Below are positions 1 through 64,000 of a DNA stretch of 64,000 nucleotides, one piece after another. Made by a program: the position numbers and the translations under genes. This DNA comes from Phage NC-B. The notes beneath the pieces were generated by a model that did no database searches, was not told the origin of the DNA, and worked only from the letters and a program-made list of their open reading frames with translations. Every line of letters starts with the position of its first letter. Within the stretch, counting starts at the first letter, position 1. The DNA is taken from the sequence record MK310183; one strand, given 5' to 3'.

Positions 1-1
1 T

Positions 2-283
2 ATTTATAAGGTTTCTGGTGTCTTAGGTTTTAACTCTGACCCTTCTTGGGGAGGGACTTCTGGTGGATTCTCAGTTCCTTACAACTCTAACGGATTGGCT
101 CTGCTCTGGGTCGACTATGAGATTGAAGAAACTGGTGATATTATCCTGAAAACCTACCATCGTGTCCATGCTGATGCTCCTGTTTTTGCTAGAAATGAAA
201 TAGATGGATTAGCGGATGGGGATCCTGTAGATATTCCAGAAGGTCGGTGGATTGATCTTCGTGTCGAAATGCCATCCAAGTAA
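2..283 (+). CDS. 3' end of a gene starting upstream of the window (virion structural protein, possibly major capsid)
   Basis: Frame open from position 2 to stop at 281-283; followed immediately by a strong hairpin terminator. Confidence 0.5.
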   Translation: MYKVSGVLGFNSDPSWGGTSGGFSVPYNSNGLALLWVDYEIEETGDIILKTYHRVHADAPVFARNEIDGLADGDPVDIPEGRWIDLRVEMPSK

Positions 284-293
284 ATTTAAGAAT

Positions 294-314
294 GCCCTCT
301 TCGGAGGGCTTTAT
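294..314 (+). terminator. Rho-independent terminator
   Basis: GCCCTC-TTCG-GAGGGC hairpin followed by TTTAT. Confidence 0.6.
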
Positions 315-326
315 GGAGGATTATAA

Positions 327-2558
327 ATGTCTAGAGAGTTAATGCCCAAATCTGGGATAATGATGCCTCACGTGGTAGTTACTAGAGATGCCGCAGTAGT
401 GGGTGTATCTACTGTAGATGGGGCCGCTGGTGCTATCAACTTAACAGAAAAATACCTTCAGAAGTCTGACGCTGAAGCAACCTATCAAACGAAAGCAGAA
501 GGGGCTACTAAGCAATATGTAACCGACGCTATCAACCCCATTATGACAAATGCTCTTTTTAAAGATGACCCCTTTGTTAATAATGACACACCTATTCGCT
601 CTGGCGGTGGTAATGGTGTTGAATCGGTAGATATGATTAAAGTCACCCCTGAGAACACCATCAAACTAGGGAGCTATGCTTCTTCTGTTCAGGGGGTTGA
701 GATTCATTCTGCTGGTCGTCTTCAGGTTGTTGATCAGAACGATTCTGGAGTCGAAACTAAATATCCGGTATACTCCAAAAGATATCGCCCAGAAGTTGAG
801 GATTTACCTTTCGCTTCAATTGGCTCCTATGTTAAAGACTCCAAAGGACGCACTATTGGTGTAACTCGTACTGGTATCAACTCTGATATCAAACAGCTCA
901 CACAGAAAGTTACTTTCACTCAACCAGTAACTGTCCCTGATGCAGTTGGTGATTATGATGCGGTTACTTTGAGACAGCTTCGAAACAGTGGTGGCGGTTC
1001 TGGTGGTCCTACCATGAGCGGTATCTCTAACTTCGGAATTGGCGACTTTCATTTACGTGACAGCCGTGCTTTCATCCCAGCTTTTGAGGTAGTGTCTGAT
1101 GGGCAGCTTTTGAATCGTGCTGACTACCCAGATTTATGGGCTTATGCACAACTGCTATCTCCAATCGAAGACTCTCTTTGGTTGAGCGATTGGTCGCAGC
1201 GAGGTAGATATTCCAAAGGAGACGGAACAACAACTTTCCGTGTTCCCGATAGGAACGGGGTTCAGAGTGGTTCTATTAAGTCTTTATTTGCTAGAGGTGA
1301 CGGTGGCAACTCAGCTAACAACGGAGAGGTTAGACAATCTTCCATTCCTAATATTACTGGTAAGATTGGTTTTCATGGAAGTGGTGGTGATAACTCGGGT
1401 ACAGTTTTGGCGAATGGTAGCGGTGCTTTTTCAGTGTCTCAGACAATACCTAGATATTTAAGCGGTGCAACAATAGTAGCCGCTGGGGCTAGTTCATACG
1501 GAGAAGCTAACCTTAATGCGTCTACTGTTAACCCTGTTTATGGTAGGTATCCTGAACTGGCTGATGAAGTCTTACCTCGCAATTTTACAGGTGTCTGGAC
1601 TATTCGAGCACACGGTGGATTTACTGCTGCTAACACTTCTTGGTCTGTTATTAACAGTGATGCTACAGTGACACCTGACGTGTATGCGAAAGGTGGTTTA
1701 ATATCATCTGAATATAAAGTATCAGGGGTTGTTAGAGGGTCTGCTACTTTCCAATCGTCATACAGGTTAATGAATGATGGAAAGTCTGAAGCATTTGGTG
1801 ATATCGATGTTAAGACTTCCGAAGGTGGTCTTGGTCATTACTCTTTTAATGAAAAAGGAAGGCTACAGATAACTAACAGTGGTCCTGATGCTGCTGGTAC
1901 TTCAGTTTCACTGAAGGGGGTTAATCGAGGCTGGAATGACATACAATTAGACCCCGGATACTCAAGAGAGACCACAGGAGGTGGGATTAACGTTATTAGT
2001 GATAATCAGGTTCGAGATAAAATCACAACTGGTATTAACATCTTCTCCTCAATAGACACCGGATATCCTACCAAGACTGGTTTTGGGGCATACTCTCCTG
2101 GTTCAGATGATTTCGCCAAAGGTTTAATTTATGTCAGTGGGGATGGTGGATTTTTCTCTCGTTACTTCTTCGACCACTTTGGACAGATTAATGGTACAAA
2201 TAGAGATGGTCAATTTAGTTATACGAAAAATGGACCATCAGACGAAAGAATAAAACGTGAGATTAGAGATATTTCCCCAGAGAAAGCCATTAGTGTTATT
2301 AAGGGTTTAAATTTCAAATCTTTTATATACACTAATGATGAACAAGAAAGAGTTCGCCGTGGGGTTATTGCCCAACAGGCAGAGAAAGTGGAACCTCTTT
2401 ATGTTAAAACTCGAAAATACCCAGGAATGAAGGAAGGTGATCCAGAGATCGAGCAGAAAGAGCTAGACACTACTCCAATGCTTTTAGATACCATGCAGGT
2501 TGTTCAAGATCTGCTGAAGCGTATTGAAGTTCTAGAAGCGAAGTTAGCAGAGAAGTGA
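327..2558 (+). CDS. Tail fiber/tailspike protein with C-terminal intramolecular chaperone (peptidase S74-like) domain
   Basis: ATG with GGAGG RBS; 743 aa, Gly/Ser-rich beta-type sequence; C-terminal GLNFKSFIYTNDEQERVRRGVIAQQAEKVEP plus coiled coil resembles endosialidase/T5 L-shaped-fiber chaperone domain. Confidence 0.6.
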   Translation: MSRELMPKSGIMMPHVVVTRDAAVVGVSTVDGAAGAINLTEKYLQKSDAEATYQTKAEGATKQYVTDAINPIMTNALFKDDPFVNNDTPIRSGGGNGVESVDMIKVTPENTIKLGSYASSVQGVEIHSAGRLQVVDQNDSGVETKYPVYSKRYRPEVEDLPFASIGSYVKDSKGRTIGVTRTGINSDIKQLTQKVTFTQPVTVPDAVGDYDAVTLRQLRNSGGGSGGPTMSGISNFGIGDFHLRDSRAFIPAFEVVSDGQLLNRADYPDLWAYAQLLSPIEDSLWLSDWSQRGRYSKGDGTTTFRVPDRNGVQSGSIKSLFARGDGGNSANNGEVRQSSIPNITGKIGFHGSGGDNSGTVLANGSGAFSVSQTIPRYLSGATIVAAGASSYGEANLNASTVNPVYGRYPELADEVLPRNFTGVWTIRAHGGFTAANTSWSVINSDATVTPDVYAKGGLISSEYKVSGVVRGSATFQSSYRLMNDGKSEAFGDIDVKTSEGGLGHYSFNEKGRLQITNSGPDAAGTSVSLKGVNRGWNDIQLDPGYSRETTGGGINVISDNQVRDKITTGINIFSSIDTGYPTKTGFGAYSPGSDDFAKGLIYVSGDGGFFSRYFFDHFGQINGTNRDGQFSYTKNGPSDERIKREIRDISPEKAISVIKGLNFKSFIYTNDEQERVRRGVIAQQAEKVEPLYVKTRKYPGMKEGDPEIEQKELDTTPMLLDTMQVVQDLLKRIEVLEAKLAEK

Positions 2559-2562
2559 GATA

Positions 2563-2583
2563 AGCCCCTTCGGGGGCTTTTAG
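2563..2583 (+). terminator. Rho-independent terminator
   Basis: AGCCCC-TTCG-GGGGCT hairpin followed by TTTTA. Confidence 0.6.
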
Positions 2584-2647
2584 GAGTGAAACTGGTGAAT
2601 AAGTAATGAAACTACTATATCCAAAAGGAAAATGAAAGGAGAAGAAA

Positions 2648-2866
2648 ATGAAAATGATGAAACAGGTAACTTATGGTCTAGCTTGCTTAGGGACAGGTTT
2701 TGTGATTTCCACAGCAGTACCTGTAAATGCAGTAGGCTCTCATTCTATTATAGAAGCTCCTGTAGAGAAGCTTAGTTCTCAATGTAAACAAAGGACCATT
2801 CAAAATAATTTGGTTGTTATTTGCCCAGACGCTCAATCTTCAGCTCTGAGAAAAATTCTTCCTTAA
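2648..2866 (+). CDS. Small membrane/secreted protein, possible lysis-associated (adjacent to lysozyme)
   Basis: AAAGGAG RBS; 72 aa with one N-terminal hydrophobic segment (YGLACLGTGFVISTAVPV). Confidence 0.35.
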   Translation: MKMMKQVTYGLACLGTGFVISTAVPVNAVGSHSIIEAPVEKLSSQCKQRTIQNNLVVICPDAQSSALRKILP

Positions 2867-2899
2867 TTGACCTAAAATAACAACAAAAGGAGGTCAAAG

Positions 2900-3391
2900 A
2901 TGGACGCTATCGCATTGCCGCCTGTACAGATGAGCCTAAGTCCGGCTGGTATGGAGTTTATCATGAAGCATGAAGGCATGAGAACTAAAGCCTATAAAGA
3001 CTCCGCTGGAATCTGGACTATATGTGTAGGGGCTACGCGCGATATGAATGGGTATCCAGTAAGACAAGGATTAACGTATTCTATAGAGGATTGTCTAGCT
3101 CTGCTAGATAGAGACACACAAGACTCTGTTCGTGCTACTCAGAAAAACATAAGAGTTCCTATGCTAGCTCATGAATTTGATGCTGTCACTTCTTTCAACT
3201 TTAATGTTGGTGGTGGTGCTTTGTCAACTTCAAAACTTAGGAAAGTGATCAACGGAGATGTGAAGGGTGATGTTTACTCAGAGTTCTTACGTTGGGATAA
3301 GATAACTGTTAAAGGTGTAAAACAGCAGAGTCCGGGGCTTCACAATCGTAGGGTTGCAGAAGCAGACCTATACACCACAGGAAAATATTAA
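2900..3391 (+). CDS. Lysozyme (glycoside hydrolase family 24, T4 e / lambda R-like muramidase)
   Basis: AAAGGAGG RBS; motif HEGMRTKAYKDSAGIWTICVGAT matches the EG...AY.D..G..TIG.G catalytic region of GH24 lysozymes. Confidence 0.7.
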   Translation: MDAIALPPVQMSLSPAGMEFIMKHEGMRTKAYKDSAGIWTICVGATRDMNGYPVRQGLTYSIEDCLALLDRDTQDSVRATQKNIRVPMLAHEFDAVTSFNFNVGGGALSTSKLRKVINGDVKGDVYSEFLRWDKITVKGVKQQSPGLHNRRVAEADLYTTGKY

Positions 3392-3403
3392 TGGAGGTGC
3401 CTT

Positions 3404-4207
3404 TTGGCTATCGAAACAACTGCGGTAGTAACTACCGACTTAAACCCTCTGTACCCACGGGACAGGGATTATCTTTATGAAGGGGCTGCCCAGATACGAC
3501 TGGTCAAACAAGTATTAATTAACACCTTTCCTAACATCACAGAGCCAGTTCAACTTGACTCAGATTCTTTCAACATTCTAGCAAACAAGGTCTCCTTTAC
3601 TGGAGATTCTATGGATGTTGGAGGTTTGATGATCAAAAACTTAACTCCGGGAACAGGAGACAAAGACGCTGTAACCAAAGGTCAGATGGAAGCTTTCATG
3701 TTGAATTGGATGCAGAATAAACTATACCGTATTGGTGCTTACTACATCACTGAAGAAGATATCAACCCCGGAGATTCTAGCTCTCTTGGTTTTGGTTCTT
3801 GGGCTAAAGTAACTGGTGTTATTATGGGTACTGGTGTTGTTAACCCTGATGGATCTGTTCCTAATGCTCAGCGTGTTGAATTCCAAGCAGGTGGCACAGG
3901 AGGTCGAGTATTCAACACAATCCGTGCTGACAATATGCCTCTTACTACAATCAATGGTTCCAGTTTTCAAGTTAGTTCTTATTCTCACTCACATAATATC
4001 ACGATGGGTCGTGGAGATGCTAGCGGTCACAACAGCAGTCCTAATTGGTATAGTCCGGGTGGTGGTTATACTCAGGTAACTGATACTAACACTCACTCTC
4101 ACTCGATTACAGGTTCTGTTAGTTTTGGACGTGATGATGTATCGAGACAACCTATCAACACTTTGCCGCCTTTCAGAGCAGCGCATATCTGGAGACGTAT
4201 TAGCTAA
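3404..4207 (+). CDS. Putative tail fiber / receptor-binding protein with HxH motifs
   Basis: TTG start 6 nt after GGAGG RBS; Gly/Ser/Thr-rich; repeated HxH motifs (SHSHNITMG, THSHSITG) as in metal-binding fibre tips. Confidence 0.4.
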   Translation: MAIETTAVVTTDLNPLYPRDRDYLYEGAAQIRLVKQVLINTFPNITEPVQLDSDSFNILANKVSFTGDSMDVGGLMIKNLTPGTGDKDAVTKGQMEAFMLNWMQNKLYRIGAYYITEEDINPGDSSSLGFGSWAKVTGVIMGTGVVNPDGSVPNAQRVEFQAGGTGGRVFNTIRADNMPLTTINGSSFQVSSYSHSHNITMGRGDASGHNSSPNWYSPGGGYTQVTDTNTHSHSITGSVSFGRDDVSRQPINTLPPFRAAHIWRRIS

Positions 4208-4216
4208 GGAGGAACT

Positions 4217-7200
4217 ATGGCGCTTTATCCAATAAAATCTTTAGGGGCTGTAGGGGTTATTGCTGACCAAGCTCCGACTGATTTAGCACCTAATGCTTTC
4301 ACTAATGCTATCAATGCCCGCTTTGTAGAGCAAAGAGTTTTTAAGACGGGGGGCAATGCCCCTCTTTCTTATGTAGAAGAAGATAAAGAGATTACACCAC
4401 TTTCTTTTATATCAATGCCTTTTGACTACTATAGTGCAGGTAATAGCTTTCTGATTGTTGGTACAGACAAAAAGCTATACAAGCTAACAGATGAAAGTTT
4501 GACAGATATTAGCCGAAAGGTTGCTACTGTCACAAAAAGAGCTTCCGCTTCTATTAAGATATATCCGGTTGTTTCTCAGATTGTTCCTAAAGAAACTTCT
4601 ATTTCAATGAATTTCAATCAAACTAAAGCCTTGGAAGTTTCTATTCTTCCTGAAGATGCTAATAACACAGCTTTAGTTTGGGAGGTTAGTAATTCTTCTT
4701 ATGGTAAAGTAGAAGCTGACACCGAGAACCCTAAAACTGCAACTTTGACGTCTTATGAAAAAGAAGGGAATTTAGTAGTTACTGTATCAACAGCTGATAA
4801 ATCTATTAGTGCTCAGATTGCAGTAAACATCATAGATGGTGATTCTGGTATCTTCTTAAGTCAGGATACAATAACTGTCCGCAAAGGTGGTAACACAACG
4901 CTAACTGCTGTTACTGGAAAAACTCCTGTAACTTGGGTCTCTAGTAATGCTTCTGTTGTGTCTGTAACACCTAATGCTAATACACTGACAGCTACTTTGT
5001 CTGCTAATGGTGAGGGTACTGTAACAATAACTGCTGATAACGGAACTAAGAGTGCTTCTTGTCAAGTTACTGTTATACCTCAGATAGACAGTATCACTCT
5101 GAGTCAGACAAGCGTTCAAATGAGCAGGGGTACTCAGTATGTTTTAACTGCTACGGTTAATCCTTCAGATGCTCCCAATAAAAGCATAACTTGGACTTCC
5201 TCTAATCCTACCATTGCCACAGTTTCTGGAAATAGTACAGAAGCGGTAATAACAGGGTTACTAGCTGGGTTTACTGAAATCACAGCTGTTACTCAAGAGG
5301 GTGATAGATCAGCAACCTGTACAGTGAGAGTTGATTTAGCTGGGAGAATGATGCGAACTTCTGCAATGGCTTTATCAGAACCTGTTGTAGATTCTATACA
5401 AGAAGAAGAAACCAATAATACTCCTATCGAATCAGAAGAGGTTTTATATTTTGTTAATGAGCCATCTGGAGTTGATACCTCAGGAATGTATGAAGGTAAC
5501 AACTTCTATGATTACTCAAACGTCAACGATATGGAAGGTTTTGCACGAGCTGCACTCATGTCCAGCGATACTCCGTTGCAATCTTTATCACTAGATATCA
5601 TCGATGCCTCTCTTGATGTTGGGGAAGATATTGTAATTACAGCCAATGCTTTGCCTGAGGGAGAGTATTTCTATCAGTGGACAGTGGACAAAGCAGGATA
5701 TGTTTCAACCACATCTACTACCGGGAAATCTCTAAAACTGACAGCTATTCGTAAAGGTGAGATCAAAGTTACTTGTACTGCTAGTCAAATGACTCAGAAA
5801 GATTATGATGCTTTTGACGACTATCCTTGGTATCACACCATAATCTCTAACTGTGCAGTGGCTACCACTCACTATGAAACACCACAGGTCAAAGAGTTTG
5901 AATCTGAGTATTTCGTAGATCTTCCGGGATGGGGTGAGCAAACAGTCGTTGATAATGATGGCAACCCTTCTGTTAAGAAATTTAACTGGAAGTGTGAGCG
6001 TATTCGTGCATTCAACAACAGACTTTTTGCTCTGAATATGAGGGAATCTAATGCATCTGGTGTAACTACTCACTACCCTCTAAGACTTCGGTGGTCGAAT
6101 TTCGCTAACGAAAACAAAGCTCCATCTCTTTGGGATGATTATGCTTATGATCGTTTAACAACTTCAGACCTATCAGCAAACATCGTTGGTCAAACTGAGG
6201 CTTTGGAAAATGGGTACGCTGGGTATATAGATTTAGCAGATTCTAACGGAAGCTTGATTGATGTACTTCCTCTGAAAGATTACCTTTTTGTTTACACGGA
6301 GTTCGAAACCTACATTGGCTCTCCAACCAATAACACATATCAGCCCCTTATGTTTAAGAAGCTGTTTAATGACTCTGGCATACTTGCTCCTGAGTGTGCA
6401 GTTGAAGTCGAAGGTGGACACTTCGTAGTAACTCAAAATGATGTGATCTTACATAATGGTGCATCTAAAAAATCTATAGCATCTAACCGAGTCAAGAATC
6501 TTCTCATTAATGAGATCTGTCTAGTAAACCCTCTAGCTACTAGAGTTCACCTACACCAAGACAAGAAAGAGGTTTGGGTTTTATATGTAGGTCCGGGAGA
6601 GCCTAAAGAGAGTTTTGCTTGTAATAAAGCCGCTGTTTGGAATTATGAGTTTGACACTTGGTCTTTCCGTACAATACCATATGCTCAGTGTATTGGGTTA
6701 GTCGATCCACCAGTTCTTGAGAGAGGTCCAATCTGGGCAGATTTTCAAGAGATCACTTGGGATGATCCCTCTATTAACCAATTAGTCTGGAGAAAGGATG
6801 CTAATAACTTCCGTCAAAGGATTACAATAGTTGGCTCTTTCCTGAAGGGATTCTATCAAGTGGATGTTGGTGCTCTGGACTACATCTATGATAGAACCAA
6901 TGATAGGATTATAGAAAAACCTTTAGAAATGAGGCTAGAAAGAACTGGTATTGATTTTGATAATGTCACTAATGAGTGGAATCAAAAACATATTAATAGA
7001 TTTAGACCTCAAGTTACTGGTACAGGTACTTATACTTTTGAAGTCGGTGGAAGTCAATTCTCAAACGAGTATGGACACAATCACTCAACTAAAGAGTTTA
7101 GGGTAGGCTCAGATCGTCATGTATCCGTGAGACTGAACCATCCATACCTATTCTATAATGTTATAGATAATGATGTTAACAGTAATGCTTCTATGAATGG

Positions 7201-7237
7201 TTTAACCATAGAGTTTAGTGTTGGCGGTCGAAGATAA
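4217..7237 (+). CDS. Large virion structural protein with three Big_2 (bacterial Ig-like) domains
   Basis: AAGGAGG RBS; 1006 aa; three consecutive ~90-aa Ig-like repeats in residues ~100-380. Confidence 0.5.
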   Translation: MALYPIKSLGAVGVIADQAPTDLAPNAFTNAINARFVEQRVFKTGGNAPLSYVEEDKEITPLSFISMPFDYYSAGNSFLIVGTDKKLYKLTDESLTDISRKVATVTKRASASIKIYPVVSQIVPKETSISMNFNQTKALEVSILPEDANNTALVWEVSNSSYGKVEADTENPKTATLTSYEKEGNLVVTVSTADKSISAQIAVNIIDGDSGIFLSQDTITVRKGGNTTLTAVTGKTPVTWVSSNASVVSVTPNANTLTATLSANGEGTVTITADNGTKSASCQVTVIPQIDSITLSQTSVQMSRGTQYVLTATVNPSDAPNKSITWTSSNPTIATVSGNSTEAVITGLLAGFTEITAVTQEGDRSATCTVRVDLAGRMMRTSAMALSEPVVDSIQEEETNNTPIESEEVLYFVNEPSGVDTSGMYEGNNFYDYSNVNDMEGFARAALMSSDTPLQSLSLDIIDASLDVGEDIVITANALPEGEYFYQWTVDKAGYVSTTSTTGKSLKLTAIRKGEIKVTCTASQMTQKDYDAFDDYPWYHTIISNCAVATTHYETPQVKEFESEYFVDLPGWGEQTVVDNDGNPSVKKFNWKCERIRAFNNRLFALNMRESNASGVTTHYPLRLRWSNFANENKAPSLWDDYAYDRLTTSDLSANIVGQTEALENGYAGYIDLADSNGSLIDVLPLKDYLFVYTEFETYIGSPTNNTYQPLMFKKLFNDSGILAPECAVEVEGGHFVVTQNDVILHNGASKKSIASNRVKNLLINEICLVNPLATRVHLHQDKKEVWVLYVGPGEPKESFACNKAAVWNYEFDTWSFRTIPYAQCIGLVDPPVLERGPIWADFQEITWDDPSINQLVWRKDANNFRQRITIVGSFLKGFYQVDVGALDYIYDRTNDRIIEKPLEMRLERTGIDFDNVTNEWNQKHINRFRPQVTGTGTYTFEVGGSQFSNEYGHNHSTKEFRVGSDRHVSVRLNHPYLFYNVIDNDVNSNASMNGLTIEFSVGGRR

Positions 7238-7243
7238 CAAATA

Positions 7244-7268
7244 GGGGCTTCGGCCCCTTTTATTGTTT
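7244..7268 (+). terminator. Rho-independent terminator
   Basis: GGGGC-TTCG-GCCCC hairpin followed by TTTTTATTGTTTTT. Confidence 0.6.
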
Positions 7269-7284
7269 TTAATTGGAGGTACTT

Positions 7285-8253
7285 ATGGGTGCTGGAGGTT
7301 TTCGAAAGAATACTGGTAGAAACAACACCACACTTCCGTACAATGTTGGTTTTCTAAACAATGTGCAGGATACAGAAACTTACAACGTTGCCGTCTATGA
7401 TGAACTACAAAAAGTTAGTACAGCAACTAATCAGATGTTTCAAGCTATTGATGAAATACATGAAGAAATTGATGTTAGGATTAAAGCTCTTAATGCAATG
7501 AATCTTCAATTTGATGAACTTGAAAACAGAATTACTACAGAGATCGAAACAGCTATTGCTGATATTCAAACACAGATGGGCAATCTGTCCACTGAAGATA
7601 TTTGGGATAATTCAGTACAACCGCCAGTTAAGCTAGAAAGTTCTATGGCAGGGTTTAAAACTTCTATAGAAGGTAATGAGGTTAAGATACAGTCTGTTGA
7701 GGGAATCGTAAACCAGCAGGGAGAGGAAATTGGCTTAGTTCAAACAGAGATCTCCAACATTAACAGCAGTCTATCTTCTTATATGAAGCTATCTGACTAC
7801 GAAGCTACGTGGGGAATTAACTCAAACGTCAACGGCAGGTATGCTGGTGTCAAACTAACTAACAACGGCACGAATAGTCAGTTCCAAGTTACAGCTGATA
7901 AGTTTGTTGTAGGTGATGGTAACTCAGGTAATACACCTTTTGTGTTTGAAGGAGGTCGAGCTAAGATAGAGTTTGCTGATATTAAGAATGTCAATATCAC
8001 AACTGCTCAGATTGCTAATGCTCGTATCCAGTTTGCTCAGATAGATAACGTGTGGATTACTGATGGTCAGATTGCCAATCTTACAGCTAACAAGATCACT
8101 GCTGGCTCTATGAGTGGTTCAAACTGGAGACTTACTGTTGGCGGGGATTTTGTGATGGGTGGTACAGGTGGAGCACAGCTCTGGATGAATGGGAATAGAA
8201 TCGATTTCTATGACGGGAGTGGTGCACTGAGAATCAGGATAGGGAGTTGGTAA
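7285..8253 (+). CDS. Virion structural protein (coiled-coil N-terminus, beta-rich C-terminus; tail fiber-associated?)
   Basis: ATG at 7285 with GGAGGT RBS (ORF track starts at upstream TTG 7273). Confidence 0.45.
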   Translation: MGAGGFRKNTGRNNTTLPYNVGFLNNVQDTETYNVAVYDELQKVSTATNQMFQAIDEIHEEIDVRIKALNAMNLQFDELENRITTEIETAIADIQTQMGNLSTEDIWDNSVQPPVKLESSMAGFKTSIEGNEVKIQSVEGIVNQQGEEIGLVQTEISNINSSLSSYMKLSDYEATWGINSNVNGRYAGVKLTNNGTNSQFQVTADKFVVGDGNSGNTPFVFEGGRAKIEFADIKNVNITTAQIANARIQFAQIDNVWITDGQIANLTANKITAGSMSGSNWRLTVGGDFVMGGTGGAQLWMNGNRIDFYDGSGALRIRIGSW

Positions 8254-8254
8254 T

Positions 8255-9286
8255 ATGGCTTATGGAATATGGTGTCAACCTGTAGGACCGGGACCAGCTT
8301 CCCCGGCTCCTCTCTTTATTGATAGCGGAAGTACTTTTCCTCAAATAAAAAATTCAATAAGTGGGAGTTTTAACTTTAATGGGGCTGGAAGGTCTTTTCC
8401 TATTAGCGGGTGGGATGGGAGTGGTCAGATAGTGATTGTACCAACAGGCTCTCTTTGTTGGCAATGGGAGGTTCCTCCTAACTTAATTCCTGATGTATAT
8501 TGTGTCAACAATATTTATGTAGAGAATAACACATCGTTCAGGGTTACATTAAATCAAAATCCGGGAAGCAACCCTTTGTTTGACTGTGGTTTCAATGTAT
8601 ATCAAATCTACCCAAGAGCTGATAGGAACTATGGAATAACCTTCTCTAATACAGCTGATTATTTCTCTATCTCAGATGCTGGGATTGTGGGTCAATGCAT
8701 CTGGGCTTGGCAAGGAACTATAAACAACGCTCTACAGATACCTGATATTGGTGGTTTCTATATGCCTAATGCTGTAGTTTTTGCTAACTGGTCTGATGGT
8801 GGTGTTGGTTTATCTTATACATCAGGAGATAGGGTGATTCGAGTTTATCAAAACAGGTCTTATAACAATGGCAACACTAATGAAGGTGGTTCTGTGTTTG
8901 CTAGGGTTGCTGTATTTTGTAATGGTGCTGGGGTTCCTGAACACAACGGCGGTTTAAATATATATTCTCCCGGAACTACTCAGTGCGTATTCTCTACTTA
9001 TAGGTCTCCTTTTACAGTAGACACTTTCGTAGGCTCAGCAGGTGGAAATACTGGCTTAGCTTATCCTATGATTCCTCTGTCTTCTGGAGTTGGAGCTATC
9101 AGAGGAAGTGGGAGTGGTTGGTATTATCAACAAATGCGTTCTCATACCATGTCAGGGTCTTCAATAGGAACTGGATATGGTAGATATATGTTCCAATGGT
9201 CTAACAGTTATGACTTAGGTTCTAATGCTGCTGTTAATATCTCCATCCCTGTAATCAACGCTGCTAAGATTTTTGCAGGTTTATGA
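8255..9286 (+). CDS. Virion structural protein (Gly/Asn-rich, probable tail component)
   Basis: AGGGAG RBS; 343 aa; 1-nt gap from upstream stop suggests translational coupling. Confidence 0.4.
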   Translation: MAYGIWCQPVGPGPASPAPLFIDSGSTFPQIKNSISGSFNFNGAGRSFPISGWDGSGQIVIVPTGSLCWQWEVPPNLIPDVYCVNNIYVENNTSFRVTLNQNPGSNPLFDCGFNVYQIYPRADRNYGITFSNTADYFSISDAGIVGQCIWAWQGTINNALQIPDIGGFYMPNAVVFANWSDGGVGLSYTSGDRVIRVYQNRSYNNGNTNEGGSVFARVAVFCNGAGVPEHNGGLNIYSPGTTQCVFSTYRSPFTVDTFVGSAGGNTGLAYPMIPLSSGVGAIRGSGSGWYYQQMRSHTMSGSSIGTGYGRYMFQWSNSYDLGSNAAVNISIPVINAAKIFAGL

Positions 9287-9298
9287 TAAGGAGTTTTT

Positions 9299-10096
9299 AT
9301 GACAAAAATAATGGGAGTGTCAGAGCTTGACCCTTTGGTCCAACAAGCTTCTAAGAAATATGGCATTCCTGCTGCTCTTATACATGCAGTGATTCAGAGA
9401 GAGTCTAATGGAAGACCTTCTGTTGAATCTGGTACAGGACCAGTAGGTTTAATGCAAATCAGTAAGGGGTTGGCTAAAGATTATGGATATAAACTTGAAG
9501 ATAGGTTAGACCCTGCAAAGAATATTGACATGGGTGCTAGATATTTAAGAGATAACCTGAAAGCTTTTGATGGTGATGTGAGGAAGGCTTTGGTGGGGTA
9601 TTCAGAAGGAACTGGTGGTGCTAAGCAAATGTTTGCTGGTAAGAGAGGGTTTACACCTCAAGCTTTAGATTCAATGAATAATAAGCTGTTCCTACCATTC
9701 TTTGATAAGAATACAGCAGCGGCACAAGTGGCTAATCCTGTAGGTGCTTTGAAAGCAGTTCAGCCTGTGGACCAGTTTGATTCTAATACACTGACTAGAG
9801 AAGGTGCTGCAAACGCTCCTACTCAAGCAGAGATAGCTGCAAGCAAGGCTGGAGCTTTAGGTGGTCGTCCTGTAGAGTTTTACTCTGATGAACAATCTAC
9901 TGGGGAAAATCAAAAACCTCAACAGAACTTTGGAAATGCTGTATTGGCAGCTGCTTCTATGCTTGCAGGAAAACAGCCTAACTCTCAAACCGTACAGAGA
10001 GCACATGCCCCTACTCAAGCAGGTTCTCGATACAGTCCACAAACACAAGCCGTGCTGAGACGTTTGTCTAGCATAGGTACTGATATTTACAGATAA
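9299..10096 (+). CDS. Lytic transglycosylase (SLT domain), probable virion-associated peptidoglycan hydrolase
   Basis: AAGGAG RBS; motif IQRESNGRPSVESGTGPVGLMQIS matches SLT catalytic ES...G..GLMQ signature. Confidence 0.65.
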   Translation: MTKIMGVSELDPLVQQASKKYGIPAALIHAVIQRESNGRPSVESGTGPVGLMQISKGLAKDYGYKLEDRLDPAKNIDMGARYLRDNLKAFDGDVRKALVGYSEGTGGAKQMFAGKRGFTPQALDSMNNKLFLPFFDKNTAAAQVANPVGALKAVQPVDQFDSNTLTREGAANAPTQAEIAASKAGALGGRPVEFYSDEQSTGENQKPQQNFGNAVLAAASMLAGKQPNSQTVQRAHAPTQAGSRYSPQTQAVLRRLSSIGTDIYR

Positions 10097-10105
10097 GGAG
10101 GACGT

Positions 10106-11158
10106 ATGTCTCTTTTCGGTTCTGCTCCTAAATCTAAGACTACGGTAGCTCCGTCTTCTCAGGTTGATGCTCTTCTGAAACAGATTGTAGCAAATGCTCA
10201 GGCTATGAATCAAAACGATCAAGGTTTTATTGGTCGTAACGTAGCGGGTTTTAATGAAAACCAAACAGCAGCTCTTTCTAATTTAGCAAATTCTAACACA
10301 CTCAACCAACTCAGTCAGATGTACACCCCTAGAACTCAACAAGGGTTGGACCAGATGAATGAGTTGGCTCAGAAATATCAAAACCTAGTTAATAAAGGTG
10401 GTATCACTGCTCAGGATGTTAATAATTTTAGCTCTGGATTGAATAGCTCTGCTTTAGCTAAGTCTACAGGTAAAGCTGCTGCTAATGTATCTCTTGGTAA
10501 TGGTTCTGATTCAGGTTCTCTTAGACGTGCTGCTGCTCAAGGTGCTGCTCTCTCTTCAGCGAATACAAACCTTTCTCGTTCTATTCAAGGTAAAAACATG
10601 GGTGTTAGCAATCTTATGAATAACAACTCCTATCAGCAAGGTTTGCTCAATGCTCAATCGGGTCTAGCAAATCAGAATCTGAATCTAGGAGCTGCTGGGG
10701 TACAAGCTGGTCAACAGGCAATACAGAATCAGCTCACTGCTGGGAATCTTCAACAACAGCAAGATCAACTCCAAGCTAACAACAATTGGGAGAATGCTAT
10801 TGGCAATCAGCAGTATGGTTGGAATCGGCTTAACAACCAGCTTAATGTATTAAACTCAGTAAGCCCAATGGCTGGGTACACCATTACTAACAAAGGTGCT
10901 GCCCCTAATGTTTCACAACAAATCCTTGGTGCTGGGGTTACTGGTCTTGGTATTGCTGGACGTCTAGGTGCTTTTACCCCTAATCAGCAAACTACTAATG
11001 CTTGGAACTCATACAATGCTTCTGGAGGTCAAGCTGGGATGGCTGGTCCTATGATTGGTGGCTCAAACCTGTCTCAACAGAATGGTCAGAGCAACTGGTT
11101 ATCTACCGCAGGAAGTAATATCTTAGGTGGTGTTCTAGGAGCCTTTGGAGCAAATTAA
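10106..11158 (+). CDS. Q/N/G-rich internal virion protein (paralog 1)
   Basis: AAGGAGG RBS; N-terminus MSLFGS..SKTT parallels the next gene. Confidence 0.45.
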   Translation: MSLFGSAPKSKTTVAPSSQVDALLKQIVANAQAMNQNDQGFIGRNVAGFNENQTAALSNLANSNTLNQLSQMYTPRTQQGLDQMNELAQKYQNLVNKGGITAQDVNNFSSGLNSSALAKSTGKAAANVSLGNGSDSGSLRRAAAQGAALSSANTNLSRSIQGKNMGVSNLMNNNSYQQGLLNAQSGLANQNLNLGAAGVQAGQQAIQNQLTAGNLQQQQDQLQANNNWENAIGNQQYGWNRLNNQLNVLNSVSPMAGYTITNKGAAPNVSQQILGAGVTGLGIAGRLGAFTPNQQTTNAWNSYNASGGQAGMAGPMIGGSNLSQQNGQSNWLSTAGSNILGGVLGAFGAN

Positions 11159-11167
11159 GGAGGAGCT

Positions 11168-12136
11168 ATGGCTTTATTTGGTGGTGGGAGTAGCAAGACT
11201 ACTTCTAAAATGACAAGACCTGACTACATTCAATCCTATATTGACCAGTTGGTCAATCAGGTTAATAACACTAGTTCAGGTGATTATGTGTATCGAGAAA
11301 ATGTTGGACTTAATCAAAACCAACAAGAAGCTCTGAACAATCTATCACAATCTGGTGCATTAGGTGCACTTTCTTCTCAATACATGGATGCTGCTCAATC
11401 TGGCTTAGGTTATCTAGATAACGCATACTCTGGATATAACAACCTATCTAACTCTGGTCAAATCACTGGGGAACAGATTGGTGCTCTTGCAGGCCAGCTC
11501 TATGACGATGAGGCTGTGCAAGCAGCTATTGCAGCGAATAATGAACAAACCCAACAGAGTTTGGCTAGGAATGCACTTCCTCAAATCTCTCAGCAGTTTG
11601 CTGGTCAGCAAGGTTCTGGTGCACGTATGGCTAAATCTTTTGCTCAAGGTGATGCTCTGAACCAGATGCAGAACACAGCAACCAATATTACTAATAGTGC
11701 TTATGACTCCGCTCTAACTCAAGCACAGAACATTCTTTCTGGTAATAGACAAACACAAGCATCTGCTTTGGGTGGTTTATCTAACATTGGCTCCAATCTT
11801 GCTAATCTAGGAAACCAAGCTGGTCAGTTATCACAACAGCAAATGATGAATCAGTGGAATGCAGGACTGCAACAGCAGCAACAACAGCAGTCTGATTTGA
11901 ACAATGCTTATGAGAATGCTCAGAATGCCGCTAATTGGGGTTGGCAGGATATTAACAATCAACTAGGTGCTGCCGGGGTTCTTAATGGAGCTTTAGGGAC
12001 AACCACAACTACTAAAACATCTGGTGGTAGTGGAGGCTTCCTAGGTGGTGCTGCTAGCGGTGCTGCTGCTGGCTCAGCTTTTGGCCCTTGGGGTGCTTTA
12101 GCTGGCGGTGTTATCGGTGGCTTAGCTAGCTCTTAA
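11168..12136 (+). CDS. Q/N/G-rich internal virion protein (paralog 2)
   Basis: AGGAG RBS; N-terminus MALFGGGSSKTT and Q/N-rich body paralogous to 10106-11158. Confidence 0.45.
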   Translation: MALFGGGSSKTTSKMTRPDYIQSYIDQLVNQVNNTSSGDYVYRENVGLNQNQQEALNNLSQSGALGALSSQYMDAAQSGLGYLDNAYSGYNNLSNSGQITGEQIGALAGQLYDDEAVQAAIAANNEQTQQSLARNALPQISQQFAGQQGSGARMAKSFAQGDALNQMQNTATNITNSAYDSALTQAQNILSGNRQTQASALGGLSNIGSNLANLGNQAGQLSQQQMMNQWNAGLQQQQQQQSDLNNAYENAQNAANWGWQDINNQLGAAGVLNGALGTTTTTKTSGGSGGFLGGAASGAAAGSAFGPWGALAGGVIGGLASS

Positions 12137-12150
12137 TTAGGAGAATAATT

Positions 12151-13818
12151 ATGCAACAAACTTCTTATGCGTATCTTCGCAGTCAAGACCCAAGAAATCA
12201 GATTTATGGTGTTAAACAAGGGGCCGCTTCGGCCTCTCCATACATGGCAAGACCTGCTTACCCAGCTGCTGATGTTTCAATGTATAGTCAGAGACCTCCT
12301 GCCTCTCCTGTAGGTTTATCCTCTCTTGTTGCTACTGCTCAAGAAGACCAAGAAGCTATGTTAAATCCGGGATTTAGGCAGCGCCTTATGGAAGCAGAGA
12401 ATCAAGGGACTCCTACAAGCCTTCAGGGTATTGATATTGGCGAACCAGCTCCTGCTATGAATAACCCAGATCTATCCTCTGATGAGGGTCTACAAGCTGC
12501 TGGGTTGATGCCTAGTGACCCACTTCCTGTTACTCCTCCTCGTAAACCTCTGGAAGAAACAGATAAAGAGTTCTCTCCAGTTCAGGTGGAACAGGCTCAG
12601 AATGTTATTAACACTTTAGCTAATAGTAATCCAGCTCCTGAAGGTATGGCTGGTGCAACTCGTGCTAAAGACCAAGAACGTATTAATAATGATATTATGG
12701 AAGTAGCTAAAGCTAAAGATCCAGCGCAAGCTTGGAATGAGCTTCAGAAGCAACCGTTCTACCAGAAGTCTAGTTTCTATACTGGCTTAATGGGTGTTGG
12801 TCTTTCTATCATGTCAGGTAAATCTCCTATTGAAGCTTTCCAGATTGGTTCTGGCTTAGCTGCTCAGGATGAAACTAAACAACAACTAGAAGCCAATCGC
12901 GATGCTCTGTTAGAACAAGGCTACTCTCAAGATTCAGTTGCTGCTGCAATTGCTTCGGGAGATCCTTCTCTTCTCAAGATGCGTCAGATGAGTCCTCAGG
13001 AGAAAATGGCTCTTGCTGCTCAGGATGAAGAACGTGCTAATCGTGAGTGGGATAGACGTCAACAGATTCAGGATCAATCAGTTCGTGAACGTGCTGCTGA
13101 GACTCGTCGTGCTGCTGAAGAACGTGCTGATGCACAATTTGCTAAACAGAAAGAGCTTATTGAATATCGTGATAAGGTTAAAGCAGACCGCGCTGAACAA
13201 GCTGCTCAGAGCTTCAACTTCAGTACGAAAGAGCTTCGTAACGTTCAGAATACTGCTGAAGGTTCTGTTGCTAAGCAGTGGGCAGAAAAAGCTGCTCTGT
13301 TTAAACAGTCTCATAAGGACTTGGATTTGGCAGATCAGGCTATTAAAGATAAAGACTACCAATCCGCTCGTACCGCTTACATGCAGGCTATTATGAACTC
13401 CGCAAGGGCAGAAATTGGTGCTAACCGTTCTCTCCAAGCTGATGACTTGGCCCACTTTGCAGAAGACCCATCAATCTTTGTTAAGGTTGGTAACACTTGG
13501 TCCCTTAAAGCAGGCTATCGTCCTTCTGATGCTGCTCTGTCATACGCTCGTAAGCAGGCAACTGTTGGTGCTTCTTCGGCTGACAAAGGTGTTCTGGAGT
13601 CTAAGAAATCAACTATTGATGCTTATGTGGGTTCTGGCATGAATAAGAAACGTGCAACAGCTTTGGTTAACCGTGGTATACCTTCTGGCGGTTTCTATGA
13701 CCCATACAAGACTTTTGATGCAGAAGCTGAAGAATCTGTTGGTGGAGATGCAACCAATCCTCGCTTAACAGGTGCTCTTTCTTCTTCAGCGGCAGATACG
13801 AGTTGGATGTTCCAGTAA
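12151..13818 (+). CDS. Internal virion protein (Pro/Ala-rich N-terminus, charged coiled-coil centre)
   Basis: AGGAGA RBS; 555 aa. Confidence 0.4.
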   Translation: MQQTSYAYLRSQDPRNQIYGVKQGAASASPYMARPAYPAADVSMYSQRPPASPVGLSSLVATAQEDQEAMLNPGFRQRLMEAENQGTPTSLQGIDIGEPAPAMNNPDLSSDEGLQAAGLMPSDPLPVTPPRKPLEETDKEFSPVQVEQAQNVINTLANSNPAPEGMAGATRAKDQERINNDIMEVAKAKDPAQAWNELQKQPFYQKSSFYTGLMGVGLSIMSGKSPIEAFQIGSGLAAQDETKQQLEANRDALLEQGYSQDSVAAAIASGDPSLLKMRQMSPQEKMALAAQDEERANREWDRRQQIQDQSVRERAAETRRAAEERADAQFAKQKELIEYRDKVKADRAEQAAQSFNFSTKELRNVQNTAEGSVAKQWAEKAALFKQSHKDLDLADQAIKDKDYQSARTAYMQAIMNSARAEIGANRSLQADDLAHFAEDPSIFVKVGNTWSLKAGYRPSDAALSYARKQATVGASSADKGVLESKKSTIDAYVGSGMNKKRATALVNRGIPSGGFYDPYKTFDAEAEESVGGDATNPRLTGALSSSAADTSWMFQ

Positions 13819-13843
13819 TCTAAGACCTAAGTCCTATCTCTTA

Positions 13844-13852
13844 TAATGTATA
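13844..13852 (+). promoter_or_regulatory. Candidate phage-sigma promoter element TAATGTATA
   Basis: Motif 36 nt upstream of ATG 13889; same motif recurs upstream of several minus-strand genes. Confidence 0.4.
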
Positions 13853-13888
13853 TAGGAGGTAGGACATTTTTATTTATAAGGAGACGTT

Positions 13889-16800
13889 ATGGCTAATTTA
13901 AAATCGTGGGAAGAAGCTTCCAAAGCTCCTGCGTATCTGAACGCCTCTCCAGAGCAACAGGCTCAAATGAGAGAACAATACAAGGCAGCAGGGGGCACTA
14001 TTCCTGAGACTCAACCACAAGAGCAACCACAACAAGAAGAACGAGGTGCTATTGGGGAGTTTGCTCAAGGTGTGTCTAACGCTCTTCAATCAGGTGGTGC
14101 TAACATTGCAGCTAGTGCTGCTAAAGGTTTAGGTGGGCTGGTAGAGATTGGTGAAAACTTAACTGGTTCAGAAACAAGCTATGGTAAGCGCATTCAAGAG
14201 AACTCTAAGCAATTGCTGGAAGAACGCTTATCCAAGATAGAAGACGGTTTTGGTAAAACAGCTGGTCAGTATGCTGGTGTTGCTGCTGATATTGGTTTGA
14301 CAGTTGCAAACCCTGCTGTTGCTGCTGCTGTTATCGCAGCTCGTGAAACAGGTCGTGCTTATGCTGATCAAACTCCTAAAGAAGATGAAGATAAGTCAGT
14401 CTTAGATGCTGCTCTTGTTGGTGGTGCTAACTACGCTGCTCAGAAGATACTTCCGGGCATGACTGGTACAGCTTCTACTACTCTTGGTCGTGTAGGACAA
14501 AGCGTAGCCTCTAACGCAGTTGCTGGTGCTAAGGGTGGTGCTATTGTTGGTGCTGCTGAAGCTCAGAACAAATATGGGGATGACACTACTCTAGCTAACG
14601 TATTAGAAGGGGCTATTGAAGAGGGTGCACTCGGTGCTGCTTATGGTGGGGCGATTGGTGGGGTTCATGGGTTAATAAGCCGTCCTAGCCCTCAAGTGTT
14701 TGATCGTACTCCTGAGCATGTTAAGACTGACATTGCTGCTGAAGATGAGGCTATTCGTAAAGCTGCTAACGCTGATGAACTTCGTGAAGCCTATGCTAAA
14801 GCTGAGAACGCTAATGCTGCCTCTGCTTTAAACCTTCTGGATGAAAATGGTTTCCGAATCACAGATGCAGTTGCTATGGACTCTCCTGCTGTTCAGCGTA
14901 TTTTAAATACAGACCAAAGCCGCGCTGAGAAGGCTGCTACGGTTCAGAAAGATAGCTCTAATGTTCCCGGTCTTAATCCTCTCGCTTCTCCTAAGAAGAC
15001 TCAAGGTAAAGCTTTTGCTGACAATGAGTACAACCAGAAACAAGCTGTGGCAATGAAAGATGCAATGGCTGACTACACTAAAGATAACACCAAAGCCCTT
15101 ACTGATGTTCTAGACAATCTAGACCGAGAGTTAGTAGCTCTGAGAGCAAGTGGTGATTTTACTGGTAGTACTATTGACATTAAAAACCGTACTCAAGCTG
15201 ATCGTGATTTTATTGATGCTTATAAAACTTTCTACAGCGAAGCTAATCGTTTCAAAGCTCGTGATGGTGAAGATCTAAACAACTTCATTGATAAAGCTAC
15301 TCAGTTGCAGAAGCTATCTGAGAATGTTTCTCCAGAGATGAAGAAGGCCATTGGTGGATTAAAGAAACTGAAAGGTATGCCTGAAGGTTTTAACCCTATT
15401 CAAGATGCTTTCACTCTGAATAATACAGCTAAGTTCATGAGTAACCAAGACCGTGGTTGGACCTCTCTGACTGATGATGGTTTTCGTGAAGCTCCGGCTC
15501 CTGTGCTAGTTAAGAACCCTCTCGGTGCAGCCAAGTATGTGCTTAATCGCTTTACTTCTGACCGTGCTCGTGCTCAACGTGAGAAGCAACAGTCAGCTAA
15601 TAGTGAAGCTATCCGCTCTTTGGCTAGGGCTGATTTAGAAGTACAACGAGCTAGGACTCAGGCTGAAGAAGCAAGAGCAAAAATGGAAGAAGAACCAACC
15701 ACAGAAGACATCAAATTCCGTACTCAAAATGATGCACCTTCCGAACCGGTTCGTGAGGAGCCTTCTGCTACTACTGTGACGGAAGAAATTCCTTCCTCTC
15801 CAGCTCCAACTGAAACACCTCTTACTGCGAGGGATTTAGTTGCTCAAAGACGTGCTATCCAACAAGCAGAGCTTAGACGTCAAGAAGCTGAAGCTGCTCA
15901 GGCTCAAGAAAGTGCTACACCAGAACCTGAACCACAGCAAGAAGCTCTTACAGCTAGAGAATTAGTAGCTCAGCGTAGGGCTGTAGCAGAGGCTAAGAAA
16001 CGTCAAGAGGCAGAGGAAGCAGAACGTGCTAAAGAAGCTCCTGAGGAAGCCGTAGAAGAGCCTAAAGAGAAACCTGAGCCATTACCTGCTCGTGCTCCTA
16101 AAGCTCCTGAGAAGGCTCCTGAGCCTGTTAAACCGTCCCTTGGTGTAGAACGTCTAGCTTCTATGTCAACTGCTGCTCGTCAAGCAACAAAAGACCGTGC
16201 TGATCGATTTGCTCGTTCTTTGTATTCGGCTGCTGCTAAAGCTAAAGCCACTGCGGAAAACTTCCTTTCTTACAAGGGAGATCCTAAAGAGCTTATGCGT
16301 CGTATCCGTCAGGAAGACCAAGCAAACAACACACAGCGTCATGAAGAGATGGCTAGAAACCAACTAGCTTCCCAGCAAGGCATTGCTTCTGCTAAATCTC
16401 AACATGTTCGTGCTTCTTTTGCTGATTGGGTGAAAGAACGTGGGTTGCCTTCTGATATTGCTACTAAGGCTTTACGGGCTGAAGAGAAAGGTTTAGGTGG
16501 GAACGTCACAAGTCTAGATTCACTGAAGCGAAGAGCTGAGCGTTTATATCAGAAACAAAGAGATGATGAGTTTGACCGTCTCTATCGAGAGGCTCTGGAA
16601 GAGAATAAAGCTTTTGATAAGAGAGATGCTCCTAAACTGGTAGACCAGAAGAAAGAGCTTCAGGATGAAATTGGTGCGTTGCTTGATGCTGAACCGTTAC
16701 GTCCTGCTCAGAAAGATGCTATGCGTAGGATTATGGAAGACTTCGTGGAGAGTAAGTTTAAATCTTCAGAGAAAGCTGGAAGGGTTGAGGCTTTGGAAGT

Positions 16801-18334
16801 TGGTCAGATGAAGGATGTGTGGGATGGGTTTATTAATACCTATAACCGAGAAGTTAACATGTTCAACAAGGCTAACAAGAATTCTCAATACGAAGCAGCA
16901 GCTAAACACTTGCAAGCACGTCAAGAACGTCTTGAGACGCTCCGTAACAGAGCTAAGGCTCGCAGTGATGCTAAGGCAGCCATGGAGGCTGAGAAGCAGT
17001 CCTTGGAGGCTATAGCGGCTCAGAAATCAGAGATAGAGAAGATGTTCAAAGAATTGCCTGAAAGTGTCAGAGAGGCTCAGGAAGGGCGTACTTTGAAACA
17101 GCTTGCTGCTCACCATGATAAGAACTCTCCAGTACCACCAGAGCGTTTCCGTAGTATCATTGAACGTATTCACAACGCTGAGAGTGATTACCTCGATCGA
17201 AAACGCCGTTTGACCGAAGCAGAGGAAGATGCTCGTGAAGCTAAGTGGAATAGGATGTATGAACAGGCTGAGGAAATGAACCGTAAGTTTGATATCGATG
17301 CTAGAGTGAAGAGAGATAAAGCTCTAAAGGAAGCTCAAGAACGAGAGAATGACTTAATGGCAGTTCAACGTCAGCGTGATGACATTCATAAGCGTTTAGT
17401 CAATACTCTGGAAGAGAAGGGAGTTTCTAGGGAAGATGCTGAAGCGTATGCTGGGTCTTACATGGATAATCGGTATGCTTTGTTAGAGAAACCAATGACT
17501 CCAGTGGAACATCAGAATGCTCGTGCTCGTATCGAATCTGACGTAGAGAAGTTTGTTAAGAAATACGAAACAGCTACTCCAATCGAAAGAGAGATTGCTA
17601 AGGCAACTGGTGATGCAGATGGGAAGGCTTCTGATCTGGATGCAGAAACAGCAAAAGCTATTGAAGATGCTCGTAAAGTGGATTCTGACTTTAAGAAACT
17701 TTTAGATGAAGAGAAGGAAATGGAGAAGATTCGTTCGGCTCTACCTGAAGATGAAAGATCTCAGGCGAACTCTGATATTCTGGAAAGTATCAAGAAACAG
17801 GAAGATGATTTTGCTAGCAAAGCAGAGAAAGCTTTTATTGAAGGGAAGGACTTGCAGGAGTTAGCGAGTGTTGCAGAAGTTCTAGATAGGGTTCATGGTG
17901 CAGACAAGGCTGGTAACAACCGTCGATTTGTACGTGCTCTACAGACTGCTGCCGAGAACAAGAAACGTTATGGGGATAATCCAGTGGCTTGGTTTAGTGC
18001 TGATGATTATTCTGCTATTGCGAAACTTGGTGCTGCTTCGGCAGGTGGTAACAAATCTCGAGCACTTGAGAAGATCTTTGGTTCTACAGCAGAACAAGCT
18101 AAAGGGAAACTTTTAGGGCGGGATGATGTAGCTAAGATTAGGCGTGTGATTGAAGCGAATCCTAATGTTAAGATTCCTTCTTACAAGACAACTACTAGAC
18201 AAGAGTACATGCAGTTCTTGGAGAAGTATAATGACGAGGGAGAGTTGAAAGTCAAACGTGGTTCTCTGTCTGACAAGTTGGAGAGAGGTAAGCGTCAAGC
18301 CAAACTCCGTGTTAGAGTTCGAGCTAAGGAGTAA
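13889..18334 (+). CDS. Large Ala/Glu/Lys-rich virion protein (internal core/ejection or tape-measure-like)
   Basis: AAGGAG RBS; 1481 aa, helical/charged with internal tandem repeat; last gene of the + strand block. Confidence 0.45.
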   Translation: MANLKSWEEASKAPAYLNASPEQQAQMREQYKAAGGTIPETQPQEQPQQEERGAIGEFAQGVSNALQSGGANIAASAAKGLGGLVEIGENLTGSETSYGKRIQENSKQLLEERLSKIEDGFGKTAGQYAGVAADIGLTVANPAVAAAVIAARETGRAYADQTPKEDEDKSVLDAALVGGANYAAQKILPGMTGTASTTLGRVGQSVASNAVAGAKGGAIVGAAEAQNKYGDDTTLANVLEGAIEEGALGAAYGGAIGGVHGLISRPSPQVFDRTPEHVKTDIAAEDEAIRKAANADELREAYAKAENANAASALNLLDENGFRITDAVAMDSPAVQRILNTDQSRAEKAATVQKDSSNVPGLNPLASPKKTQGKAFADNEYNQKQAVAMKDAMADYTKDNTKALTDVLDNLDRELVALRASGDFTGSTIDIKNRTQADRDFIDAYKTFYSEANRFKARDGEDLNNFIDKATQLQKLSENVSPEMKKAIGGLKKLKGMPEGFNPIQDAFTLNNTAKFMSNQDRGWTSLTDDGFREAPAPVLVKNPLGAAKYVLNRFTSDRARAQREKQQSANSEAIRSLARADLEVQRARTQAEEARAKMEEEPTTEDIKFRTQNDAPSEPVREEPSATTVTEEIPSSPAPTETPLTARDLVAQRRAIQQAELRRQEAEAAQAQESATPEPEPQQEALTARELVAQRRAVAEAKKRQEAEEAERAKEAPEEAVEEPKEKPEPLPARAPKAPEKAPEPVKPSLGVERLASMSTAARQATKDRADRFARSLYSAAAKAKATAENFLSYKGDPKELMRRIRQEDQANNTQRHEEMARNQLASQQGIASAKSQHVRASFADWVKERGLPSDIATKALRAEEKGLGGNVTSLDSLKRRAERLYQKQRDDEFDRLYREALEENKAFDKRDAPKLVDQKKELQDEIGALLDAEPLRPAQKDAMRRIMEDFVESKFKSSEKAGRVEALEVGQMKDVWDGFINTYNREVNMFNKANKNSQYEAAAKHLQARQERLETLRNRAKARSDAKAAMEAEKQSLEAIAAQKSEIEKMFKELPESVREAQEGRTLKQLAAHHDKNSPVPPERFRSIIERIHNAESDYLDRKRRLTEAEEDAREAKWNRMYEQAEEMNRKFDIDARVKRDKALKEAQERENDLMAVQRQRDDIHKRLVNTLEEKGVSREDAEAYAGSYMDNRYALLEKPMTPVEHQNARARIESDVEKFVKKYETATPIEREIAKATGDADGKASDLDAETAKAIEDARKVDSDFKKLLDEEKEMEKIRSALPEDERSQANSDILESIKKQEDDFASKAEKAFIEGKDLQELASVAEVLDRVHGADKAGNNRRFVRALQTAAENKKRYGDNPVAWFSADDYSAIAKLGAASAGGNKSRALEKIFGSTAEQAKGKLLGRDDVAKIRRVIEANPNVKIPSYKTTTRQEYMQFLEKYNDEGELKVKRGSLSDKLERGKRQAKLRVRVRAKE

Positions 18335-18341
18335 ACAAGAA

Positions 18342-18380
18342 AAGCCCCCAACCTGTAAAAAGGAAGGGGGCTTCTTTATT
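18342..18380. terminator. Hairpin terminator between convergent transcription units
   Basis: AAGCCCCC...GGGGGCTT 8-bp stem followed by CTTTATTT; lies between + gene ending 18334 and - gene ending 18440. Confidence 0.5.
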
Positions 18381-18439
18381 TCTAGATGTTAGAATCCATC
18401 AAATTCATCATACATCCCAATTTTCTTCTTCAAAGTCAA

Positions 18440-18706
18440 TCATAAAACCTCCCAATCATCTGCAAATAGATCACCTTGAGATGGAACCCATCCGGGCTGT
18501 ACAATACCTTGAGCATTCTTTAAAACCAGATGAGGGGCAATATAGAACTGACCTACAATATCAGCTTTTTCGTAAAGAGAACCCGGTAGAGCTTCTTCTA
18601 CTTCATAACCACCTGCTTTAAAGACAAACTGGTTTGCACCATTCCAACCAGAGCGAGTGACCTTTTTCCCTTCTTTTACTTTAATAAGCGCTGAACTAAA
18701 ATCCAT
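18440..18706 (-). CDS. DUF2829-family protein (Tad2-like candidate anti-Thoeris sponge)
   Basis: AGGAGA RBS; 88 aa; pattern F..AL...KEGKKV.R.GWNG ... GW.PSQ.DL.A.DWE.L matches DUF2829 as recalled. Confidence 0.5.
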   Translation of the reverse strand: MDFSSALIKVKEGKKVTRSGWNGANQFVFKAGGYEVEEALPGSLYEKADIVGQFYIAPHLVLKNAQGIVQPGWVPSQGDLFADDWEVL

Positions 18707-18714
18707 TTGTTCTC

Positions 18715-19014
18715 CTAGATTAAATCATAATACTTAATAATATCGGAGAGCTTAAACTCTCGAATGTCATTCTTGTCGTTGTCCCAAGCGGTCATTATCC
18801 AACAAGGTTTGCCCCCATTATGATAACGGGAAGAAGCAACTGAGGTTCGTAAAGGAATAACGGAGCGGTCTGCAATTTCACCTCTCCAATTACGATAGCT
18901 AAAACGAAGAGTTTGTGTCGTAGATACTTGATCATTTGTGCTTTCCTTGTTCATGGATTCAAAGACTTCCTTTTCTTCAGGAGTCTCTAGATTTTTTAAA
19001 TTCACGTCTTGCAT
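18715..19014 (-). CDS. Hypothetical protein
   Basis: ATG with AAAGAGGA RBS; 99 aa. Confidence 0.45.
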   Translation of the reverse strand: MQDVNLKNLETPEEKEVFESMNKESTNDQVSTTQTLRFSYRNWRGEIADRSVIPLRTSVASSRYHNGGKPCWIMTAWDNDKNDIREFKLSDIIKYYDLI

Positions 19015-19381
19015 CGTTTTCCTCTTTAGTTTTTATCTTATGGCAAGGCTCTTTGCATAAGACTTGAAAACCATCTTTCTCAACTAAAGCCCTCTCGATG
19101 ATTTCATCCCAAGTAGCTTCATGGTCCACTGGAACAATAGGCTTTATATGGTCTACTGCTACGTCTTTAAGAGGAGAATCATTACCACACATGGCGCACT
19201 TGTAATGCATTGCCAGTTTGCCAGTTTTAGGGTTGATTTTACGTTCTGTCTGAGCCTCTTTGAGAGAATCAAACATAGGTTTCCATTTCCTAGTCAGAGA
19301 ACGAATCCCTGACTTAATGAAGGAGTTATAACGTGCTTCAGTCCACTGACCAGAGCATCTTGTCTTCTCAGCTTTCGCCAT
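18977..19381 (-). CDS. HNH endonuclease
   Basis: Cys pairs flanking VDHIKP...H...H motif typical of HNH nucleases; 134 aa. Confidence 0.5.
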   Translation of the reverse strand: MAKAEKTRCSGQWTEARYNSFIKSGIRSLTRKWKPMFDSLKEAQTERKINPKTGKLAMHYKCAMCGNDSPLKDVAVDHIKPIVPVDHEATWDEIIERALVEKDGFQVLCKEPCHKIKTKEENDARREFKKSRDS

Positions 19382-19559
19382 AACCTACATCCATATCAGC
19401 ATCTTCCCAAATGCGTTTATTGACTCGGTGTGATTCTTTATCAGCACGAGGGATACGACCTGTGCGACGATCAAATGCTTGGTGCTTAATCTTTTGATCT
19501 TTACGAGATTCACGAGTAGAGAAGTTTTCATCATACGAACGATAGTCAAATTTACCCAT
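19368..19559 (-). CDS. Hypothetical small basic protein
   Basis: ATG start; 63 aa, Arg/Lys-rich. Confidence 0.35.
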   Translation of the reverse strand: MGKFDYRSYDENFSTRESRKDQKIKHQAFDRRTGRIPRADKESHRVNKRIWEDADMDVGYGES

Positions 19560-19569
19560 TATAATATCC

Positions 19570-20391
19570 TTATTCCCAAGTTTTATCTAACCATGACCAA
19601 TCAAAGAGGTCACCTTCAGCTTGTCCAACGAAGAGCAATCGAGCGTTTTCTAACATCTTATCTTCTGCTTCTTCCTCGAACCTCTTATAGTATTCCATTC
19701 GTATAATATGATAAAGAGTCCACTTATCGAATACCTTCTCAATAAGTTTGATTGCAGCCTTGCTACCAATGCCTTTACGACGCATTACTAGATTGCCACC
19801 CCATATCATTTCAACCTTCTCACCACATCCGGGAATGTTATCTGTGCTATCCCCGATCAGCATCTGGTAGAAGAAGTTCTGCCATGCTACTTCCTCTGGT
19901 ACATAGTGAGGAGGTACTTCTTTCTGTCTCTCCCCGCAAGCCCAACGGTAATGCCATCCGGGGGTGATTAACAAATCTTTATCACGGGTGCAAATGATAG
20001 TGTTCTTATCACGTCTCTGTCTTTCAGCTAAGGCATCATCTGCCTCTCTCCCAAAAACTTCAACGAATTCATAATTCTCTTTAATGTAATCGCTGACATT
20101 TTGCCAGTGGTGAGGTCTTTCTCCCGGTGGTCGATTAGCTTTATAACCTTGCTGCTTAGCAATATCAAACCGAAAATTACCACCTTCGCTGAAGTAAAAG
20201 ATTGTTTTCTCGCAACCAGACCTTGCAATGATTACATCTATTTTATGTTGAAGTCGTTCAATCAAGAATCCATAATCAACTGGAACACGACCTGTGTCTA
20301 GAAAAGGATGCTCTTGTGTAAGAGCACCGACTTCATATCGCAGAACATCTGCATCTACAATTGCTACTTCCGGATAGATTACATCAGACAT
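19570..20391 (-). CDS. 5'-3' exonuclease / flap endonuclease (FEN, T7 gp6 / T5 D15-like)
   Basis: ATG at 20391 with GGAGAGG RBS and ATGTCTGA overlap with upstream stop; motifs GYKANR, DDALA, IPGCGEK. Confidence 0.6.
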   Translation of the reverse strand: MSDVIYPEVAIVDADVLRYEVGALTQEHPFLDTGRVPVDYGFLIERLQHKIDVIIARSGCEKTIFYFSEGGNFRFDIAKQQGYKANRPPGERPHHWQNVSDYIKENYEFVEVFGREADDALAERQRRDKNTIICTRDKDLLITPGWHYRWACGERQKEVPPHYVPEEVAWQNFFYQMLIGDSTDNIPGCGEKVEMIWGGNLVMRRKGIGSKAAIKLIEKVFDKWTLYHIIRMEYYKRFEEEAEDKMLENARLLFVGQAEGDLFDWSWLDKTWE

Positions 20392-20980
20392 AGAGACCTC
20401 TCCGTGTCCCTTCAATAATCCACTCCAAATCCTCCACTGCCTCTTCTACAGAACGGTCGTTAAAGAGGAGATAGGTTGGTAGATTTGTTCCTTCAATATA
20501 AGAACGAGAGTCCCCTTCAAAGGAGCAGCCATCTCGGAGAATCTGAACTACTCGAACATGGAAGTGTTTCTCTAGTTCTTCAACTTCTGCTTTAAATCCA
20601 CCATCAGAGAAGACGATAACATCATTCTGTGATGGGATACGTTGTTGAATATTGCTAACAGCAAGTTTACCCATGCAGGTCTCACCAAACATGGGCTTCA
20701 GATAGTTCTCACTAGTTGCAATCATCAAGTCTCGAACTGACTTACCGTCCCATTCAGGACGGCTATGTTCTTTCCACTCACGATCGTTGTACAGCTCCAT
20801 GAACTCATAAAGAGGTAGACCTAATGCAGCAGCAGCCACTCGATACATAGGCTCCTTAAAAGCCTTTACATGCGGCCTAAACTCGGTGTTACCAAGTGTT
20901 TTCTCTAACCAAGAATTAGCGATTGTGTCTTTACCACAACCCGGTGGTCCATTCAGAATTACTACTAATGGTTTACTCAT
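20384..20980 (-). CDS. P-loop nucleotide kinase (dNMP kinase-like)
   Basis: Walker A GPPGCGKDT near N-terminus; 198 aa; TAATG coupling with upstream gene. Confidence 0.5.
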   Translation of the reverse strand: MSKPLVVILNGPPGCGKDTIANSWLEKTLGNTEFRPHVKAFKEPMYRVAAAALGLPLYEFMELYNDREWKEHSRPEWDGKSVRDLMIATSENYLKPMFGETCMGKLAVSNIQQRIPSQNDVIVFSDGGFKAEVEELEKHFHVRVVQILRDGCSFEGDSRSYIEGTNLPTYLLFNDRSVEEAVEDLEWIIEGTRRGLYV

Positions 20981-21630
20981 TATTGAATCATCCCTTGAAG
21001 ATCTTCTTTATCAAAGTGCTTCTCTACTACCGCTTCATACAGATCACGATTCTCTGAATAACGACGATAGAAGGTTCCGTGTGAAATTCCCAACTCTTGC
21101 TGGATGTGATCATGTGGGATGCCGAGAAAGAGCATTGAGAACATGCTTGCCATCTTACGGTTTTCCATAATGTCACTCAGGTCTTGGAAGAAGAAAAAGA
21201 TTCTAGATTCCAAGAACGGATCTCCAGTAGAATCATGCTTATCCATCGCAATCTCTAAAGGACTTTCCCATGAATTCATCTCAGGAGGTCTAAACATATC
21301 AGCCTCTGGAATAGAGTAGATACGTCGGTCTCCAACTGTCTGACGATTAGAACGAATCGACCAGATGATATTCTTGACACGATAAGTCATGTGCTCAATA
21401 TCTTTTTCATCAGTGAGCAGAAGTTCTTCTTGCTTTGCAAACACAAAACGCCAAGCGTTCAGTAATACTTCCTGAGCAACATCCTCTGCCTCGTGATAGT
21501 CTTTAATGTCATACATAAAATACTTATGCACAACTTTCCAGTTCTCTCGATAAAATTCATCGAAGGTTGGATAATATTTAATAGGTATGCCATGAATACG
21601 ATAGCGTGTGGGTGTTGTCTTTTTCTTCAT
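20980..21630 (-). CDS. Sigma-70 family (ECF-like) RNA polymerase sigma factor
   Basis: AAGGA RBS; region-2-like [12 protein letters not shown] and region-4-like [20 protein letters not shown]. Confidence 0.5.
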
Positions 21631-21654
21631 AAGTCGTCCTTAACTTACTTTACA

Positions 21655-21879
21655 TTAAACTACACAGAATAAATACATTGCTGTATCAGGACAAGGGATG
21701 GCTGTCTGAATGCCACTTACTTTAATCCACATATCCTCTTCAGAGTCATAATAAGCCCAATAGGACTGATCTCCATCTACAAAGAATTTAAAGGTTCGTC
21801 CCCAAACCTGATTATTGTATTCCCATACTGCATGAAGCTGAGTAACACCTTCTGGTATTGTAAGTTCCGCTCTGATCAT
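21655..21879 (-). CDS. Hypothetical protein
   Basis: ATGA overlap with upstream stop; 74 aa. Confidence 0.4.
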   Translation of the reverse strand: MIRAELTIPEGVTQLHAVWEYNNQVWGRTFKFFVDGDQSYWAYYDSEEDMWIKVSGIQTAIPCPDTAMYLFCVV

Positions 21880-22136
21880 TGTATTCCTCTCTCCTTGAGA
21901 GCTTTAAGCAAACCGTTGTGGTTAGCGGCACAGGTTGTATAATTGTCCTGATACCACTCGAGTGTTGTTGCAAGTGCTACTCCCTGTCCACTCTGAAGTA
22001 AAGGGAGGTCTACATCACATTCAGCTTTTAGGTTTGTTGGTAAGGGCATTAGCTGCCTGCTGTTGTCGCTCGTTGAACAAGCTGACATACTCATCACTAG
22101 CACACACATTGTAAAAAACTGGCTTAGTCTTTTCAT
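21876..22136 (-). CDS. Outer-membrane spanin (Rz1-like lipoprotein)
   Basis: Signal peptide with MSAC lipobox, Pro-rich mature region; 5' end overlaps the i-spanin gene in another frame. Confidence 0.5.
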   Translation of the reverse strand: MKRLSQFFTMCVLVMSMSACSTSDNSRQLMPLPTNLKAECDVDLPLLQSGQGVALATTLEWYQDNYTTCAANHNGLLKALKERGIQ

Positions 22137-22368
22137 AATGCATCTCTTTGTAAATAGTTTCCGTGTTCTTCTTCCAGTTTGATAAACCAGTCAGAACTTT
22201 CTGAGCCACTTCATCAGCAGCCTTAGCTCTCTCAATCTCAATCTCTTGCTGTTTCTTCTCTTGGTCAAGAGCATTGCTGTCATTTCGATATTGCTCAAAC
22301 TTGACACCACCAAAGAAAATCAGAGCTGTGAAGATTAAAAAACCTATATTGTTTTGAAGCTTTTCCAT
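22021..22368 (-). CDS. Inner-membrane spanin (Rz-like)
   Basis: ATG at 22368 with GGAG RBS (track start is GTG inside the terminator); N-terminal TM helix then charged coiled coil. Confidence 0.5.
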   Translation of the reverse strand: MEKLQNNIGFLIFTALIFFGGVKFEQYRNDSNALDQEKKQQEIEIERAKAADEVAQKVLTGLSNWKKNTETIYKEMHYEKTKPVFYNVCASDEYVSLFNERQQQAANALTNKPKS

Positions 22369-22384
22369 TTTAACTCCAACGAAA

Positions 22385-22408
22385 AAAGCCACCCGAAGGT
22401 GGCTAAGC
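22385..22408 (-). terminator. Rho-independent terminator
   Basis: Minus-strand AGCCACC-TTCG-GGTGGCT hairpin followed by TTTTTT. Confidence 0.6.
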
Positions 22409-22426
22409 TATTACAAGGAGAGATTC

Positions 22427-23167
22427 TTAGAATGGAGAGTCATCCTCTTCAAAGGTTGATTGCGGCTCTTCATTAATGGTAGGGATGCTTGGAGTAGCAT
22501 CTTTCTGTTCAGTGTCAGAAGCTTTAGTAACTTCACGACCAGCCAGAGGGATATTCTTAGCATCGTTAGCTTGAGTCAAGAGGTTACGTTGGAATGGGAA
22601 GATTGCTTGATAAGCAGCTAAGTTAGCGTCAGTCTCAGCATACGGTTCGAAGAAGATCAACTCACTACGAGGAGCACCTACCGCGTCACGATATTTAGTC
22701 GGGATTGGAGTGATGCTTTTAATGGAGTTTTTCTTCTCACCAGCTTTGTTTACATAGGAATTAACCAGAATGTTAACAGGCTGACCTAACAGCATATCTT
22801 TAAACCAACCCAAATCACCTTTCAGTGCTTGAACACTTGGGTCGATCATTTTAATCAGATTTAGAATACCAGAGTTCTTAGCTCGTGGATTTACATCGAA
22901 AGATTTAAACTGGCAAGCAGGACGAGGGTCCAGAGGTTTGCCTTCATTATCAGTCCCTGTTGCATCTACGCCAATCAGCTCAAAAGCTAAGTCCATACGG
23001 AAAGCTGGATTCTTAGGAGTAACTGCTTTGGTTTTAGGGTCAATCCAAGGGTCACGATTGTGAACACCCAAACCTACAACACGAACAATACGTGCTTCGT
23101 ACTCACCATCAGGGATTACATTGTAGTTGGATTTACGGGATACAGACAGTTCAGGGATCATAGACAT
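22427..23167 (-). CDS. ssDNA-binding protein (T7 gp2.5-like)
   Basis: 246 aa; acidic C-terminal tail ending EEDDSPF as in SSB C-termini. Confidence 0.45.
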   Translation of the reverse strand: MSMIPELSVSRKSNYNVIPDGEYEARIVRVVGLGVHNRDPWIDPKTKAVTPKNPAFRMDLAFELIGVDATGTDNEGKPLDPRPACQFKSFDVNPRAKNSGILNLIKMIDPSVQALKGDLGWFKDMLLGQPVNILVNSYVNKAGEKKNSIKSITPIPTKYRDAVGAPRSELIFFEPYAETDANLAAYQAIFPFQRNLLTQANDAKNIPLAGREVTKASDTEQKDATPSIPTINEEPQSTFEEDDSPF

Positions 23168-23226
23168 ATTAATATTTCCTTATATAGATTTAAGATTGTT
23201 GCTCTCTTTGAGCGGTTTGTATACTA

Positions 23227-23235
23227 TATACATTA
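23227..23235 (-). promoter_or_regulatory. Candidate phage-sigma promoter element TAATGTATA
   Basis: Minus-strand motif ~60 nt upstream of SSB start. Confidence 0.35.
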
Positions 23236-23297
23236 CACTTATACAGATAAGGTTCTATTATACTATAACCTTTTTGGTAGTAGATAATGACAAGTAG

Positions 23298-23306
23298 TAA
23301 TGTATA
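23298..23306 (+). promoter_or_regulatory. TAATGTATA motif on + strand with no + strand gene downstream
   Basis: Exact motif, divergent from the minus copy 70 bp away. Confidence 0.25.
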
Positions 23307-23500
23307 TATGGTATAGCTAGTAAAGCTATTGCAGGCTTGTATATTGGGCAATCATTGTAACCCTTGCAAGTACCGAAGGGCAGGAGACACCTGCGAGATA
23401 AAAATAGAGAATTAAGGAAATCCTTGATTTAGGTTGAGGACTCCTAGGACTTTGATTCTCTATTAAAATCAAAAGAAAACTTAACTTAAAACAATAACTT

Positions 23501-24121
23501 CTACCATTCTAAAAGACCTTTAAAACTAGTTTGTTCTACTGTTCTCTGATAAGGTAAGTTAGATTCTGCTTGTTTGCTTAACATCTCTTGTACTTTATCA
23601 GTAATTGGATAATCTTTTTGTAATAAAGAAGCTATCCACTCTTTCCTACTTTCCAGTTCTTTTCTAATCTCTTGCAGAGACACAGCTTTGTAATCAATTT
23701 GTTCCATAGAGGTACAAAAATATCTCCAATCTTTGATAGTAGAGTTATGAGTATGAGCATAGATATTATACTTTCCTCTCATTTCATCAGAGTGAATAGG
23801 AATATGAGTTACCCAAAATTCTTTGTATTTATAATCACCACTGATGTGTCTAAAGACTTTCATCATATCAGGGAGAAGTTCTAATCTGTCATGATTTCCT
23901 AAGACAAGATGTTTCTCTCCCTTTACTTCAGCGATAATATCAAGTGCATATTTCTCAAACACCCAATCACCTGTAAAGAAAGTTTTATCACGTTTAGTAA
24001 CATGGTCGAACGCTGCTAAGATAGCTTTGTCATGTTCTTCAATACTACTAAACTTCTTTCTAAAATTACAGATGTTACGATGGCCTAGGTGACCATCACC
24101 TGCAAAATAAACTTCAGCCAT
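23501..24121 (-). CDS. Metallophosphoesterase (calcineurin-like phosphatase)
   Basis: ATG at 24121 coupled by ATGGCTGA overlap; motifs GDGHLGH, GDWVF, GNHD. Confidence 0.55.
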   Translation of the reverse strand: MAEVYFAGDGHLGHRNICNFRKKFSSIEEHDKAILAAFDHVTKRDKTFFTGDWVFEKYALDIIAEVKGEKHLVLGNHDRLELLPDMMKVFRHISGDYKYKEFWVTHIPIHSDEMRGKYNIYAHTHNSTIKDWRYFCTSMEQIDYKAVSLQEIRKELESRKEWIASLLQKDYPITDKVQEMLSKQAESNLPYQRTVEQTSFKGLLEW

Positions 24122-24281
24122 TCTCGTATGTGTCCTCATAATATGAGTAGTTGAAGGATTCAGCTTTCGTTTCAGCCTCCTCCATATCGTCTGTTTCCAG
24201 AATCACTTTCCAGCCAGAACCTTCAGGATACTCAGCCCCTTCGTCTAGCCAGACTTTATACCGTTTAGATAGTGCAACCAT
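24114..24281 (-). CDS. Hypothetical small acidic protein (paralog of 24849-25028)
   Basis: Shares motif K.Y.VW..E......GW.VIL.TD..EEAE with 24849-25028. Confidence 0.35.
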   Translation of the reverse strand: MVALSKRYKVWLDEGAEYPEGSGWKVILETDDMEEAETKAESFNYSYYEDTYENG

Positions 24282-24468
24282 CGCAGATATAATCTCCACT
24301 CAAGGATTCTTGTAAGAGACGAGATTGCTCATCGGCATACAAAGCATCAATTTCTTCCTTGAGCTTTGCAAGCTCTACAAAGTTGATAAGTTGCCCATAA
24401 TCTGTCGCATCTGTGATAAATTGAAACAAACCTGTCGCATCATTTTTAATAATATATTCATTAGACAT
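24265..24468 (-). CDS. Hypothetical protein
   Basis: ATG start; 67 aa. Confidence 0.35.
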   Translation of the reverse strand: MSNEYIIKNDATGLFQFITDATDYGQLINFVELAKLKEEIDALYADEQSRLLQESLSGDYICDGCTI

Positions 24469-24692
24469 TATAGCAACTCCCTTTGTTTACTGTTGATAAC
24501 AGTCATCGCTGTTACTGGGTTGTTTGTTCCAAGATATTCTAGAACAGAGACACCCTTAGTCGGTTTATCAGCCTCTATGTAATTCTTAACCTTGCCACCA
24601 AGAACCGCTAGAGAAGCCTGAGCTTCTGCTTCATCAGTATGAACTCGGTCAACTGTTTTCTTTCCAATCGTGTAAGTGTGAACGTAAATCAT
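24468..24692 (-). CDS. Hypothetical protein
   Basis: ATG start; TAATG coupling; 74 aa. Confidence 0.4.
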   Translation of the reverse strand: MIYVHTYTIGKKTVDRVHTDEAEAQASLAVLGGKVKNYIEADKPTKGVSVLEYLGTNNPVTAMTVINSKQRELL

Positions 24693-24874
24693 TTAACTTC
24701 CTCAATATCGACTAATTCAAAACTTCCTATTTCTTCAAGTTTGATAATCTCTTTAACCTTCTCAACAGCTTTAATAGGGTTTTCTTCTTCTACAACTTTA
24801 CACCCTGACACTTCAAGACTTCCTGTTCCACGAAGGTATAAATTTAACTTATAAACTACTTTGTAGTATTTCAT
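24689..24874 (-). CDS. Hypothetical protein
   Basis: ATG at 24874 with GGGAG RBS (track start 24895 lacks RBS). Confidence 0.35.
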   Translation of the reverse strand: MKYYKVVYKLNLYLRGTGSLEVSGCKVVEEENPIKAVEKVKEIIKLEEIGSFELVDIEEVK

Positions 24875-25028
24875 CGTGCTCCCAATTTCTTTCATAATAT
24901 CCAGAGTTGTAGTTTAGGGCGCATTTCTCGGCCTCTTCTATGTTGTCTGTGTTTAGGATATTAACCCAACCACCAACTTCATCAAAACCCTCTTCTTCTT
25001 CATTAAACCATACGCTGTATTTCTTCAT
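24849..25028 (-). CDS. Hypothetical small acidic protein (paralog of 24114-24281)
   Basis: ATG at 25028; track start is TTG at 25049. Confidence 0.35.
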   Translation of the reverse strand: MKKYSVWFNEEEEGFDEVGGWVNILNTDNIEEAEKCALNYNSGYYERNWEHDEILQSSL

Positions 25029-25200
25029 CTTGATAAGACTCTCCCCCAATCCTTGATGTAACAGCGACCGTCAACCCACTTGGTCTCTGATTTAAACTCT
25101 TTTGAGATTCGAGTCTCGCAATCTTCTTTACTGTAATCTCCAAGAGCATCCATCGCCCAAAGAAACAGAGCAATTACAATAGACCAGATTAGAAACTTCT

Positions 25201-25593
25201 TCATCGTATCACCAGAGGCTCTTCAGAGTATACAGGAGAGGCTATTTCTACCGGAGGTGCTGCTCTAAGGTCATTAAGCCTTACGCCCTTCAGCATACCA
25301 TCTAGGTGGTCCATTTTAGGGATACCTACAGGGAAGTCATCAATCCAAACATCCACAAAGAAACCCAAGCTCTGGGTGACGGAATCCTTCTGAACACCGT
25401 TGCAAAAGATAACAGGAATATCTAGACTTGCTGCATCTGCTAGAAGCTCCTCATTTGAATACCCATTGGGTTGAGCAAAACGATAGGTGACAATACGTAC
25501 ATCATGTCCACGAGATTTCATAAGACCTACAATGTGGGTCCACATCTCTTTGTCCACTGTAAAAGTATCATCATAATCTAAACCAATATTCAT
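25201..25593 (-). CDS. HAD-superfamily phosphatase/nucleotidase-like protein
   Basis: AAGAGG RBS; N-terminal GLDYDDT (DxDxT-like) and later VWIDDF motifs. Confidence 0.4.
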   Translation of the reverse strand: MNIGLDYDDTFTVDKEMWTHIVGLMKSRGHDVRIVTYRFAQPNGYSNEELLADAASLDIPVIFCNGVQKDSVTQSLGFFVDVWIDDFPVGIPKMDHLDGMLKGVRLNDLRAAPPVEIASPVYSEEPLVIR

Positions 25594-25609
25594 ATTAGCC
25601 TCTTAGACA

Positions 25610-25632
25610 AGAAAAGCCACCCGAAGGTAGCT
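25610..25632 (-). terminator. Rho-independent terminator/attenuator
   Basis: Minus-strand AAGCTACC-TTCG-GGTGGCTT hairpin followed by T-rich tract. Confidence 0.5.
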
Positions 25633-25877
25633 TATTTATTCTGTGTTTCCAGTTCGCTGATACGAACTTTCAAACCGTTAATCTCAGCCTGAGCAGCTTC
25701 TAGTTTAATTAGAGCTTCTTCAGCGTCAGCTTCTGTTTGAAGAACCGCAGTGGTTAGTTCGTATAAAGCTTGGCGGAGAGAGTCTTTGCCCATAGCATGA
25801 ATCTGTGCAACAAAGAATTGCTTACCTTCCGTGGTTTCCAAAGTCTCTTTTAATTCTTTAGATGTTAAAGTCATCAT
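25632..25877 (-). CDS. Hypothetical coiled-coil protein
   Basis: AAAGGGAG RBS; 81 aa, helical heptad-like sequence. Confidence 0.45.
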   Translation of the reverse strand: MMTLTSKELKETLETTEGKQFFVAQIHAMGKDSLRQALYELTTAVLQTEADAEEALIKLEAAQAEINGLKVRISELETQNK

Positions 25878-26044
25878 TACTCCCTTTCATAAATTTTAAG
25901 AACTGTACCGCCATCTGCTTCAATCTGAGCAACTACTTCATCGCGCTCTTCATCAGAATAAACCAGTTGGTTGTGAAATTTGCCTGTACTATCTTGGAAA
26001 TATACATTCCATTTTGGAGCAGGTTTACGAATCAAATCCATCAT
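25877..26044 (-). CDS. Small ORF (55 aa) absent from the ORF track
   Basis: GAGGAG RBS; stop overlaps downstream start (TAATG). Confidence 0.3.
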   Translation of the reverse strand: MMDLIRKPAPKWNVYFQDSTGKFHNQLVYSDEERDEVVAQIEADGGTVLKIYERE

Positions 26045-26232
26045 TGATCTTTCTCCTCTCGTTCAACCCATGTACGGAAAAGCTCCCCATACACTTTGGC
26101 ATCATCAAAACGTCCTTCTTCCTGTGCGAGTTTTTGTTGCTTCAAGCACCATTCAGAACTTTTTACTTCTTCCACTTCCTTGTCTCCTTAAAAAGAACTA
26201 ATCAATAAGACTAGTTCATTTCGTAATACGAT

Positions 26233-26424
26233 TCAGCTCTTCCACGGGAGGTTGATGGTTAAATTCTTAATGGAGAAATCTTTATCAGGAAACTCTTCCA
26301 TTAACTCAGCCGCTTCTTGAATAGCTTTTCTTTCTGTGTTATAGATGCAGAAATGTCCATTACAGCAAACAATTGCATCTTTTGCTCCCGTAATGGCCCA
26401 TGTTTCATGTACATGTCTAGTCAC
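26233..26424 (-). CDS. Hypothetical Cys-containing small protein
   Basis: GTG start 4 nt after GGAGGA RBS; 63 aa. Confidence 0.35.
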   Translation of the reverse strand: MTRHVHETWAITGAKDAIVCCNGHFCIYNTERKAIQEAAELMEEFPDKDFSIKNLTINLPWKS

Positions 26425-26441
26425 TATTCCTCCACTACAAA

Positions 26442-28286
26442 TTAGTGAGTGTGATTCCAGTTTAACCCAATCTTACAGTCAGATGCCAGAGGGCATTCCA
26501 TTTTGAGATACTCACCTGCTTTACGAACACACTCTTCAGTGAGGGTACGAAGTTTGTTAACATCGTCACGATGTACAGTGAACTGGCCTTCATCATGCAT
26601 GTCAATAACCTTCGCACAACGAACACCATCACGCTCAATCCATTTATTAAGGAATAGCATTGCATACTTCATAACAATCGCCCCAGCGCTCTGTAAGAGA
26701 GTATTTAAGGCTTTATGAACCATAACCTTTCCAGTTGCATCTCTTCTCATTGTAATACGACGTCCATCCACACCGTAGATGTATCCACTTTGTGCTTTCT
26801 CTGTCATACGTTCAATAAGAATTGCAATACAAGGATTCTCTGCTAAGAATCTTGCCCTCATGACAGCTCCTTCATCAGAGCCACCGCCTACGATGCTTCC
26901 TAACTTAGCGTCACCAGCTCCGTAGTTGAATGCGTAGATAAATGTTTTAGCATTATCACGAGTAGGAAGGCCAGCAAGTTTTTGGTTATGTGAGTGAATA
27001 TCTCCTTCTAAAAGAATATCTCTGTACATAACAGCAGAAGCTAGACCGCGTTCAGCTTCTCGTTTCTTAGCCGGGTTGTTTTCTCGCTCTGCTTCAGCGA
27101 GCATCTCACGACATTCTTTAATAAGGTAGTGAGCTAGCATCCTCAGCTCAAGACCAGAGCCATCGTAACCTAAGAAGATTTCACGACCAGCAGGAACATA
27201 GAACTTATAGGCACCTACAGGTTTGTCTTTCTTGCCCGGTTTTCCCACTTCGTAGATAATGTTAGTACCCTTTCGTACGTAACACCCATCAGGGATATGG
27301 TTGGTAATGATGAAAGGATGGTTATGACTATCGTCTGAGGAATAGTCAGATTGAAAAAGACTGCGGCACTCGTGACCAAACAAACCGCGAGAAGGAATAT
27401 TAACAACAATGCGATGTTTAAAACGAAATGTCGGAGTAGCGCAGCTATTAGCTTCGGCGGACAACTTACCATCTTTACGTTCCTTGTCGATAAGCCCGCT
27501 AATCAAACCTAGCCTGTGAGCCGCTACAACGCGTCTCTTAAGCAAACTTCCTACACCCCCTAGCTCACCCCCAAGCCCTTCTTCAAGAGTCTCCTCAAGG
27601 TTTGTAGGGGCTGTAGGCCACTTGTTTGATGTAGCCAAAGCTTTTTTGATTTCATCAAAGGTTACAGGCTTCTTCCTATTAGGGTTAAGACCTAAACCGC
27701 TGACATAAGCTTTCATATAATTGACAGTGTGATAACGGAAGTGCTTATCCAAAAACCTTCGGATATCAGCATCTATCATCTCTGCTGTCTGTTTCTCTTT
27801 AGCGTTACCTCGAATCCAAGCAGAATACCATGCAGAGTATGTACCATACTTCTTCATAGCTTTACGAATTTCAAAAGTATTCCAAGGTTTCTTAGAATAA
27901 TTCCACTCTGGAGGTATAAAACCTTCATCCATCAAGGCTTCTTTAATACGTGCATCTTTTGATGGGTCAAAATCTACATACTCAACGCAAGTAAACGCCC
28001 CACCGATATCTTCTCTTTTAAGACCAACCCTATCGCAATAGAGCTGAGGCCACTTCTGTAAAGCACCTGACTTCTTAAAAGGCTTAGCATAAGTTGAACC
28101 ATCCACCCGCATTTTAGGGAGGAGAGGAATCAGTTCTTTATCAATATTGACAATAATCTCTTTGAGAAGGTGAACAAACCACCGAGCGTTTCTTCTGTTG
28201 AAGTTGACTCCATGCTTCGCTTGTTTTGAGATTATATCAGCGACTGTCATCTCCGTTATGAAAGGTAACTTATCAGGGTTATCCAT
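26442..28286 (-). CDS. DNA polymerase, family A (T7 gp5-like polymerase domain, no exonuclease domain)
   Basis: ATG at 28286 with AAGGAG RBS; motif A GYDGSGLELRMLAHY, motif B PTRDNAKTFIYAFNYGAG, motif C VIDMHDE. Confidence 0.8.
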   Translation of the reverse strand: MDNPDKLPFITEMTVADIISKQAKHGVNFNRRNARWFVHLLKEIIVNIDKELIPLLPKMRVDGSTYAKPFKKSGALQKWPQLYCDRVGLKREDIGGAFTCVEYVDFDPSKDARIKEALMDEGFIPPEWNYSKKPWNTFEIRKAMKKYGTYSAWYSAWIRGNAKEKQTAEMIDADIRRFLDKHFRYHTVNYMKAYVSGLGLNPNRKKPVTFDEIKKALATSNKWPTAPTNLEETLEEGLGGELGGVGSLLKRRVVAAHRLGLISGLIDKERKDGKLSAEANSCATPTFRFKHRIVVNIPSRGLFGHECRSLFQSDYSSDDSHNHPFIITNHIPDGCYVRKGTNIIYEVGKPGKKDKPVGAYKFYVPAGREIFLGYDGSGLELRMLAHYLIKECREMLAEAERENNPAKKREAERGLASAVMYRDILLEGDIHSHNQKLAGLPTRDNAKTFIYAFNYGAGDAKLGSIVGGGSDEGAVMRARFLAENPCIAILIERMTEKAQSGYIYGVDGRRITMRRDATGKVMVHKALNTLLQSAGAIVMKYAMLFLNKWIERDGVRCAKVIDMHDEGQFTVHRDDVNKLRTLTEECVRKAGEYLKMECPLASDCKIGLNWNHTH

Positions 28287-28302
28287 CACCCACTCCTTAT
28301 AG

Positions 28303-28656
28303 TTATTGGTATATTAAATCTGTGAATGCTTGGTTGTCTTCAACAATATCTAAAGCTTCATATGAATCAGCCAATTCATCCACATAAAAGACTGCTGGAA
28401 TATCTTCTGCTCGTTGTCTACGAGCTTCTCTCTGTTCGTTGCTGTTTCTCTGAACCTGTGCAAGTTTCATACCCCACACCTGCTCATATAACTCTGGATA
28501 CTTGTCACTAACCACTACATAGTTTCGAGCTGATTGGTTTCTATTAATCTTCGCTGTCAACTCAATAAACTGGCGAAACTCTTGAATAGAGAGGTTGTCA
28601 TGAATATTATCCCACTTGAGAACGCAGTGACGTTCTAGGCGTTGAGGTACTGGCAT
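28303..28656 (-). CDS. Hypothetical protein
   Basis: GGAG RBS, ATG; 117 aa. Confidence 0.45.
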   Translation of the reverse strand: MPVPQRLERHCVLKWDNIHDNLSIQEFRQFIELTAKINRNQSARNYVVVSDKYPELYEQVWGMKLAQVQRNSNEQREARRQRAEDIPAVFYVDELADSYEALDIVEDNQAFTDLIYQ

Positions 28657-28659
28657 AAC

Positions 28660-28917
28660 TTACTCCACTGTAGGGAATGGTTTTAGGTTGTTCATGGCTG
28701 TACGAACATCAGCACAGATTTCAGGGTCACGATAAGAGAGGAATTTACCATCCTTACCACGAATCATTACATTAGTCCGTGCTGTTTTATTAGGCAATAA
28801 AGAAATCCCTTCAATAAGATGGTTGGTAGGGTGTTGTCCTTGATTAACCTTGTAGTCATGAGTCTGAGCGTCACCATTAAAGAGATGATCACGAATTTGG
28901 ATTAAGCTAATCTTCAT
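28660..28917 (-). CDS. Hypothetical protein (tandem paralog)
   Basis: ATG at 28917 coupled (TAATATG); shares KTARTNV.IRG.DGKF.S.RD....LKPFP with the next gene. Confidence 0.4.
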   Translation of the reverse strand: MKISLIQIRDHLFNGDAQTHDYKVNQGQHPTNHLIEGISLLPNKTARTNVMIRGKDGKFLSYRDPEICADVRTAMNNLKPFPTVE

Positions 28918-28918
28918 A

Positions 28919-29170
28919 TTATGCACCAAAGTTAGGGAAAGGTTTCAGATTTTCAATAGACTTAGCAATACGCTTAGGAACATCCTTATCACGGAAGGAG
29001 ATGAACTTTCCATCAGGACCACGAAGGGCTACATTAGTACGAGCTGTTGTTTTGTTAAACTGAATCATCTCAACAGAGCTTGTAACATTTTCTACAGGAA
29101 AAGTATAGCTCTCAGTTGTGTTCAGAGAAGGGAGGAAATCAGTTACAGTGATGTAAGTTACTTTAGACAT
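28919..29170 (-). CDS. Hypothetical protein (tandem paralog)
   Basis: ATG at 29170 with AAGGT RBS (track GTG start lies in the terminator hairpin). Confidence 0.4.
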   Translation of the reverse strand: MSKVTYITVTDFLPSLNTTESYTFPVENVTSSVEMIQFNKTTARTNVALRGPDGKFISFRDKDVPKRIAKSIENLKPFPNFGA

Positions 29171-29196
29171 ATTTATTACCTTAGGTTCTATAAAAG

Positions 29197-29222
29197 AAAA
29201 GGCCACCCGAAATGGGTAGCCT
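29197..29222 (-). terminator. Rho-independent terminator
   Basis: Minus-strand GGCTACCC-ATTTC-GGGTGGCC hairpin followed by TTTTCTTTT. Confidence 0.5.
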
Positions 29223-29226
29223 TATA

Positions 29227-29541
29227 TCAACTTGAGCTTAAAGCTCCTTTGCGACCGCCTGCTGATTTTCCAGCACGATCTCCACTTTTGCCGCCGTTCG
29301 AGCGATTTCGAGAGACTGATTCAACACGTAAGTTACTTGACGCATTAGAACCTCCCGACTTGATTGATCGTTTGTGTCCAACATCTTTACCTCGGACAGC
29401 AGCTTTTCCATCGCGCTTTTCAACGATGCGACGTGCACGGTGGCGCTGAGCATCTCCGCTCTTGCTACCAACGCCGGTCTCACCCCTTGCGATTGCAGTT
29501 CTTCGTTCTTGTGCATAATCACGTTTCGCCTTATCGGTCAT
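29227..29541 (-). CDS. Highly basic Gly/Ser/Arg/Lys-rich protein (possible nucleic-acid binding)
   Basis: AAGGAG RBS before ATGATG; 104-105 aa; an alternative overlapping frame 29238-29522 also exists. Confidence 0.4.
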   Translation of the reverse strand: MTDKAKRDYAQERRTAIARGETGVGSKSGDAQRHRARRIVEKRDGKAAVRGKDVGHKRSIKSGGSNASSNLRVESVSRNRSNGGKSGDRAGKSAGGRKGALSSS

Positions 29542-29576
29542 CATAACTCCTTAATATATCAGTGTACACTAAGGAG

Positions 29577-29585
29577 TATACATTA
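29577..29585 (-). promoter_or_regulatory. Candidate phage-sigma promoter element TAATGTATA
   Basis: Minus-strand motif ~33 nt upstream of start at 29541-29544. Confidence 0.35.
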
Positions 29586-29588
29586 TGT

Positions 29589-30326
29589 TTATGATTTTTC
29601 AGATTCCATTGCTTTAACAATAGCTTTACAGAAACCTGAACGAACAATATCATCCGATTCGCCATCTACTAGAGCGGCAAATTCAAATAACTGGTGACGG
29701 TAGATGAAATCAGTAGCCCAATCAAGACCGCTCTCACCACGCATGTCGTGCTGGTTAGTGTCCCCCATACAGAACATCTGAGAGGTTTCACCAAGACGTG
29801 TCATGATTGAATATGCTTCATCAGGAGTAGTGTTCTGGAACTCATCAACAATCACGATAGCATCGTTGAACGAGCGACCACGTAGATATTCCAGAGGTAC
29901 GAACTCAATATTACCATTACCTACTTGACATTCGTAGAAACCTTTACCGTAGCGCTGAGTAATAACATCAACGATTGGCATTAGGTATGGTTCAAACTTC
30001 TCACGAAGCCCACCGGGAAGTAATCCAAGACTATTACCCATACCAACAGCAGGTCGGCTTAGGATAATCTTCTCAATCTTCCCACTCTTCAGAGCATCAA
30101 TCACTGTAGAAGTGATTACGAAGGTCTTACCACAACCAGCAGGAGCATCTGTGAATACAACCTGTTTGGTTTTAATTGCATCAAGCAGCTCACTCTGGAA
30201 TTGGTTCTGAGGTACTACCGGCTTAGCAAGAACTACTTCTTCAAATTCCCGCTTTCCTTTCTTGGTGACGAGAGCTTCACGACGTAATTCTCTCCGTGAT
30301 GCTTTCCGAGATTCTCTACGACTCAT
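29589..30326 (-). CDS. phoH: PhoH-like ATPase
   Basis: GGAGGT RBS; Walker A DAPAGCGKT, Walker B IVIVDEFQN, CMGDTNQ motif. Confidence 0.7.
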   Translation of the reverse strand: MSRRESRKASRRELRREALVTKKGKREFEEVVLAKPVVPQNQFQSELLDAIKTKQVVFTDAPAGCGKTFVITSTVIDALKSGKIEKIILSRPAVGMGNSLGLLPGGLREKFEPYLMPIVDVITQRYGKGFYECQVGNGNIEFVPLEYLRGRSFNDAIVIVDEFQNTTPDEAYSIMTRLGETSQMFCMGDTNQHDMRGESGLDWATDFIYRHQLFEFAALVDGESDDIVRSGFCKAIVKAMESEKS

Positions 30327-30504
30327 TTCCTACCTCCGTGTTCTTCATATAAGAAGCTACAGGATTTACACTCTGAGCAATGGATACCTATAACCTTAAT
30401 TTCGACAAACTTCTTATTCTTCCCTTTAGTCGGGGAGCCTTTGGCAAGCTCCCGTATTACTTTCGAGTCCAAATGGAGAAGAGTTGATTCACATTTAAAA
30501 CATT

Positions 30505-30825
30505 TCAGATTGATTTGTCCTTATGTAAACGGTATACTTCAGTAGCCATACAAGCTATACGCTCGTCATGAGGAAGATGCATACCAGTGGAGCCATTCCA
30601 TCCATTGAACTCTGAATCAAAGAATCCGATAGGCTCAGGATACATCTCTTGCAAAGTGGTTAAGTCATCGGCCACTTGTTGCCATTTGTCATCAGACCAG
30701 ATTGGGTCATCCAACCAATAATACAAATAGGAGTGGATAAGCATCTGTGTTCTGTATCGTTTAATCACTTCAGCAGGACTAATCTCGTTTCCGTTACCAG
30801 TCCTAAATGTATTATCGTTGATCAT
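30505..30825 (-). CDS. Small protein resembling NAD-dependent DNA ligase adenylation subdomain Ia
   Basis: HSYLYYWLDDPIWSDDKWQQVADDLTTLQEMYPE parallels LigA N-terminal H.YLY...D.P...D..YD.L...L..LE...PE. Confidence 0.35.
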   Translation of the reverse strand: MINDNTFRTGNGNEISPAEVIKRYRTQMLIHSYLYYWLDDPIWSDDKWQQVADDLTTLQEMYPEPIGFFDSEFNGWNGSTGMHLPHDERIACMATEVYRLHKDKSI

Positions 30826-31020
30826 TTAGATAACCTTGTGCTCGTAGATGCTGGGGTTGAAATAATGCAACCAGTTTATATATTGTTTCTGTTCAAGGTA
30901 GTGTCTGCAATCATGACAAAAAGCATGACCCAAACCTGTTTCCTCGTTCAGCTTGAAGTTGATAAGAAGCTTCTGCTTTTGACAGAAGCTACATGCTTTA
31001 GTGGGCTTCACGTAGTGCAT
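30826..31020 (-). CDS. Putative zinc-ribbon protein
   Basis: Two CxxC pairs (CSFC, CHDC); start ambiguous, track ORF extends to 31134 overlapping thyX. Confidence 0.25.
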   Translation of the reverse strand: MHYVKPTKACSFCQKQKLLINFKLNEETGLGHAFCHDCRHYLEQKQYINWLHYFNPSIYEHKVI

Positions 31021-31648
31021 CCCATGAGATTGGGAAAAGTTTACGAAGCTCTTCATCAACAGTTGATGCGAACACTCGTACTTCATACTGAGCATGGTCT
31101 GACAGCCGCTGACGACATAACTCTGACCAACCATACAAAGAGCCTGTCCACACCCATTCAGTGATCATGCCCTGAGGCAATACAAATCGAGCTTGCTCTG
31201 GAGCAATAAACTTAATTAATTCATCATACGACTCAAGAGCTGTTTCATATGCCCGATTAATCAGAACTAGTGCAGAGTTTTGTGCTCCTGTGGTGAGGAG
31301 ATTCCCCGCACCTGCATGGAGGTCCGAAGGTCTTTCAAAAATCTCTTTAGGGATGAAGAGTTCAACTGCTCCATCTTTATACCGCCGGGACATTTCGTTC
31401 CACGAGAATCCAACTTGATGCTTGCCCAGCTGTCTCGCAATTGCGATTGGCGCTTTGCATCGGAAGCTAATTGTCGGATGACGGAATGGTGTGACATGCT
31501 TTTCTCTGGCAAGGAACTTGATAAGGCGTTCATCTCGTTCATTTAACTCTCCTTCACGAGTAACCCCAAAAGAAACTCGAGCTGCATTAACAACAGATTT
31601 ATCAGAACCCATTGCTTCGATTAGTGTTGCTTGTAATTGTTCATTCAT
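30998..31648 (-). CDS. thyX: Flavin-dependent thymidylate synthase (ThyX-like)
   Basis: AAGGAAGAG RBS; ThyX-type motif RQLGKHQVGFSWNEMSRRY. Confidence 0.6.
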   Translation of the reverse strand: MNEQLQATLIEAMGSDKSVVNAARVSFGVTREGELNERDERLIKFLAREKHVTPFRHPTISFRCKAPIAIARQLGKHQVGFSWNEMSRRYKDGAVELFIPKEIFERPSDLHAGAGNLLTTGAQNSALVLINRAYETALESYDELIKFIAPEQARFVLPQGMITEWVWTGSLYGWSELCRQRLSDHAQYEVRVFASTVDEELRKLFPISWDALREAH

Positions 31649-31662
31649 CCTTGAACTCTTCC

Positions 31663-31878
31663 TTAATAATGAATCTTTTTATAAACCATATTGCTTCCGC
31701 CTTCTGTTTCAATCCCTTTCTGAATTGTAATCTTAGAAGCGCCAGTGTTAGCAATTTTCAAAGCTCGCTTAAATCTGCGAGCCTCTTTCCGTGTGGAGTA
31801 TGTTGAGAAGCTAGGGATTGTACTATCAAAATTAAACCACTTAACTACCCAAAAAGTAATCCAAGGTTTCTTTGCCAT
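31663..31878 (-). CDS. Hypothetical small basic protein (paralog family with 33745-33957 and 33957-34157)
   Basis: 71 aa; shares TRKEARRFK...G and C-terminal ..HY with the two paralogs. Confidence 0.4.
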   Translation of the reverse strand: MAKKPWITFWVVKWFNFDSTIPSFSTYSTRKEARRFKRALKIANTGASKITIQKGIETEGGSNMVYKKIHY

Positions 31879-31879
31879 A

Positions 31880-32155
31880 TTACTTACCTTTCAGAGCCGT
31901 GTCTAAAAATGCACGGAGATTAGATTCAGTTTGCATACCTGACAAGCTGTAGTGAGCACCACTATTCTTATCAGGGACTACAAAGGCTGGGATACTGCGA
32001 ACACCGTATTCAATAGCTCGCTCTCGACCATCACCTTCAGAGATGTTTACCTCTTCAACTTCAACGTTGTAATCAGCCACAACCTTCTTAAACACAGGAG
32101 CCATAGCTGCACACGGAGCACATGAATTACTATAAAACTTAATTACTTTACTCAT
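31880..32155 (-). CDS. Thioredoxin-fold redoxin
   Basis: ATG at 32155 with AAGGA RBS; CAPC active-site motif in FYSNSCAPCAAMAP; 91 aa. Confidence 0.55.
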   Translation of the reverse strand: MSKVIKFYSNSCAPCAAMAPVFKKVVADYNVEVEEVNISEGDGRERAIEYGVRSIPAFVVPDKNSGAHYSLSGMQTESNLRAFLDTALKGK

Positions 32156-32345
32156 TCTATTCCTTGTTAATAAACAGGTTGATATGACGCTGGGTAGCAG
32201 GAACAACAATAAAAGATTTATACTGACCTTTTGCTAAGTCATGAGCAATCTTCTTTGTCTGACCAAGACCCATCACACAGCCACTAACGATAATGGCATG
32301 TGCTTGTAATTCTTCAGGTAGGTTTAGTTTCACTCTTTGGATTCC

Positions 32346-32531
32346 TTATAGCATACAAAGAATAATAACAAGAGGTAGTGTTATAGCAAAATGTACCAGA
32401 ACAACACTACCTAGCTTGATAGCTTTAACATCCTCTTCTGCTGGGTTTTCTTTAATTGCTAAATTTCGAGCTTTATATATAACAGTACCAACTATTAACG
32501 ACCACACGGCCCACACAATCAGTGAAATCAT
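32346..32531 (-). CDS. Small two-TM membrane protein (tandem paralog)
   Basis: 61 aa, two hydrophobic helices; paralogous to 32541-32762. Confidence 0.4.
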   Translation of the reverse strand: MISLIVWAVWSLIVGTVIYKARNLAIKENPAEEDVKAIKLGSVVLVHFAITLPLVIILCML

Positions 32532-32540
32532 GTCAAACCC

Positions 32541-32762
32541 TTATGCAGTCAACAGGTGGAGAAGGAAAGGAATGACAACAGAGAAAACTACCAGAGCAAT
32601 GCTACCATGTTTAATAGGTTTGGCATCATTTGGATTTTCTTTAAGCATCTGTTTCTGAGCCAGATAAACGATACCACCAACAAGAATTGCCCATACAGAC
32701 CACACGATTGCTGAAAACATATTCATATCCTTATAAAGAAGTTCGCCCCACCTCTTAAACAA
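32541..32762 (-). CDS. Small two-TM membrane protein (tandem paralog)
   Basis: 73 aa; shares IVW.VW.L.VG..IY.A......KENP......IK.GS..LV with 32346-32531. Confidence 0.4.
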   Translation of the reverse strand: MFKRWGELLYKDMNMFSAIVWSVWAILVGGIVYLAQKQMLKENPNDAKPIKHGSIALVVFSVVIPFLLHLLTA

Positions 32763-32783
32763 AGAGACAGGGCGGAGGTTTGA

Positions 32784-33359
32784 TTAGTAAGACACGTCAC
32801 CACTGGAGTGGGACATGTTGCTCTTGACGAAGTAACAGAACTTGCCAAGACCTTCATTAATTTCTTGAAGCATACTCTGATCAACTGGATAGGTGCACAA
32901 GTCTGAATCAAACTCGTCCATCTTCTCAATGATACACATAAGAGTCATGCACATGTCGGAAAGCATACCGTCCATGTCGAGATCAGCGTTACCTTCTCGG
33001 AACCAAGCATGACCTAAATAGTTACTAGCAGTAGCATCCACTTTAACACAGTGAAAGCGCATACGCTCTGCTATTCGGTCGCCTGCCTCACGAGCATAAT
33101 CTTCTAGTTCATCGAACATACCATGAACACCTTGGAAACCAGCTCCAGAGACGTTCCAGTGGTAGTTCTTTGCTTTGATGTGTAGAAGTTCAAGGTTAGC
33201 TTGCACACCACACAAGATGTGTTCTAAGCTGTTACCACTAATCAGTTTATTCATTCCCTCAAGACGAGAAATAGAAGAGTCAGTAGTAGAGAATGGGTTG
33301 CTAGGACCCACTCTTGTTAGCTCTGGTAAATCGAAGACATTATTATGCATTAGGTGCAT
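32784..33359 (-). CDS. dps: Dps/ferritin-like protein
   Basis: Motif KNYHWNVSGAGFQGVHGMFDELEDYAREAGDRIAERM matches Dps ferroxidase-site region; start may be ATG at 33350. Confidence 0.5.
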   Translation of the reverse strand: MHLMHNNVFDLPELTRVGPSNPFSTTDSSISRLEGMNKLISGNSLEHILCGVQANLELLHIKAKNYHWNVSGAGFQGVHGMFDELEDYAREAGDRIAERMRFHCVKVDATASNYLGHAWFREGNADLDMDGMLSDMCMTLMCIIEKMDEFDSDLCTYPVDQSMLQEINEGLGKFCYFVKSNMSHSSGDVSY

Positions 33360-33672
33360 CCCCTTCTAAGTTAGTTGAATTAGCTACATTACGAGCAATG
33401 TTATCCATGACCTGCTGTGTGATAACAATGCAATTCTGAGGGTCTACTGATTTAGAACGCCCCATTTCAGGGTCATAGACTTTGACTCGCTTGGCTGTTG
33501 AGCCAGTAACTTGCAACACTTTGAGAAGATAACCTTGATTTCCAATAGACCATGCAACAACATCACGATTCTTGATATAACGACCAAGCATATCCCGATG
33601 ATAGAACTGCTGCATAACTTTAGCTTTGCTAATCTCTTCAGATGGCGGAGCCACTTTACTCAAATCTAACAT
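33343..33672 (-). CDS. Hypothetical protein
   Basis: AGGAGAG RBS; 109 aa. Confidence 0.45.
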   Translation of the reverse strand: MLDLSKVAPPSEEISKAKVMQQFYHRDMLGRYIKNRDVVAWSIGNQGYLLKVLQVTGSTAKRVKVYDPEMGRSKSVDPQNCIVITQQVMDNIARNVANSTNLEGDAPNA

Positions 33673-33711
33673 TTCACTCTCTCCTGTTTAACACAATATT
33701 CTTATACTGTA

Positions 33712-33720
33712 TATACATTT
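33712..33720 (-). promoter_or_regulatory. Candidate promoter element (variant AAATGTATA)
   Basis: Minus-strand motif ~40 nt upstream of start 33672. Confidence 0.3.
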
Positions 33721-33744
33721 GAGAGTGATCATATCTACTACCAA

Positions 33745-33957
33745 TCAGTAGTAAACATATCCAGAGATATATGAGCCTTTATCCCCACTAAACTCAAACC
33801 ATCGATGCATGTCAGCACGTTTAACCGTACCGACTAGAGCTTTCATATTCTTCTTAGCAATACGAGCCTCTTTACGAGTGTTAAACAGTTTGATACTATC
33901 TTTACCTAGATGGACACCATCTTCCCAAACAACACGAACAGCCCACATCTTTTTCAT
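33745..33957 (-). CDS. Hypothetical small basic protein (paralog family)
   Basis: 70 aa; MKKMWAVRVVW...RKEARIAKK...GYVYY. Confidence 0.4.
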   Translation of the reverse strand: MKKMWAVRVVWEDGVHLGKDSIKLFNTRKEARIAKKNMKALVGTVKRADMHRWFEFSGDKGSYISGYVYY

Positions 33958-34157
33958 TAGTAATGTACCTTTCCGCTGATATAAATACGGCCTGAGGTAT
34001 ACTCATAGCCCTTGAGAATCTTAACAGAGATAAGATATCCAGTGTGTAATTCACTGAATGATTTCTTAAGCCTACGTGCATCTTCTCGTGTTTTCTGGTA
34101 GGTCATGGTCACACCCCCACTTGTCCACTCTGTCTTAACTAACCAAATTCTTTTCAT
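33957..34157 (-). CDS. Hypothetical small basic protein (paralog family)
   Basis: ATG at 34157 chosen by alignment with paralogs; track start 34172. Confidence 0.4.
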   Translation of the reverse strand: MKRIWLVKTEWTSGGVTMTYQKTREDARRLKKSFSELHTGYLISVKILKGYEYTSGRIYISGKVHY

Positions 34158-34172
34158 AAGACCTGCTCTCAT

Positions 34173-34706
34173 TTAGACACCCTTAGAAGCAACTACACCT
34201 TCGCTACCATTATAGCGACCCTTAACTGCATAGGAATGTTCACCAGCATGTGAATGCTCAAACATCACCATCTGACCAACACGCATACCAGCACGAACTC
34301 GTAAGCTGTGGTGCTTGGTTACGTTATGAAATTCGAATGTCAGCTTGCTGTTGTTAAACCCAGCGTCTGCCCAACCAGCATGTAAATGGTTCAGGCCACA
34401 ACGAGCCATCGAAGATCGCAAAACAAACAAACTGGAGATGTTATCTGGAAGGTTGAACTCTTCCATTGAGTGAGCCAAGAAGAATTGTCCCGGAGTGATG
34501 ATAATACCATCTTCAGGGATTTTTACTTCTTTCCACTTGAGGTTTTCTTTAGCATCAATGTCAACAATACCATCAGCCTGTTCTTCAACAAGGATAGTAT
34601 CACCAATGCGGATATCCACGCTAGCAGCGTTAACATATTTATGCTCCGCATCTAAAAAGCCATTATCAATAACGCTGTGTAATTCTTGAGAACCTAAAAG
34701 ACTCAT
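34173..34706 (-). CDS. dcd: dCTP deaminase / dUTPase-family enzyme
   Basis: Motifs ASVDIRIGD and GWADAGF consistent with dCTP deaminase family; ATGA overlap with upstream gene. Confidence 0.55.
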   Translation of the reverse strand: MSLLGSQELHSVIDNGFLDAEHKYVNAASVDIRIGDTILVEEQADGIVDIDAKENLKWKEVKIPEDGIIITPGQFFLAHSMEEFNLPDNISSLFVLRSSMARCGLNHLHAGWADAGFNNSKLTFEFHNVTKHHSLRVRAGMRVGQMVMFEHSHAGEHSYAVKGRYNGSEGVVASKGV

Positions 34707-36148
34707 GAGTTTCTGTTTCCTTGTACGGATGATGCCAAATTATTAATCATGTTGCGAGCTGTTTCACGAGATAGTGTAACACCTGCTAAGTTGTTACGAA
34801 GCTCACCAGATAGTTCACGAGCAGTAGCTCGAAGTTCTGCACCAAGTGCAGTGTCAGAGTGAGCCAGACCGTTACGACGACCAACAGGTCGAGGAGCTTC
34901 GTTAGCGTCATTAGCTAATGATGCAAAACCAATATGAGCAGCTTCACGAGCCGCTATAGCTGATACTCGATCTTCTGTAGGGGTTGGTAAATCACCAACG
35001 TCTACACGTTCGATATCACTAGCACGAATTCCACCAACAACAGATCTTACTGTTTCCCATGAACGACGAGAACGCTGCAAATCATCCATTGATGGAGAAG
35101 AAACAGGACGAGCAGTTCCCCCTGAGACATGCCATGTATGGTTGTGGGTGTCCGTCCCGGAAGAGCGTGAACTAACACGTAAGTCACCGGTAAAAGTTTC
35201 ACGAGGTGCCACTGTAGAAGGAGCTGCGAATCTTGCCTGTTGCCAAGAATCACGTCTGTTGGTTCCCGGAGTCCAAGGCTGCGTGATTGCTTCAGCACCT
35301 ATAGTGGTTAATCCGCTAGACCATTCTGTCTGTAGATTAACTTCCTCGTCCAGATAACTACGACCCCTTTCCTGAGGAATGTTTAATATAGTTTCCATCA
35401 TCTTCAGGGTATAATGACGACGCTGATTCTGATATAAATTTACACCAGCCATAGGTCCAACTAAATCACTAATCAGGTGAACTTCTGGCTCACCGAAAGC
35501 TCCCATTGCAAGGTGCATATATTCAGTAGAACTGCTATAAACTGCAACAGTTGCTTCAGGCCACTTCTTGTGAACATACTTCATTTCACGACTAGATACC
35601 ACAGGAATGTCACGAGTGTATGACATTGCAAACAAACCTTCGTTTGACACATACAGATTACCAAGAGTCATAAACCCTTGACAGATCATAGGGAAGCGAC
35701 GGCTTAAAGTGTCCATATCCAAAGGTAGATTAATCATCATCTGGATTTTAACTTGATCAATCTCAATTTCCAGAATCTCTTGGAAAGTGAAAAGCGCTTC
35801 AGCATAAGTTGTCCCGTTAACAGGTTGAACTAGTCGAGATGTTACTTGAAGTCCCTTACTCTCTGTCCAAGACAAGAAGTTGTCGAGGAACAGTGCAGCA
35901 TTGCCTACGTTAGCAGGGCTATTTTCCTGACGAGTGTTCCAACGAAGACCGCCTTGAACTAGGAAGATATCAACATCATTCGGAGTTCTATTTTGGAAGA
36001 ACGTATCACGGATAGCACCACCTGCAATAACAGGATAGATGCCATCAGGGACTACGTTATCTCTGATCAAATTACGAATCAGGTCAAGCCCTACACTGAG
36101 GGCTTCTCCTTCTTGAAGGTTCAATTCAGACAATGGAATCTTAATCAT
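34703..36148 (-). CDS. Pol-beta-superfamily nucleotidyltransferase (CCA-adding enzyme/poly(A) polymerase-like head) with Arg/Ser-rich low-complexity C-terminal half
   Basis: N-terminal VIAGGAIRD...PNDVDIF matches GG.VRD...D.DI head motif of class II tRNA nucleotidyltransferases; 481 aa. Confidence 0.45.
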   Translation of the reverse strand: MIKIPLSELNLQEGEALSVGLDLIRNLIRDNVVPDGIYPVIAGGAIRDTFFQNRTPNDVDIFLVQGGLRWNTRQENSPANVGNAALFLDNFLSWTESKGLQVTSRLVQPVNGTTYAEALFTFQEILEIEIDQVKIQMMINLPLDMDTLSRRFPMICQGFMTLGNLYVSNEGLFAMSYTRDIPVVSSREMKYVHKKWPEATVAVYSSSTEYMHLAMGAFGEPEVHLISDLVGPMAGVNLYQNQRRHYTLKMMETILNIPQERGRSYLDEEVNLQTEWSSGLTTIGAEAITQPWTPGTNRRDSWQQARFAAPSTVAPRETFTGDLRVSSRSSGTDTHNHTWHVSGGTARPVSSPSMDDLQRSRRSWETVRSVVGGIRASDIERVDVGDLPTPTEDRVSAIAAREAAHIGFASLANDANEAPRPVGRRNGLAHSDTALGAELRATARELSGELRNNLAGVTLSRETARNMINNLASSVQGNRNS

Positions 36149-36150
36149 TT

Positions 36151-36699
36151 CTACATTTTCCAGTTGAGAGATGGGGGATTTCTATAATCAAATCCTGCCA
36201 TTTGGCAAAGACACATGTAAACCTTAACTGTTAAGTTAACGTCTTGCTCACAATACGTGAACATGTCTTCAGTGAAAGCATCCCATGCTTCTTCCTGTTC
36301 ACCATAGTCACCCTTCAGCTCTCCCAGAAATTCGCCCCATTGCTTGAGGCCATGACCGCGAGGGCCATGTCTAGGGTCGCCTTTGGGGTATTCTGGACTG
36401 TCACCAATACGGTCAGGCTTGAGGTATCGACTCAGGCACAGGGTATCAAAGACATTAAAACGAAAAGGTATCACATGAGAGTAGAATTTAAAGAGAGCAC
36501 ATAAATCATAATCAATGATGTTATGTCCAATCACAACATCAGCCTCTTTGAGTTTATAAAGAGCATCCTCAATCTCATGTGGTCTAAACCCCCAACGCTC
36601 TCCTGAGAGAACATCAAAAATCCAAACACACCAGATATCAGAGACTTCTTCATACAACCCGTTGGCTTCTATGTCAAAAGCGTAAAGTTTCTTATCCAT
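36151..36699 (-). CDS. 3'-5' proofreading exonuclease, T7 DNA polymerase N-terminal domain-like, as a separate gene
   Basis: ATG at 36699 coupled (ATGGATAA) to EndoVII stop; Exo motifs [32 protein letters not shown] parallel T7 gp5 residues 1-190. Confidence 0.7.
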
Positions 36700-37135
36700 A
36701 AGATTTTTCCAGATACCGCAAGGCGGAGCGTATAATCTCAAGGTCATCTTTTAAATAACCTATCCCTGAATTGCACGATCTGCATAGGATTCCTCTAACA
36801 ACACCTGTTTCGTGACAATGGTCCACACAAGCAATTTTACTTATGTTTTTCATTTCATCCGAGATGCTTAACTCTTTGCCGCAAATAGCACAAGAGTTAT
36901 CCTGAGAACCCAATAGAGCTTTGACGTCATCAAGACTTAAACCATATTGCTTCAGTGAGTTTTTCCTAGAAGCTTTTCGGTGAATCTCTTTAACACCCTC
37001 TATATTGTGATATCTGAACATAGTCCTGTCATTCATGCAGACTTTACAAGAAGACCTATACCTGCCAGACTCAGACCTCTTATAGAAAGCGTCTAGGGGT
37101 TTTTCAACCCCACACTTACTACAGGTTTTTACCAA
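36692..37135 (-). CDS. Endonuclease VII-type (His-Me finger) junction-resolving nuclease
   Basis: CSKCG...C..C...CAICG...[17 protein letters not shown] motif pattern as in T4 gp49. Confidence 0.6.
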
Positions 37136-38919
37136 GGCCGTGCCTCCCCATCTTGTGTTAGAAGGGAAGCTGCATCTTCTCCGTTGGTGACTGTAAACGG
37201 ATTATCTTCATCAACTTCATGATCTTCTCGTTCCACAAGACGACCTGTTTCGTTGATGTATTTGGTATAGCAAACCCCTGTCTGTCCATAGTTACGCTCT
37301 TTGAGCAGACGTATGATTGACAAGTTTTTACCTAACCCATCCGCTTGCTTATTACGTTCGAAACCGATAATACATTGACACCAGCGCATTAATGAACGTG
37401 AGCCAGTAAACTGTACTTCTTTAACCTGACCACCTTCTTCGTGAGGGGCACCGCCCGCCGGAGCATTCAAGTGAGATAACACAAAAGCAGTGAAGTCTAA
37501 TTCCTTACACATACCAGCAAGCTCTGAAGCAATCTTACTGATTTCTGTATTCACTTCGGATGGAGTTAAGTGAGATACCAATGCAGTGATGTTATCAAGG
37601 ATGATAAACTTACACTGATTCTCAACTACCCAAAAGCGAATACACTGCTTAATGTCTTCCCACTCATTCTGTCCAAAGTTGTCGTATAAGAAAAACTTAT
37701 CAGCGTATCGAAGTGCTTCATCTCGTAGCTGACTTTCTTCATACTCAACATCTGGTCGGTGAAATGGAACAGATGCAGACTTACCAGCAATGTTCTTAAC
37801 AGACATGCCTACCTTCTCTTCCAAGAAGAAGCCACCACCATTAAAACCATGCTCAAGGCAAAGCCATGCTACCAGTTCGTGTGCGATTAAGGTTTTACCT
37901 GAACCAACACCACCTCCGATTGCAACCATCTCTCCCCAACGAATACCAAAGGTCATGTCATTGAGAGTTTTCCACGGATAAGGGATACCCCATTCCGCTT
38001 TCTTCAGAGCGTCTTCAAGGCAGTCAAAAACTGTAACAGCTCCAGCAGGAGATTCCCGCTTAGCTGAATACTTCAGATTATTGAAAAGCTCTTGACCTCT
38101 CCCTGCCAGTAACATGTCGTTTGCATCTTTGATTTCCTTTTCCTGTCCGTTGTAAGTAAACGTACCTTTTGGAATTCTTGCAAACTTGACATGTGGGTAC
38201 AGAGAACGACCTTTAGTCAATGCAATCTCACCTGCATCATCATTGTCCATGCAGAGTACAATCTCCTCGAAACCGTTAATAAAATCACGATTTCTTGATA
38301 ACACAGAAGAGATTGAACCTGCACCGAACGGAAGAGAGACACAAGCAGGTTTGATATTAGTTGCGTTTGTGAACGCAGTAAGTACGTGGAATCCAGACAT
38401 ACAAGAGAGTGGGTCTTCAAAGATGAAGAGCTTCTTATTGTAAACATCGCCACGTTGTGCTTGAGCCATACCAAATAAGTCGGCTTCTTTCACATTACCT
38501 ACATAATAGAACTTCTTGCTGTCTAGAAGTTTTACTTCATATCCAACAATATTCCCATCACGTTCACGAGGGAAGAAGTAGCTGTCAGGAGTTTGACCGT
38601 CTGTTTGACTTAAACCAATACGGCATCCATAACGTTCAGATACAGCTTTAGGAATTAAGCGACGAGTCAATTCTCCCTGAGGAAGCTCTAAGCAATCGTC
38701 TAAGACTTCTCGGAGTTCTTCAGGGGACAGCTCTTTCTTTTCATTAGGAGTGGGCGTCGTTCCTTTCTCGAAGATTTCATACGCACCACATCTGTTACAT
38801 GAACCCCACTCCTCACCGGACTCTTCATTTCGGAAGAGAATCATGTGATTGCGGGTCTTATCACGACCATGAGAGATACACTCTTTACAGCCCGTGTCTC
38901 CCAAAATGATCTTTGACAT
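37129..38919 (-). CDS. Primase-helicase (T7 gp4-like: zinc finger, TOPRIM primase, DnaB-family helicase)
   Basis: AAGGAGG RBS; N-terminal Cys4 zinc motif, Walker A GGGVGSGKT, 596 aa. Confidence 0.8.
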   Translation of the reverse strand: MSKIILGDTGCKECISHGRDKTRNHMILFRNEESGEEWGSCNRCGAYEIFEKGTTPTPNEKKELSPEELREVLDDCLELPQGELTRRLIPKAVSERYGCRIGLSQTDGQTPDSYFFPRERDGNIVGYEVKLLDSKKFYYVGNVKEADLFGMAQAQRGDVYNKKLFIFEDPLSCMSGFHVLTAFTNATNIKPACVSLPFGAGSISSVLSRNRDFINGFEEIVLCMDNDDAGEIALTKGRSLYPHVKFARIPKGTFTYNGQEKEIKDANDMLLAGRGQELFNNLKYSAKRESPAGAVTVFDCLEDALKKAEWGIPYPWKTLNDMTFGIRWGEMVAIGGGVGSGKTLIAHELVAWLCLEHGFNGGGFFLEEKVGMSVKNIAGKSASVPFHRPDVEYEESQLRDEALRYADKFFLYDNFGQNEWEDIKQCIRFWVVENQCKFIILDNITALVSHLTPSEVNTEISKIASELAGMCKELDFTAFVLSHLNAPAGGAPHEEGGQVKEVQFTGSRSLMRWCQCIIGFERNKQADGLGKNLSIIRLLKERNYGQTGVCYTKYINETGRLVEREDHEVDEDNPFTVTNGEDAASLLTQDGEARPW

Positions 38920-38954
38920 GCTCTATCCTCCTTGGAATTCCTTGAGCAATCTTC

Positions 38955-39161
38955 TTAGTAAAACGATCGTATTTCTTCCCACACATCATCTTGCAAGTTT
39001 CTAAAACCCTGCAAGGTTTGCTTTGTTCTGTGAATAAATTCTTCAGAGTGCTTATCAGGTGTGAGCATACTGACAAACTTTTCATAGCGATTAATCTTCC
39101 ACCGCATCTTCAAGTAGTCAGATTCCAGCTTTCTTAACTTCTGCCTGTCAGTTACTGTCAT
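38955..39161 (-). CDS. Hypothetical basic protein
   Basis: Internal ATG at 39161 chosen to limit overlap with upstream gene; start uncertain (track 39257). Confidence 0.3.
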   Translation of the reverse strand: MTVTDRQKLRKLESDYLKMRWKINRYEKFVSMLTPDKHSEEFIHRTKQTLQGFRNLQDDVWEEIRSFY

Positions 39162-39579
39162 CCTTCTCACCTGCCAGATATGCTGTCCAGTCACCAGATT
39201 CAACCAGAACATCTTGTTCTTCGTCGATGTGATAAATCCACGCTTCCACAGTTTCACCGCTGTCCAATAATACTGGAATCAGCGTACGCTTGTAAAAGGT
39301 GTATGGGTTATCATTACCACGATGACCTTCCAGACCGTCATACGGACCTTCCAGACCAGCTTGGGTTGTTTCAAAGACCTCTACACGAACAGGCTTACCG
39401 TTGCTGTCATGCTCCAGAGATACACTTGGGAAGTATGCTGTGCAATACTGATACAGGTTACAGTTGTTTACTGTCCACCCTTCACCAATAGACACACCAC
39501 CTGCGCGAGCATTGATAGCGTGGTTGTGTTGACCTTTACGAAGAGAACCATACGTTGCAACTAATACTTTATCAGACAT
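39148..39579 (-). CDS. Gamma-glutamyl cyclotransferase-like (AIG2/GGCT family) protein
   Basis: AAAGGT RBS; N-terminal VATYGSLRKG (YGSL motif); 143 aa. Confidence 0.55.
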   Translation of the reverse strand: MSDKVLVATYGSLRKGQHNHAINARAGGVSIGEGWTVNNCNLYQYCTAYFPSVSLEHDSNGKPVRVEVFETTQAGLEGPYDGLEGHRGNDNPYTFYKRTLIPVLLDSGETVEAWIYHIDEEQDVLVESGDWTAYLAGEKDDSN

Positions 39580-39583
39580 TACA

Positions 39584-39781
39584 TTACCTTTTGTTTAAAA
39601 TTTCTTTTGTACAAGAAGTCCCGTTACACACGAGAACTGTTTGAGTTATAGAATCGACAACTGTTACATGGCTGCCGCATTGAGTTATGATTTGACCTCT
39701 CCCTGAATCTTTAGAGATGCATTCATCAGCGGCGATTGCTGACACACTGAATAAGGAGAGGAAAAATAGAATCTTTTTCAT
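39584..39781 (-). CDS. Small secreted Cys-rich protein
   Basis: Signal peptide MKKILFFLSLFSVSAIA then 6 Cys in 45 residues. Confidence 0.4.
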   Translation of the reverse strand: MKKILFFLSLFSVSAIAADECISKDSGRGQIITQCGSHVTVVDSITQTVLVCNGTSCTKEILNKR

Positions 39782-39787
39782 TGCTGC

Positions 39788-40204
39788 TTACCAATCATGT
39801 TGGAAACCAGAATATCCAGAGAAGATGATTGATCGGATTGGCTTTTCAGGGAATTCTTCAAAACATCCCTTAATGGCTTTCTTGGTTTCATCAGACATTG
39901 ACTCTTTTTCGCCAAACCAGTATTCTTCAAAAATATCAGAGAAGATATAAGTTCGGTATCTTTCCAAGTCATAAAAACCTTCCACTGCACCTGTAACAGC
40001 TCGACTGATCGTACTAGAAGCTACAGGAAATAAATCACTGTGCTCCATAAATAAACACCAACGATCAAAGAGTGGAATCTCTTCATCTTTCAGAAGACTC
40101 TCTAATTCTTCCTTTGCCTCTTTCTTATTCTTCTCAAAGAGGTTTTTGGAATATTCTACATCTAAGATACGACTCTTAAACATATCCAGTTTATTGTCAA
40201 CCAT
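39788..40204 (-). CDS. Hypothetical protein
   Basis: GGAGG RBS, ATG; 138 aa. Confidence 0.5.
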   Translation of the reverse strand: MVDNKLDMFKSRILDVEYSKNLFEKNKKEAKEELESLLKDEEIPLFDRWCLFMEHSDLFPVASSTISRAVTGAVEGFYDLERYRTYIFSDIFEEYWFGEKESMSDETKKAIKGCFEEFPEKPIRSIIFSGYSGFQHDW

Positions 40205-40260
40205 TTACAACCTCCAGTTAAATTCGAACTAGCCTCCTCTTTCGAAGAGGCTAAAGCAAA

Positions 40261-40446
40261 TTATTCTACTTCGAAGTGTTTGATCACACCAGTTAGTACA
40301 TCAGATTGGAATGTACCCACTAGCTCTGCGCCTCGGAAGAAATTGACATTTGTTCCTAGTGTTTCAAAGCGCTCTGCTTGAATGTCCAGAGATTGAATAT
40401 TCCCTTCTGATGTTACTGTACGAAACATGATTGTATATTTATTCAT
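40261..40446 (-). CDS. Hypothetical protein
   Basis: ATGA overlap with upstream stop; 61 aa. Confidence 0.35.
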   Translation of the reverse strand: MNKYTIMFRTVTSEGNIQSLDIQAERFETLGTNVNFFRGAELVGTFQSDVLTGVIKHFEVE

Positions 40447-40685
40447 AGACTTGTTACTCCCTTATCTGCTTGTGCAATAGCAAAAATTCGCTCTACACAT
40501 TCCATTGAGTCTTTATCACCACGCTTTAAGAAGGTGACGATAGCAGAGAATTGATTACCAATCATTCTCTTATTGGTGATACCAAACTCTTCACAGAGTT
40601 GGTTAATCATTTTACGAGAGCCTACAATCAGAGGCTCTTTTTCTTCAGTCATTCCACGGCTGATCAAATCTTCGATAGACAACAT
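40443..40685 (-). CDS. Hypothetical protein
   Basis: AAGGA RBS, ATG; 80 aa. Confidence 0.4.
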   Translation of the reverse strand: MLSIEDLISRGMTEEKEPLIVGSRKMINQLCEEFGITNKRMIGNQFSAIVTFLKRGDKDSMECVERIFAIAQADKGVTSL

Positions 40686-40711
40686 TACAAATTCCTTTTT
40701 GTTTAATTTAA

Positions 40712-41947
40712 TTATAGAGTTACTGCTACTTCGCTACCTTCAACATTGACAGACTCTAACTTGCGAGGGTTATGAATCTGGACTGGATTGACCGGAACGT
40801 TCCAACCACTGCGGTAGAAGTTACGACCATCACAGAACAGGATGACATTGGCAGACATTGCATTCGGTTGCAGGTTGTTGTGGACATGACGGATATTTGC
40901 AATCCAGTAGCCACGAGACAAAGTGTAGCCAGTAGGTGCATTACGAATAGTTTGAGTATTCATCTGACCTTCCAGTTGCATTTCTTCAGGAACCATATCA
41001 ACTGAATCAATCGGCTGTGCTACTTGTCCTTCCAGTGCAAAGTTTTCATCATCAGCACTTTCACTGTCATCAACCAACTCACCATCTCCGTCTTCAATCG
41101 GAGTCTGGTAAACCACTTTATACTGAGGAGTATAGAGAGGGTTCTGAGCTTTAACAAACTCAAGAATGTTATGACGGTAGGTATCCAGAGTTGTACCAGT
41201 CAGGCCCGGTGCTGTATTAACTTCCAGTACCCACGCTTCTTGACCTTTGGTGATAATATCAACTGCACCGAAATCCAGACCCATTGATTCAACAGCTTTC
41301 ACTGCATTGATCAGAGAGGCGTCATTCGGAGCATCTGTGAAGGAGCTTGAGTAAACCCAGCCAGTGTGGTGATTACGAATATCTTCACGATAGTTAGGGT
41401 CTTCGCGATAACCATTGCGACGAATCTTCTTCTGAACATAGGTGATTACACCTTTGAACACATGGACACGCCACTCACGACGTGGGCCTTGAATGCCTTT
41501 AGTGTACAGTTCAGCTCGACCAAGACCATCACCCGGTTCTACAACAACAATGCCCGAACCAGAGTGACCAGTCAGCTCATGGCGCTCATACACAATATTA
41601 CCAGTGTTTGACCACTCTTGAGCAGTCTCTTGAGCATCTGTGTATTCCACAGTTTTAACACCTGCTTGGTCCATCACGCTGAAAGCACGACGTTTGTTCG
41701 CTGCCATATGTAAGGCTGCGGTACGGTTAAGGACGGTTGAAGAACCAAAGAATGATTCAGGATAGCGACGGTTCCCGTAGTTAACAACCACATCACCTTC
41801 ACGAGAACGCCAGCGGCTATTCTCTGAAAGAAGACCCATCACGTTAGCATTGATGCGTTCATCACGGATAGTATCACTGATAGCAGATACTAGAGCGTTA
41901 ACAGAATCAGACGGGCCATACGGAAGAACACGGATACGAGTAGTCAT
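40712..41947 (-). CDS. ATP-grasp fold ligase
   Basis: Motifs EWRVHVFKGVITYV and AWVLEVNTAPGL match ATP-grasp (RimK/glutathione-synthetase-like) signatures; 411 aa. Confidence 0.5.
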   Translation of the reverse strand: MTTRIRVLPYGPSDSVNALVSAISDTIRDERINANVMGLLSENSRWRSREGDVVVNYGNRRYPESFFGSSTVLNRTAALHMAANKRRAFSVMDQAGVKTVEYTDAQETAQEWSNTGNIVYERHELTGHSGSGIVVVEPGDGLGRAELYTKGIQGPRREWRVHVFKGVITYVQKKIRRNGYREDPNYREDIRNHHTGWVYSSSFTDAPNDASLINAVKAVESMGLDFGAVDIITKGQEAWVLEVNTAPGLTGTTLDTYRHNILEFVKAQNPLYTPQYKVVYQTPIEDGDGELVDDSESADDENFALEGQVAQPIDSVDMVPEEMQLEGQMNTQTIRNAPTGYTLSRGYWIANIRHVHNNLQPNAMSANVILFCDGRNFYRSGWNVPVNPVQIHNPRKLESVNVEGSEVAVTL

Positions 41948-41950
41948 TTT

Positions 41951-42172
41951 TTAGATACCTTTTAGTTTAAGAATTTCGTTACGACAGGATTGAATTTTAG
42001 CTTCGATTGCCCAATACTCAGCGAACATTTCGTCTTCTTGGGCATCGCTTGGAGAGTCGATTAAGTTAAAAGCAAACGGATACAGCTTTCGCTGCTCCGT
42101 TACCAGTTGTTGAAGTCGGAGTTGTTGATACTCCAGCATTGTCAGGTGAGGCTTAGCTCCCCTGTTTGACAT
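41951..42172 (-). CDS. Hypothetical protein
   Basis: ATG at 42172 (track start is TTG at 42181); 73 aa. Confidence 0.35.
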   Translation of the reverse strand: MSNRGAKPHLTMLEYQQLRLQQLVTEQRKLYPFAFNLIDSPSDAQEDEMFAEYWAIEAKIQSCRNEILKLKGI

Positions 42173-42386
42173 GAGGCTCAACTTTAATCCCCTTCATTTT
42201 AACATAGTCAGCCAACACGTTATTAATAACGGTTGGAAAAGGGATTTCTACTGGAGAGTCAACCAGCTTCCCAATACCTTCTTGCATCCACTTCTGGATT
42301 GCTCGGAGGTTATCACATCCTGTGCTTGTCATCGGAATACGGCGGGTAGTTACCACGTTATCCAACATCAGTTTACGAACTTCCAT
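42153..42386 (-). CDS. Hypothetical protein
   Basis: AAGAGG RBS, ATG; 77 aa. Confidence 0.4.
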   Translation of the reverse strand: MEVRKLMLDNVVTTRRIPMTSTGCDNLRAIQKWMQEGIGKLVDSPVEIPFPTVINNVLADYVKMKGIKVEPHVKQGS

Positions 42387-42397
42387 AACTATACCTC

Positions 42398-44401
42398 TTA
42401 GTGTTTACCTTTACAGTAATCTGAATTACAGATCACCCTGTTTTCTTTGTTCAGTGAGCAAGTTTCTGCATCACGCCACGGAATTTGTTTATAACAGACT
42501 GCACAAAACCCAATTGAAGTCCAGAGGGCTTTTGTAAACTCAGCTGTTCGTTGTCCATCGTAACTGACAACTGTTTTTCGGAGAGAGGTTGACTTTTCTG
42601 GAAATGTCTCCGCTTTCTCAGCGGGTACCTCCTTTGGGGCATTCTTTGGACCATAAACAGAGATGGCATAGGTATCACCACCACGTTTTTCCAAATACGA
42701 ATTAGGAACATCTGCAAGTGTGATATCCCCTGAACGTTTTGCTGAGCTAACCATTACAATCATACGGCTAAGCATACGTTCATCAACACGAACAGCTACT
42801 TCAGGACGACGTGGGTTGGTTGTGTCCACTGCTTTAGTCCAAATATAACCCTCAGACAGCGTAACATTCTTTACTTTGTCTTTGATTTCTTTGGAGCAGA
42901 TATAACAAACGTCTTCACCACGAAGTTTACTCATTTCGTTGTCAAACTCGAAATCAGTCTTGACTTCACCACAGATAGCACATACACCCAAAGGCACATC
43001 TTCTTCCTCTTCAGAGGTTTTAGATAACGCTTCGAAGCATTCTGGATGCCAGTATGCCTGATAAGCAAACACAGCCTTACGAGCATCTTTCCAGTCAATG
43101 TGCTTATCACAACCACCACAGTCACCATGAGAGTGAGACTCCCAGAACTTACGAGTGACTTCTACACCATTCTTAGTGATGAAGGAGTCCTCTGCATCAA
43201 AAGGGATATCATCATCAAAATCAGCAGTAGTGCTTTGAGGCTCCTTATCTGTAGCATCAACAAACAGCCCTGAAGTTAGTACGAGGCGAATCATACTGTC
43301 CACTTCGGAGATACAAGCAATCGTCCCGCGATATACTACCTTTGGGTTTTCAAGAGCCTTAAGATATTCATCTTTGGCTACGTTGTGAACATCCCCTTCG
43401 ACATACTCTTGGGCTTTATCATCGTAGATGTAACCAACCATCTTACCACGATCTGTGTTGTTATAAGCATGGAACTCGTGAGGAATAATATCCACACGAC
43501 CATCACGACGATAAGGAAGACCACGATCGGCAGCCAGTTTGTTCTGGTCTTCAATCGCTTTACGACGACGAATGTCTCCGCTTGTCACGCCGGGCTTGTC
43601 GTCTTTGTTTCCGTAAATGTCGCTTGTGCTGCTGCTTGATTTGTTTGTCTGTTGGTTCTGATATAGAGAGGAGTTCGAGTAATAGCCGCCCCAGCGACTC
43701 GTTATCGTAAAAACCGGAAGCTTGTGCTCCACCTCTTGAACCAGAGTCATACGACTGTTAGACACATCAAAGATATACTCAGTTCCCACTTTACACTCGA
43801 AGTGGTCATTGATACGGTTCTTATGGGACTTAGAACGCTCTAAAATCCACATAAGCATAGCTTCTTCAGAAGCCCCAAACCAATCTAAACCACAACGGGC
43901 TAGGTGGAAAGGACGCTCATCATTACGGATAATGTGAAGCGTGTTGTCTTTAGCATCATGCCAAATCAAAGTGAATGCACCATCCAGTTTTTGGATAGTC
44001 TCTGCTGCTCCAATGGTGTTAATTGAGTGGCAGATGTTTTCACTATCAACTTCGAAACGTTTACTGTCAGGAAGGAGATCTTGATCTAACAGGGTTCCAT
44101 TATGAACCAGAGTGATATCACCGTGAGTAAATGGGTGAGCGTTTCGAGCATTGACAGCCCCACGAGTGGCATGTCGGCTATGACCAACAATCCACGAAGG
44201 AGGAACTACGTAGTTCGTAAGTCCTTTGGTAATATTCTTATATTCTGTCTGGAGCATAAAAGCGTAAGAAGGAAGAGCTTCTTTGTAAGAGAAGACTTGC
44301 TTTTCACCTTTACGCTGACCAAACACACCAGTTGAGTGCTGTCCACGGAAAACACCAGCATACAGAAGTTGGTTGAAAATATCCAAATCTGTTGAGGTCA
44401 T
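42398..44401 (-). CDS. Ntn-hydrolase / class-II glutamine amidotransferase-like protein with C-terminal Cys-rich zinc-ribbon region
   Basis: N-terminal region has GAT-II-like HSRHATRG...NAHPF...LVHNGTL but begins MTST (no Cys2); C-terminal half has several CxxC pairs; 667 aa. Confidence 0.45.
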   Translation of the reverse strand: MTSTDLDIFNQLLYAGVFRGQHSTGVFGQRKGEKQVFSYKEALPSYAFMLQTEYKNITKGLTNYVVPPSWIVGHSRHATRGAVNARNAHPFTHGDITLVHNGTLLDQDLLPDSKRFEVDSENICHSINTIGAAETIQKLDGAFTLIWHDAKDNTLHIIRNDERPFHLARCGLDWFGASEEAMLMWILERSKSHKNRINDHFECKVGTEYIFDVSNSRMTLVQEVEHKLPVFTITSRWGGYYSNSSLYQNQQTNKSSSSTSDIYGNKDDKPGVTSGDIRRRKAIEDQNKLAADRGLPYRRDGRVDIIPHEFHAYNNTDRGKMVGYIYDDKAQEYVEGDVHNVAKDEYLKALENPKVVYRGTIACISEVDSMIRLVLTSGLFVDATDKEPQSTTADFDDDIPFDAEDSFITKNGVEVTRKFWESHSHGDCGGCDKHIDWKDARKAVFAYQAYWHPECFEALSKTSEEEEDVPLGVCAICGEVKTDFEFDNEMSKLRGEDVCYICSKEIKDKVKNVTLSEGYIWTKAVDTTNPRRPEVAVRVDERMLSRMIVMVSSAKRSGDITLADVPNSYLEKRGGDTYAISVYGPKNAPKEVPAEKAETFPEKSTSLRKTVVSYDGQRTAEFTKALWTSIGFCAVCYKQIPWRDAETCSLNKENRVICNSDYCKGKH

Positions 44402-44508
44402 GTTGCCGCCAGCTAATACGATACCACAAATTTTCTAATCCACCTGAAGGGTAAACCCTTTCATCTAATTAACCTTTAAATGCGCCCTTTATCAGAGCGC
44501 CCATTGTG

Positions 44509-45609
44509 TTACAGCAGTCGTTCTAACTGCATTTCCAGATGATCTGGAATATAACCAGTGACATTATCATCACTACTGCCTGATTCACGCATCAATGCAA
44601 ACATGTGACGAATCTCACCAACCGTTGCGGTTCGTGTATTCTCAATCTGGTTAGAGTAATGAGATAAGATTTCTTCATAGACACGGTTAGCATTACCACG
44701 AACATATCCCAAGAAACCATAGAAGTCATTCATGTCACGAAGATTAATCAAGATTTCTCCATCAGAACCTGTCTGATGTACACGAACTCGACCGACCAAA
44801 GTTACAGATCGCTCACGACAGAACAGAATATCTCGAGCAAGACGATACCCTTCAGTGAGATCACTATCTCTTGGGGTGTAGTCTAGAGGTAGATGTTGAA
44901 TCATAGGAGCGAAGCGCAGCTCATTCAACTTCTCAACATAAGCTTCATTGTCTAAATCTGCATATTCAACAGCCAGTTTCTTGAGAACCAAGAAACGATT
45001 GACCAGATTTAGCAGCTGACTCTTTTTCCACTTCGGCTCTGAGATACGGAACTCAACAGAACCAAACTGAGAGAGAGGTAACAGATTAAGGGAGGTGTAC
45101 TTGTCCCAGCTATTAACAAGAGTACGGAAGAAATCTTCCCCATCTCGGTTGAACGCTGATGAAGCATTCATAACTTGAGCTTGAACAACAGCAAAAGCTG
45201 GGCAGAAGTTACTACGGTAACGATGATATCCAGAACATTTGAACATCATCTTTTCATAGAACGTCCACCCAAGAATAACTTTCTTAAGGATATTACTATC
45301 AGCGTCCCGCATATCCATATGAACGTGAGTGGAGCAGCGCCAAGTTCCCTCGGCTCCAGAATCCTGTACCGCTTCACTCAGATTGTTAATAGCACGAAGT
45401 AATTCTTCACCGTTGTAAGGTCGTGAACAAACTAACTCACAACCATCACGAAGAGAGCCGTCTTCAGTACAAACCCACATATCGACGTCAATGTCAGTCG
45501 TACCTTCAACCTCTAACTCAATACCAACACCACACTGAAAGGCAATACTTGGATGCGGTTCAGATAAGCGAGGGTTACGGTATCCAAAAACTTGTGCTAC
45601 GGTTGTCAT
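44509..45609 (-). CDS. Amidoligase-family (glutamine synthetase-like carboxylate-amine ligase) protein
   Basis: GGTGGA RBS; motifs GIELEVEG and RCSTHVHMD fit the amidoligase pattern; 366 aa. Confidence 0.45.
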   Translation of the reverse strand: MTTVAQVFGYRNPRLSEPHPSIAFQCGVGIELEVEGTTDIDVDMWVCTEDGSLRDGCELVCSRPYNGEELLRAINNLSEAVQDSGAEGTWRCSTHVHMDMRDADSNILKKVILGWTFYEKMMFKCSGYHRYRSNFCPAFAVVQAQVMNASSAFNRDGEDFFRTLVNSWDKYTSLNLLPLSQFGSVEFRISEPKWKKSQLLNLVNRFLVLKKLAVEYADLDNEAYVEKLNELRFAPMIQHLPLDYTPRDSDLTEGYRLARDILFCRERSVTLVGRVRVHQTGSDGEILINLRDMNDFYGFLGYVRGNANRVYEEILSHYSNQIENTRTATVGEIRHMFALMRESGSSDDNVTGYIPDHLEMQLERLL

Positions 45610-46232
45610 AATGATTCCACCAACTCTACATTATATGATGACAGGTCTGAAGAAATATGCTTGAACTTCTCCAGAAGGTTTAAAGATTGACGACCATTGT
45701 CGCCATAACCAGCTTCAAGAAGCACGTTTCCAACGTAAGCCCCTTTGTAATAAACTTTTCCATCGACAGGATTGATATAGATGAAACGAGTAACCAACCC
45801 TTCAAACTCTGGATTAAACAGGTTGTACACCAAATCACCCGGAATCGAACGTCCGAGAGAAGGTGGAGCACCACGAAGTTTATTCCCCATCAAGCCTTTA
45901 GCTCGCTGACGAACAGGGTTAATATGGGTCCAGCTCACCATGTTATTACCATGCTGAAGGTATCCTACATCTGGAGACTCCAGAATGAGGTTGTGATCAA
46001 ACACTGGGATATTACTAACAATCTGACGTTCAAACTGACCTTCAGAGTTTTTAGTCCAGCGTTCCGCCTCAAACACTAAAGACATTTCAGCGTCGTGTGA
46101 GTAGTCGTCGATATCAAAGTTACCTTGCTGACGAACATCAAGCACATATAGAGGGAGGTTTTTACCATCAGGTGATCGCTGAGCAATCCATGTTCCACAA
46201 TAATAGTGTTGAAAATCTCTTAACAGGCTCAC
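45606..46232 (-). CDS. Hypothetical protein in amidoligase cluster
   Basis: GTG start 5 nt after AAGGTGA RBS; ATGA coupling to downstream gene; 208 aa. Confidence 0.45.
   Translation of the reverse strand: MSLLRDFQHYYCGTWIAQRSPDGKNLPLYVLDVRQQGNFDIDDYSHDAEMSLVFEAERWTKNSEGQFERQIVSNIPVFDHNLILESPDVGYLQHGNNMVSWTHINPVRQRAKGLMGNKLRGAPPSLGRSIPGDLVYNLFNPEFEGLVTRFIYINPVDGKVYYKGAYVGNVLLEAGYGDNGRQSLNLLEKFKHISSDLSSYNVELVESL
45625..45633 (-). promoter_or_regulatory. Candidate promoter element (variant TAATGTAGA)
   Basis: Minus-strand TATAATGTAGA ~20 nt upstream of amidoligase ATG. Confidence 0.25.
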
Positions 46233-46241
46233 AATATCACC

Positions 46242-47048
46242 TTATACAATCTGGAGTTTAGAGGAGAATTTATCCGCTTCTTTAACATCGTTACTGTTGA
46301 TGATGTTGTGAAGCTTTTCAATTGGAAGGCGAGAGTGAAGTGACATCAATACTTCTATATCACAACCCTGAACAACCTTATCCACTTGCTCATAAACAAA
46401 CTTGCGAGTGGACTTATCACCAATCCAGAAGTTAGAAAGAGAACGATATTCAATACCGTAATCTTTGTAGCGAATGGCAGAAGCCTTTCCGTACAACTCT
46501 TTACGACGAGTGTCTTTATCCATGATCACAGCTGGCAAGGACAGGAAGTAATCACACAACACACCCAACATCATTTGAGTTTGTCGAGTAATCTCTAAAG
46601 TCCCGGAGACACCAAGGTGCACATGACCCCCAGCAGTACGCAAACCTTTATCAGTTGCGACCGGTGAAGGGTTCTTTTGTCCAGTGAAGGCATTGAAATC
46701 AGGAGTACAACCAAATACAAAGGCTGACGGATGGAAAGATTCAAGCTCTTCTGAAGTGAACACATGAGAGCTAATCCCAAGTGCTGCCTCCATGCCACGT
46801 TCATTGAGAACTTTGTTAGTCAGATCAATACCGCGCTGAATGTTATCATCAAACGCTTCAAACCCTTTCTGTGGGTTAATATCAAACTCGGCCAGAACGT
46901 TGTCTTCTTGAAGACGAACATCAGGAGCCAGATCAATTTTATTATCTTTAGAACAGCCCAGCTTACCAGCCACAGAGGTGATAATACCGGAAGCAGTACG
47001 AACAAACATTTCAGGGTCAGAGCCAATAAGGAAAGCGCGCTTAGTCAT
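46242..47048 (-). CDS. Second amidoligase-like protein
   Basis: ATG at 47048 coupled (ATGACTAA); motifs GSDPEMFV and GGHVHLGV; 268 aa. Confidence 0.4.
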   Translation of the reverse strand: MTKRAFLIGSDPEMFVRTASGIITSVAGKLGCSKDNKIDLAPDVRLQEDNVLAEFDINPQKGFEAFDDNIQRGIDLTNKVLNERGMEAALGISSHVFTSEELESFHPSAFVFGCTPDFNAFTGQKNPSPVATDKGLRTAGGHVHLGVSGTLEITRQTQMMLGVLCDYFLSLPAVIMDKDTRRKELYGKASAIRYKDYGIEYRSLSNFWIGDKSTRKFVYEQVDKVVQGCDIEVLMSLHSRLPIEKLHNIINSNDVKEADKFSSKLQIV

Positions 47049-47991
47049 TGTAATACTCCACGAGTTCATCAAAAAGGGAAACAACACGAGCACCAGCTTC
47101 TTCTGGTGTCATTGAGGAAGGTACTGCTTGCATCAGACGTTCGATAAAACTTCGAACAGTAATTCTGTCCATACGCTGATCTAATACTTCTCGCTTGTGA
47201 CCTGCACAAGTTGACCAGAGACGTAACCACTCACTCATACTCTCATAATGGTCAGGGTCTTGGTCACGACGACGTGCCATACGACGGAGAACTCCATCAT
47301 TATGGTTTCGTACATAACCATCTCGGTTGTCATCAACACCGAATACATTCTGAACCCATACGTTTTCAGAAAATTCATCAGTGGTGCAAATTAATGGCAG
47401 AAATGCAATTGCACTCATGTCGCCATCAAAATAAGTCGCTGCTGACTCATCGGTTGAGTCTACGTCATTACTATAACACCAGCGACCAAAGAAGTTACGA
47501 CTTAAACCAGCTAAGCGTAGAGCTAAACCGATTCGTTGTCGCTTAAGCAACTCTTCCTTGTCTTGTACGCCTTCCTGAAGGAACTCCATTCCATTAAAAT
47601 CACCATCCAAATAGCTACGGATGGTCATTAGTCCAGTAAACACCTTGTCTGCTGGATGGTTTCGAAGGTTCACGGCAATGGAGTTCACCGAAGTGACAGA
47701 GAACATATCTTTATAGCAAGACATTGAGTTAAAAATATCTGTTGCTTCAACTAAAGCTCTTTCGATATCTTTAGCTGGCACGCCATAAAAATTGTGAGGC
47801 CAGAAGTTAATAACTTCAATTTCTGAAGTTCTATCACGAAGGCTTGTTCGGTTACGACTTTCACCGTTAATGTCTGTAACAGAATACATGTGCATGCAGT
47901 TAAAAGTACCAAAGCAAGCTCTTCCTTTGAACACTGACTCACCGAAATCCTCTGCCGGTGTTACCGGAGCAATCGATGCGGAGATTGACAT
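47041..47991 (-). CDS. Hypothetical protein in amidoligase cluster
   Basis: AGAGG RBS, ATG; 316 aa. Confidence 0.5.
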   Translation of the reverse strand: MSISASIAPVTPAEDFGESVFKGRACFGTFNCMHMYSVTDINGESRNRTSLRDRTSEIEVINFWPHNFYGVPAKDIERALVEATDIFNSMSCYKDMFSVTSVNSIAVNLRNHPADKVFTGLMTIRSYLDGDFNGMEFLQEGVQDKEELLKRQRIGLALRLAGLSRNFFGRWCYSNDVDSTDESAATYFDGDMSAIAFLPLICTTDEFSENVWVQNVFGVDDNRDGYVRNHNDGVLRRMARRRDQDPDHYESMSEWLRLWSTCAGHKREVLDQRMDRITVRSFIERLMQAVPSSMTPEEAGARVVSLFDELVEYYND

Positions 47992-47999
47992 ATTCGCCT

Positions 48000-49217
48000 C
48001 TATTTATTAAAGAATAGTTTTTCCATAATGGTTTCCCACTCTTCTGAGGGGAGGGTTGAGAACCCGTTTCCGTGAAGCCTGTTTGTCATGCAACTAATAA
48101 TATTGTACATGTTGTAGCTTCGGGTGGATTCTGTTCCATTGTTCCAGTTATAACCGAAAACAATTTTATCGAAGGAGGTTTTATCCGTAGTTACTTCTCG
48201 GATAAACTCAACCAAGAGCGATTTCTCTGTGATGACCGCACGTTCACCATCTGGCAGATTGCAATACTGAGGAAGAAGGATTGGTAAGAACATCGAATTG
48301 TTCACTCGACAATCACGAACACCTTCACTGCGATAGATTAGGCTTGAGAAGTCTTCATCACGCAGGTGTCCTTCACCTTCAGTGTATTCACACTGTCGCC
48401 ACTTGGTCTGGCGAGGCTCAATCATTGTACTACCAACGCCTACTGTATACAGAGACGCTTGGAAAATACATGAATCGTAATCATTCCCCGTTAAAGCAAC
48501 TTGCTCGTTGCCGAACACATCCACTGAAGAGTTAATCAGTCGGCTGAATGCAAGAGAGGCTAAAGGGGACCAGCCTTTCTTATACATCTTGTTCAGCATT
48601 TCATACACAGCAGATTTTTCATCATCTGTATAGAATGTACGATTCAGCATCAGATAGAACAGAGCGCGATCAGCAGGACAACCATCAGTACAAACACCCA
48701 TGAATCCTACTTCATGCCATACCAGACATGAGTCAGAATCTTTATCCATGAATGCTTCAAAGGCTTCCATTACAGCCCTGTCAGTAACATCAGGACGGTT
48801 GTTTTCTTCTGCCCATGTTTCTACATGAGAAGGAGGACGAGGGTCTCCATTCTCCACCCCTTCGCGGAAATATTGAGTGGTAATAGGCTTTTTATCACCA
48901 TAACGTTTTACACCATAAGCGGGAAGGTGTGTACCAGAGTTCCAGATGTACTTAATTTCGGACATAGGCATCATGTTTTCGAGAACGTTCTCTTCAGCAG
49001 TGCCTTGACGAACCATCATATTTTCACTCCACACCTTAATGCGGATATTCCAGCCGTAGTTGCTGTCGTATGTGCAGTAGTAGTCAGGATCACCGTCTTC
49101 ATCTTCACCATAATCACCACCCTGATAGTAACCCGCTTTCAGGAAACCATAACAAGGAGGCCAAACAGTTACAACGTCTTCTGATTCTTTCCAGCTTTGA
49201 AGTGTTACAGGGAACAT
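48000..49217 (-). CDS. Hypothetical protein in amidoligase cluster
   Basis: ATG at 49217 with AAAGAGG RBS (track start 49316 overlaps upstream gene); 405 aa. Confidence 0.5.
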   Translation of the reverse strand: MFPVTLQSWKESEDVVTVWPPCYGFLKAGYYQGGDYGEDEDGDPDYYCTYDSNYGWNIRIKVWSENMMVRQGTAEENVLENMMPMSEIKYIWNSGTHLPAYGVKRYGDKKPITTQYFREGVENGDPRPPSHVETWAEENNRPDVTDRAVMEAFEAFMDKDSDSCLVWHEVGFMGVCTDGCPADRALFYLMLNRTFYTDDEKSAVYEMLNKMYKKGWSPLASLAFSRLINSSVDVFGNEQVALTGNDYDSCIFQASLYTVGVGSTMIEPRQTKWRQCEYTEGEGHLRDEDFSSLIYRSEGVRDCRVNNSMFLPILLPQYCNLPDGERAVITEKSLLVEFIREVTTDKTSFDKIVFGYNWNNGTESTRSYNMYNIISCMTNRLHGNGFSTLPSEEWETIMEKLFFNK

Positions 49218-49227
49218 TTTTACCTCT

Positions 49228-49590
49228 TTACTCTGATACCAGAAGGCCCAGAGATTTGCGAATGTAGTCAATACTACGGAAGTTTCGATAGTTCTCTTGG
49301 AAGCGCATCTTTTCAAACTCTGCTTCCTGAAGCTCTACCTCTGCTGCTTTATATCCCGATAAAGCTAAACTCACCACATCCTGAGGCAAGACATTACGAC
49401 GACGAATAAGATATTTATTCGCTTTTAATTTACCTTGTGCACGAGCCATTTTGGCCTTTGCCGCCTTGATTCCATGAGAAATCCAAAGCAGTTGCTGCTT
49501 CAGGTCTTCCTCGTCCATACCACCTAAATCGTTTGCTACTTTATGCAGCGTAGACAGGTTTACATGGCCTTTAATGGGGCGTAGGTTCAT
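49228..49590 (-). CDS. Hypothetical protein
   Basis: ATG start; 120 aa basic helical protein. Confidence 0.45.
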   Translation of the reverse strand: MNLRPIKGHVNLSTLHKVANDLGGMDEEDLKQQLLWISHGIKAAKAKMARAQGKLKANKYLIRRRNVLPQDVVSLALSGYKAAEVELQEAEFEKMRFQENYRNFRSIDYIRKSLGLLVSE

Positions 49591-49754
49591 AACTTCTCCT
49601 GTTTGTCACATTGATTGGTTAGCCAGTTGTAAGACCCTCTGTTATTCTTGCTTAACTCACAAGATACAAAGGAAGTCACACGGGCAAACCCCACAGTGGC
49701 TAAGCAAATAAAGATTGCTGCCAATAAGAATTTAGCTTTCAACTTATTATCCAT
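49587..49754 (-). CDS. Small secreted/membrane protein (55 aa) absent from the ORF track
   Basis: AGAAGAGG RBS; signal-like KFLLAAIFICLATVGFA; stop overlaps next start (ATGA). Confidence 0.35.
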   Translation of the reverse strand: MDNKLKAKFLLAAIFICLATVGFARVTSFVSCELSKNNRGSYNWLTNQCDKQEKL

Positions 49755-49867
49755 ACAACCTCTTCTTTGAACTTAAAAAAGGACTCTCCTAAGAGAGCCA
49801 AGCTTTAAGGCCAATTAAATAGATATCACCCAATATCTGTGGATAACCTGCTCTTAAAATATTCTAT

Positions 49868-49999
49868 CCGACGGATGTTCGAGGATTACTCCTCTCCCTA
49901 GCATCGGCCCCATACGGGTAAGATTAAATTAAGTTTAGGTTAGTTGAGCCAGAATAGCTCACATAGCCCTCTGATACTCACAAGGGCTATAGATGTTAC
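49868..49999. repeat. ~130-bp intergenic repeat element, copy A, with 8-bp-stem hairpin
   Basis: Near-identical to 55319-55439; hairpin ATAGCCCT(12 nt)AGGGCTAT at 49963-49990. Confidence 0.6.
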
Positions 50000-50247
50000 T
50001 CTGTGGCTCCGTCGAATCGGAGGATTGCTGTTGGAACAGGAATCACCACCATGTCAATCTCTAAACGGAAGAGATGACCTGTACTTAGCTGAACTGCTGT
50101 TACAGGTTTAGCGATACCCCCAACAGAAGCTGAGGGGATTCGAATAAAGAACTCCCCCGGATATTCAGTTGCACGGAATACATCTCCCGGTGTCATGTCC
50201 TTTACTTGGACAACCAATTCAGGAGGTTGTTTATTAGCAATTTGCAT
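49996..50247 (-). CDS. Hypothetical small protein, PGDVF paralog family
   Basis: 83 aa; motif VKDMTPGDVFRATEYPGEFFIR and C-terminal VIPVP. Confidence 0.45.
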   Translation of the reverse strand: MQIANKQPPELVVQVKDMTPGDVFRATEYPGEFFIRIPSASVGGIAKPVTAVQLSTGHLFRLEIDMVVIPVPTAILRFDGATE

Positions 50248-50480
50248 TACAGACCTTTCTTAGCACGATCTTTGGCAGTTTTGCCGGTGCGAATACGGTG
50301 GGAAACATTAACCAATTCGCCGCCTTCGACGATGGTTACGCTTTTGTTTTTCGCAATATCGAATACAGTCTTCTCTGTACCGCCCAGACGAATCTGTTTA
50401 GGTTCGCTGTGGGTCTGAGTTGATTTAGACCGGAACTGGAACGGCTGACGGATGGCATCAATTGCGCTAACTTTAGACAT
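50247..50480 (-). CDS. Hypothetical basic protein
   Basis: AAGGT RBS, ATG; 77 aa. Confidence 0.4.
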   Translation of the reverse strand: MSKVSAIDAIRQPFQFRSKSTQTHSEPKQIRLGGTEKTVFDIAKNKSVTIVEGGELVNVSHRIRTGKTAKDRAKKGL

Positions 50481-50507
50481 GTTTTATTACCTTACATTAA
50501 AGAGAGA

Positions 50508-50921
50508 TTAAACAACAAATTGGAACGCTTTGTATCCAAACTTGTAAGAGAAGTCGTGCTTGAATTTCACTACACGACCACGATCACGGAAAGATTTCAG
50601 ACGGCTAATAAAGCCAGCCATCGGCTCAGGGTCAATAGGGCTACGAATCTTCATAGCTACAGAGTGCAGCTTGAAGCGTTTACCAGTGCTACAGGCCATC
50701 ATCACATACTCCATACGAGTAGTCCAGATGTTGAGCACCATGCTTGTTTTCTCCGCTGACCAACCAGTCTTGCGGGCGATTTCCTTGTGGACATTAAGCT
50801 CCAAAGGAAGAGGGAATTGCTTGTTGAATGAAGCCGGATATAGCTTGACCAGAAGGTCAATGTTTTCTTTATACGTTAAATAAGCCAATTTCTTGCTTAC
50901 GTTGGGGAATTTCCCAGCCAT
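50508..50921 (-). CDS. Possible ProQ/FinO-domain RNA-binding protein
   Basis: ATG at 50921 (track start is TTG at 50936); weak resemblance to ProQ N-terminal domain. Confidence 0.3.
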   Translation of the reverse strand: MAGKFPNVSKKLAYLTYKENIDLLVKLYPASFNKQFPLPLELNVHKEIARKTGWSAEKTSMVLNIWTTRMEYVMMACSTGKRFKLHSVAMKIRSPIDPEPMAGFISRLKSFRDRGRVVKFKHDFSYKFGYKAFQFVV

Positions 50922-51120
50922 TTTTTGAAGCTCCAAAACAGCGCCGAAAAGAGAGGCGTCATAGTAGCTAAAGGGAGGAGAGAAGAGGGCTTATTTACTT
51001 GCCTTTTTCTGTCCGTTAATGTACCAGATAACTGAGCCATCAGGCTGTCGCTGACCAAAGCCTTTCAGGTTAACCATTTCTTCTTCAGAGTAGGCACGTT
51101 TTCTCACTGAGTTTCTCCTG

Positions 51121-51378
51121 TCAATAGAAGGTGTGTGTAGAGTCATCGTTCATACATAACCAAACGAAGAAGACAATCACACAGAAAGCAATAACACCGA
51201 GAATTGCAAGGATTATAGTGTTAGCTAATGTGATATCTAACACGCTTTGCAGATACATAAAGAACTGTACGACACCACATATCATTAGCACGACACCAAC
51301 AACAATGAGGAGCCAATATGTGCAGAGAAGGGCTGCATCCAATAGTGACACATATTTTGGATGATCTTTACGTTTCAT
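51121..51378 (-). CDS. Small membrane protein (2-3 TM; holin-like candidate)
   Basis: 85 aa, highly hydrophobic with charged N-terminus. Confidence 0.4.
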   Translation of the reverse strand: MKRKDHPKYVSLLDAALLCTYWLLIVVGVVLMICGVVQFFMYLQSVLDITLANTIILAILGVIAFCVIVFFVWLCMNDDSTHTFY

Positions 51379-51634
51379 TAACCTTCTCCACTAAATCCAG
51401 AGTTGCTGATTCAAATACAACACCAACTGGCATATTAGGTGCCATATTACGAACGTACCCACTTTGCATAGACACGGCTCGAGAGTATTCAGAACCGTTA
51501 GAGCTTTTGTTTACCTTCATGTAAAGGGTTTGTTCTTTATCTTCTTTAAGGGTAAAGAAAGAGCCGGGAAGAATCCCCTGAACAGTCAGAGGGATATCTG
51601 CAACATGAGTCTTATTGATAGTAAGAACTGTCAT
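51368..51634 (-). CDS. Hypothetical small protein, PGDVF-family-like
   Basis: AAGGA RBS; motif GILPGSFFTLKEDKEQTLYMKV. Confidence 0.4.
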   Translation of the reverse strand: MTVLTINKTHVADIPLTVQGILPGSFFTLKEDKEQTLYMKVNKSSNGSEYSRAVSMQSGYVRNMAPNMPVGVVFESATLDLVEKVNET

Positions 51635-51637
51635 TGC

Positions 51638-51892
51638 TTATTCCTTAATAATTGCTTCAGCTTTAATAGGAATAACAGCAACATCTTTACGAGGCGCTGT
51701 CGCTCGACCTGTGTTAAGACAGGCTACAAGTCTATGCTCGTCCGCACCCTTAATGCACAAGCGAGTTGAGAACTCGGTAGACAGTAAGATGTACAAATCA
51801 TCATCTTCACTGTTAGAGTACATGAAGCAATCCCCAAGACGCAGAGCGCTGAGTGGTATTGCGTTCTTACTGGCTGGTTTGTTAACTTTCAT
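51638..51892 (-). CDS. Hypothetical small protein, PGDVF paralog family
   Basis: ATG at 51892 with AGGTGG RBS; motif LSALRLGDCFMYSNSEDDDLYIL, C-terminal AVIPIK. Confidence 0.4.
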   Translation of the reverse strand: MKVNKPASKNAIPLSALRLGDCFMYSNSEDDDLYILLSTEFSTRLCIKGADEHRLVACLNTGRATAPRKDVAVIPIKAEAIIKE

Positions 51893-52233
51893 TTTACCAC
51901 CTTTAATTATAGACCAAATAAAAACTATCGGGGAGTGCACTAGCTCTGGGCCACGTTGTGAACATCGGCCTACCTTTCACAACTAATTAGCTAATACACT
52001 CTCCGATAGTTTATAAATAGGGGGGAGGGGACGAATCCTCCCATATCCTATTAATTAATATTGCATGTAAGACCTAACAATCCGATGCTGTAGTGGATAG
52101 CGTAAAACGCTTACCGGCATTAAACCCAGCCCATGAGGGGCTTATGTGAATAAAATGCTCAACATTGAGCGGTTAGTTGATAGGAGATCTGAAGTCCTAT
52201 CTCAAAGGACTCTCGTAAGAATCCTTCACGATA

Positions 52234-52488
52234 TTACTTAGTAATAAAGACTGTCATCTTGTCCAACACCCACCCTAACAGGAGCATGAAAGGGATGAGT
52301 AAGAGGAATAATAACAAAATAGGCCAGAAGAATATTGCTATCCAGATAGAACATTCATCAGGCTTACCACTCCACGGGTTGTGGAAGAAGTTATAGAACG
52401 TATTGGTTTTGAAGCACCACTTAACTACGATGGCTGCTAACCACCAACCAATAACATAAATCAGGAAGACATACGATGCTGTAACCAT
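52234..52488 (-). CDS. Small membrane protein (2-3 TM)
   Basis: ATG at 52488 (track start is GTG at 52500); hydrophobic. Confidence 0.4.
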   Translation of the reverse strand: MVTASYVFLIYVIGWWLAAIVVKWCFKTNTFYNFFHNPWSGKPDECSIWIAIFFWPILLLFLLLIPFMLLLGWVLDKMTVFITK

Positions 52489-52715
52489 TGACCATTCCAC
52501 TGATAGTTGCGAGTGACCACGTTTCCGTGGATAAGGAAGTGCTGTCGGCGAAGTATATCTTTAACGTTGTAATAAGCAGCGTTTCCAAGATGATCTTCTT
52601 TTACAAGCCAACGCAGGTTTTGAATATCAACCAACAACATTTTTACTTGCTGTTGGCATGAAGTCTTAGCCGCTGTTTCAAGTAAAGCTTTTGTATCAGA
52701 ATAATGACCAGACAT
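52461..52715 (-). CDS. Hypothetical protein
   Basis: AAGGAG RBS, ATG; 84 aa. Confidence 0.4.
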   Translation of the reverse strand: MSGHYSDTKALLETAAKTSCQQQVKMLLVDIQNLRWLVKEDHLGNAAYYNVKDILRRQHFLIHGNVVTRNYQWNGQWLQHRMSS

Positions 52716-52716
52716 A

Positions 52717-53043
52717 TCACCACTCCTTACCCTTTGTTGTCACAGAGCCACTACACTGTACACCACGGGAGATAAAGTCATAGCGTGACCAATCACCTTG
52801 TGTTTCCATGTCGCGTTTTGCATAAGCTTTCTCGTCAACAGCACCGCCATTAGAACAAGAAGCGCCAGCATAACGCATATCAATTTCACCGCTAGGAACC
52901 TTCTCCCCGCTATGCCAACGGGAAACACAGACACCTTCTACAGATAATGCACACCACCCATCAGGACGATGCTGTACACAGCCTGTAAGAGCTACACAGG
53001 CGATAAAGATACAGGTTAAGGTAATTACACCACCCCAGCTCAT
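52717..53043 (-). CDS. Predicted lipoprotein (possible superinfection exclusion or spanin-like)
   Basis: AGGAGG RBS; signal peptide with LTGC lipobox; Cys-rich mature region. Confidence 0.45.
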   Translation of the reverse strand: MSWGGVITLTCIFIACVALTGCVQHRPDGWCALSVEGVCVSRWHSGEKVPSGEIDMRYAGASCSNGGAVDEKAYAKRDMETQGDWSRYDFISRGVQCSGSVTTKGKEW

Positions 53044-53061
53044 GATCCCTCCTACGTTGAT

Positions 53062-53137
53062 TGGTGCACCCTACAGGACTCGAACCTGTAACCAACGACT
53101 TAGAAGGTCGCTGCTCTGTCCATTGAGCTAAGGGTGC
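53062..53137 (-). tRNA. tRNA-Arg (anticodon UCU)
   Basis: 76-nt cloverleaf on minus strand: acceptor GCACCCT/AGGGTGC, D-stem GCTC/GAGC, anticodon loop CTTCTAA, T-arm ACAGG-TTCGAGT-CCTGT, 3' CCA encoded. Confidence 0.8.
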
Positions 53138-53146
53138 TAGATTTAT

Positions 53147-53356
53147 TTAACTAAAGATACGAATGGCTACATCGTGACCAATATGACCGGGAACTTTATG
53201 CTGCTCTATTTTCAGACAGCGCTTACAGATACGAGATACACGAGACTCTTTTCTCTCGACTGGAGTGTCTTTAGCGTGAGTGATTTGAAGGTTTTCAGTG
53301 ATCACCCACTCATGTTTACACTCAGAATCTTCGGGCTTTTTCTTACGAAAGAACAT
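53147..53356 (-). CDS. Hypothetical small Cys-containing protein
   Basis: ATG at 53356 with AAGAGG RBS (track start is GTG at 53398). Confidence 0.35.
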   Translation of the reverse strand: MFFRKKKPEDSECKHEWVITENLQITHAKDTPVERKESRVSRICKRCLKIEQHKVPGHIGHDVAIRIFS

Positions 53357-53364
53357 AACACCTC

Positions 53365-53529
53365 TTAGATCAGATCTGTTTTCTTGTGCAGACCACACAC
53401 TTTACAGCGAGAGTAGATACGCAACCCTTGTCGCTCTCTGTCAGTAAGTTTATTTGTGATCGTCAGTTCATAAGTAGAAAGATCTTCCCACTCATGGAAA
53501 TGAAATAGACGTTTGAACCATTTGATCAT
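53365..53529 (-). CDS. Small putative zinc-binding protein (54 aa; tandem paralog) absent from ORF track
   Basis: AAGGA RBS; MIKWFKRLFHFHEW...CKVCG parallels 53539-53685. Confidence 0.35.
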   Translation of the reverse strand: MIKWFKRLFHFHEWEDLSTYELTITNKLTDRERQGLRIYSRCKVCGLHKKTDLI

Positions 53530-53538
53530 AATGATTCC

Positions 53539-53685
53539 TTAGATTATGTCACGACGACTAACTTCACCACACACCTTACACTGGATAACGTAACGTACGC
53601 CCCTTGCATCTCCACAGATCAGCGGACGGGTGTCGATAATCTTCCAATCATGACAATGGAAGACACGCTTTAGCCACTTAATCAT
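53539..53685 (-). CDS. Small putative zinc-binding protein (48 aa; tandem paralog) absent from ORF track
   Basis: MIKWLKRVFHCHDW...CKVCG; TAATATG coupling to upstream gene. Confidence 0.35.
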   Translation of the reverse strand: MIKWLKRVFHCHDWKIIDTRPLICGDARGVRYVIQCKVCGEVSRRDII

Positions 53686-53686
53686 A

Positions 53687-53944
53687 TTAAGCACACGCCG
53701 GTAGTTCAATTAACTGAGGAGTACGACAAGGACCACCTTCATACACACCTACCAATGTTGGCATGTAAGGCCCAGCGCACTGGTATTCATCGAACAGTTC
53801 ATTGTAAGTAGGCTTCCACTTCCAAGCCCACACATAACCCATTCGATCAATGGCAATGTAACGAGTGTTCAGCGGAACCTGCATCATCACATCACCAACT
53901 GCTATTACTTTCGTAATAACTGCTGCTCGGAAGTTTGTCTTCAT
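53687..53944 (-). CDS. Hypothetical protein
   Basis: ATGA overlap; 85 aa. Confidence 0.4.
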   Translation of the reverse strand: MKTNFRAAVITKVIAVGDVMMQVPLNTRYIAIDRMGYVWAWKWKPTYNELFDEYQCAGPYMPTLVGVYEGGPCRTPQLIELPACA

Positions 53945-54249
53945 GACTTTGCAGCCTCCATCATTTTATTCATTTTAGCCACACCTTTACAGATAAGAGG
54001 CATGAATTCATCAGCCAGTTCAGTGGATAAAAGTTCAAGTCCACCTGACTTAATACCATTCACCGCATTCTCAACGTCATCCGACAACAACATCATTGTT
54101 AACCATGGGGATTTTATTCCCACAGTAAAGCCCGGTTCGTACCGTGAGTGACTATAGGTGAAATCTAAATGGGTCACACCGGGCATTTTAGACATTTGAG
54201 CACGGATGACTACCTTAGGATTGCAGCGAGTTGAAGATGAAATTGTCAT
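53941..54249 (-). CDS. Hypothetical protein
   Basis: ATGA overlap; 102 aa. Confidence 0.4.
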   Translation of the reverse strand: MTISSSTRCNPKVVIRAQMSKMPGVTHLDFTYSHSRYEPGFTVGIKSPWLTMMLLSDDVENAVNGIKSGGLELLSTELADEFMPLICKGVAKMNKMMEAAKS

Positions 54250-54497
54250 GGCTTTTTAATCTCAATCTGAACGTTGACGACGAATACAGTATGGTTTGCA
54301 CTGTAAACTGAAGTGCCTATGATTGGCTTATCATCACTGAGGATTTCAACAGCGTGCTCAAGGTTAATCTTCAGATGAAGACGCCCTGATTCCATGAAGA
54401 AATCACCAGCACGTATCTCACCGAACTTAGCTGGCACACCGATAGAGGGTATCAGTATGTCAGTGCGACCTTTACGGTCAAATAAACGATTGAACAT
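54246..54497 (-). CDS. Hypothetical small protein, PGDVF-family-like
   Basis: AGGGG RBS; motif GEIRAGDFFMESGRLHLKI. Confidence 0.4.
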   Translation of the reverse strand: MFNRLFDRKGRTDILIPSIGVPAKFGEIRAGDFFMESGRLHLKINLEHAVEILSDDKPIIGTSVYSANHTVFVVNVQIEIKKP

Positions 54498-54506
54498 ATC
54501 AACCCC

Positions 54507-54716
54507 TTATGTAATATCAACCTCAAACCAACAGGTAAGAGCTTTTTCATTGTTGCGTTTTGGCTCAAAGGATTTAACAACCGATAATACTCGGCGCTGT
54601 TCTCCATCAAACCAGATAGTTTCATCTTTTTCAGGGAGTAGGTTGTGTGCAGCACAAACGATTTCACCTAGCACAACCTGTCTGCCATCTTGCTTACGAA
54701 CTAAACGAATGTTCAT
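54507..54716 (-). CDS. Hypothetical protein
   Basis: AGAGAGG RBS, ATG; 69 aa. Confidence 0.4.
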   Translation of the reverse strand: MNIRLVRKQDGRQVVLGEIVCAAHNLLPEKDETIWFDGEQRRVLSVVKSFEPKRNNEKALTCWFEVDIT

Positions 54717-54765
54717 AACAACCTCTCTTGTTAGTTTAAGTAAGAGTTATCCCTTAATTAAAACA

Positions 54766-54790
54766 ACAAAGGCCACCCCTAAGGGCAGCC
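54766..54790 (-). terminator. Rho-independent terminator
   Basis: Minus-strand GGCTGCCC-TTAG-GGGTGGCC hairpin followed by TTTGTTGTTTT. Confidence 0.5.
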
Positions 54791-54796
54791 TCTTAT

Positions 54797-55000
54797 TTAA
54801 GCGCAAGCACTACGCAGTTTGTTATTCAAGAAGCGATCTTCTGCATTATACAGGAATGCATAGAACAACTCTTTAGCTACATCCCGATCGCAATTGAGAC
54901 ATTTAGAGATCTGTAACAACAAACCATCACGACTATTAGGATGGTCAATTATCGCAAGACGAATAATCTCACGAATACCAATGTCATGCTCAGCCGCCAT
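54797..55000 (-). CDS. Hypothetical protein
   Basis: ATG at 55000 (track start is GTG at 55012); 67 aa. Confidence 0.35.
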   Translation of the reverse strand: MAAEHDIGIREIIRLAIIDHPNSRDGLLLQISKCLNCDRDVAKELFYAFLYNAEDRFLNNKLRSACA

Positions 55001-55130
55001 AGAACCAATCACCCTGACGTTTACGAATGTTAGTTGTCAGACGAAGCATGGCAGACTCAATCTTCAGAGCACCATTTGCTACTGCATCCATACGTTCAGG
55101 ACGGTTCATACGTTTGGTTGTCTTTTTCAT
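54990..55130 (-). CDS. Small basic ORF (46 aa) absent from ORF track
   Basis: AGAGAGAG RBS; overlaps downstream start by 11 nt. Confidence 0.25.
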   Translation of the reverse strand: MKKTTKRMNRPERMDAVANGALKIESAMLRLTTNIRKRQGDWFYGG

Positions 55131-55318
55131 AACGTTCTCTCTCTTTATTGATGGAGGCAGGATTGCCAGTTAATATAAAGGGAAGCCCTACACGTTAAGG
55201 CTTCCGCTTGTACAAACTGTCGAGAACTCTCTACCCCTAGATTGTTCTCTATCCCAAACCGATACATACCCCTACATATCGGAATGCCATTCGAAAATTA
55301 ACAGGTTTTAGTCTATCA

Positions 55319-55439
55319 CCGGATGTTTGAGACAAGTCTCTCCCTAGCGGTGAGCCATATGGCGTTGAGATTATATTTAATTGAGGAACATCCTCACATA
55401 GCCCTCTGATAAACACAAGGGCTATAAGTCGATGTTACT
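55319..55439. repeat. ~130-bp intergenic repeat element, copy B, with hairpin
   Basis: Near-identical to 49868-49999 (shared GGATGTT.GAG, TCTCCCTAGC, CCATA.GG, CTCACATAGCCCTCTGATA..CACAAGGGCTATA, GATGTTACT). Confidence 0.6.
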
Positions 55440-55659
55440 TGTTGGTTAGTCGTGCGTTAGGTACAGGTCTGACTACAGTCGATTTACACTCAGAATCACG
55501 CTTACCTGTATAAAGGTTAACAAAATAACTTTTGTTTTCACCATAACACGCAGTACGCATGTAATATTGAGTTTCGTTATAGTTAAACTGGAAGACTTCA
55601 CCCGGATTTAGATCACCGAGAGTTACAACCTCTGGTGTATTATCAATATCAATTTTCAT
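55435..55659 (-). CDS. Hypothetical small protein, PGDVF paralog family
   Basis: GGTGG RBS; motif LGDLNPGEVFQFNYNETQYYMR, C-terminal VVRPVP. Confidence 0.45.
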   Translation of the reverse strand: MKIDIDNTPEVVTLGDLNPGEVFQFNYNETQYYMRTACYGENKSYFVNLYTGKRDSECKSTVVRPVPNARLTNK

Positions 55660-55890
55660 TTAACCACCAATATTAGTCACTTGAACATCAAATACAGGGA
55701 TAACTTCATGATGTTCCTGTAACTGGAATAGTGTTCCCTGACGAAGACCAACCACACGATGCATATCATTCAGGCAGGTGTCTGTCTTTAGATAGAGGTG
55801 TTCAGAGTTAGTTGGTAGACGGAATACATCACCCGGACGTAGATCGCTGAGTTTTTTAGTAACAACTAAAGATGGGAGATTAATTTTCAT
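55660..55890 (-). CDS. Hypothetical small protein, PGDVF paralog family
   Basis: Motif LSDLRPGDVFRLPTNSEHLYLK, C-terminal VIPVFDV; TAATG coupling. Confidence 0.45.
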   Translation of the reverse strand: MKINLPSLVVTKKLSDLRPGDVFRLPTNSEHLYLKTDTCLNDMHRVVGLRQGTLFQLQEHHEVIPVFDVQVTNIGG

Positions 55891-56078
55891 TTGATTAACA
55901 CCAAATCAGTACGACGTTCGAAGGAAGGGGAGGATTCACCATTCCACTGAACAAGATAACAGAGAACACCATCAATCGTTGTTCTCCGACGGATAACACC
56001 TGTAACAGTTCCACCAACAAGGCGAACGGTGTCGCCAACGGTAAATTTAACTTTTGAGCGCATCTCCTGTTTCCTCAT
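55887..56078 (-). CDS. Hypothetical small protein
   Basis: Internal ATG chosen; start uncertain (track 56216 overlaps upstream gene). Confidence 0.25.
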   Translation of the reverse strand: MRKQEMRSKVKFTVGDTVRLVGGTVTGVIRRRTTIDGVLCYLVQWNGESSPSFERRTDLVLIK

Positions 56079-56352
56079 TCTGGCGTTTAATTTCTTCAGT
56101 GAGTTGCTTATTAAGATCTTGAATACGCTTAATCTCCCAACCCAAAGAAGCCAAACGATCGTTACGTGCTTCGATTTGTTCCTGCATTTTAAGTAATTTG
56201 GAACGAACATCAGCATTAAAAACTTCTTCTTGCTTAAGAAGGAACTCGTAACGACGCTTCCAGCTTGCTGATTTATTTCTTAAAATAATAAATCCTAGAG
56301 TAGAAACAGTTACAGTGAGTACGAAAAGGAACTTATAAACCTCTAAAGACAT
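56047..56352 (-). CDS. Membrane-anchored coiled-coil protein
   Basis: AAGAGGA RBS; N-terminal TM helix then charged coiled coil; 101 aa. Confidence 0.45.
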   Translation of the reverse strand: MSLEVYKFLFVLTVTVSTLGFIILRNKSASWKRRYEFLLKQEEVFNADVRSKLLKMQEQIEARNDRLASLGWEIKRIQDLNKQLTEEIKRQNEETGDALKS

Positions 56353-56553
56353 ATCTTTATCCTCTTAAAGTAAGATATTATAAGAAATATTATTTAGAAT
56401 TTATTATTTCTAAACTTAATTCCTATCAATAATTTTCAGAGGTCTATATACAGTCATTACCTCTGGTCCCAAATCACTTCCACTTTTTACAGAGAAAATC
56501 ATAAGTGTGTGATTTATAAGGGAATTTAGTTTGTCAATCTTGGCACCTATGAA

Positions 56554-56940
56554 TCAGTCACGGGCACTATTATTGAACACTAAATCACCACAATACATTG
56601 GATTGGTATACCACTTTGGCACCCCTTCGCTCTTACTTTGAAAGTATGTACCACTGTACAAAGGCACATAATCTTTCTTCAGTGCACGTCTTGCAAGCCG
56701 CTCGCTCTCTCTGATTGACTTCTTCGTCAGAGGGTTATCATCACGAATTAGCTTTACATAACGCTTAAAAGGTTTCTCCTTCTTTAATAAGACGGGTATC
56801 CACTCGAACTGGTTTCGTTGTTTTATAACCTGCTCGGCAGTCAGTTTTCGTTGTGACATTCTGTTTATTACGGTATCCGCTACTAATGCTTTGCAAGCGG
56901 TTGGCTGATTCCCTGCCTCATAATAAATAGTCAATGTCAA
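56554..56940 (-). CDS. Cell-wall hydrolase, SleB/CwlJ (Hydrolase_2)-like
   Basis: Motif IYYEAGNQPTACKALVADTVINRMS...QFEW resembles Hydrolase_2 N-terminal signature; only TTG start available upstream of motif. Confidence 0.4.
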   Translation of the reverse strand: MTLTIYYEAGNQPTACKALVADTVINRMSQRKLTAEQVIKQRNQFEWIPVLLKKEKPFKRYVKLIRDDNPLTKKSIRESERLARRALKKDYVPLYSGTYFQSKSEGVPKWYTNPMYCGDLVFNNSARD

Positions 56941-56990
56941 AAGTAGCTGTGCTGTCGTTATCAGAACTTACTACCCCCTGTTTTACGGGC

Positions 56991-57018
56991 ATAAAAAAGC
57001 CCCATCCGAAGACGGGGC
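56991..57018 (-). terminator. Terminator-like hairpin 1 of 3
   Basis: Minus-strand GC-rich hairpin followed by TTTTTTAT. Confidence 0.4.
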
Positions 57019-57071
57019 GACCTGAAAGAGTGAACATGACCTCACTCATTTAAGAATCCTCGTAAAGACTC

Positions 57072-57098
57072 TTAAAAAAGAGGCCTCGTTAAAGGCCC
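57072..57098 (-). terminator. Terminator-like hairpin 2 of 3
   Basis: GGCCT...AGGCC hairpin followed on minus strand by TTTTTT. Confidence 0.35.
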
Positions 57099-57175
57099 GG
57101 TCAAATGACCATCCAATAGGGATTGAACCATGCCAATGATTCACAAAGGGAGTTCCCTTTAGGCATCACTAGCTA

Positions 57176-57200
57176 CGCAAAAAGCCGCACAAAGGCGGCA
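57176..57200 (-). terminator. Terminator-like hairpin 3 of 3
   Basis: GCCGC-ACAAAG-GCGGC hairpin followed on minus strand by TTTTTG. Confidence 0.4.
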
Positions 57201-57255
57201 GACAAAGACGCTCAAGAAGAGCGTCATAGTAGTTGACCACTGGTACAGAAGGGGC

Positions 57256-57699
57256 TTACTTAACTCTTGCTGTTTTGATTGGGTCAATATATTTTTCAAC
57301 TCCCCACTTGTGTTTGCTATCAGCGTAGAAAACATCAGGTGCACATTGGCTAGTAGTAGGGAATGCTTTCGGCGGCTTAGTGCTACCTTTATTCTTCTGC
57401 TTACCTTTAGTGCGACCGTTGCAGAAGATTTCTAAACGCTTTTCTTGTTCCGTTTTCGCCGCCCCGTTGGTTAACAGAGAACGCTTGTGATCAGCAAGAA
57501 GAAGCGCATCAGCACGATGAACACGACGACCTAACACCTTCGCTACGGTAGAAGGTTTATGTTCTTGAGCGGCTTGTTTGATAGCTCTTCGTTTAAGGCT
57601 ACGTTTGCTAATATGGTTAACAGCGGCTGGCTTTTCTTTTTCTAGCTCACTCATAGAGAACACTCGTCCACCTTTCATGCTGATTTTAGATTTAGCCAT
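57256..57699 (-). CDS. Hypothetical basic protein
   Basis: AAAGGA RBS, ATG; 147 aa, Lys/Arg-rich. Confidence 0.45.
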   Translation of the reverse strand: MAKSKISMKGGRVFSMSELEKEKPAAVNHISKRSLKRRAIKQAAQEHKPSTVAKVLGRRVHRADALLLADHKRSLLTNGAAKTEQEKRLEIFCNGRTKGKQKNKGSTKPPKAFPTTSQCAPDVFYADSKHKWGVEKYIDPIKTARVK

Positions 57700-57769
57700 T
57701 TCTTTATTCCTTTCGCTGATAAATTATATCGTGCAAGCCTTACCACACAGCAAGGCTTAACCAAATAAC

Positions 57770-57979
57770 TCAATCAATTAAACTAAATGACTTCCAACTA
57801 CGTGTAATTGCTACACGTTCGCCATCAAAGAGAACACTTACAGAGATCAGTTTACCGCGACAACTGGATACCGTGGTAATTCGTCCGGTTAATGCCTTAC
57901 CTTTATTCAGGTAGTGATAGCGGACACGACGTCCTAACAAACGAGTAGCTTTCTTCTCTAACGTGCTTAAGCTGGTCAT
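57770..57979 (-). CDS. Hypothetical protein
   Basis: ATG; TAATG coupling; 69 aa. Confidence 0.4.
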   Translation of the reverse strand: MTSLSTLEKKATRLLGRRVRYHYLNKGKALTGRITTVSSCRGKLISVSVLFDGERVAITRSWKSFSLID

Positions 57980-58200
57980 TAAATAGCCCCTTTATATTGG
58001 AGTGATCTTACACGACGATACATAACAGTTGATGCACTAATCGCCGCTTGTTTTCTTTCGTGCTCATGCTGATTCTTTTTAATCTTATCCATCTCGGCAT
58101 CATTACGACGACGCTGTAGTATTCTGCTACATTTGCGATGGTTGTTATTAGCACGTGCTTTCTTACAGATAGGGCACAAATGGGATTGAGTTAAGATCAT
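57979..58200 (-). CDS. Hypothetical basic protein with CxxC motif
   Basis: ATG; CPICKK motif; 73 aa. Confidence 0.4.
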   Translation of the reverse strand: MILTQSHLCPICKKARANNNHRKCSRILQRRRNDAEMDKIKKNQHEHERKQAAISASTVMYRRVRSLQYKGAI

Positions 58201-58421
58201 TTGCGTAACCCCAGCTTACGAAGGAATCGGCCTAGCTTAGTTTCCTGCGTGATAGTGTAAGTAACAGAGTTTTCAATCAATGCTTGTTCTTGAATCGGCG
58301 ACGGATACCACTCGCCAGTAAGAATGCATTTGCATTCGATTCCGTATTTATCGGTTTTACGATAGGTCATGTTGTTGAGAATGTTACGATACATCTTAAC
58401 TTCTGTTTTCAGTTTTGGCAT
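58197..58421 (-). CDS. Hypothetical protein
   Basis: ATG; 74 aa. Confidence 0.4.
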   Translation of the reverse strand: MPKLKTEVKMYRNILNNMTYRKTDKYGIECKCILTGEWYPSPIQEQALIENSVTYTITQETKLGRFLRKLGLRK

Positions 58422-58528
58422 GGTGTTTATCTCTTTTTAGTTTCTTTGATTAGCACACTGAATCAATGCACTAGTAAAAGAAAAAGGCGCTACCCTTTCG
58501 AATAGCGCCTCATGTGTTTTATTGTTGG

Positions 58529-59431
58529 TTATGCTGCCAGTTGACGCGCTGCCATAATCTCAGCGGCTTTGCGCAATATTTCTTCTTCTTCCTGCGCAGC
58601 TTTCTCATTAGCTTTGACAGTTGAAGCATTTGAGATACGACCGCGAAGGTTAGACAATTTTTCAGTCATTTCATTGATCGCCTTTTCCATTTCATCGGCG
58701 TATGAGTCCAGAGATTCAAGCTCTTTAGTCGAGGCATTAATCAGGTAGTCATCACTGATAGATACAGTTGATGCGGTCACTTTCTTAAGGAGTGAATCAA
58801 AAGTTTTCTTAACTTTGCCTACTTCTTCACTCAATGCGATAGTGTTATCAGAAGATGCGCCATTGCGTTCATCTGCTAGTAATGCCGCTTCAATACGGAT
58901 TGCAGCCAGACGGTCAACCAGTGCATAAATATCCTGATTAAAGTTTTCGTTAACCTTCTGGTTGATCTGGTTTGCTACCGGAACGTTGTCGTTGCAACCT
59001 TTGTAGAATGCTGGGTTATCAACCTGCACGTCTTCACCTTTCGCAAAGCGTTCGAAGGAGTTAGACCAGCGGGCGCGGTTTTGTTCCATTTTGGCCTTAA
59101 CTTGTTCCGGTTTAGCATCTTCTTTAGCTTTCGCTTCACCTTCCAGATTAATCCATTTCTTCTTACCGTTCGCCCCGTCGCTGTTGTACTTGATAGGAGT
59201 GAGGAAAGAGATTGCAACTGCAATCACATCTAAATCACGGTAACGCTCAGTTAACAAGAAATCAACCGCCGCCTGCAATACATCCAGTTTCTTACCGTTG
59301 GTGCGGAAGTGCTGCAAATGGCCTAACAGGAAGTTAGAAACATCTTGTTTGATTGCCGCGTTGTTGCTACGAATGTTGTTAGCCAGTGCATTAAAGCCGG
59401 ATTCGTTAACCAGATTAAAAACTTTAGCCAT
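58529..59431 (-). CDS. Hypothetical coiled-coil protein
   Basis: ATG at 59431 with AAGGTG RBS (track start is GTG at 59440); 300 aa. Confidence 0.5.
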   Translation of the reverse strand: MAKVFNLVNESGFNALANNIRSNNAAIKQDVSNFLLGHLQHFRTNGKKLDVLQAAVDFLLTERYRDLDVIAVAISFLTPIKYNSDGANGKKKWINLEGEAKAKEDAKPEQVKAKMEQNRARWSNSFERFAKGEDVQVDNPAFYKGCNDNVPVANQINQKVNENFNQDIYALVDRLAAIRIEAALLADERNGASSDNTIALSEEVGKVKKTFDSLLKKVTASTVSISDDYLINASTKELESLDSYADEMEKAINEMTEKLSNLRGRISNASTVKANEKAAQEEEEILRKAAEIMAARQLAA

Positions 59432-60344
59432 GATATTCACCTTTCAATTGTAAACGCACTATGCGCCGCTCTCTATGAGCTATTCAAGTCACAATGACTT
59501 AACACTAATCACTAACTGCTAGTAACCAGTGGTAAATCAGGCGGTCTTATCAGGAGTTAACCTTGCCGCCTAACTTGCCGTGATGTTTCATCTGGTGGAT
59601 TCAACTAATCGCTATAAACAAAGCCGATTTGCCAGCGATGATCAATCATCACAATAAGGCAAGCGCGTCCATCTCTAATTAGCTAAATTTCTAGCCGATG
59701 GCATTACTATTTACTTTGCTTTCGCTTCGTGATACCCTTTTATATCAACTCTCTAAACCTGCTTATCGCCTACTAAGGGAAAGCATATGGTAAAGAGTCA
59801 TTGACCGCCTAACACTTTGGCGTTTGATTATCTCTCTCACGATTTACTACACTACATGTTTATGTACTCACATCGCTATTGATGTGTATCAAAACACTCA
59901 CTTAGTAAATACTCACGCTTAAACCTTATTGTTAAATAGCAATTTGCTACTCTTTAACCCCCTCCCGCCGCTCGCTATTGAGCGTTAATTCGTCGGATTT
60001 GACTACCCCGATAAACGTCTATTATTGTAGCACTTTACTAGCACCGCCGCCGCTACCCTTTAACCGTAGGCGATTAGCTTAAGCCTTGCATGTACTCAAT
60101 AACTTCATTTATCAGTGGTGTCGTTTCCAGTAAGGGATTGTAAAGCGGTTTCCTCTGATACTCTAGAGCGCCTTACATCGTTTTATCTGGCATAGCTTGC
60201 AATGGTTATTATTGCTCACCATGTTCAACCGATATAGGAAGAAGTTTAAATTGTTAAAGAGCGGTAAATCTATCGAAGTGCTTTCTCACTTCCCGCCACC
60301 GTTCGCCGTGGTTTCACGTTTCACTAGTTGCCTAGTGAGTGCTC

Positions 60345-60373
60345 ATTATGAATCATCCTGTTTAGCGTGTCAA
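60345..60373 (-). promoter_or_regulatory. Sigma70-like promoter P-A (-35 TTGACA, 17-bp spacer, -10 CATAAT)
   Basis: Read on minus strand; A-tract upstream of -35. Confidence 0.5.
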
Positions 60374-60512
60374 CCACTTTTTAAATCTTTTTCTCGTCTA
60401 TTCTTTCGAATGACCAGTTAATCGCGTATTGGATTAACAAGATTGTAAGCGGTTGCGCTTAACTTTCTGATTCGTATTTTTAAAGAGCGGTGTTTCTTAC
60501 TGCTTAGTGAAC

Positions 60513-60540
60513 ATTCTATCAGAACGTTTCACCTTGTCAA
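60513..60540 (-). promoter_or_regulatory. Sigma70-like promoter P-B (-35 TTGACA, 16-bp spacer, -10 TAGAAT)
   Basis: Read on minus strand; A-tract upstream of -35. Confidence 0.5.
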
Positions 60541-60672
60541 CTCTTTTTATCGTCTTCTTTTTATTCTCTTCCCTTATCTCGCGTGAATCTTTGCGAAAGG
60601 GCTAGACGATAAATTGTTAAAGAGCGGGGCACTAAGTGCCGGATGTTTTAGGTCATCGCTGACCATGTGCAC

Positions 60673-60700
60673 ATCTTATCATAGTGATTCGACGTGTCAA
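60673..60700 (-). promoter_or_regulatory. Sigma70-like promoter P-C (-35 TTGACA, 16-bp spacer, -10 TAAGAT)
   Basis: Read on minus strand; A-tract upstream of -35. Confidence 0.45.
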
Positions 60701-60761
60701 CAACTATTTTTCGATTAATGCATCTTGATAAACTAGCGACCATTAAGGCCGCTAACATACC

Positions 60762-60962
60762 TTAGTTCATACGTTTAAAGGTTAAATCTTTATCCGTACT
60801 TACCAGCGATAACACTGCAATAGCTTTGCCTTTATCGGCATCGGCTACCATCTCTTTTGCCTGCTGTAATGTACTACCGACTATTCTCATAATCATGTTA
60901 GTAACGTTAATGCTAGTGCAAGTGATTTGCGTGTCTTTGCTTGAGAAGGTGTAAATATTCAT
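60762..60962 (-). CDS. Hypothetical protein
   Basis: ATG at 60962 with GAGGA RBS (track start is TTG at 61001); 66 aa. Confidence 0.4.
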   Translation of the reverse strand: MNIYTFSSKDTQITCTSINVTNMIMRIVGSTLQQAKEMVADADKGKAIAVLSLVSTDKDLTFKRMN

Positions 60963-61322
60963 TGATAAATCCTCATTATGGCATGGTTGGGAGTTTATCA
61001 AGATACACTAATCAGATTCTTAAAGAGCAAGGCTAAACATCTAGCCTATCAGGAGGTAATTTACTGCGTCACGTCCTGACAAGATTCAATATACACTATC
61101 CTAAAACCGTTGCAAGCCTTTTTCTAAAATAATTTCACTTTCTTTTGTGTACAGAGGAACGCGCACACGAATAACATCAGGGGAGGAAGAAAACAAGCCC
61201 TATAATCGAAATCTAGGCACGTAGGAAGCATCCTAGCGAGCTAAACAGGGGCAAGATGTGCAATCACCTTAGAAATGAAAAAAGCGCCTCAAAAGGGCGC
61301 TTAGGGAAGTTTTACGGATTGT

Positions 61323-61649
61323 TTACGGATTAGTGCATGTGCCGTTACCGGATGATATTTCGTTCATCGACTCATCGAACAACGTCATGCTAGACCGCAT
61401 CATGTGATCAATAGTAATTTGTTTGCCTGTAGTTTCGTTAACAAGCATCGCATACTTGCCATCAACGACCTTGTTGTCGTAATCATTCAGGTCAATCAAT
61501 ACTACCTTGCTGGACTTCTTGCCAGTGTCGTAATTTTCCATAAGATAGGTGCATTGTAGGCCATCGAGATTAGCCTCATTGAACACGGCAGCATGAGATA
61601 CGGAAGAAATAGCGAACAAGGCAGCACATACAGCTAACTTAATTTTCAT
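61323..61649 (-). CDS. Secreted protein (signal peptide)
   Basis: ATG at 61649; N-terminus MKIKLAVCAALFAISSVSHA; 108 aa. Confidence 0.45.
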   Translation of the reverse strand: MKIKLAVCAALFAISSVSHAAVFNEANLDGLQCTYLMENYDTGKKSSKVVLIDLNDYDNKVVDGKYAMLVNETTGKQITIDHMMRSSMTLFDESMNEISSGNGTCTNP

Positions 61650-61741
61650 AATCCAACCCTCATAAGGAACGTGCAACAAAGAAAAACATGTCATAGATAA
61701 ATAACATGATACAGAAAGCAATAAGGCAATGCAAAAAGTAT

Positions 61742-62014
61742 TTATGAATCACCACTTACAACCTTATCTAGATAGTCATCAAAGGTTTCACAAATGGCTT
61801 GCACCTCGTCAACGTCCAATAGTAGGCCATTACGGGCAAAGAATTTGGCTAGCTCAAGATAATCCGCACCAATAAGCATAATACCAGTGAAGGCAATAAT
61901 TTTCATATCGCTAGGGGTGATCAATAACAAATTACCAACGTCAGCCATAGCGTCATAATTCAGCGTAACGCCTACACCGTAATTGTGTGTTTCAATAATG
62001 GCAATAGTTTCCAT
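61742..62014 (-). CDS. Hypothetical protein
   Basis: ATG; 90 aa acidic. Confidence 0.45.
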   Translation of the reverse strand: METIAIIETHNYGVGVTLNYDAMADVGNLLLITPSDMKIIAFTGIMLIGADYLELAKFFARNGLLLDVDEVQAICETFDDYLDKVVSGDS

Positions 62015-62016
62015 CG

Positions 62017-62265
62017 TTAATTATCCTCGACGGTTAATAGTTCTTCTAGTGACAAACCGGATTTAACCAGCAAATCACGATATTCGTTAGCATCCATCGG
62101 ATCGAGGCCGGACAATTGAGCGATGGTCATGCGTGCACGTAATGAAGATAAGGAAGCTAAAGCACGGATAGGAATCAATACAAGGCCATATTTACCACTG
62201 ATAACTAAATCACCATGCTGAATGCACATATAGGAATTTACTACGGTTGCGAATGATTCATTCAT
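62017..62265 (-). CDS. Hypothetical protein
   Basis: ATG; ATGA coupling with upstream gene; 82 aa. Confidence 0.45.
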   Translation of the reverse strand: MNESFATVVNSYMCIQHGDLVISGKYGLVLIPIRALASLSSLRARMTIAQLSGLDPMDANEYRDLLVKSGLSLEELLTVEDN

Positions 62266-63122
62266 TGGATAGCCTCACAATTAGCAAAGTTAATAAAGGT
62301 TGTATAAACTGCTACACCGTCATTGTAGGCAGTGGTAGCGAGTACAGTTTCACTCACATCACCATAACTAACGAGATTAGTCACGAACTGTAATTTCTCT
62401 TTCTCAACCTTCTGATACAGAGAATAAGTAACCATGTCATGATCACTATCAGCACGCTTTAAATTAATAACCGACTGAATGCCTGATTTCTCACCTAACG
62501 GGGTAAGAGTGACACGCACATCTTTTACGGTTACAGAGTTAAAATGCACCTTCCAGAATGAATCATTACCATCACTGCCAACGTCACGGCAAGCCATATC
62601 AGGAGCATTCTTAAACGTGCTAACAAAGGATTGCAGACCTGTAGAAAGAGAGTCTTTTGCCTGCACATTGGTAGCGATAGCACTAACACCGATAGCTGCA
62701 ACCAGTGCATAACTTGCAAGGTTGACAGACTTCATAATCTTACTTGCAATAGAAGGCTTGCTATCTTTCTTCTTGTTCTGAATAGCTTCAACCATAGCAG
62801 ACAAGCGGGCTAATACTGCGTTAACATCGCGGCAAGATTCAGGCCAATCCTTTTGAGTCCAACTATCTAAATTAGCCTGAATGTAACAGTTGATAGCATC
62901 TTGCATATCGGTAAAACCATTCTCTTTCATCGACTCTTTATCTTCACACTGTAAGGCGTTCGCGGTGGAATCAATGATAAGGCAAGCCAGAATGACAGAG
63001 TTTTTGAAGCTGGTACGAGCTTGCTGATTATCCATCCATTGAGAAGGCACACCAACGGAAAGACCTAACGAAGAAAGTACATCATTTGCTTGATTCAAGT
63101 ATTTAATTGCTAACTTTGACAT
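62262..63122 (-). CDS. Hypothetical protein (first gene of minus-strand block)
   Basis: AAAGGA RBS, ATG; 286 aa with internal hydrophobic segment. Confidence 0.5.
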   Translation of the reverse strand: MSKLAIKYLNQANDVLSSLGLSVGVPSQWMDNQQARTSFKNSVILACLIIDSTANALQCEDKESMKENGFTDMQDAINCYIQANLDSWTQKDWPESCRDVNAVLARLSAMVEAIQNKKKDSKPSIASKIMKSVNLASYALVAAIGVSAIATNVQAKDSLSTGLQSFVSTFKNAPDMACRDVGSDGNDSFWKVHFNSVTVKDVRVTLTPLGEKSGIQSVINLKRADSDHDMVTYSLYQKVEKEKLQFVTNLVSYGDVSETVLATTAYNDGVAVYTTFINFANCEAIQ

Positions 63123-63309
63123 TTCATTAATCCTTTCGGTTGATGTGAACTACAAACTACGATTGCAACTATATATTAAAGGAAAAACCTGTCAACTACT
63201 TATTTTCAAACTATTTCATAACTCACTGAATATAAAAGGAATTTAATTTACTAAACTTACTTGTTCAGAGATACAGCTTACCAAATAGATGTTATTTTAT
63301 AACACTTAC

Positions 63310-63410
63310 AGAACGGGTAGCAGACCAACGGGATAGATAGATGGGTAAGACGTGCCGCATAGGTTAGCCAATGGGTAAGAAGCCTAACGGGGAACGGGAA
63401 ACGGGTAGGG
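63310..63410. repeat. Iteron-like direct repeats, cluster 1 (5 copies of (A/C)(C/T)GGGTA(G/A)G)
   Basis: ACGGGTAGC, ACGGGATAG, ATGGGTAAG, ATGGGTAAG, ACGGGTAGG within 100 bp. Confidence 0.5.
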
Positions 63411-63413
63411 TAT

Positions 63414-63422
63414 AATGTAAGT
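63414..63422 (+). promoter_or_regulatory. Candidate promoter element (variant TAATGTAAG) pointing rightward out of the window
   Basis: TATAATGTAAG next to iteron cluster; divergent from minus-strand early genes. Confidence 0.3.
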
Positions 63423-63779
63423 TAGTTACAGGTAACAGGTCAGACCATGCGGTAATAAATTACCAGTCAAATTCCTACTCATCAAAAGAAAAAAGAAACG
63501 CTGAAAAAGAAAAAGATTAAAAGAATAAACATAATCATTATTAAAATAATAACTTAAGTAAACTAAATCCAGTCTAATGATACATACATCAATAATCCAC
63601 TCATGAAACATTAACATAGGTTATCACTATTAAACTTGGGGTAGTGTGAGGATTGATATAATTGCATAGTGTTACCATATGGTGATCGTTAATTACGTTA
63701 GGTTATTGTTAGCTAGATCATAGTGCCTTAACTAGATTGTTATCAGTGCTAGCCTTTCATCCCTTCTCAACATGAGTAA

Positions 63780-63900
63780 GAGAAATACGGGTAGGAAATC
63801 ACTGGTTAGATATACATGGGTAGATAATCAATGTCTAATATTAATGGGTAGGGTATTTATGGGTAGGCGTACCACTGAACGCAGGTAGGGCAGGGCTTAG
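63780..63900. repeat. Iteron-like direct repeats, cluster 2
   Basis: ACGGGTAGG, ATGGGTAGA, ATGGGTAGGG, ATGGGTAGG, CAGGTAGGG; AT-rich tract 63480-63600 separates the two clusters. Confidence 0.5.
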
Positions 63901-64000
63901 GGCTTAAAGGCTGATTGATTTCCTAAAGGCAATTGCATTGGTAATAACCCTTTTTTAAATGAGGACTCCCCCCCTTTTAGGAAACGCGCTCGGAGAGGCT

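Follow-up and report, generated by a model that had tools for sequence, protein, structure and literature searches.

In the podophage phiEco32, the phage-encoded sigma factor gp36 uses six promoters that share a single conserved element, tAATGTAtA, with transcription starting 6-8 bp 3' of it, and that precede genes 6, 13 and 26 (late) and genes 40, 58 and 68 (middle), according to the published descriptions (Lavysh et al. 2022, PMC8948821; for the gene assignments also PMC4331800 and PMC12276001). Supplementary Table S3 of the former work gives the individual elements (TAATGTAgA for P6, TAATGTATA for P13, P26, P40 and P58, and aAATGTATA for P68) and reports the six promoters to be conserved in phages NJ01, ECBP2, KBNP1711, SU10 and 172-1 (PMC8948821). 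These promoters are transcribed by the Escherichia coli core RNA polymerase associated with gp36 and helped by gp79: the gp36 holoenzyme transcribes them in vitro, and sigma70-dependent transcription is shut off by gp79. The open complex of E. coli RNA polymerase with gp36, gp79 and P68 has been solved by cryo-EM (Xu et al. 2025, PMC12276001; PDB 9m7y). The AATG bases occupy positions -14 to -11, AATGTA being centred at -11.5, and are read by gp36 residues E79, H80, Y83, R84, W90, S91, S94 and N95, while Y186 and R187 of the gp36 C-terminal domain contact A-34 and G-37 in the P68 complex (PMC12276001). In the same study, gp79 was found to displace sigma70, to make the gp36 open complex more stable, and to raise transcription from P26 and P68 3- to 4-fold (PMC12276001).

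The DNA considered here is a stretch of 64 kb from Phage NC-B (record MK310183), hereafter the window, which sequence comparison assigns to a phiEco32-like podophage of the Gordonclarkvirinae. A 10.5-kb stretch around the finding matched 100 phage records, nearly all of them Escherichia phages of the Gordonclarkvirinae, with Bas87 (96.4% identity) and IME267, HC-25922 and SU7 (about 96%) as best matches, and the phiEco32-type Kuraviruses at about 75-80%. The window is collinear with phiEco32 (NC_010324), a window position corresponding approximately to the phiEco32 position minus 12,170, and extends from within the tail-fibre gene phi32_15 to the right genome end, with late structural genes on the plus strand up to 18,334, and middle and early genes on the minus strand from 18,440 to 63,122. 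The GC-skew profile follows gene orientation only, with a switch at about 18.4 kb, and is uninformative on an origin near 23.3 kb. Relatives used for conservation checks were GenBank phage records, and some seeming gaps in the phiEco32-type alignment rows are alignment artefacts; a scan of IMG/VR with a conserved 26-mer returned three contigs only (NJ01, phiEco32 and KBNP1711). Elsewhere in the window, a tRNA gene lies at 53065-53137 on the minus strand (Rfam RF00005, 71.9 bits), where phiEco32 carries a tRNA-Arg, and two long ORF-free stretches of the early region (59441-60761 and 61002-61322) are the counterpart of the gene-free gap between phi32_124 and phi32_125, in which the SU10 paper placed strong early sigma70 promoters.

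Both protein partners of the phiEco32 system have homologues in the window:

20980-21630, minus strand: phage sigma factor (gp36 homologue), 80% identical to phiEco32 gp36 over its full length
40443-40685, minus strand: gp79 homologue, 76% identical to phi32_79

The first of these had been described as an ECF-like sigma factor in a sequence-only reading of the window, and its identity as a gp36 homologue is confirmed: the product matches chain F of PDB 9m7y, gives a weak Sigma70_r2 match, and is 100% identical to the sigma factor of IME267. All the published contact residues that read AATG (E79, H80, Y83, R84, W90, S91, S94 and N95) are unchanged, and Y186/R187 of gp36 are kept as Y188/R189.

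The same reading had proposed that a recurrent TAATGTA(T/A)(A/G) motif marks promoters of this sigma factor, and listed seven sites. A motif-like word is indeed found at all of them within 1 nt (the one placed at 63414 really starts at 63413), and the list was incomplete, as two further words, at 23298 and 21649, match the same pattern. The words are as follows:

13844-13852, plus strand: TAATGTATA, P26 orthologue (late), aligned to phiEco32 26014-26022, upstream of phi32_26
23227-23235, minus strand: TAATGTATA, P40 orthologue (middle), aligned to phiEco32 36632-36640, upstream of phi32_40
29577-29585, minus strand: TAATGTATA, P58 orthologue (middle), aligned to phiEco32 42937-42945, upstream of phi32_58
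33712-33720, minus strand: AAATGTATA (variant), P68 orthologue (middle), aligned to phiEco32 46862-46870
23298-23306, plus strand: exact TAATGTATA, orphan promoter candidate, previously unlisted, predicted +1 at 23313
21649, minus strand: TAATGTAAA, previously unlisted
45625, minus strand: TAATGTAGA (variant)
50491, minus strand: TAATGTAAG
63413-63421, plus strand: TAATGTAAG, intergenic, about 390 bp from the right genome end and pointing across it

How far the frequency of the motif exceeds expectation depends on how strictly it is defined. The pattern TAATGTAWR has seven matches in the window (13844+, 21649-, 23227-, 23298+, 29577-, 50491- and 63413+) against 3.1 expected, a weak enrichment reached by 2 of 100 shuffles (P = 0.02-0.06 under Markov models), and since about three matches are expected, about three of those observed are probably noise. 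Enrichment is clear for the strict word TAATGTATA, with four copies against 0.5-0.8 expected, and all five copies of WAATGTATA lie in non-coding DNA, which makes up about 10% of the window. The bare core AATGTA shows no enrichment (41 against about 40-44 expected). In an unbiased tally of 8- and 9-mers common to different non-coding regions, the top recurrent words are overlapping pieces of AATGTATATA; no consistent context was found for the other recurrent non-coding words TAGATGTTA, AGGGGCTTA and TTTAAGAAT.

Four of the words align base for base with phiEco32 P26, P40, P58 and P68 and are co-oriented with the orthologous genes. The late one (P26) precedes the start codon of the gene for a 1481-aa virion protein (13889-18334) by 36 nt, and the middle ones precede the start codon of a 246-aa gene (22427-23167, P40) by 59 nt, gene 29227-29544 (P58) by 32 nt and gene 33343-33672 (P68) by 39 nt, so that the spacing of 20-60 nt to a start codon given in the initial description holds for these four, whereas the words at 45625 (15 nt) and 50491 (10 nt) lie closer and the one at 63413 has no gene downstream within the window. 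The word at 33712 even shares the A at position 1 that is specific to P68 in Table S3. Taking the published numbering (AATG at -14 to -11), which puts the start about 7 bp after the 9-mer, transcription is predicted to begin at 13859(+), 23220(-), 29570(-) and 33705(-). The two other phiEco32 promoters, P6 and P13, belong to the region upstream of the window, and are present in SU7 at 1597 and 9013.

Wherever the region is present in phiEco32, Bas87, SU7, Paul, SR02, TH34, PE006 and TH38, these 9-mers never vary while their flanks differ: the four words are unchanged in 7-14 relatives, in which the flanking sequence is 75-90% identical. The P26 word is unchanged in phiEco32, Bas87, SU7, Paul, SR02, PE006 and TH38, the P58 word in Bas87, SR02, TH34, TH38 and PE006, and the P40 word in all relatives examined. 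Upstream, the P68 orthologue carries the element TTGGTAGTAGATA at 33744-33732, which provides G-37 and A-34, and the P58 orthologue has GGAA at -37 to -34 (29607-29604). These contacts are defined on P68 only. Both bases are found at 33712, 23298, 29577 and 63413, and at 23227 only with a 1-bp shift, while 13844 has AAGACC; the incomplete match at the latter two sites is a point against their reading as gp36 promoters. As a separate observation, the late promoters P13 and P26 have a common upstream word at identical spacing, TAAGACCTA-N14-TAATGTATA (13820-13828 on the plus strand here; 8990-8998 in SU7), and TAAGACCTA in late P13/P26 and TTGGTAGTAGATA in middle P68 and the orphan copy may represent class-specific upstream elements.

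The remaining words (21649, 45625, 50491 and 63413) differ from the 9-bp element tAATGTAtA at positions 8 or 9, and the first three of them do not correspond in position to the promoters of phiEco32 genes 26, 40, 58 or 68. The word at 21649, which immediately precedes the sigma gene, is replaced by TAATATAAA in Bas87 and TH34, with loss of the essential G-11; the one at 50491 reads TAATTTAAG in TH34; and the one at 45625, located inside the upstream ORF, is kept in TH34 and becomes TAATATTAC in phiEco32 and TH38. The -35-like bases (G-37/A-34) are absent at all three. As candidate gp36 promoters, 45625 and 50491 were rejected on non-conservation together with the missing upstream element, and 21649 because its word is broken in close relatives and lacks -35-like bases. 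The closeness of 45625 and 50491 to a start codon is no argument against them, because in phiEco32 no more than 11 nt separate P6 from the annotated start of its gene. These three words are most likely chance matches, judging from their sequences and from their number, which fits chance expectation.

Could all the words, then, have arisen by chance in a genome rich in AT and lack a function? Enrichment of the loose pattern is no more than about two-fold (seven against about three), its AATGTA core is not enriched, and 21649, 50491 and 45625 behave as chance hits, being changed in relatives and devoid of -35-like bases. However, the five copies of WAATGTATA combine enrichment of the strict word with confinement to the roughly 10% of non-coding DNA and invariance amid varying flanks, and four of the five occupy the exact orthologous positions of experimentally mapped promoters, which makes chance a scarcely credible explanation for them.

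A second possibility is that the motif is a variant -10 region for the host sigma70 holoenzyme and not a signal for the phage sigma. At several sites, the TAAT bases of the motif are shared with a hexamer that resembles a sigma70 -10 element (TATAAT at 13842-13847, CATAAT at P58, TGTAAT at P40), a generic scan found a weak 9/12 sigma70-like site (CTGAAA-16-TATACT) overlapping P58, and in the SU10 paper it was suggested that sigma70 may read middle promoters as well. Against this, a sigma70 consensus scan of 13000-32999, looking for a TTGACA-like -35 and a TATAAT-like -10 separated by 16-18 bp, listed none of the motif sites apart from the weak match at P58, and none of the five sites otherwise scores with a usable -35; the invariant bases G-11, T-10 and A-9 fall outside the sigma70 hexamer, so that sigma70 would not constrain them; and in phiEco32 it is the gp36 holoenzyme that transcribes these promoters in vitro, while gp79 shuts sigma70 transcription off. 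Recognition by the host holoenzyme is thus very unlikely.

Very probably, the motif serves as the -10-like element in promoters that the sigma factor encoded by this phage (20980-21630) recognises. The computations made here establish the identity and conservation of the sequences, their orthologous positions, and that both the sigma factor and its co-factor are encoded; transcription by a gp36-type holoenzyme, start distance and temporal class are transferred from the phiEco32 literature, whose gp36 differs from the present sigma at 20% of residues, and would by analogy be the same here. In such a scheme, the host sigma70 holoenzyme would express the early genes first, and the phage sigma would then bind the E. 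coli core RNA polymerase, with the gp79 homologue (40443-40685) displacing sigma70 and stabilising the open complex, the function attributed to gp79 itself (PMC12276001). The phage holoenzyme would recognise AATGTA at -14 to -9 and start about 7 bp after the 9-mer, using the late promoter at 13844(+) and the middle promoters at 23227(-), 29577(-) and 33712(-), in front of the homologues of genes 40, 58 and 68. The initial proposal of phage-sigma promoters is thereby borne out at these four sites, which hold the positions of phiEco32 P26, P40, P58 and P68 in a phage that encodes both sigma and gp79, and finds no support at 45625 and 50491, 63413 being an ambiguous case.

Three of the four promoters lie within significant hairpins whose 5' arm is upstream of the predicted start. 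At P26, a terminator scan detected the following structure:

13831-13865, plus strand: terminator-like 15-bp hairpin with T-run, -22 kcal/mol, z = -4.0

The motif lies in the loop and upper stem of this hairpin, of which phiEco32 retains every pair via one-sided G-U changes, and since the predicted +1 (13859) falls within the 3' arm, the hairpin would form only in transcripts arriving from upstream. At P58, a stem (29545-29577 on the minus strand, z = -3.6) is formed by the ribosome-binding site AAGGAGU and the segment ACUCCUU, which overlaps the end of the motif by its first base and is removed from the P58 transcripts by the predicted start at 29570. At P68, the stem (33677-33725 on the minus strand, z = -3.4) joins GAGAG of the ribosome-binding site to a CUCUC immediately 5' of the motif, and no such structure was found at P40 (fold z = -0.3). 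This arrangement suggests that read-through transcripts would be terminated (P26) or translationally masked (P58 and P68), promoter-initiated ones being spared; no such coupling between hairpins and promoters was found in the accessible phiEco32 papers.

The presence of hairpins at three of the four sites (terminator-like at P26, an anti-Shine-Dalgarno stem at P58, CUCUC-GAGAG at P68) could also mean that the words are conserved as parts of RNA or DNA hairpins, such as terminators or translational operators, and not as promoters. Nevertheless, the place of the 9-mer differs between the structures (loop, stem edge or unpaired), the word is equally invariant at P40, which has no hairpin, and structure alone would permit compensatory change where the 9-mer never varies. 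Conservation for structure alone is therefore hard to believe, and the hairpins are better read as a layer added to promoters of the phage sigma, separating read-through from promoter-initiated transcripts.

The copy of TAATGTATA at 23298(+) lies 62 bp from P40, is oriented away from it, is antisense to the flanking genes, and has no co-oriented gene. It is preceded by the P68-type element TTGGTAGTAGATA at 23274-23286, at exactly the P68 spacing (TTGGTAGTAGATA-N12-TAATGTATA), with G-37 and A-34 in place. phiEco32 carries the same copy at 36704(+), and no change in the site is seen in 14 relatives, among them ES17 and SDYTW1, in which the spacer and flanks have diverged and a 120-bp insertion separates this copy from P40, both elements and their spacing being kept. 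Conserved elements at a fixed spacing around a free spacer make 23298(+) promoter-like, and with both promoter elements it most likely serves the phage sigma as well. It is absent from the six published phiEco32 promoters, and no description of it was found in the accessible literature. Downstream of it lies the following block:

23313-23468, plus strand: conserved non-coding block that would be transcribed from the candidate promoter at 23298

Its mean column identity to phiEco32 is 91%, against about 75-78% in the flanks, and no credible ORF and no Rfam family (at the gathering or E-value threshold) was found in it. In the predicted plus-strand RNA, a central domain is flanked by a 6-bp hairpin at the 5' end and by a long stem-loop with a 15-bp helix at the 3' end. 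Across relatives, both partners are changed in three pairs of the 5' hairpin, and a G-U pair of this hairpin, as well as those of the 15-bp helix, form only on the plus strand, where the fold z is -2.9 (-2.3 on the minus strand). Read on the minus strand, the 3' stem precedes a T-run and could act as a terminator of the upstream operon. Taken together, it is conceivable, if somewhat less probable than the contrary, that 23298(+) is a genuine gp36 promoter without a gene, producing a structured plus-strand RNA of at least about 150 nt which is antisense to the early-to-middle junction and could have a regulatory or antisense role, or activate a replication origin, and at the same time that gp36 promoters are embedded in hairpins so that only promoter-initiated transcripts escape termination or masking.

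The word at 63413(+) is of a different kind. It has GGAA at -37 to -34 and is kept in Bas87, Bas88, UKE3 and TH34, the identity of the region being 84-87% in Bas88 and TH34, and locally about 96-97% in Bas87 and UKE3. On the other hand, the consensus is not kept at -8 and -7, the phiEco32 lineage has no equivalent of the site, and the word overlaps the repeat AACGGGTAGGGTAT, the last unit of the first of two GGGTAGG arrays; a TATAAT hexamer there lacks both a -35 (CGGGGA being found at this place) and a TG extension. It is possibly a clade-specific promoter, or else part of the terminal GGGTAGG repeat array. The repeats themselves, (A/T)(C/T)GGGTA(G/A)G, form two arrays (63313-63409 and 63786-63894), all on the plus strand and spaced by about 28-30 bp, which flank position ~63806, where the linear records of SU7 and UKE3 end, and may serve in packaging or replication or as targets of a regulator. 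Another observation concerns TAATGTATT at 10843-10851 (+), with GGAA at -37 to -34, inside a DNA-ejection-protein gene (10106-11158): this sequence is found again in phiEco32 at about 23028, and may be an internal promoter or reflect the conservation of coding sequence.

If the orphan promoter or the promoter-hairpin coupling were confirmed, the temporal-control model of phiEco32 could be refined, and the orphan promoter with its structured block represents a modest new lead. Homology allows the annotation of middle and late transcription units in this phage lineage, which matters for SU7, IME267 and related BASEL phages, of interest in therapy, whose genome papers overlooked the sigma factor and the promoters. 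The SU7 genome paper recognised neither, and the 'promoter' features of the SU7 record are generic BPROM/PhagePromoter predictions that leave the motif unmarked.

The late promoters of Salmonella phage 7-11 also depend on a phage-encoded sigma factor (gp47), in the same phage group and at similar genome positions (PMC8948821), but their consensus is bipartite (GTAAtg-N16-aCTA) and unrelated to the motif described here, and a published search did not find tAATGTAtA promoters in 7-11 or GAP52 (PMC8948821). The 7-11 sigma matches only 19-28% of the present one, at 44-54% identity. The latter is annotated as ECF-like, with sigma2-like and sigma4-like domains, as in the bacterial ECF (group 4) factors. 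Promoters of bacterial ECF (group 4) sigma factors are of the -35 'AAC' / -10 'CGT' type. In gp36-type promoters, in contrast, one extended -10-like element dominates, the -35 contact is weak and degenerate, and gp79 is needed as a dedicated co-activator. The four sites fit neither sigma70 promoters, nor the bipartite 7-11 type, nor classical ECF promoters.

By comparison, the phiEco32 gp36 promoters P26, P40, P58 and P68 (Pavlova et al. 2012, cited after PMC8948821; PMC12276001) share with these sites the same 9-mer, gene neighbourhood and orientation, and the P68 variant with its upstream element, the sigma factor (80%) and gp79 (76%) are all matched in this phage. The difference is one of lineage, phiEco32 being a Kuravirus and the present phage belonging to the Bas87/IME267/SU7 lineage (Suseptimavirus-like), in which the promoters are predicted from sequence. 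The similarity to a phiEco32 middle/late consensus, which the sequence-only reading had put forward tentatively, was correct, tAATGTAtA being the published element of the gp36 promoters. The finding is already known in kind, three of the sites first listed being false or doubtful and one having been missed; at the level of sequence, the four sites agree with the gp36 promoter family of phiEco32 in their 9-mer, position, orientation and encoded sigma factor and gp79, and in part in the -35 contact bases, so that a known system has been correctly recognised again in a close relative.

What the first reader, a model, noticed from the sequence alone, without database searches (positions are those of the whole stretch)
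15821..16040. Internal tandem repeat and PEK-rich linker in the 1481-aa virion protein
Two consecutive ~30-aa segments (LTARDLVAQRRAIQQAELRRQEAEAAQ and LTARELVAQRRAVAEAKKRQEAEEAER) are followed by a Pro/Glu/Lys/Ala-rich stretch. Repeat number could tune protein length, as in tape-measure proteins.
Basis: seen in the sequence. Interest (0 to 1): 0.2.

Follow-up and report, generated by a model that had tools for sequence, protein, structure and literature searches.

The report
Variable-copy repeat linker in phage ejection protein
The repeat is a real, ancient 42-residue duplication inside the flexible middle section of the largest protein that this E. coli phage shoots into the cell with its DNA; related phages carry between zero and about seven such units, so this middle section is a length-adjustable spacer. 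It is a tidy case, not a surprising one.

Summary
The 1481-aa ORF (13889-18334, +) has two 42-aa units (aa 645-686 and 687-728; nt 15821-16072). Each is a ~27-aa helix starting LTAR[DE]LVAQRRA, followed by a ~15-aa Pro/Glu-rich spacer. A Pro/Glu/Lys stretch follows, holding a third, truncated unit start (PLPARAPKAP). The self-match scores 119; 0 of 600 shuffles reached it.

The window is a Suseptimavirus (SU7-like) podophage. The ORF is the ortholog (81% identity, syntenic) of SU10 gp24, one of five ejection proteins found in virions by mass spectrometry. It is not a tape measure.

The duplication is old: 11 of 13 core residues are identical, yet 8 of the first 12 codons differ synonymously, and orthologous copies are closer than paralogous ones. 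Copy number does vary:
- 1 in the LAMP/Bas92-94 clade, through a clean 114-nt deletion between the two units
- 2 here
- 3-4 in an 87-kb metagenomic relative
- at least 5 in a 1754-aa relative
- 4-5 units of a different motif in a distant clade
- about 0 in the shortest relatives

Among 122 close homologs, essentially all length variation lies in this central region.

Most likely it is a modular, largely disordered tether with conserved motif islands. A ruler function is untested. Interest is low to moderate.

The parts
13889..18334 (+). Gene for the 1481-aa ejection (internal virion) protein, ortholog of SU10 gp24 / phiEco32 gp26
   Evidence: ORF list. 81% identity over full length to SU10_024 (P0075) and phi32_26 (P0086). 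phrog_14629 matched end to end. Same position in the module as SU10_024. SU10 gp20-24 are ejection proteins by mass spectrometry.
13889..15685 (+). N-terminal part (aa 1-599), including a Gly/Ala-rich, glycine-zipper-like region (aa ~50-270)
   Evidence: Length 598-614 aa in 122 close homologs. 15 of 33 family-invariant columns are Gly/Ala between aa 130 and 253. Hydrophobic windows and GxxxG runs.
15686..15820 (+). Acidic Pro/Thr/Ser-rich leader of the central region (aa 600-644)
   Evidence: Net charge -8, 8 Pro. AF2 pLDDT below 50 and no secondary structure. Small indels between lineages.
15821..15946 (+). Repeat unit 1 (aa 645-686): helix LTARDLVAQRRAIQQAELRRQEAEAAQ (nt 15821-15901) plus spacer AQESATPEPEPQQEA (nt 15902-15946)
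   Evidence: Self-alignment. AF2 helix at aa 647-674, pLDDT 80-89. Core is near-invariant across 9 lineage representatives (0.87).
15947..16072 (+). Repeat unit 2 (aa 687-728): helix LTARELVAQRRAVAEAKKRQEAEEAER (nt 15947-16027) plus spacer AKEAPEEAVEEPKEK (nt 16028-16072)
   Evidence: Self-alignment. AF2 helix at aa 689-715, pLDDT 83-84. Intact in Suseptimavirus, degenerate in Kuravirus (LPARNPLEERRAMEQQRAQEE), absent in Bas92/Bas93/Bas94/LAMP.
16073..16138 (+). Pro/Glu/Lys-rich tail of the central region (aa 729-750), holding a third, truncated unit start / type-B motif EPLPARAPKAP (aa 730-740, nt 16076-16108)
   Evidence: The motif is the most conserved island of the linker (0.95). It aligns with the last PEPDQALARTPKAPEKA unit of distant homolog P0126. 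AF2 pLDDT below 50.
16139..18334 (+). C-terminal all-alpha part (aa 751-1481)
   Evidence: Measured from the KAKAT anchor (aa 784), the rest of the protein is 697-698 aa in 122 close homologs. AF2 gives long helices of up to 84 and 93 residues, mean pLDDT 69.6, pTM 0.29. No fold match in the PDB.
9299..13818 (+). The other four genes of the ejection module: SLT transglycosylase 9299-10096, gp21-like 10106-11158, gp22-like 11168-12136, gp23-like 12151-13818
   Evidence: PHROG hits for transglycosylase and DNA ejection protein. Synteny with SU7, SU10 and metagenomic relatives.

Best explanation
The repeat is part of a modular, mostly disordered central linker (aa ~600-750) in the largest ejection protein of a Suseptimavirus podophage, the ortholog of SU10 gp24.

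Each module is a short conserved motif followed by an acidic Pro-rich spacer. In this phage the motif seeds a ~27-residue charged alpha-helix starting (P)LTAR[DE]LVAQRRA. The window has two full modules and a truncated third (PLPARAPKAP).

The linker joins an N-terminal Gly/Ala-rich part, probably membrane-active, to a C-terminal all-helical part.

Shown:
- The duplication is real and ancient, and its motif is held by purifying selection.
- The linker is the only part of the protein whose length varies.
- Modules are gained and lost by recombination between units.

Inferred:
- The linker acts as an extensible tether or spacer. It would let this 160-kDa protein be threaded through the tail and reach across the cell envelope when the ejection proteins extend the nozzle.
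- The conserved motif islands are contact sites (self, partner ejection protein, or envelope component) rather than pure filler.
For: Identity and role of the protein:
- The window is 98% identical at nucleotide level to Suseptimavirus phages.
- The protein is 81% identical over its full length to SU10_024.
- The five-gene module is identical to that of SU10.
- SU10 gp20-24 are present in virions and absent after genome release (PMC9509320).

Repeat is real:
- Self-alignment score 119, against shuffle maxima of 78-97.

Ancient and under selection:
- 11/13 core residues are identical, but 8 of the first 12 codons differ synonymously.
- Orthologous cores are closer than paralogous ones: window A1 vs SU10 A1 is 34/39 nt, window A1 vs window A2 is 27/39 nt.
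- Motif islands are as conserved as the folded parts (0.87 and 0.95, against 0.52-0.72 for spacers).

Structure:
- AF2 gives two isolated helices (aa 647-674 and 689-715, pLDDT 80-89) between segments with pLDDT below 50.

Variable length:
- In 122 close homologs the sequence from the KAKAT anchor (aa 784) to the C-terminus is 697-698 aa, the N-part is 598-614 aa, and the central region is 138-266 aa.
- Across the family the central region ranges from 92 to 462 aa.
- Unit counts: 1 (Bas92/93/94, LAMP, P0137), 2 (window, ECBP2, SU10), 3 plus 1 degenerate (P0121/P0135/P0136), at least 5 (P0122), 4-5 type-B units (P0125, P0126, L013-L015, L020), and about 0 (P0130, P0134).

Mechanism of change:
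- The 114-nt in-frame deletion in Bas92/93 has its junction inside a 26-nt tract shared by both units (GAACAGCGTCGCGCTGAAGAAGAGGC vs GAACAGCAACGTGCTCAAGAAGAGGC).
- Viable isolates with one unit exist (BASEL collection, PMC11990801).

Orthology of distant relatives:
- The ejection module is syntenic in them.
Against: - No experiment or structure places this linker anywhere during infection. SU10 cryo-EM did not resolve the ejection proteins.
- Membrane activity of the N-terminal part is inferred only from composition and invariant glycines.
- The high conservation of the motif cores is not needed for a passive spacer, so part of the function is still unexplained.
- 94 of 98 sequenced relatives keep exactly two units. 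This argues for constraint on the number rather than free tuning.
- The AF2 models rest on a shallow alignment (9 sequences, pTM 0.26-0.29).
Confidence: 0.55

Rival explanations
1. Multivalent docking motifs. The conserved islands (LTARDLVAQRRA, PLPARAPKAP, and PDQxLVRxPRRP in distant relatives) are short linear motifs. They would bind a symmetric or repeated partner, such as the portal or nozzle channel, another ejection protein, packaged DNA, or a host periplasmic or envelope component. The number of copies would set valency, and the Pro/Glu segments would only space them.
For: - The islands are as conserved as the folded parts, inside a variable, indel-rich linker.
- The core is kept at protein level despite synonymous saturation.
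- Within single distant proteins, 4-5 copies keep the same motif while the spacers differ.
- Arg-Arg is the invariant element even in the degenerate Kuravirus copy (A150, R151, R157, R158, A159).
Against: - No partner has been identified.
- The second copy is degenerate in Kuravirus and deleted in a viable clade.
- The two shortest homologs have no regex-detectable units.
- No family or structure match to any known binding motif. A tblastn search with the motif found nothing outside the family.
Confidence: 0.25
2. True molecular ruler. The number of units would fix the length of a structure, here the trans-periplasmic extension built by ejection proteins, as a tape measure fixes tail length.
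For: - Copy number and central-region length vary between lineages, while the flanking parts keep their length.
- SU10 ejection proteins are proposed to extend the nozzle across the periplasm.
- A 42-aa unit could add several nm (about 4 nm of helix plus up to about 4.5 nm of extended spacer; own arithmetic).
Against: - The region is predicted to be mostly disordered, not a rigid rod.
- The one-unit-deletion phages infect the same species (E. coli K-12 with O16 antigen).
- No tape-measure family signal and no tail-tube context.
- No measurement links copy number to any dimension.
Confidence: 0.1
3. Neutral low-complexity drift. The region would be a tolerated junk linker, and the similarity of the two segments would be a by-product of biased composition or of recent slippage.
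For: - The region is compositionally biased.
- Small indels such as AA or AERAKE occur in it.
- A foreign 68-aa segment is tolerated there in three phages.
Against: - Shuffles that keep local composition never reach the observed score.
- The core is conserved in orthologs down to 62-69% overall identity.
- The pattern of synonymous divergence with amino-acid identity excludes recent slippage and indicates selection.
Confidence: 0.05
4. Maturation cleavage sites. The repeated motif at each linker boundary would be recognised by a protease during head maturation or after ejection, cutting the protein into N- and C-terminal fragments.
For: Only circumstantial: repeated conserved short motifs in exposed disordered segments.
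Against: - SU10 gp24 is listed as a 1473-residue virion protein with no mention of fragments.
- No protease was examined or identified here.
- The motif forms a confident helix in the model.
Confidence: 0.05

Closest known systems
SU10 gp24 / phiEco32 gp26 (phrog_14629), the largest of the five Kuravirus ejection proteins
   Same: Full-length ortholog: 81% identity, the same place at the end of the SLT-gp21-gp22-gp23-gp24 module, and the same N- and C-part lengths. The virion location and release with the genome were shown for SU10.
   Different: In Kuravirus the second unit has degenerated (LPARNPLEERRAMEQQRAQEE) and the central region is 8 aa shorter. Here, as in other Suseptimavirus phages, both units are intact. 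No function or structure has been published for any member, and the repeat architecture was not described in the papers read.
TonB proline-rich domain II and TolA helical domain II (periplasm-spanning linkers of E. coli)
   Same: Similar composition and layout: Glu-Pro / Lys-Pro type segments mixed with Ala/Glu/Lys/Arg-rich helices between a hydrophobic N-terminal part and a C-terminal domain. Length is variable across taxa, and partial deletions are tolerated until reach is lost (PMC12204202). This composition explains the 'TolA protein' label given to the ES17 ortholog.
   Different: No sequence or family relationship (no TonB_C or TolA Pfam hits). There is no single N-terminal transmembrane helix with an SHLS motif. 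The protein is delivered from a virion, not anchored to a motor. The resemblance is functional analogy only.
Tail tape-measure proteins of sipho- and myoviruses
   Same: A large, mostly helical virion protein with internal repeats. In-frame gain or loss of units changes protein length.
   Different: The gene lies in a podovirus ejection module, not between tail chaperones and distal tail genes. There are no tape-measure family hits. The repeat region is a short, largely disordered linker (150 of 1481 aa), not the body of the protein. No measured structure is known.
T7 gp16-type large ejection proteins
   Same: The largest ejection protein of a podovirus. T7 gp16 spans the periplasm, inner membrane and cytoplasm after ejection (about 300 Å; PMC8954989). 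A comparable trans-envelope role is plausible here.
   Different: No detectable sequence or fold similarity. The transglycosylase is a separate protein here (9299-10096) rather than an N-terminal domain.

Membership tests
SU10 gp24 / phiEco32 gp26 ejection protein family (phrog_14629) | Full-length sequence homology | tested here: met
   phrog_14629 matched over 1-1481 against profile positions 1-1473, 2940 bits. 81% identity at 100% coverage to SU10_024 and phi32_26.
SU10 gp24 / phiEco32 gp26 ejection protein family (phrog_14629) | Last gene of the late module: transglycosylase, two DNA-ejection-protein paralogs, a ~555-aa protein, then this protein | tested here: met
   Window ORFs 9299-18334, compared with the SU7 and SU10 annotation and with four metagenomic contigs.
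SU10 gp24 / phiEco32 gp26 ejection protein family (phrog_14629) | Packaged in the virion and released with the genome | not testable with these tools
   Shown by mass spectrometry for SU10 only (PMC9509320 main text and Supplementary Table 1). Inferred here by orthology.
Tail tape-measure protein | Match to tape-measure families and location between tail assembly chaperone and distal tail genes of a long-tailed phage | tested here: not met
   No Pfam family above threshold. The only PHROG is phrog_14629, of unknown function. The genome is a C3-morphotype podovirus.
Tail tape-measure protein | Protein length proportional to the length of a virion structure | not testable with these tools
   No dimension is known to co-vary with copy number. 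Testing would need cryo-ET of copy-number variants.
TonB / TolA periplasmic force transducers | N-terminal transmembrane helix with motor-binding motif and C-terminal TonB_C / TolA domain III | tested here: not met
   No Pfam hits for the whole protein, the N-part, the centre or the C-part, even at E <= 5. No solved-structure relatives.
TonB / TolA periplasmic force transducers | Pro-rich and/or helical domain II of variable length | tested here: met
   aa 600-750 has 21 Pro and two isolated helices, and its length varies between homologs. This is analogy, not membership.
T7 gp16-like ejection protein | N-terminal lytic transglycosylase domain and sequence or fold similarity to gp16 | tested here: not met
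   The SLT domain is in a separate 265-aa protein. No PDB sequence hit (best E = 0.56). No Foldseek hit with E below 2.3 for the C-part. The N-part fold was not modelled.
Single alpha-helix (ER/K) spacer | Isolated, charge-rich helix without a hydrophobic core | tested here: inconclusive
   The helix tails (AELRRQEAEAAQ, AEAKKRQEAEEAER) are E/R/K/A-rich and are modelled as isolated helices with pLDDT 80-89. The conserved head, however, has a hydrophobic L..LV..I stripe.

The most novel reading that the evidence does not exclude
The conserved motif-plus-spacer modules would form a tunable, multivalent envelope-spanning tether. Their number would be adjusted by unequal recombination to the envelope geometry, or to a repeated partner, of each host lineage. 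That would make the central region of gp24-type ejection proteins a podovirus counterpart of a ruler or adaptor. Natural 1-, 2-, 3-4- and >=5-unit variants are available to test it.
Probability: 0.2. Interest if true: 0.55.

Novelty: new member of a known kind. Interest (0 to 1): 0.3.

Why it matters
The ejection proteins of Kuravirus-like phages have no assigned structure or mechanism. SU10 cryo-EM could not resolve them.

This analysis shows that the largest one has three parts: a Gly-rich N-part, a modular linker of variable length, and a helical C-part of fixed length. Nature has already made a copy-number series, including culturable one-unit phages (Bas92-94, LAMP) next to two-unit relatives. 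That gives a cheap handle for testing how such proteins bridge the envelope.

These phages are also used as therapeutic candidates (ES17, SU10 relatives). Knowing that the 'TolA', 'liver stage antigen' and 'erythrocyte binding protein' labels on this gene are most likely compositional artefacts is useful for annotation.

Tried and rejected
- Tandem Repeats Finder on the gene found only three trivial short arrays, because the units are 53% identical at DNA level.
- Pfam on the whole protein and on four sub-regions gave nothing above threshold. The best hits were IF3_N (E = 0.097), SesA (0.019) and ICAT (0.11), all far below their cut-offs.
- The PDB sequence search gave nothing (best E = 0.56).
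- Foldseek of the AF2 C-part against the PDB gave nothing (best E = 2.3), and the model itself has pTM 0.29.
- tblastn of the 31-aa motif segment against 50,697 phage records found no match at E <= 10, probably because of the low-complexity filter.
- A second large homology search with the family alignment returned mostly the same Kuravirus proteins. It added only P0135-P0139.
The scan with the distant-clade alignment gave one new contig.
- The region has no Rfam family, promoter-like site or terminator-like site. Its other-frame and antisense ORFs are 65 aa or shorter.
- Common origin of the helical (A) and Pro-rich (B) motifs was considered. They share a PL[TP]AR start in Gordonclarkvirinae, but do not align in register with the PDQxLVRxPRRP form. 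This was left as a possibility.
- Genome size: the one-unit clade has 67-70 kb genomes, but myPSH2311, EC.W2-6 and EC.W14-3 (67-69 kb records) have two units. No clean link was found.
Full report
**What the window is.** The 4446-nt ORF at 13889-18334 (+) is 96-98% identical in DNA to Suseptimavirus phages (vB_EcoP-101114UKE3, SU7, EK010) and about 80% identical to Kuravirus phages (SU10, phiEco32, ES17). All 98 matching phage records are Escherichia or Shigella Gordonclarkvirinae. The gene is the last of the rightward late module. Upstream lie a lytic transglycosylase (9299-10096), two paralogous 'DNA ejection protein' genes (10106-11158, 11168-12136) and a 555-aa ORF (12151-13818). The order is the same in SU10, where these genes are SU10_020 to SU10_024.

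The SU10 structural study reports that gp20-24 are present in virions and absent from genome-release intermediates, and calls them ejection proteins. gp24 is listed as a 1473-residue virion protein with no resolved density (PMC9509320). The window protein is 81% identical over its full length to SU10_024 (P0075) and phiEco32 gp26 (P0086), and matches phrog_14629 (unknown function) end to end. So 'virion protein' is right, and more precisely it is the largest ejection protein of a podovirus. Database labels on orthologs ('TolA protein', 'putative liver stage antigen', 'erythrocyte binding protein 1', 'type 3 domain protein precursor') most likely reflect only the Ala/Glu/Lys/Arg-rich composition.

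**Checking the observation.** The two quoted segments start at aa 645 and 687, so the period is 42 aa (126 nt). Each unit is a 27-aa segment followed by a ~15-aa Pro/Glu-rich spacer (AQESATPEPEPQQEA; AKEAPEEAVEEPKEK). The first 13 residues are 11/13 identical (LTARDLVAQRRAI / LTARELVAQRRAV), and the whole unit is 19/42 identical.

An exhaustive ungapped self-comparison puts this pair first, with score 119 at offset 42. The runner-up scores 61. Two hundred global shuffles gave 48.4 +/- 5.4 (max 78). Shuffles confined to 15- or 30-residue blocks, which keep the local bias, gave about 64 +/- 8-10 (max 89 and 97). The repeat is therefore not a composition artefact. At DNA level the units share only 67/126 positions. 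That is why Tandem Repeats Finder is silent and only a 28-nt core at spacing 126 is reported. The Pro/Glu/Lys/Ala-rich stretch follows as described and runs to aa 750 (10 Pro in aa 714-750). Nothing else is encoded there: no Rfam family, no promoter-like or terminator-like site, and only short other-frame ORFs.

**Age and selection.** Of the first 12 codons, 11 encode the same residue in both units, yet 8 of them differ synonymously. Comparing the 39-nt cores between genomes, orthologous copies are closer than paralogous ones:
- window A1 vs SU10 A1: 34/39
- window A2 vs ECBP2 A2: 30/39
- window A1 vs window A2: 27/39
- ECBP2 A1 vs ECBP2 A2: 25/39

The duplication thus predates the split of the genera and has not been homogenised. 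The peptide core has been kept by purifying selection. In an alignment of nine lineage representatives (<97% identical to each other), the first core scores 0.87 and a second island, EPLPARAPKAP (aa 730-740), scores 0.95. This is as high as the flanking N- and C-parts (0.85, 0.87), whereas spacers and helix tails score 0.52-0.72 and hold the gaps.

**Structure prediction.** AlphaFold2 on aa 501-884, with a shallow nine-sequence alignment, gives two isolated helices at aa 647-674 and 689-715 (block pLDDT 80-89). They are separated and flanked by segments with pLDDT below 50 and no secondary structure (aa 601-646, 675-688, 716-749). The C-part (aa 751-1481) is predicted all-alpha, with helices of up to 84 and 93 residues, but the global confidence is poor (pTM 0.29). 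It has no Foldseek match in the PDB. Sequence searches against Pfam and the PDB are empty.

*Within sequenced phages:* Suseptimavirus (window, SU7, ECBP2) has two intact units. Kuravirus (SU10, phiEco32 and about 110 further proteins) keeps unit 1 unchanged, but unit 2 has decayed to LPARNPLEERRAMEQQRAQEE, retaining only L.AR.....RRA.

Four Kuravirus records (Bas92, Bas93, Bas94, LAMP), plus one metagenomic protein (P0137), have a 1435-aa protein that lacks exactly one unit. The 114-nt in-frame deletion has its junction inside a 26-nt tract that the two units share, with 22 of 26 positions matching. This is the signature of unequal recombination or slippage between units. These are plaque-forming isolates (PMC11990801), so the second unit is dispensable.

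Three other Kuravirus records (SDYTW1-F1-2-2_3, PE006, VTCCBPA_211) carry a 68-aa non-repeat segment in place of about 15 aa of the spacer after unit 2 (1526 aa).

*Beyond sequenced phages:* the family is small. Only 14 clusters at 50% identity were found among 1.84 billion proteins. It is nevertheless informative:
- **P0121 / P0135 / P0136 (1567-1577 aa, 62-69% identical).** They come from an 87-kb contig with the same five-gene module. They have three clear units (LTADELVGARR, MTARELVEQRR, VTARELLAQRR) plus a degenerate one upstream.
- **P0122 (1754 aa, 40%).** It has at least five PRG[IV]SAQELADIGRRVRES units, two of them nearly identical, which indicates recent expansion.
- **A distant clade (P0123, P0125, P0126, L013-L015, L020; 1318-1467 aa, about 27-31% identical).** The ejection module is syntenic. 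Most members have four or five units of a different, Pro-flanked motif ([PV]DQxLVRxPRRP) in Pro/Glu spacers. The last of these (PEPDQALARTPKAPEKA in P0126) aligns with the window's EPLPARAPKAPEKA.
- **P0130 and P0134 (1086 and 1108 aa).** They have almost no central region.

Between fixed anchors the central region measures 92, 140, 178-186, 227-238, 266, 319 and 462 aa. Among 122 close homologs the central region ranges from 138 to 266 aa. The N-part is 598-614 aa, and the two 614-aa values are probably start-codon calls. From the KAKAT anchor (aa 784) to the C-terminus the length is 697-698 aa. Essentially all length variation in this protein family is therefore variation in the number and kind of linker modules.

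**Interpretation.** Three things are shown:
- a real, ancient, selected duplication
- a three-part architecture whose middle part is modular and length-variable
- gain and loss of modules by recombination between units

What follows is inferred. The N-part has moderately hydrophobic Gly/Ala-rich segments with GxxxG runs (aa 128-153, 205-223, 246-264). It also holds 15 of the 33 residues invariant across the whole family, all Gly or Ala between aa 130 and 253. This suggests a membrane-active region.

SU10 ejection proteins are proposed to extend the nozzle across the periplasm. T7 gp16, the largest ejection protein of T7, spans the periplasm, the inner membrane and the cytoplasm (PMC8954989). 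On that basis the most economical reading is an extensible tether or spacer between two working parts. It would be easy to thread through the tail channel and long enough to bridge the envelope. By my own arithmetic, 150 residues with two helices of about 4 nm and about 95 extended residues could reach 25-35 nm.

This is analogous to the Pro-rich and helical domain II of TonB and TolA, which vary in length and tolerate partial deletion until reach is lost (PMC12204202). The conserved islands imply that the linker is not mere filler. They probably make contacts with itself, another ejection protein, the channel, or an envelope component. I could not identify the partner.

**On the tape-measure idea.** The part that can be tested by sequence comparison holds: copy number varies and sets protein length. 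The mechanistic part does not follow. The gene is not a tape measure by family or by context, and the repeat region is a tenth of the protein and mostly disordered. In addition, 94 of 98 sequenced relatives keep two units, and the one-unit phages infect the same host species. A ruler role for the trans-periplasmic conduit remains possible, and the natural variants would allow a test.

**Novelty and score.** The family and its virion role are known. In the papers I read, the repeat, the modular linker, its copy-number series and the recombinational deletion are not described. In kind it is another repeat-bearing, low-complexity spacer in a phage internal protein, so I rate it a new member of a known kind, of low to moderate interest (0.3).

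Noticed in passing
window 13831-13865 (+), T-run to 13875: A 15-bp-stem hairpin followed by ATTTTTATTT sits in the 70-nt gap between the gp23-like ORF (stop 13818) and the start of the 1481-aa ORF (13889). It looks like a terminator or attenuator and could lower expression of the last, largest ejection protein (0.1 expected by chance).
   Followed up: no
L002, L004, L006 (SDYTW1-F1-2-2_3, PE006, VTCCBPA_211), aa ~708-775 of their 1526-aa orthologs: A 68-aa non-repeat segment (GQKASSEDASSVTKESLSHYAEDGILSQDLNGNIALRLNQFTPAEQQFLRNHNLVDSNDMVKASSLRQ) replaces about 15 aa of the spacer after unit 2. It has no Pfam match. Its origin is unknown, and it shows that the linker tolerates foreign insertions.
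   Followed up: partly
window 14276-14680 (aa 130-264 of the ORF): Gly/Ala-rich, glycine-zipper-like segments (for example GALGAAYGGAIGGVHG, aa 246-261) hold 15 of the 33 residues invariant across the whole family. This is the most conserved feature of the protein and a candidate membrane-inserting region.
   Followed up: partly
P0122 aa ~860-905 and P0123 aa ~760-800 (central regions): Two distant homologs share an extra conserved element inside their linkers (TLSQRRELSDRNDPRAFDETLTRQEADAILSEP / VANLQQRQQLNAMGHPEAFNSDLTSRQADELIAAGP). It is absent from the window protein.
   Followed up: no
window 14000-14045 (aa 38-52): A second small low-complexity patch (PETQPQEQPQQEER) near the N-terminus has indels between lineages. 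It accounts for the 605-613-aa N-parts of P0121, P0135 and P0136.
   Followed up: no
phage records: The one-unit variant occurs only in the small-genome (67-70 kb) Kuravirus clade (Bas92, Bas93, Bas94, LAMP). Other 67-69 kb records (myPSH2311, EC.W2-6, EC.W14-3) have two units, so the link with genome size is not clean.
   Followed up: partly
L001 (SU7) features at record 39150-41601; window about 26442-28289 (-): In SU7 the DNA polymerase is annotated in two pieces around a homing endonuclease, whereas the window has a single 615-aa ORF at the corresponding place. This was seen only in the annotation table and ORF list.
   Followed up: no

Follow-up and report, generated by a model that had tools for sequence, protein, structure and literature searches.

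A Tad2-family gene in a mobile cassette of a phiEco32-like coliphage, predicted to encode a sponge for an ADP-ribose-derived immune signal

The DNA analyzed here (the window) was a stretch of 64,000 nucleotides from Phage NC-B (sequence record MK310183). The source phage was a phiEco32-like coliphage (Gordonclarkvirinae). A minus-strand block of genes ran from about 63 kb down to 18.4 kb and converged on a plus-strand structural block at 327..18334. We focused on an 88-aa ORF at 18440..18706 (-). Direct translation gave an ATG start and the protein MDFSSALIKVKEGKKVTRSGWNGANQFVFKAGGYEVEEALPGSLYEKADIVGQFYIAPHLVLKNAQGIVQPGWVPSQGDLFADDWEVL, in which both motifs quoted by an earlier note on this DNA were found. 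The gene was the 3'-most of the minus-strand block, as the note had said, and a strong bidirectional terminator lay beyond it. The note had also placed an HNH nuclease beside the gene. This did not hold in that form, because the direct neighbor was a WYL-domain gene and the HNH gene was the second gene upstream. The features of the locus were as follows.

18440..18706, minus strand: Tad2-like (PF11195) CDS, 88 aa, single domain, acidic, pI about 4.9
18448..18710, minus strand: Tad2 cassette, 263 bp, present here and absent from phage SU7 (pairwise alignment)
18712..18716, minus strand: Shine-Dalgarno AGGAG, 5 nt before the Tad2-like ATG, read from the sequence
18715..19014, minus strand: WYL-domain gene, stand-alone, 99 aa, directly upstream of the Tad2-like gene
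18977..19381, minus strand: HNH endonuclease gene, 134 aa (phrog_3106, E 5e-37), second gene upstream
18408..18443, minus strand: mini-ORF of 11 codons, MIDFEEENWDV and a stop, with an ATG that overlaps the Tad2-like stop (ATGA)
18333..18381, both strands: bidirectional intrinsic terminator, GC core 18344-18371, RNA fold dG -28.8 kcal/mol, z = -5.1

Because the AGGAG of the Tad2-like gene shared bases with the TAG stop codon that ends the WYL gene, translation of the Tad2-like gene could plausibly be coupled to that of the WYL gene. The terminator was common to the minus-strand operon and to the converging plus-strand gene for a 1481-aa protein, and the same terminator was annotated on both strands in the relatives SU7 and 4E8. 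The 1481-aa gene (13889..18334, +) was the last of the structural block. Its product was E/A/K/R-rich and contained repeats, and it was named 'hypothetical protein' or 'putative liver stage antigen' in relatives. It was strongly conserved in Bas87 and SU7, and its last 1 kb was only 85% identical in Bas88.

The WYL-domain gene matched Pfam PF13280 (25.0 bits against a cutoff of 21.8), the PADLOC WYL model (5e-7) and phrog_3715, and no HTH or WCX domain was found in its product. The gene was core in the subfamily (SU7, 4E8, PAS59, ShigP1 and Bas86-88) and had few relatives elsewhere (6 matches). Fold matches were weak (E 0.01-0.05, from a poor AlphaFold2 model with pLDDT 59) and pointed to the ssDNA-sensing WYL domains of PafBC, BrxR, CapW and DriD. 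The protein may serve as a decoy for whatever signal de-represses defense operons of the host, and the gene might be a second, unrecognized counter-defense factor. In the case of the 134-aa HNH gene, homologs were labeled 'terminase small subunit' in EK010, E20-1, PAS59, 4E8 and SU7 (MZ342906) and HNH in RefSeq. The terminase label was probably a mistake copied from record to record. A second variable slot lay between a 63-aa gene and the exonuclease gene. It was empty in the window phage. It held a DNA N6-adenine methyltransferase in 4E8 (3297..3827) and a 161/171-aa protein with an HNH/AP2-like motif in PAS59 (3788..4273).

The sequence was scanned for signals that could set the time of expression. 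From the sigma-factor gene to the Tad2-like gene, the genes were tightly packed or overlapping, and no convincing internal terminator was found among them. In phiEco32, transcription of the early genes begins at the right end and proceeds leftward, and the sigma factor gp36 recognizes a single element, tAATGTAtA. Exact gp36 elements (TAATGTATA) were found at 13844 (+), 23227 (-), 23298 (+) and 29577 (-). All four were intergenic, and one of them sat 37 nt upstream of the 1481-aa gene. With one mismatch allowed, 23 elements were found where 19.5 were expected, which was the level of chance, and only the four exact ones were intergenic. One of these, at 21649-21657 (-), lay just upstream of the phage sigma-factor gene and may point to autoregulation of the sigma factor. 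Directly upstream of the Tad2-like gene, the scans for sigma-70 and gp36 promoters gave no convincing promoter. The early promoters were about 45 kb away, on the upstream side of the gene, so its timing can only be inferred; we propose middle-phase expression by read-through. A single tRNA-Arg(TCT) gene at 53062..53137 (-) was also detected in the early/middle region (ARAGORN; Rfam 71.9 bits).

Comparison with related phages showed that the Tad2-like gene was accessory. The 3-kb region around it was 96.9% identical to Bas87, 95.3% to Bas86 and 96.2% to SU7. A copy at 69% identity or more was counted in 8 of 98 related records (Bas86, Bas87, Bas88, TH43, E20-1, two records of EK010, and ShigP1), and SU7 and 4E8 had nothing at that position. 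The orthologs or alleles in Bas87 (Bas87_0021), Bas88 (Bas88_0021), Bas86, EK010, E20-1 and TH43 were 84-95.5% identical and occupied the same slot. The cassette consisted of 4 nt of leader and the coding sequence from codon 1 through the first base of codon 87. It was bounded by direct GGAG(R) repeats that were Shine-Dalgarno-like (AGGAGA at 18711-18716 and GGGAGG at 18448-18453). The gene's final two codons and its stop belonged to the sequence that follows the WYL gene directly in SU7. The sequence of the mini-ORF was likewise found there directly after the WYL gene. The mini-ORF, which is probably not a gene, marks the cassette junction.

The slot flanked by the WYL gene and the bidirectional terminator was variable. 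It held the Tad2-like gene in the window phage, Bas86-88, EK010, E20-1 and TH43. In ShigP1 (2501..3183) the Tad2-like gene was followed by an HNH gene, in PAS59 (2408..2911) the slot was occupied by an HNH_3 homing endonuclease, and in SU7 (3884..4063) it contained no gene and about 130 nt of unrelated non-coding sequence. A slot that is variable and holds HNH homing endonucleases in PAS59 and ShigP1, together with a gene that is missing from most relatives, would also be expected of a decaying or non-functional passenger ORF that was recombined along near homing-endonuclease genes. However, dN/dS against the Bas87 and Bas88 alleles was 0.11-0.14 (about 0.12) at dS up to 0.54. In addition, the frame was intact in seven phages, the ribosome-binding site was intact and the pocket residues described below were invariant. 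The passenger ORF is thus an extremely improbable explanation, effectively refuted by the selection signature. The cassette was 86.1% identical to that of Bas87 although the flanks were 96-99.5% identical, and it was 95.1% identical to that of Bas88 although the flanks were 85-89% identical. This is a functional gene that was exchanged by recombination independently of the backbone and is under purifying selection.

Two alleles were distinguished in the Gordonclarkvirinae across codons 16-69. The type of the window phage, Bas88 and TH43 had L40, L44, D49, V51, Q53, Y55 and V61. The second type, that of Bas87, had R40, D44, G49, T51, R53, T55 and D61 and was nearer to the clade consensus. The EK010 and E20-1 proteins were 87.5% identical to the window protein, as was the Bas87 type. 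The exchange of R40/D44 for L40/L44 looks like an i,i+4 salt bridge swapped for a hydrophobic pair near alpha2, and positions 49, 51, 53 and 55 lay on one face of a strand. The differences may concern a second pocket or the dimer interface.

Homologs were also found outside the Gordonclarkvirinae. The unrelated phages IME_EC2 (gp24; Murrayvirus) and TR2 (gp87; Schitoviridae) carried homologs with 60-72% identity, which were also among the last genes of an early/DNA-metabolism operon. A homolog in sortsyn belonged to the same group of Murrayvirus and Schitoviridae relatives. Salmonella phage vB_SalP_TR2 had two annotated DUF2829 genes in one operon (1520..1903 and 2495..2767), and its 127-aa DUF2829 copy was below Pfam significance here. 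When 5,426 complete E. coli genomes were searched with the gene by distant blastn, no close DNA homolog was found. In the contig scan of bacterial genomes, only three loci were found, in Enterobacteriaceae bacterium B14 and two Xenorhabdus, and the Tatumella homolog known from assays was not among them. The small number of bacterial loci indicated that the subfamily travels mainly in virulent phages. It also meant that there was no prophage context around the homologs.

The earlier note had named the DUF2829 family for this protein, and a profile search confirmed it. PF11195 (Tad2-like, formerly DUF2829) matched with 83.2 bits against a cutoff of 25 (E=1.9e-23), over residues 1-88 of the protein and positions 1-73 of the 73 in the profile. 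The same profile was carried by 56 of 56 homologs from a word-indexed search. In a phmmer search of PDB sequences, only Tad2 proteins were matched, namely SptTad2 (1.7e-11), ModTad2 (3.5e-10), SPO1 Tad2 (1.6e-9) and HgmTad2/AcrIIA7 (5.4e-9), and identity to these four solved members was 35-38%. The protein also matched PHROGs 1048 and 872, both without a functional label. Scans with PADLOC and NCBIfam gave no model for it; the silence of PADLOC is uninformative because its scope is defense rather than anti-defense. The family was very large, since an exhaustive phmmer search at E <= 1e-3 gave 2,774 cluster representatives.

The fold was consistent with the sequence matches. An AlphaFold2 monomer model built from 40 homologs had a mean pLDDT of 94.6. 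It showed a helix at 3-11, strands at 16-18, 27-31, 34-36, 54-56, 59-63, 69-71 and 85-87, and helices at 44-47 and 77-80. This is the Tad2 arrangement of an N-terminal alpha1, an antiparallel beta-sheet and short alpha2 and alpha3 in loops. The likeness to Tad2 that the earlier note had proposed was also seen in the structure search, where all 24 significant Foldseek matches in the PDB were Tad2 (TM 0.66-0.84) and the next match had E=0.6. Residues F3, A6 and L7 of alpha1, as well as K11 and G13, were kept between this protein and the solved members, which lends indirect support to a homotetramer. The gene belongs to the Tad2 family and is an ordinary member of it.

We then compared the ligand pocket with those of the solved proteins. 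SPO1 Tad2 holds 1''-3' gcADPR via W25, N26, W73 and D79 and, by way of water molecules, via S76, D67 and H71; its T78, I63 and T65 contact the adenine. In HgmTad2 the gcADPR pocket is formed by W21, N22, G23, W87, S90, T92 and D93, and binding is lost in the W21A/N22A and S90A/T92A/D93A mutants. The HgmTad2 sequence used in our alignment was identical to that of PDB 8kbi. The residues of the ribose/diphosphate core, W21, N22, G23, W73, S76 and D79, were identical to those of the four solved Tad2 proteins. They were also invariant across 40 relatives. In the case of the adenine side, the contacts of SPO1 Tad2 (T78/I63/T65) and of HgmTad2 (T92/M76/A78/V84) were replaced here by G78/L62/N64/Q70. 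Over the whole set of base-side and water positions, the protein had L62/N64/Q66/Q70/P71/G78, where SPO1 Tad2 has I63/T65/D67/H71/-/T78 and HgmTad2 has M76/A78/D80/V84/N85/T92. This lining was unlike that of all four solved members. G78 replaced the Thr of SPO1 Tad2, HgmTad2 and SptTad2 and the Ser of ModTad2, and none of the four had Gly at that position. These differences argue against identical ligand recognition and not against family membership.

The base-side positions L62, N64, Q66, Q70, P71 and G78 were nearly invariant within the protein's own clade. Since the first homolog search relied on shared 5-residue words and could have created this invariance as an artifact, the 149 nearest representatives from a second, word-free search were checked. 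The residue at the position of G78 was Gly in 84 of them, Ala in 24, Thr in 20 and Ser in 18. Gly was thus the most common residue, and the protein is an ordinary member of a large Gly-type subfamily (LKNAQ...QPGW-PS-GD), for which we found no structure or published assay. Most of the nearest representatives (112 of 149) were longer than 110 aa. In these the fusion partner of the Tad2-like domain was either crAss001_48 (PF21825) or an uncharacterized domain at the N terminus (KKPV...GDWI..G.FYPCKPDIF), and neither partner gave a clue to the ligand.

It is conceivable, though rather doubtful, that the Gly-type subfamily is specialized for a TIR product with which Tad2 has so far not been linked. 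If so, the molecule could be canonical cADPR or one of the undefined signals of the E. coli systems TIR-I to TIR-IX, and the protein could be used as bait for it, as ModTad2 was for His-ADPR. A broader alternative is that the protein is a sponge for a so far undefined signal, for example that of an uncharacterized E. coli TIR system, or is inactive against the systems now known. We consider this fairly unlikely. It would account for N64, Q66, Q70 and G78, which were conserved in the clade and unlike any solved member, and it would agree with the many E. coli TIR systems whose signals are undefined. There is also a precedent for inactivity, because 19 of 84 sponge homologs of three families (Acb2, Tad1 and Tad2 together) inhibited none of seven systems. 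However, the ribose/phosphate core was the same as in the gcADPR binders, and most homologs in earlier tests inhibited type I Thoeris.

The known activities of the family were used to judge the ligand. In the founding study, four of five diverse Tad2 homologs inhibited type I Thoeris. A later screen (Hadary et al. 2025) covered 84 sponge homologs of Acb2, Tad1 and Tad2, of which 18 were Tad2. The Tad2 members in that screen inhibited type I, II or IV Thoeris, Pycsar or CBASS, and each was highly specific. ModTad2 binds His-ADPR, 2'cADPR and cUMP and not 3'cADPR, and cUMP is bound in a second pocket. In HgmTad2 and SptTad2 the second pocket takes cGG and cGAMP. Since the specificities of the homologs are so diverse, family membership is a much better guide to the mechanism, sequestration, than to the ligand. 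This diversity and the divergent base-side lining mean that Thoeris is the most likely target and not a demonstrated one.

We weighed whether the Tad2 fold might instead serve here as a sponge for a non-Thoeris ligand, namely cCMP or cUMP of Pycsar or the cyclic dinucleotides (CDNs) of CBASS, held in a second, intra-dimer pocket. A second site is possible because ModTad2, which is likewise short (about 88 aa), binds cUMP in such a pocket. The cGG and cGAMP binding of HgmTad2 and SptTad2 points the same way, and the sponge screen included Pycsar and CBASS systems from Escherichia. In addition, the two alleles described above differed mainly at residues 29-61, which correspond to the second-pocket region of other Tad2 proteins. 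However, the CDN pocket depends on a beta2-beta5 insertion of 35-41 residues and, in HgmTad2, on R31, S47, F70 and N85. The insertion here was only about 25-27 residues, and SPO1 Tad2, with 24, binds no CDN. R31 was replaced by A31 and N85 by P71, and the segment with S47 and F70 was missing. The strictly invariant residues of the clade were those of the ADPR pocket and not those of the insertion. HgmTad2-like CDN binding was rejected because the insertion was too short and the pocket residues were absent, and we regard a cyclic mono- or dinucleotide as the sole ligand as quite unlikely.

A different activity, that of an anti-CRISPR, was considered in the same way. AcrIIA7 binds tracrRNA through five basic residues in the groove of a tetramer and blocks Cas9 loading. 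The family and the fold are shared with it, the protein matched the sequences of PDB 8kbi (5e-9) and 9kzr (6e-8), and AntiDefenseFinder treats Tad2 and AcrIIA7 as one combined family. In pdAcrIIA7 the groove residues are K58, K66, K71, K93 and R101 (K11, K19, K24, K46 and R54 in meAcrIIA7). Only the equivalent of K58, K11, was retained here; two of the other positions were S19 and A24, and the remaining two fell in the absent insertion. The protein was also acidic, with 8 K+R against 11 D+E, and the Acr activity of HgmTad2 itself is disputed. The CRISPR systems of E. coli are of types I-E and I-F, and type II-A is not known from it. AcrIIA7-like RNA binding was rejected, with four of the five basic residues gone, and an anti-CRISPR role is extremely improbable. 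Taken from the sequence, both the CDN and the tracrRNA activities are unlikely for this protein.

The preferred reading is that the protein is a sponge that traps an ADPR-derived TIR signal, and we regard it as probable. Thoeris would be its most likely target, as judged from the family and the pocket core. The earlier note had put forward an anti-Thoeris sponge as a candidate only; this is the appropriate level for the claim, and the analysis supports it there. The solved Tad2 proteins are homotetramers in which two V-shaped dimers pair and the pockets lie where protomers meet. The 9.7-kDa protein would assemble into such a homotetramer like its solved relatives. Two pockets, each between protomers that do not form a dimer, would be lined by the GWNG loop (W21, N22, G23) and by W73-x-x-S76-x-x-D79. 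In these pockets the protein is predicted to capture a second messenger that is derived from ADP-ribose and produced by a TIR-domain sensor of the host. The likeliest candidates are 3'cADPR and/or 2'cADPR, as in type I, V or VI Thoeris. With the signal captured, the effector would never be activated, and the infected cell would not abort. The gene is an optional cassette that ends the sigma-factor / dNMP-kinase / exonuclease / HNH / WYL operon. Its transcription, probably in the middle phase, would precede synthesis of the capsid and tail proteins, which are frequent triggers of TIR systems. In E. coli, capsid and tail proteins are among the triggers of several TIR systems, and many TIR systems have undefined signals. 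Type VI Thoeris, which uses 2'cADPR, was cloned from two E. coli strains. Therefore, targets exist in the natural host.

The GenBank records of the Gordonclarkvirinae copies gave 'hypothetical protein', RefSeq labeled IME_EC2 gp24 and TR2 gp87 'DUF2829 domain-containing protein', and UniRef named the IME_EC2 protein 'Thoeris anti-defense 2-li[ke]'. The paper describing Bas86-88 made no mention of Tad2, Thoeris or CBASS. The Tad2 family is known, and any current domain scan would flag the gene. What is new is only this member and its setting, and the gene adds nothing conceptually new on Tad2. The points of interest are the Gly-type pocket lining without structural precedent, the phage pairs with and without the gene, and the conserved stand-alone WYL gene. 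If the preferred reading is true, a subset of phiEco32-like coliphages, including BASEL phages Bas86-88, carries a portable counter-measure against TIR/Thoeris. Pathogenic E. coli strains are frequent isolation hosts of this phage group, which has been proposed for use in therapy. Whether a phage has the cassette would then be an inexpensive genomic indicator of its host range among strains that carry TIR systems. Near-identical natural pairs with and without the cassette are available (the window phage or Bas87 against SU7, 4E8 or PAS59), and they would suit direct tests of Thoeris evasion in E. coli with native phages.

Finally, the protein was compared with the closest known systems. SPO1 Tad2 (gp34.65; PDB 8SME/8SMF/8SMG, 8WJE) is the founding member, a sponge for 1''-3'/1''-2' gcADPR that acts against type I Thoeris. 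The two proteins shared the Pfam family, the length class (89 and 88 aa), the short beta2-beta5 insertion and the fold (TM about 0.7-0.8). W25/N26/W73/S76/D79 of SPO1 Tad2 corresponded to W21/N22/W73/S76/D79 here, and both proteins are found in virulent phages. However, identity was only about 38%, T78, which makes the adenine hydrogen bond, was replaced by G78, and I63, T65, D67 and H71 were replaced by L62, N64, Q66 and Q70. Like HgmTad2 and SptTad2, this protein had one extra residue (P71-G72) ahead of the second Trp, and the host here is Gram-negative. In the case of ModTad2, the length was the same (88 aa), it was among the best fold matches (E 1.6e-7, TM 0.76-0.84), and the GWNG motif and the W..S..D segment were conserved. 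In contrast, identity was 36%, and its pocket lining was T/D/A/T/S against N/Q/Q/P/G here. HgmTad2, which is AcrIIA7 (PDB 8KBI-8KBM, 8WJC), and SptTad2 (8WJD) are dual sponges for gcADPR and cyclic dinucleotides. SptTad2 was the best sequence match (E 1.7e-11), and HgmTad2 gave the best structure match (8kbj, E 1e-7). Both shared with this protein the core of the ADPR pocket and the GW spacing before the second Trp. They differed in their 35-41-residue insertion with R31, S47, F70 and N85, whereas the insertion here was shorter and these residues were not conserved. The basic RNA-binding groove of AcrIIA7 was likewise not conserved.

Follow-up and report, generated by a model that had tools for sequence, protein, structure and literature searches.

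Does this phage encode a sigma factor of its own, and if so, which genes would the protein serve and together with which partner? The question is raised by an open reading frame on the minus strand of the window, that is, of the whole stretch of 64,000 nucleotides of Phage NC-B DNA (record MK310183) analyzed here. The product had been described, from the letters of the DNA alone, as an ECF-like sigma factor that redirects the host core RNA polymerase (RNAP) to late genes. The reading frame (20980..21630, minus strand) runs from ATG to TAA and comprises the predicted 216 codons plus stop. A ribosome-binding site, AAGGA, can be read from the sequence six bases upstream of the start codon (21637..21641, minus strand). 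The one-base overlap with a downstream kinase gene is also borne out: base 20980 is common to the TAA of the sigma gene (20982..20980) and the ATG of the next gene (20980..20978), which is located at 20384..20980 on the minus strand and encodes a deoxynucleoside monophosphate (dNMP) kinase of 198 amino acids (PHROG 139, E 1.4e-40). The placement of the gene inside a replication block proved roughly right. Genes for the kinase and an exonuclease follow downstream, spanin genes lie upstream, and the sigma gene sits at the promoter-distal end of a leftward cluster of middle genes. Its neighbors, a 74-amino-acid protein (PHROG 30479), the spanins and the dNMP kinase, were annotated by a PHROGs scan only, in which none of them appeared as an anti-sigma factor.

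The HMM search proposed along with the original prediction gave a mixed result. The Pfam model Sigma70_r2 (PF04542) aligned with amino acids 26-61 and scored 19.1 bits (E 0.0011), below its gathering score of 24. No region-4 model (Sigma70_r4 or Sigma70_r4_2) matched the C-terminal domain in Pfam, even at E values up to 10; the only other Pfam matches of this domain were DUF1492 (E 0.028) and TetR_N (E 0.064). TIGR02937, the model for the sigma70-ECF superfamily, aligned from residue 23 to 191 and thus across both domains, with 20.6 bits versus a cut-off of 42.9, and all NCBIfam ECF and sigma-70 models stayed far below their cut-offs for the window protein. When a profile built from eight orthologs was compared with PDB sequences, 9m7y_F was the sole significant match (SigL followed at E 0.38 and SigK at E 1.3); such a profile adds no sensitivity because the orthologs are too alike (80-100% identical). 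A single-sequence AlphaFold2 model (mean pLDDT 43, pTM 0.35) was too poor for a fold search. PHROG 1740, "RNA polymerase sigma factor", was matched unambiguously with an E value of 1e-43. The term ECF-like is acceptable for the apparent two-domain architecture of the protein, but not as a statement of family membership, since every Pfam and NCBIfam cut-off was missed.

In a global alignment with 214 aligned residues, the window protein shares 80% identity along its entire length with gp36 of phage phiEco32 (phi32_36, YP_001671781). The latter is also chain F of PDB entry 9m7y, where it is named "RNA polymerase ECF sigma factor", and this chain matches the window protein end to end with an E value of 9.7e-118. 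Taken together, the matches to PDB 9m7y_F and PHROG 1740 put the similarity to sigma proteins far beyond chance, and on every criterion examined the sequence is that of a member of the gp36 family. A protein 100% identical to it, Bas87_0027, carries the annotation "RNA polymerase sigma factor". The 8 kb around the sigma gene share 97.4% DNA identity with Escherichia phage AnnaHegner_Bas87 and 90-95% with SU7, EK010, IME267, ECBP2 and other members of Suseptimavirus (Gordonclarkvirinae), while phiEco32 and other Kuravirus phages are less similar in this region. By tblastn, the protein was found in 98 phage records with identities of 79.5-100%, all of them Escherichia or Shigella phages of the phiEco32-like group. 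Proteins that are 99.5-100% identical nevertheless bear the label "hypothetical protein" in SU7, IME267, 101114BS3, HC-25922 and PAS59. The core proteins described for Kuravirus-like phages include the sigma factor and the small regulator (PMC9965538). The neighbors of the sigma gene are not those seen in phiEco32: the window phage lacks gene 35, with a GTP-binding domain, and gene 37, with a macro domain, and it is for this reason that its sigma gene directly overlaps the dNMP kinase gene.

The phiEco32 protein has been characterized genetically, biochemically and by cryo-EM (PMC12276001, PMC8948821). It is purified together with host RNAP, assembles into a holoenzyme on the E. coli core enzyme, and serves the transcription of the middle and late genes (PMC12276001, PMC8948821). 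Its promoters follow the extended consensus tAATGTAtA, and transcription starts 6-8 bp downstream of this element (PMC8948821, PMC4281155). In the 3.4 Å structure of RNAP with gp36 and gp79 on promoter P68, the N-terminal domain (amino acids 1-103) occupies the clamp helices in the manner of sigma2 and the C-terminal domain (amino acids 138-214) the flap-tip helix in the manner of sigma4, while the linker between them passes through the active-site cleft like region 3.2 (PMC12276001). In the same work, contacts of gp36 residues to the clamp, to bases of the -10 and -35 regions and to the flap-tip helix are listed, together with the residues on which helix 1 of gp79 docks, and the action of gp79 is described: this protein pushes region 4 of the host sigma factor out of the RNA-exit channel, which turns off transcription by sigma70 and sigmaS, and afterwards stabilizes gp36 on the promoter (PMC12276001).

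The domain limits and residue contacts of gp36 were mapped onto the window protein. With the limits given by the cryo-EM structure of gp36, the sigma2-like N-terminal domain covers amino acids 1-103 (21322..21630, minus strand) and would bind the clamp helices and recognize and melt the -10 region. It is followed by the linker, amino acids 104-139 (21214..21321, minus strand), which in gp36, according to the description of the structure, threads the active-centre cleft like sigma region 3.2, and which is two residues longer than that of phiEco32 in the global alignment due to an NS insertion at positions 119-120. The sigma4-like helix-turn-helix domain, amino acids 140-216 (20983..21213, minus strand), is predicted to bind the flap-tip helix, helix 1 of gp79 and the -35 region. 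Identity was found for 23 of the 24 published residue contacts, the sole change being a conservative one, M138 to L140, in the flap-tip groove. All five residues of the acidic patch directed at the clamp helices (D44, E47, E49, D50, E54) and all eight residues with stacking or hydrogen-bond contacts to the -10 region (E79, H80, Y83, R84, W90, S91, S94, N95) are retained. The same is true in the C-terminal domain for the counterparts of gp36 I142, F166, L167, F204, Y186, R187, F146, M164 and I169; four of these (F146, M164, L167, I169) form the groove for docking of gp79, which is completely conserved. Y186 and R187, the residues that read -37G and -34A in the -35 region, correspond to the identical residues Y188 and R189 of the window protein.

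The two peptides on which the sigma assignment had originally been based are both present, at amino acids 50-61 and 170-186. The first, taken as region 2-like, lies within the sigma2-like helix that bears the acidic clamp-binding residues and so coincides with the core-binding helix of the gp36 structure. The second, taken as a region-4 helix-turn-helix segment, coincides with the -35 recognition helix, with Y188 and R189 on a 10-residue stretch there.

Transcription by gp36 involves a partner protein and specific promoters, and counterparts of both were found. An ortholog of gp79, which in phiEco32 inhibits the sigma70 holoenzyme and co-activates gp36, is encoded at 40443..40685 on the minus strand (80 amino acids; 76% identity and E 1.5e-38 by tblastn; PHROG 8339, E 2.5e-47). 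The hydrophobic residues L6, L9, V10 and M14 of gp79 helix 1 appear as I, L, I and M in the window ortholog. Six gp36 promoters, P6, P13, P26, P40, P58 and P68, have been published for phiEco32 (PMC8948821 Table S3). We take P6, P13 and P26 as late promoters because of the location of their genes; P40, P58 and P68 are middle promoters. Judging from the coordinates of Bas87, the genes belonging to P6 and P13 would fall to the left of the window. The four published positions that lie inside it (P26, P40, P58, P68) all bear the consensus and face the orthologs of genes 26, 40, 58 and 68. The counterpart of the late promoter P26 is a perfect intergenic TAATGTATA element on the plus strand (13844..13852), which faces the gene for a 1481-amino-acid protein from a distance of 36 nt upstream. 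On the minus strand, the P40 counterpart, again a perfect TAATGTATA (23227..23235), is situated 59 nt upstream of the gene-40 ortholog (22427..23167) and is invariant across seven correctly placed relatives. The P58 counterpart has the same perfect sequence (29577..29585, minus strand) and occupies an intergenic position upstream of an open reading frame for 105 amino acids (29227..29544). The P68 counterpart (33712..33742, minus strand) consists of GGTAGTAGATA, 11 nt and aAATGTATA and is nearly identical to P68 of phiEco32; it retains the "a" variant given in the published table, and its GGTA supplies -37G and -34A. P68 is the promoter present in the cryo-EM structure of gp36 (PMC12276001).

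These elements are more frequent than expected only in their extended forms. The exact 9-mer TAATGTATA occurs four times in the window versus 0.63 times expected, a number reached in none of 100 shuffles, and all four copies reside in intergenic gaps. AATGTATA is enriched as well (8 found, 2.6 expected). The bare hexamer AATGTA is not, with 41 occurrences in the window compared with 45 expected.

In principle, the protein could belong to the gp36 family of sigma factors but have diverged in Suseptimavirus in promoter specificity or in dependence on a partner, such that the rules established for phiEco32 do not carry over. About 20% of the residues differ, the linker carries the two-residue insertion, and M138 in the flap-tip groove is replaced by L. 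The gp79 partner, moreover, is only 76% identical, with L6 and V10 both exchanged for I, and the genes flanking the sigma gene are unlike those in phiEco32. On the other hand, all ten residues for which base contacts or stacking at the fork junction are reported are identical, and the promoter elements have the same sequence and position as those of phiEco32, including the -35 block of P68. In addition, the two sigma types are found combined in a natural chimera in phage EK010, which hints at interchangeable halves. We consider such a divergence very improbable. Hardly any credence can be given to an ordinary helix-turn-helix regulator, i.e., a repressor or activator that leaves the host sigma factor in place. 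In its favor, no Pfam or NCBIfam sigma model reaches its cut-off, and the C-terminal part weakly resembles TetR_N (E 0.064) and structures of the TetR family (E 0.18 to 0.96). The TetR matches, however, lack significance and extend over only about 30 residues, and the window protein is 80% identical to a protein seen at the sigma position on core RNAP in a cryo-EM open-promoter complex and conserves the contact residues for the clamp helices and the flap-tip helix.

The product of the 216-codon reading frame, then, is almost certainly a sigma factor of the phage itself, orthologous to gp36, which, together with the gp79 ortholog, would replace sigma70 on the host core RNAP and transcribe middle and late genes from tAATGTAtA promoters. 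For this phage, the analysis shows homology, retention of the contact residues and that partner and promoters are present; what is said about RNAP binding, about promoter specificity and about how gp79 acts comes from the work on phiEco32. By homology to phiEco32 gp36 (PMC12276001), the window protein is expected to bind the host core RNAP and to initiate transcription in a promoter-specific manner. The original idea that a phage sigma redirects host core RNAP to late genes is thereby supported through an ortholog with 80% identity and preserved contacts, yet a role confined to late genes is too narrow, as middle genes would also be driven by the gp36-type factor and a second phage protein, gp79, would take part.

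The following transcription program can be proposed. Early in infection, the phage would be transcribed by the host sigma70 holoenzyme. The sigma protein and the gp79 ortholog (40443..40685) would be produced in the middle phase. Bound to the RNAP clamp, gp79 would drive region 4 of the host sigma factor from the RNA-exit channel, so that host and early phage transcription are switched off, and the phage sigma factor could capture the core enzyme. Its sigma2-like N-terminal domain would then sit on the clamp helices and read and melt the AATGTA element (positions -14 to -9), the linker would pass through the active-site cleft, and the sigma4-like C-terminal domain would bind the flap-tip helix and helix 1 of gp79 and touch the -35 region. 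For the resulting gp36-type holoenzyme, the expected promoters are the counterparts of P68, P58 and P40 in the case of middle genes and that of P26 in the case of late genes; late genes would further be served from P13 and P6, whose positions would fall beyond the window.

A program of this kind makes use of the host core enzyme, and it had been stated before that the window contains no gene for a phage RNA polymerase. We found no RNA-polymerase domain in the ten largest open reading frames of the window, and none is annotated in the complete genome of Bas87 (97% identical), which agrees with that statement. What these ten reading frames did match were family A DNA polymerase and DnaB-like helicase, glutamine amidotransferase domains, Ig-like domains and a tail-fibre chaperone domain. 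Four large reading frames gave no Pfam match, among them that for the 1481-amino-acid protein, whose counterpart in phage SU10 is an abundant 163-kDa protein listed among the late-gene products in a mass-spectrometry table (PMC4281155). Note that two phiEco32 reading frames named "RNA polymerase" (42 amino acids) and "polymerase" (87 amino acids) in RefSeq are far too small for such a function and look like annotation noise.

As regards how the sigma gene is first expressed, the gene-40 ortholog ends in front of a strong terminator-like hairpin (22387-22404, minus strand), and no convincing sigma70-type promoter was found between this hairpin and the sigma start codon. The best sigma70-type candidates upstream of the gene matched at 9 of 12 positions, and with 10 found versus 6.1 expected they occur at about the background rate. 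In phiEco32, a sigma70 promoter for gene 36 is predicted inside gene 37, a gene that is absent from the window phage. A near-consensus element, TAATGTAAA, which precedes the sigma ATG by 19 nt, was considered as an autoregulatory promoter and rejected. It occurs in SU7 too, is broken in the close relative TH43 (AATATA) and is absent from relatives in Kuravirus and Nieuwekanaalvirus, and because of this distribution we regard TAATGTAAA as probably non-functional.

The gap of 333 bp between the gene-40 ortholog and a phosphoesterase gene (23168-23500) contains two perfect TAATGTATA elements arranged back to back. One of them is the P40 counterpart (23227-23235, minus strand); the other (23298-23306, plus strand) faces in the opposite direction. 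Exactly 11 nt upstream of the latter we found GGTAGTAGATA, the same arrangement as in P68. The combination GGTA-N19-AATGTA occurs twice in the window compared with 0.09 times expected, namely here (23276-23306) and in the P68 counterpart. The element in opposite orientation is kept, along with its -35 block, in phiEco32, LAMP, ES17, SDYTW1, KBNP1711, SU7 and EK010, i.e., in seven relatives from three genera. On the grounds of pattern and conservation, we propose the stretch 23276..23306 (plus strand; GGTAGTAGATA, 11 nt, TAATGTATA) as a candidate seventh gp36-type promoter, with function being inferred. It does not figure among the six published promoters (PMC8948821 Table S3), and as an opposite-facing promoter it may represent a new observation.

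The candidate element points away from all nearby genes. No open reading frame follows it; what comes next is a non-coding stretch of about 180 nt that contains several hairpins. This hairpin block is present in all 98 relatives, where it is almost always unannotated, and it is about 87% identical between the window phage and Kuravirus, whereas the surrounding 8 kb are only 60-80% identical in most relatives. Within the block (23313-23485), the two strands fold about equally well (z of -2.8 and -2.6), and no Rfam family was matched (best E 0.78). The high similarity of the sequences leaves minimal covariation. On the minus strand, the longest hairpin is followed by a run of T, as in an intrinsic terminator of the upstream operon. 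GC skew, which changes over near 18 kb, simply reflects the coding strand and is thus uninformative with respect to a replication origin. Replication origins activated through transcription are exemplified by the middle-promoter origins of T4 and the primary origin of T7. It is conceivable, and we put it forward tentatively as a reading that is rather less than probable, that the sigma factor drives a seventh, undescribed promoter at 23276-23306 (plus strand), which would yield a non-coding or antisense RNA against leftward middle transcription or would activate a replication origin through transcription.

Among systems already described, that of phiEco32 closely resembles the one of the window phage. 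The two share the domain plan of the sigma factor (sigma2-like N-terminal domain, long linker, sigma4-like C-terminal domain), its contacts to DNA, clamp, flap-tip helix and gp79, the tAATGTAtA elements at matching genome positions and the gp79 partner; they differ in the longer linker, in the residue replacing M138, and in genes 35 and 37. Salmonella phage 7-11, of the 7-11/GAP52 subgroup, likewise has a phage sigma factor, gp47 (SaPh711_gp47), which directs host core RNAP to late genes and is encoded at a similar position (PMC8948821). However, this protein is only about 15% identical to gp36 and uses a bipartite promoter, GTAAtg-(16)-aCTA, and phage 7-11 has neither a gp79 homolog nor host shut-off nor a middle class of genes (PMC8948821). 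When the window protein served as tblastn query at E 1e-5, gp47 was not found.

SigL (PDB 6DV9) and SigK (4NQW) of M. tuberculosis are examples of bacterial group 4 (ECF) sigma factors, which combine sigma2 and sigma4 without regions 1.1 and 3, a plan that the window protein appears to share, and which show weak region-2 similarity to it around the segment of amino acids 50-61. The domains of gp36 occupy the clamp helices and the flap-tip helix just as sigma2 and sigma4 of bacterial sigma factors do (PMC12276001). In contrast to ECF sigma factors, the first helix of the N-terminal domain of gp36 is rotated by about 70 degrees, helix 4 of the C-terminal domain is shorter and the flap-tip helix is rotated by about 100 degrees (PMC12276001). 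While an anti-sigma partner is typical of ECF sigma factors, albeit not universal, the activity of gp36 is modulated by the co-activator gp79 instead. With AsiA and MotA of T4, the gp36 system has in common that the switch from early to middle or late transcription is brought about by a small protein that disables region 4 of sigma70 and by a specificity factor (PMC12276001). T4 keeps a remodeled sigma70 for middle transcription, whereas the gp36 system replaces sigma70 with a phage sigma factor. T4 gp55 and SPO1 gp28 are phage sigma factors and functional analogues as well; no sequence relationship to these T4 and SPO1 systems was detected.

As a finding, the sigma factor is already known, since its ortholog has been characterized and the nearest genome annotates the gene correctly. 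Its value for annotation lies in the several deposited genomes that still label near-identical proteins as "hypothetical protein", and known promoter positions are of help for engineering these phages, which are candidates for therapeutic use. The conserved opposite-facing promoter-like element, for its part, may be a sign that these phages have a transcript yet to be mapped or a replication origin at this site.

On the plus strand, positions 23276-23306 hold a candidate promoter that fits the bipartite gp36 type perfectly (GGTAGTAGATA, 11 nt, TAATGTATA). Its layout is that of P68, the P40 counterpart lies back to back with it, and the list of the six published promoters does not include it. 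The site points away from every adjacent gene. The roughly 180 nt downstream of it (23313-23490) are conserved non-coding DNA, rich in hairpins, in which no ORF was found. The promoter is kept in seven relatives from three genera, and the non-coding block was detected in all related genomes (98 out of 98). Two further sites, both CAATGTATA with one mismatch to the consensus, reside on the coding strand inside late genes (8593-8601 and 12278-12286, both plus strand); these may either act as gp36 promoters within the genes or have arisen by chance.

The window phage and SU7 share a near-consensus element, TAATGTAAA, which in the window precedes the sigma ATG by 19 nt (21649-21657, minus strand). 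If it served as a promoter, it would imply autoregulation of the sigma gene. The TH43 copy is broken (AATATA) and the element is missing in the Kuravirus and Nieuwekanaalvirus relatives, which makes a functional role improbable. The gene-40 ortholog is immediately followed by a strong terminator-like hairpin (AGCCACCTTCGGGTGGCT with TTTTTT behind it; 22387-22404, minus strand). The genes for the spanin, the 74-aa ORF and the sigma factor lie downstream of this hairpin, whose position bears on which promoter drives initial sigma expression.

The surroundings of the sigma gene are mosaic, as is evident when window positions 20384-22392 are compared with positions 3043-5924 of the phiEco32 stretch L001. 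Two phiEco32 genes, gene 35 with a GTP-binding domain and gene 37 with a macro/Appr-1-p domain, are missing around the sigma gene in the window, where an ORF of 74 aa without assigned function (21655..21879, PHROG 30479) is instead found upstream of it. In EK010, LAMP and KBNP1711, the neighbours are different again in each case. A tRNA gene at 53065-53137 on the minus strand (Rfam RF00005, 71.9 bits) occupies the same position as the annotated tRNA-Arg of Bas87 and phiEco32.

In HC-25922, 101114BS3, IME267, SU7 and PAS59, sigma proteins with 99.5-100% identity (protein-search matches H21-H26) are labelled only 'hypothetical protein', despite the experimental characterisation of the gp36-type family. 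The phiEco32 RefSeq record names phi32_50, an ORF of 42 aa, 'RNA polymerase' and phi32_127, an ORF of 87 aa, 'polymerase' (labels at 1-27 of L001 and at 785-913 and 37657-37920 of L004, another stretch of that record). Both are far below polymerase size, and the names are therefore probably misleading automatic labels.

The sigma factor of EK010 (gene at 3501-4151 of stretch L006, NC_070981.1) looks like a natural chimera. In sequence comparisons, residues 1-100 are of the phiEco32 type, while residues 101-216 are, with a single-residue exception, of the Suseptimavirus type found in the window; the crossover lies between about residues 78 and 114. This apparent chimera suggests that the sigma2-like and sigma4-like halves are interchangeable between the phiEco32 and Suseptimavirus lineages.
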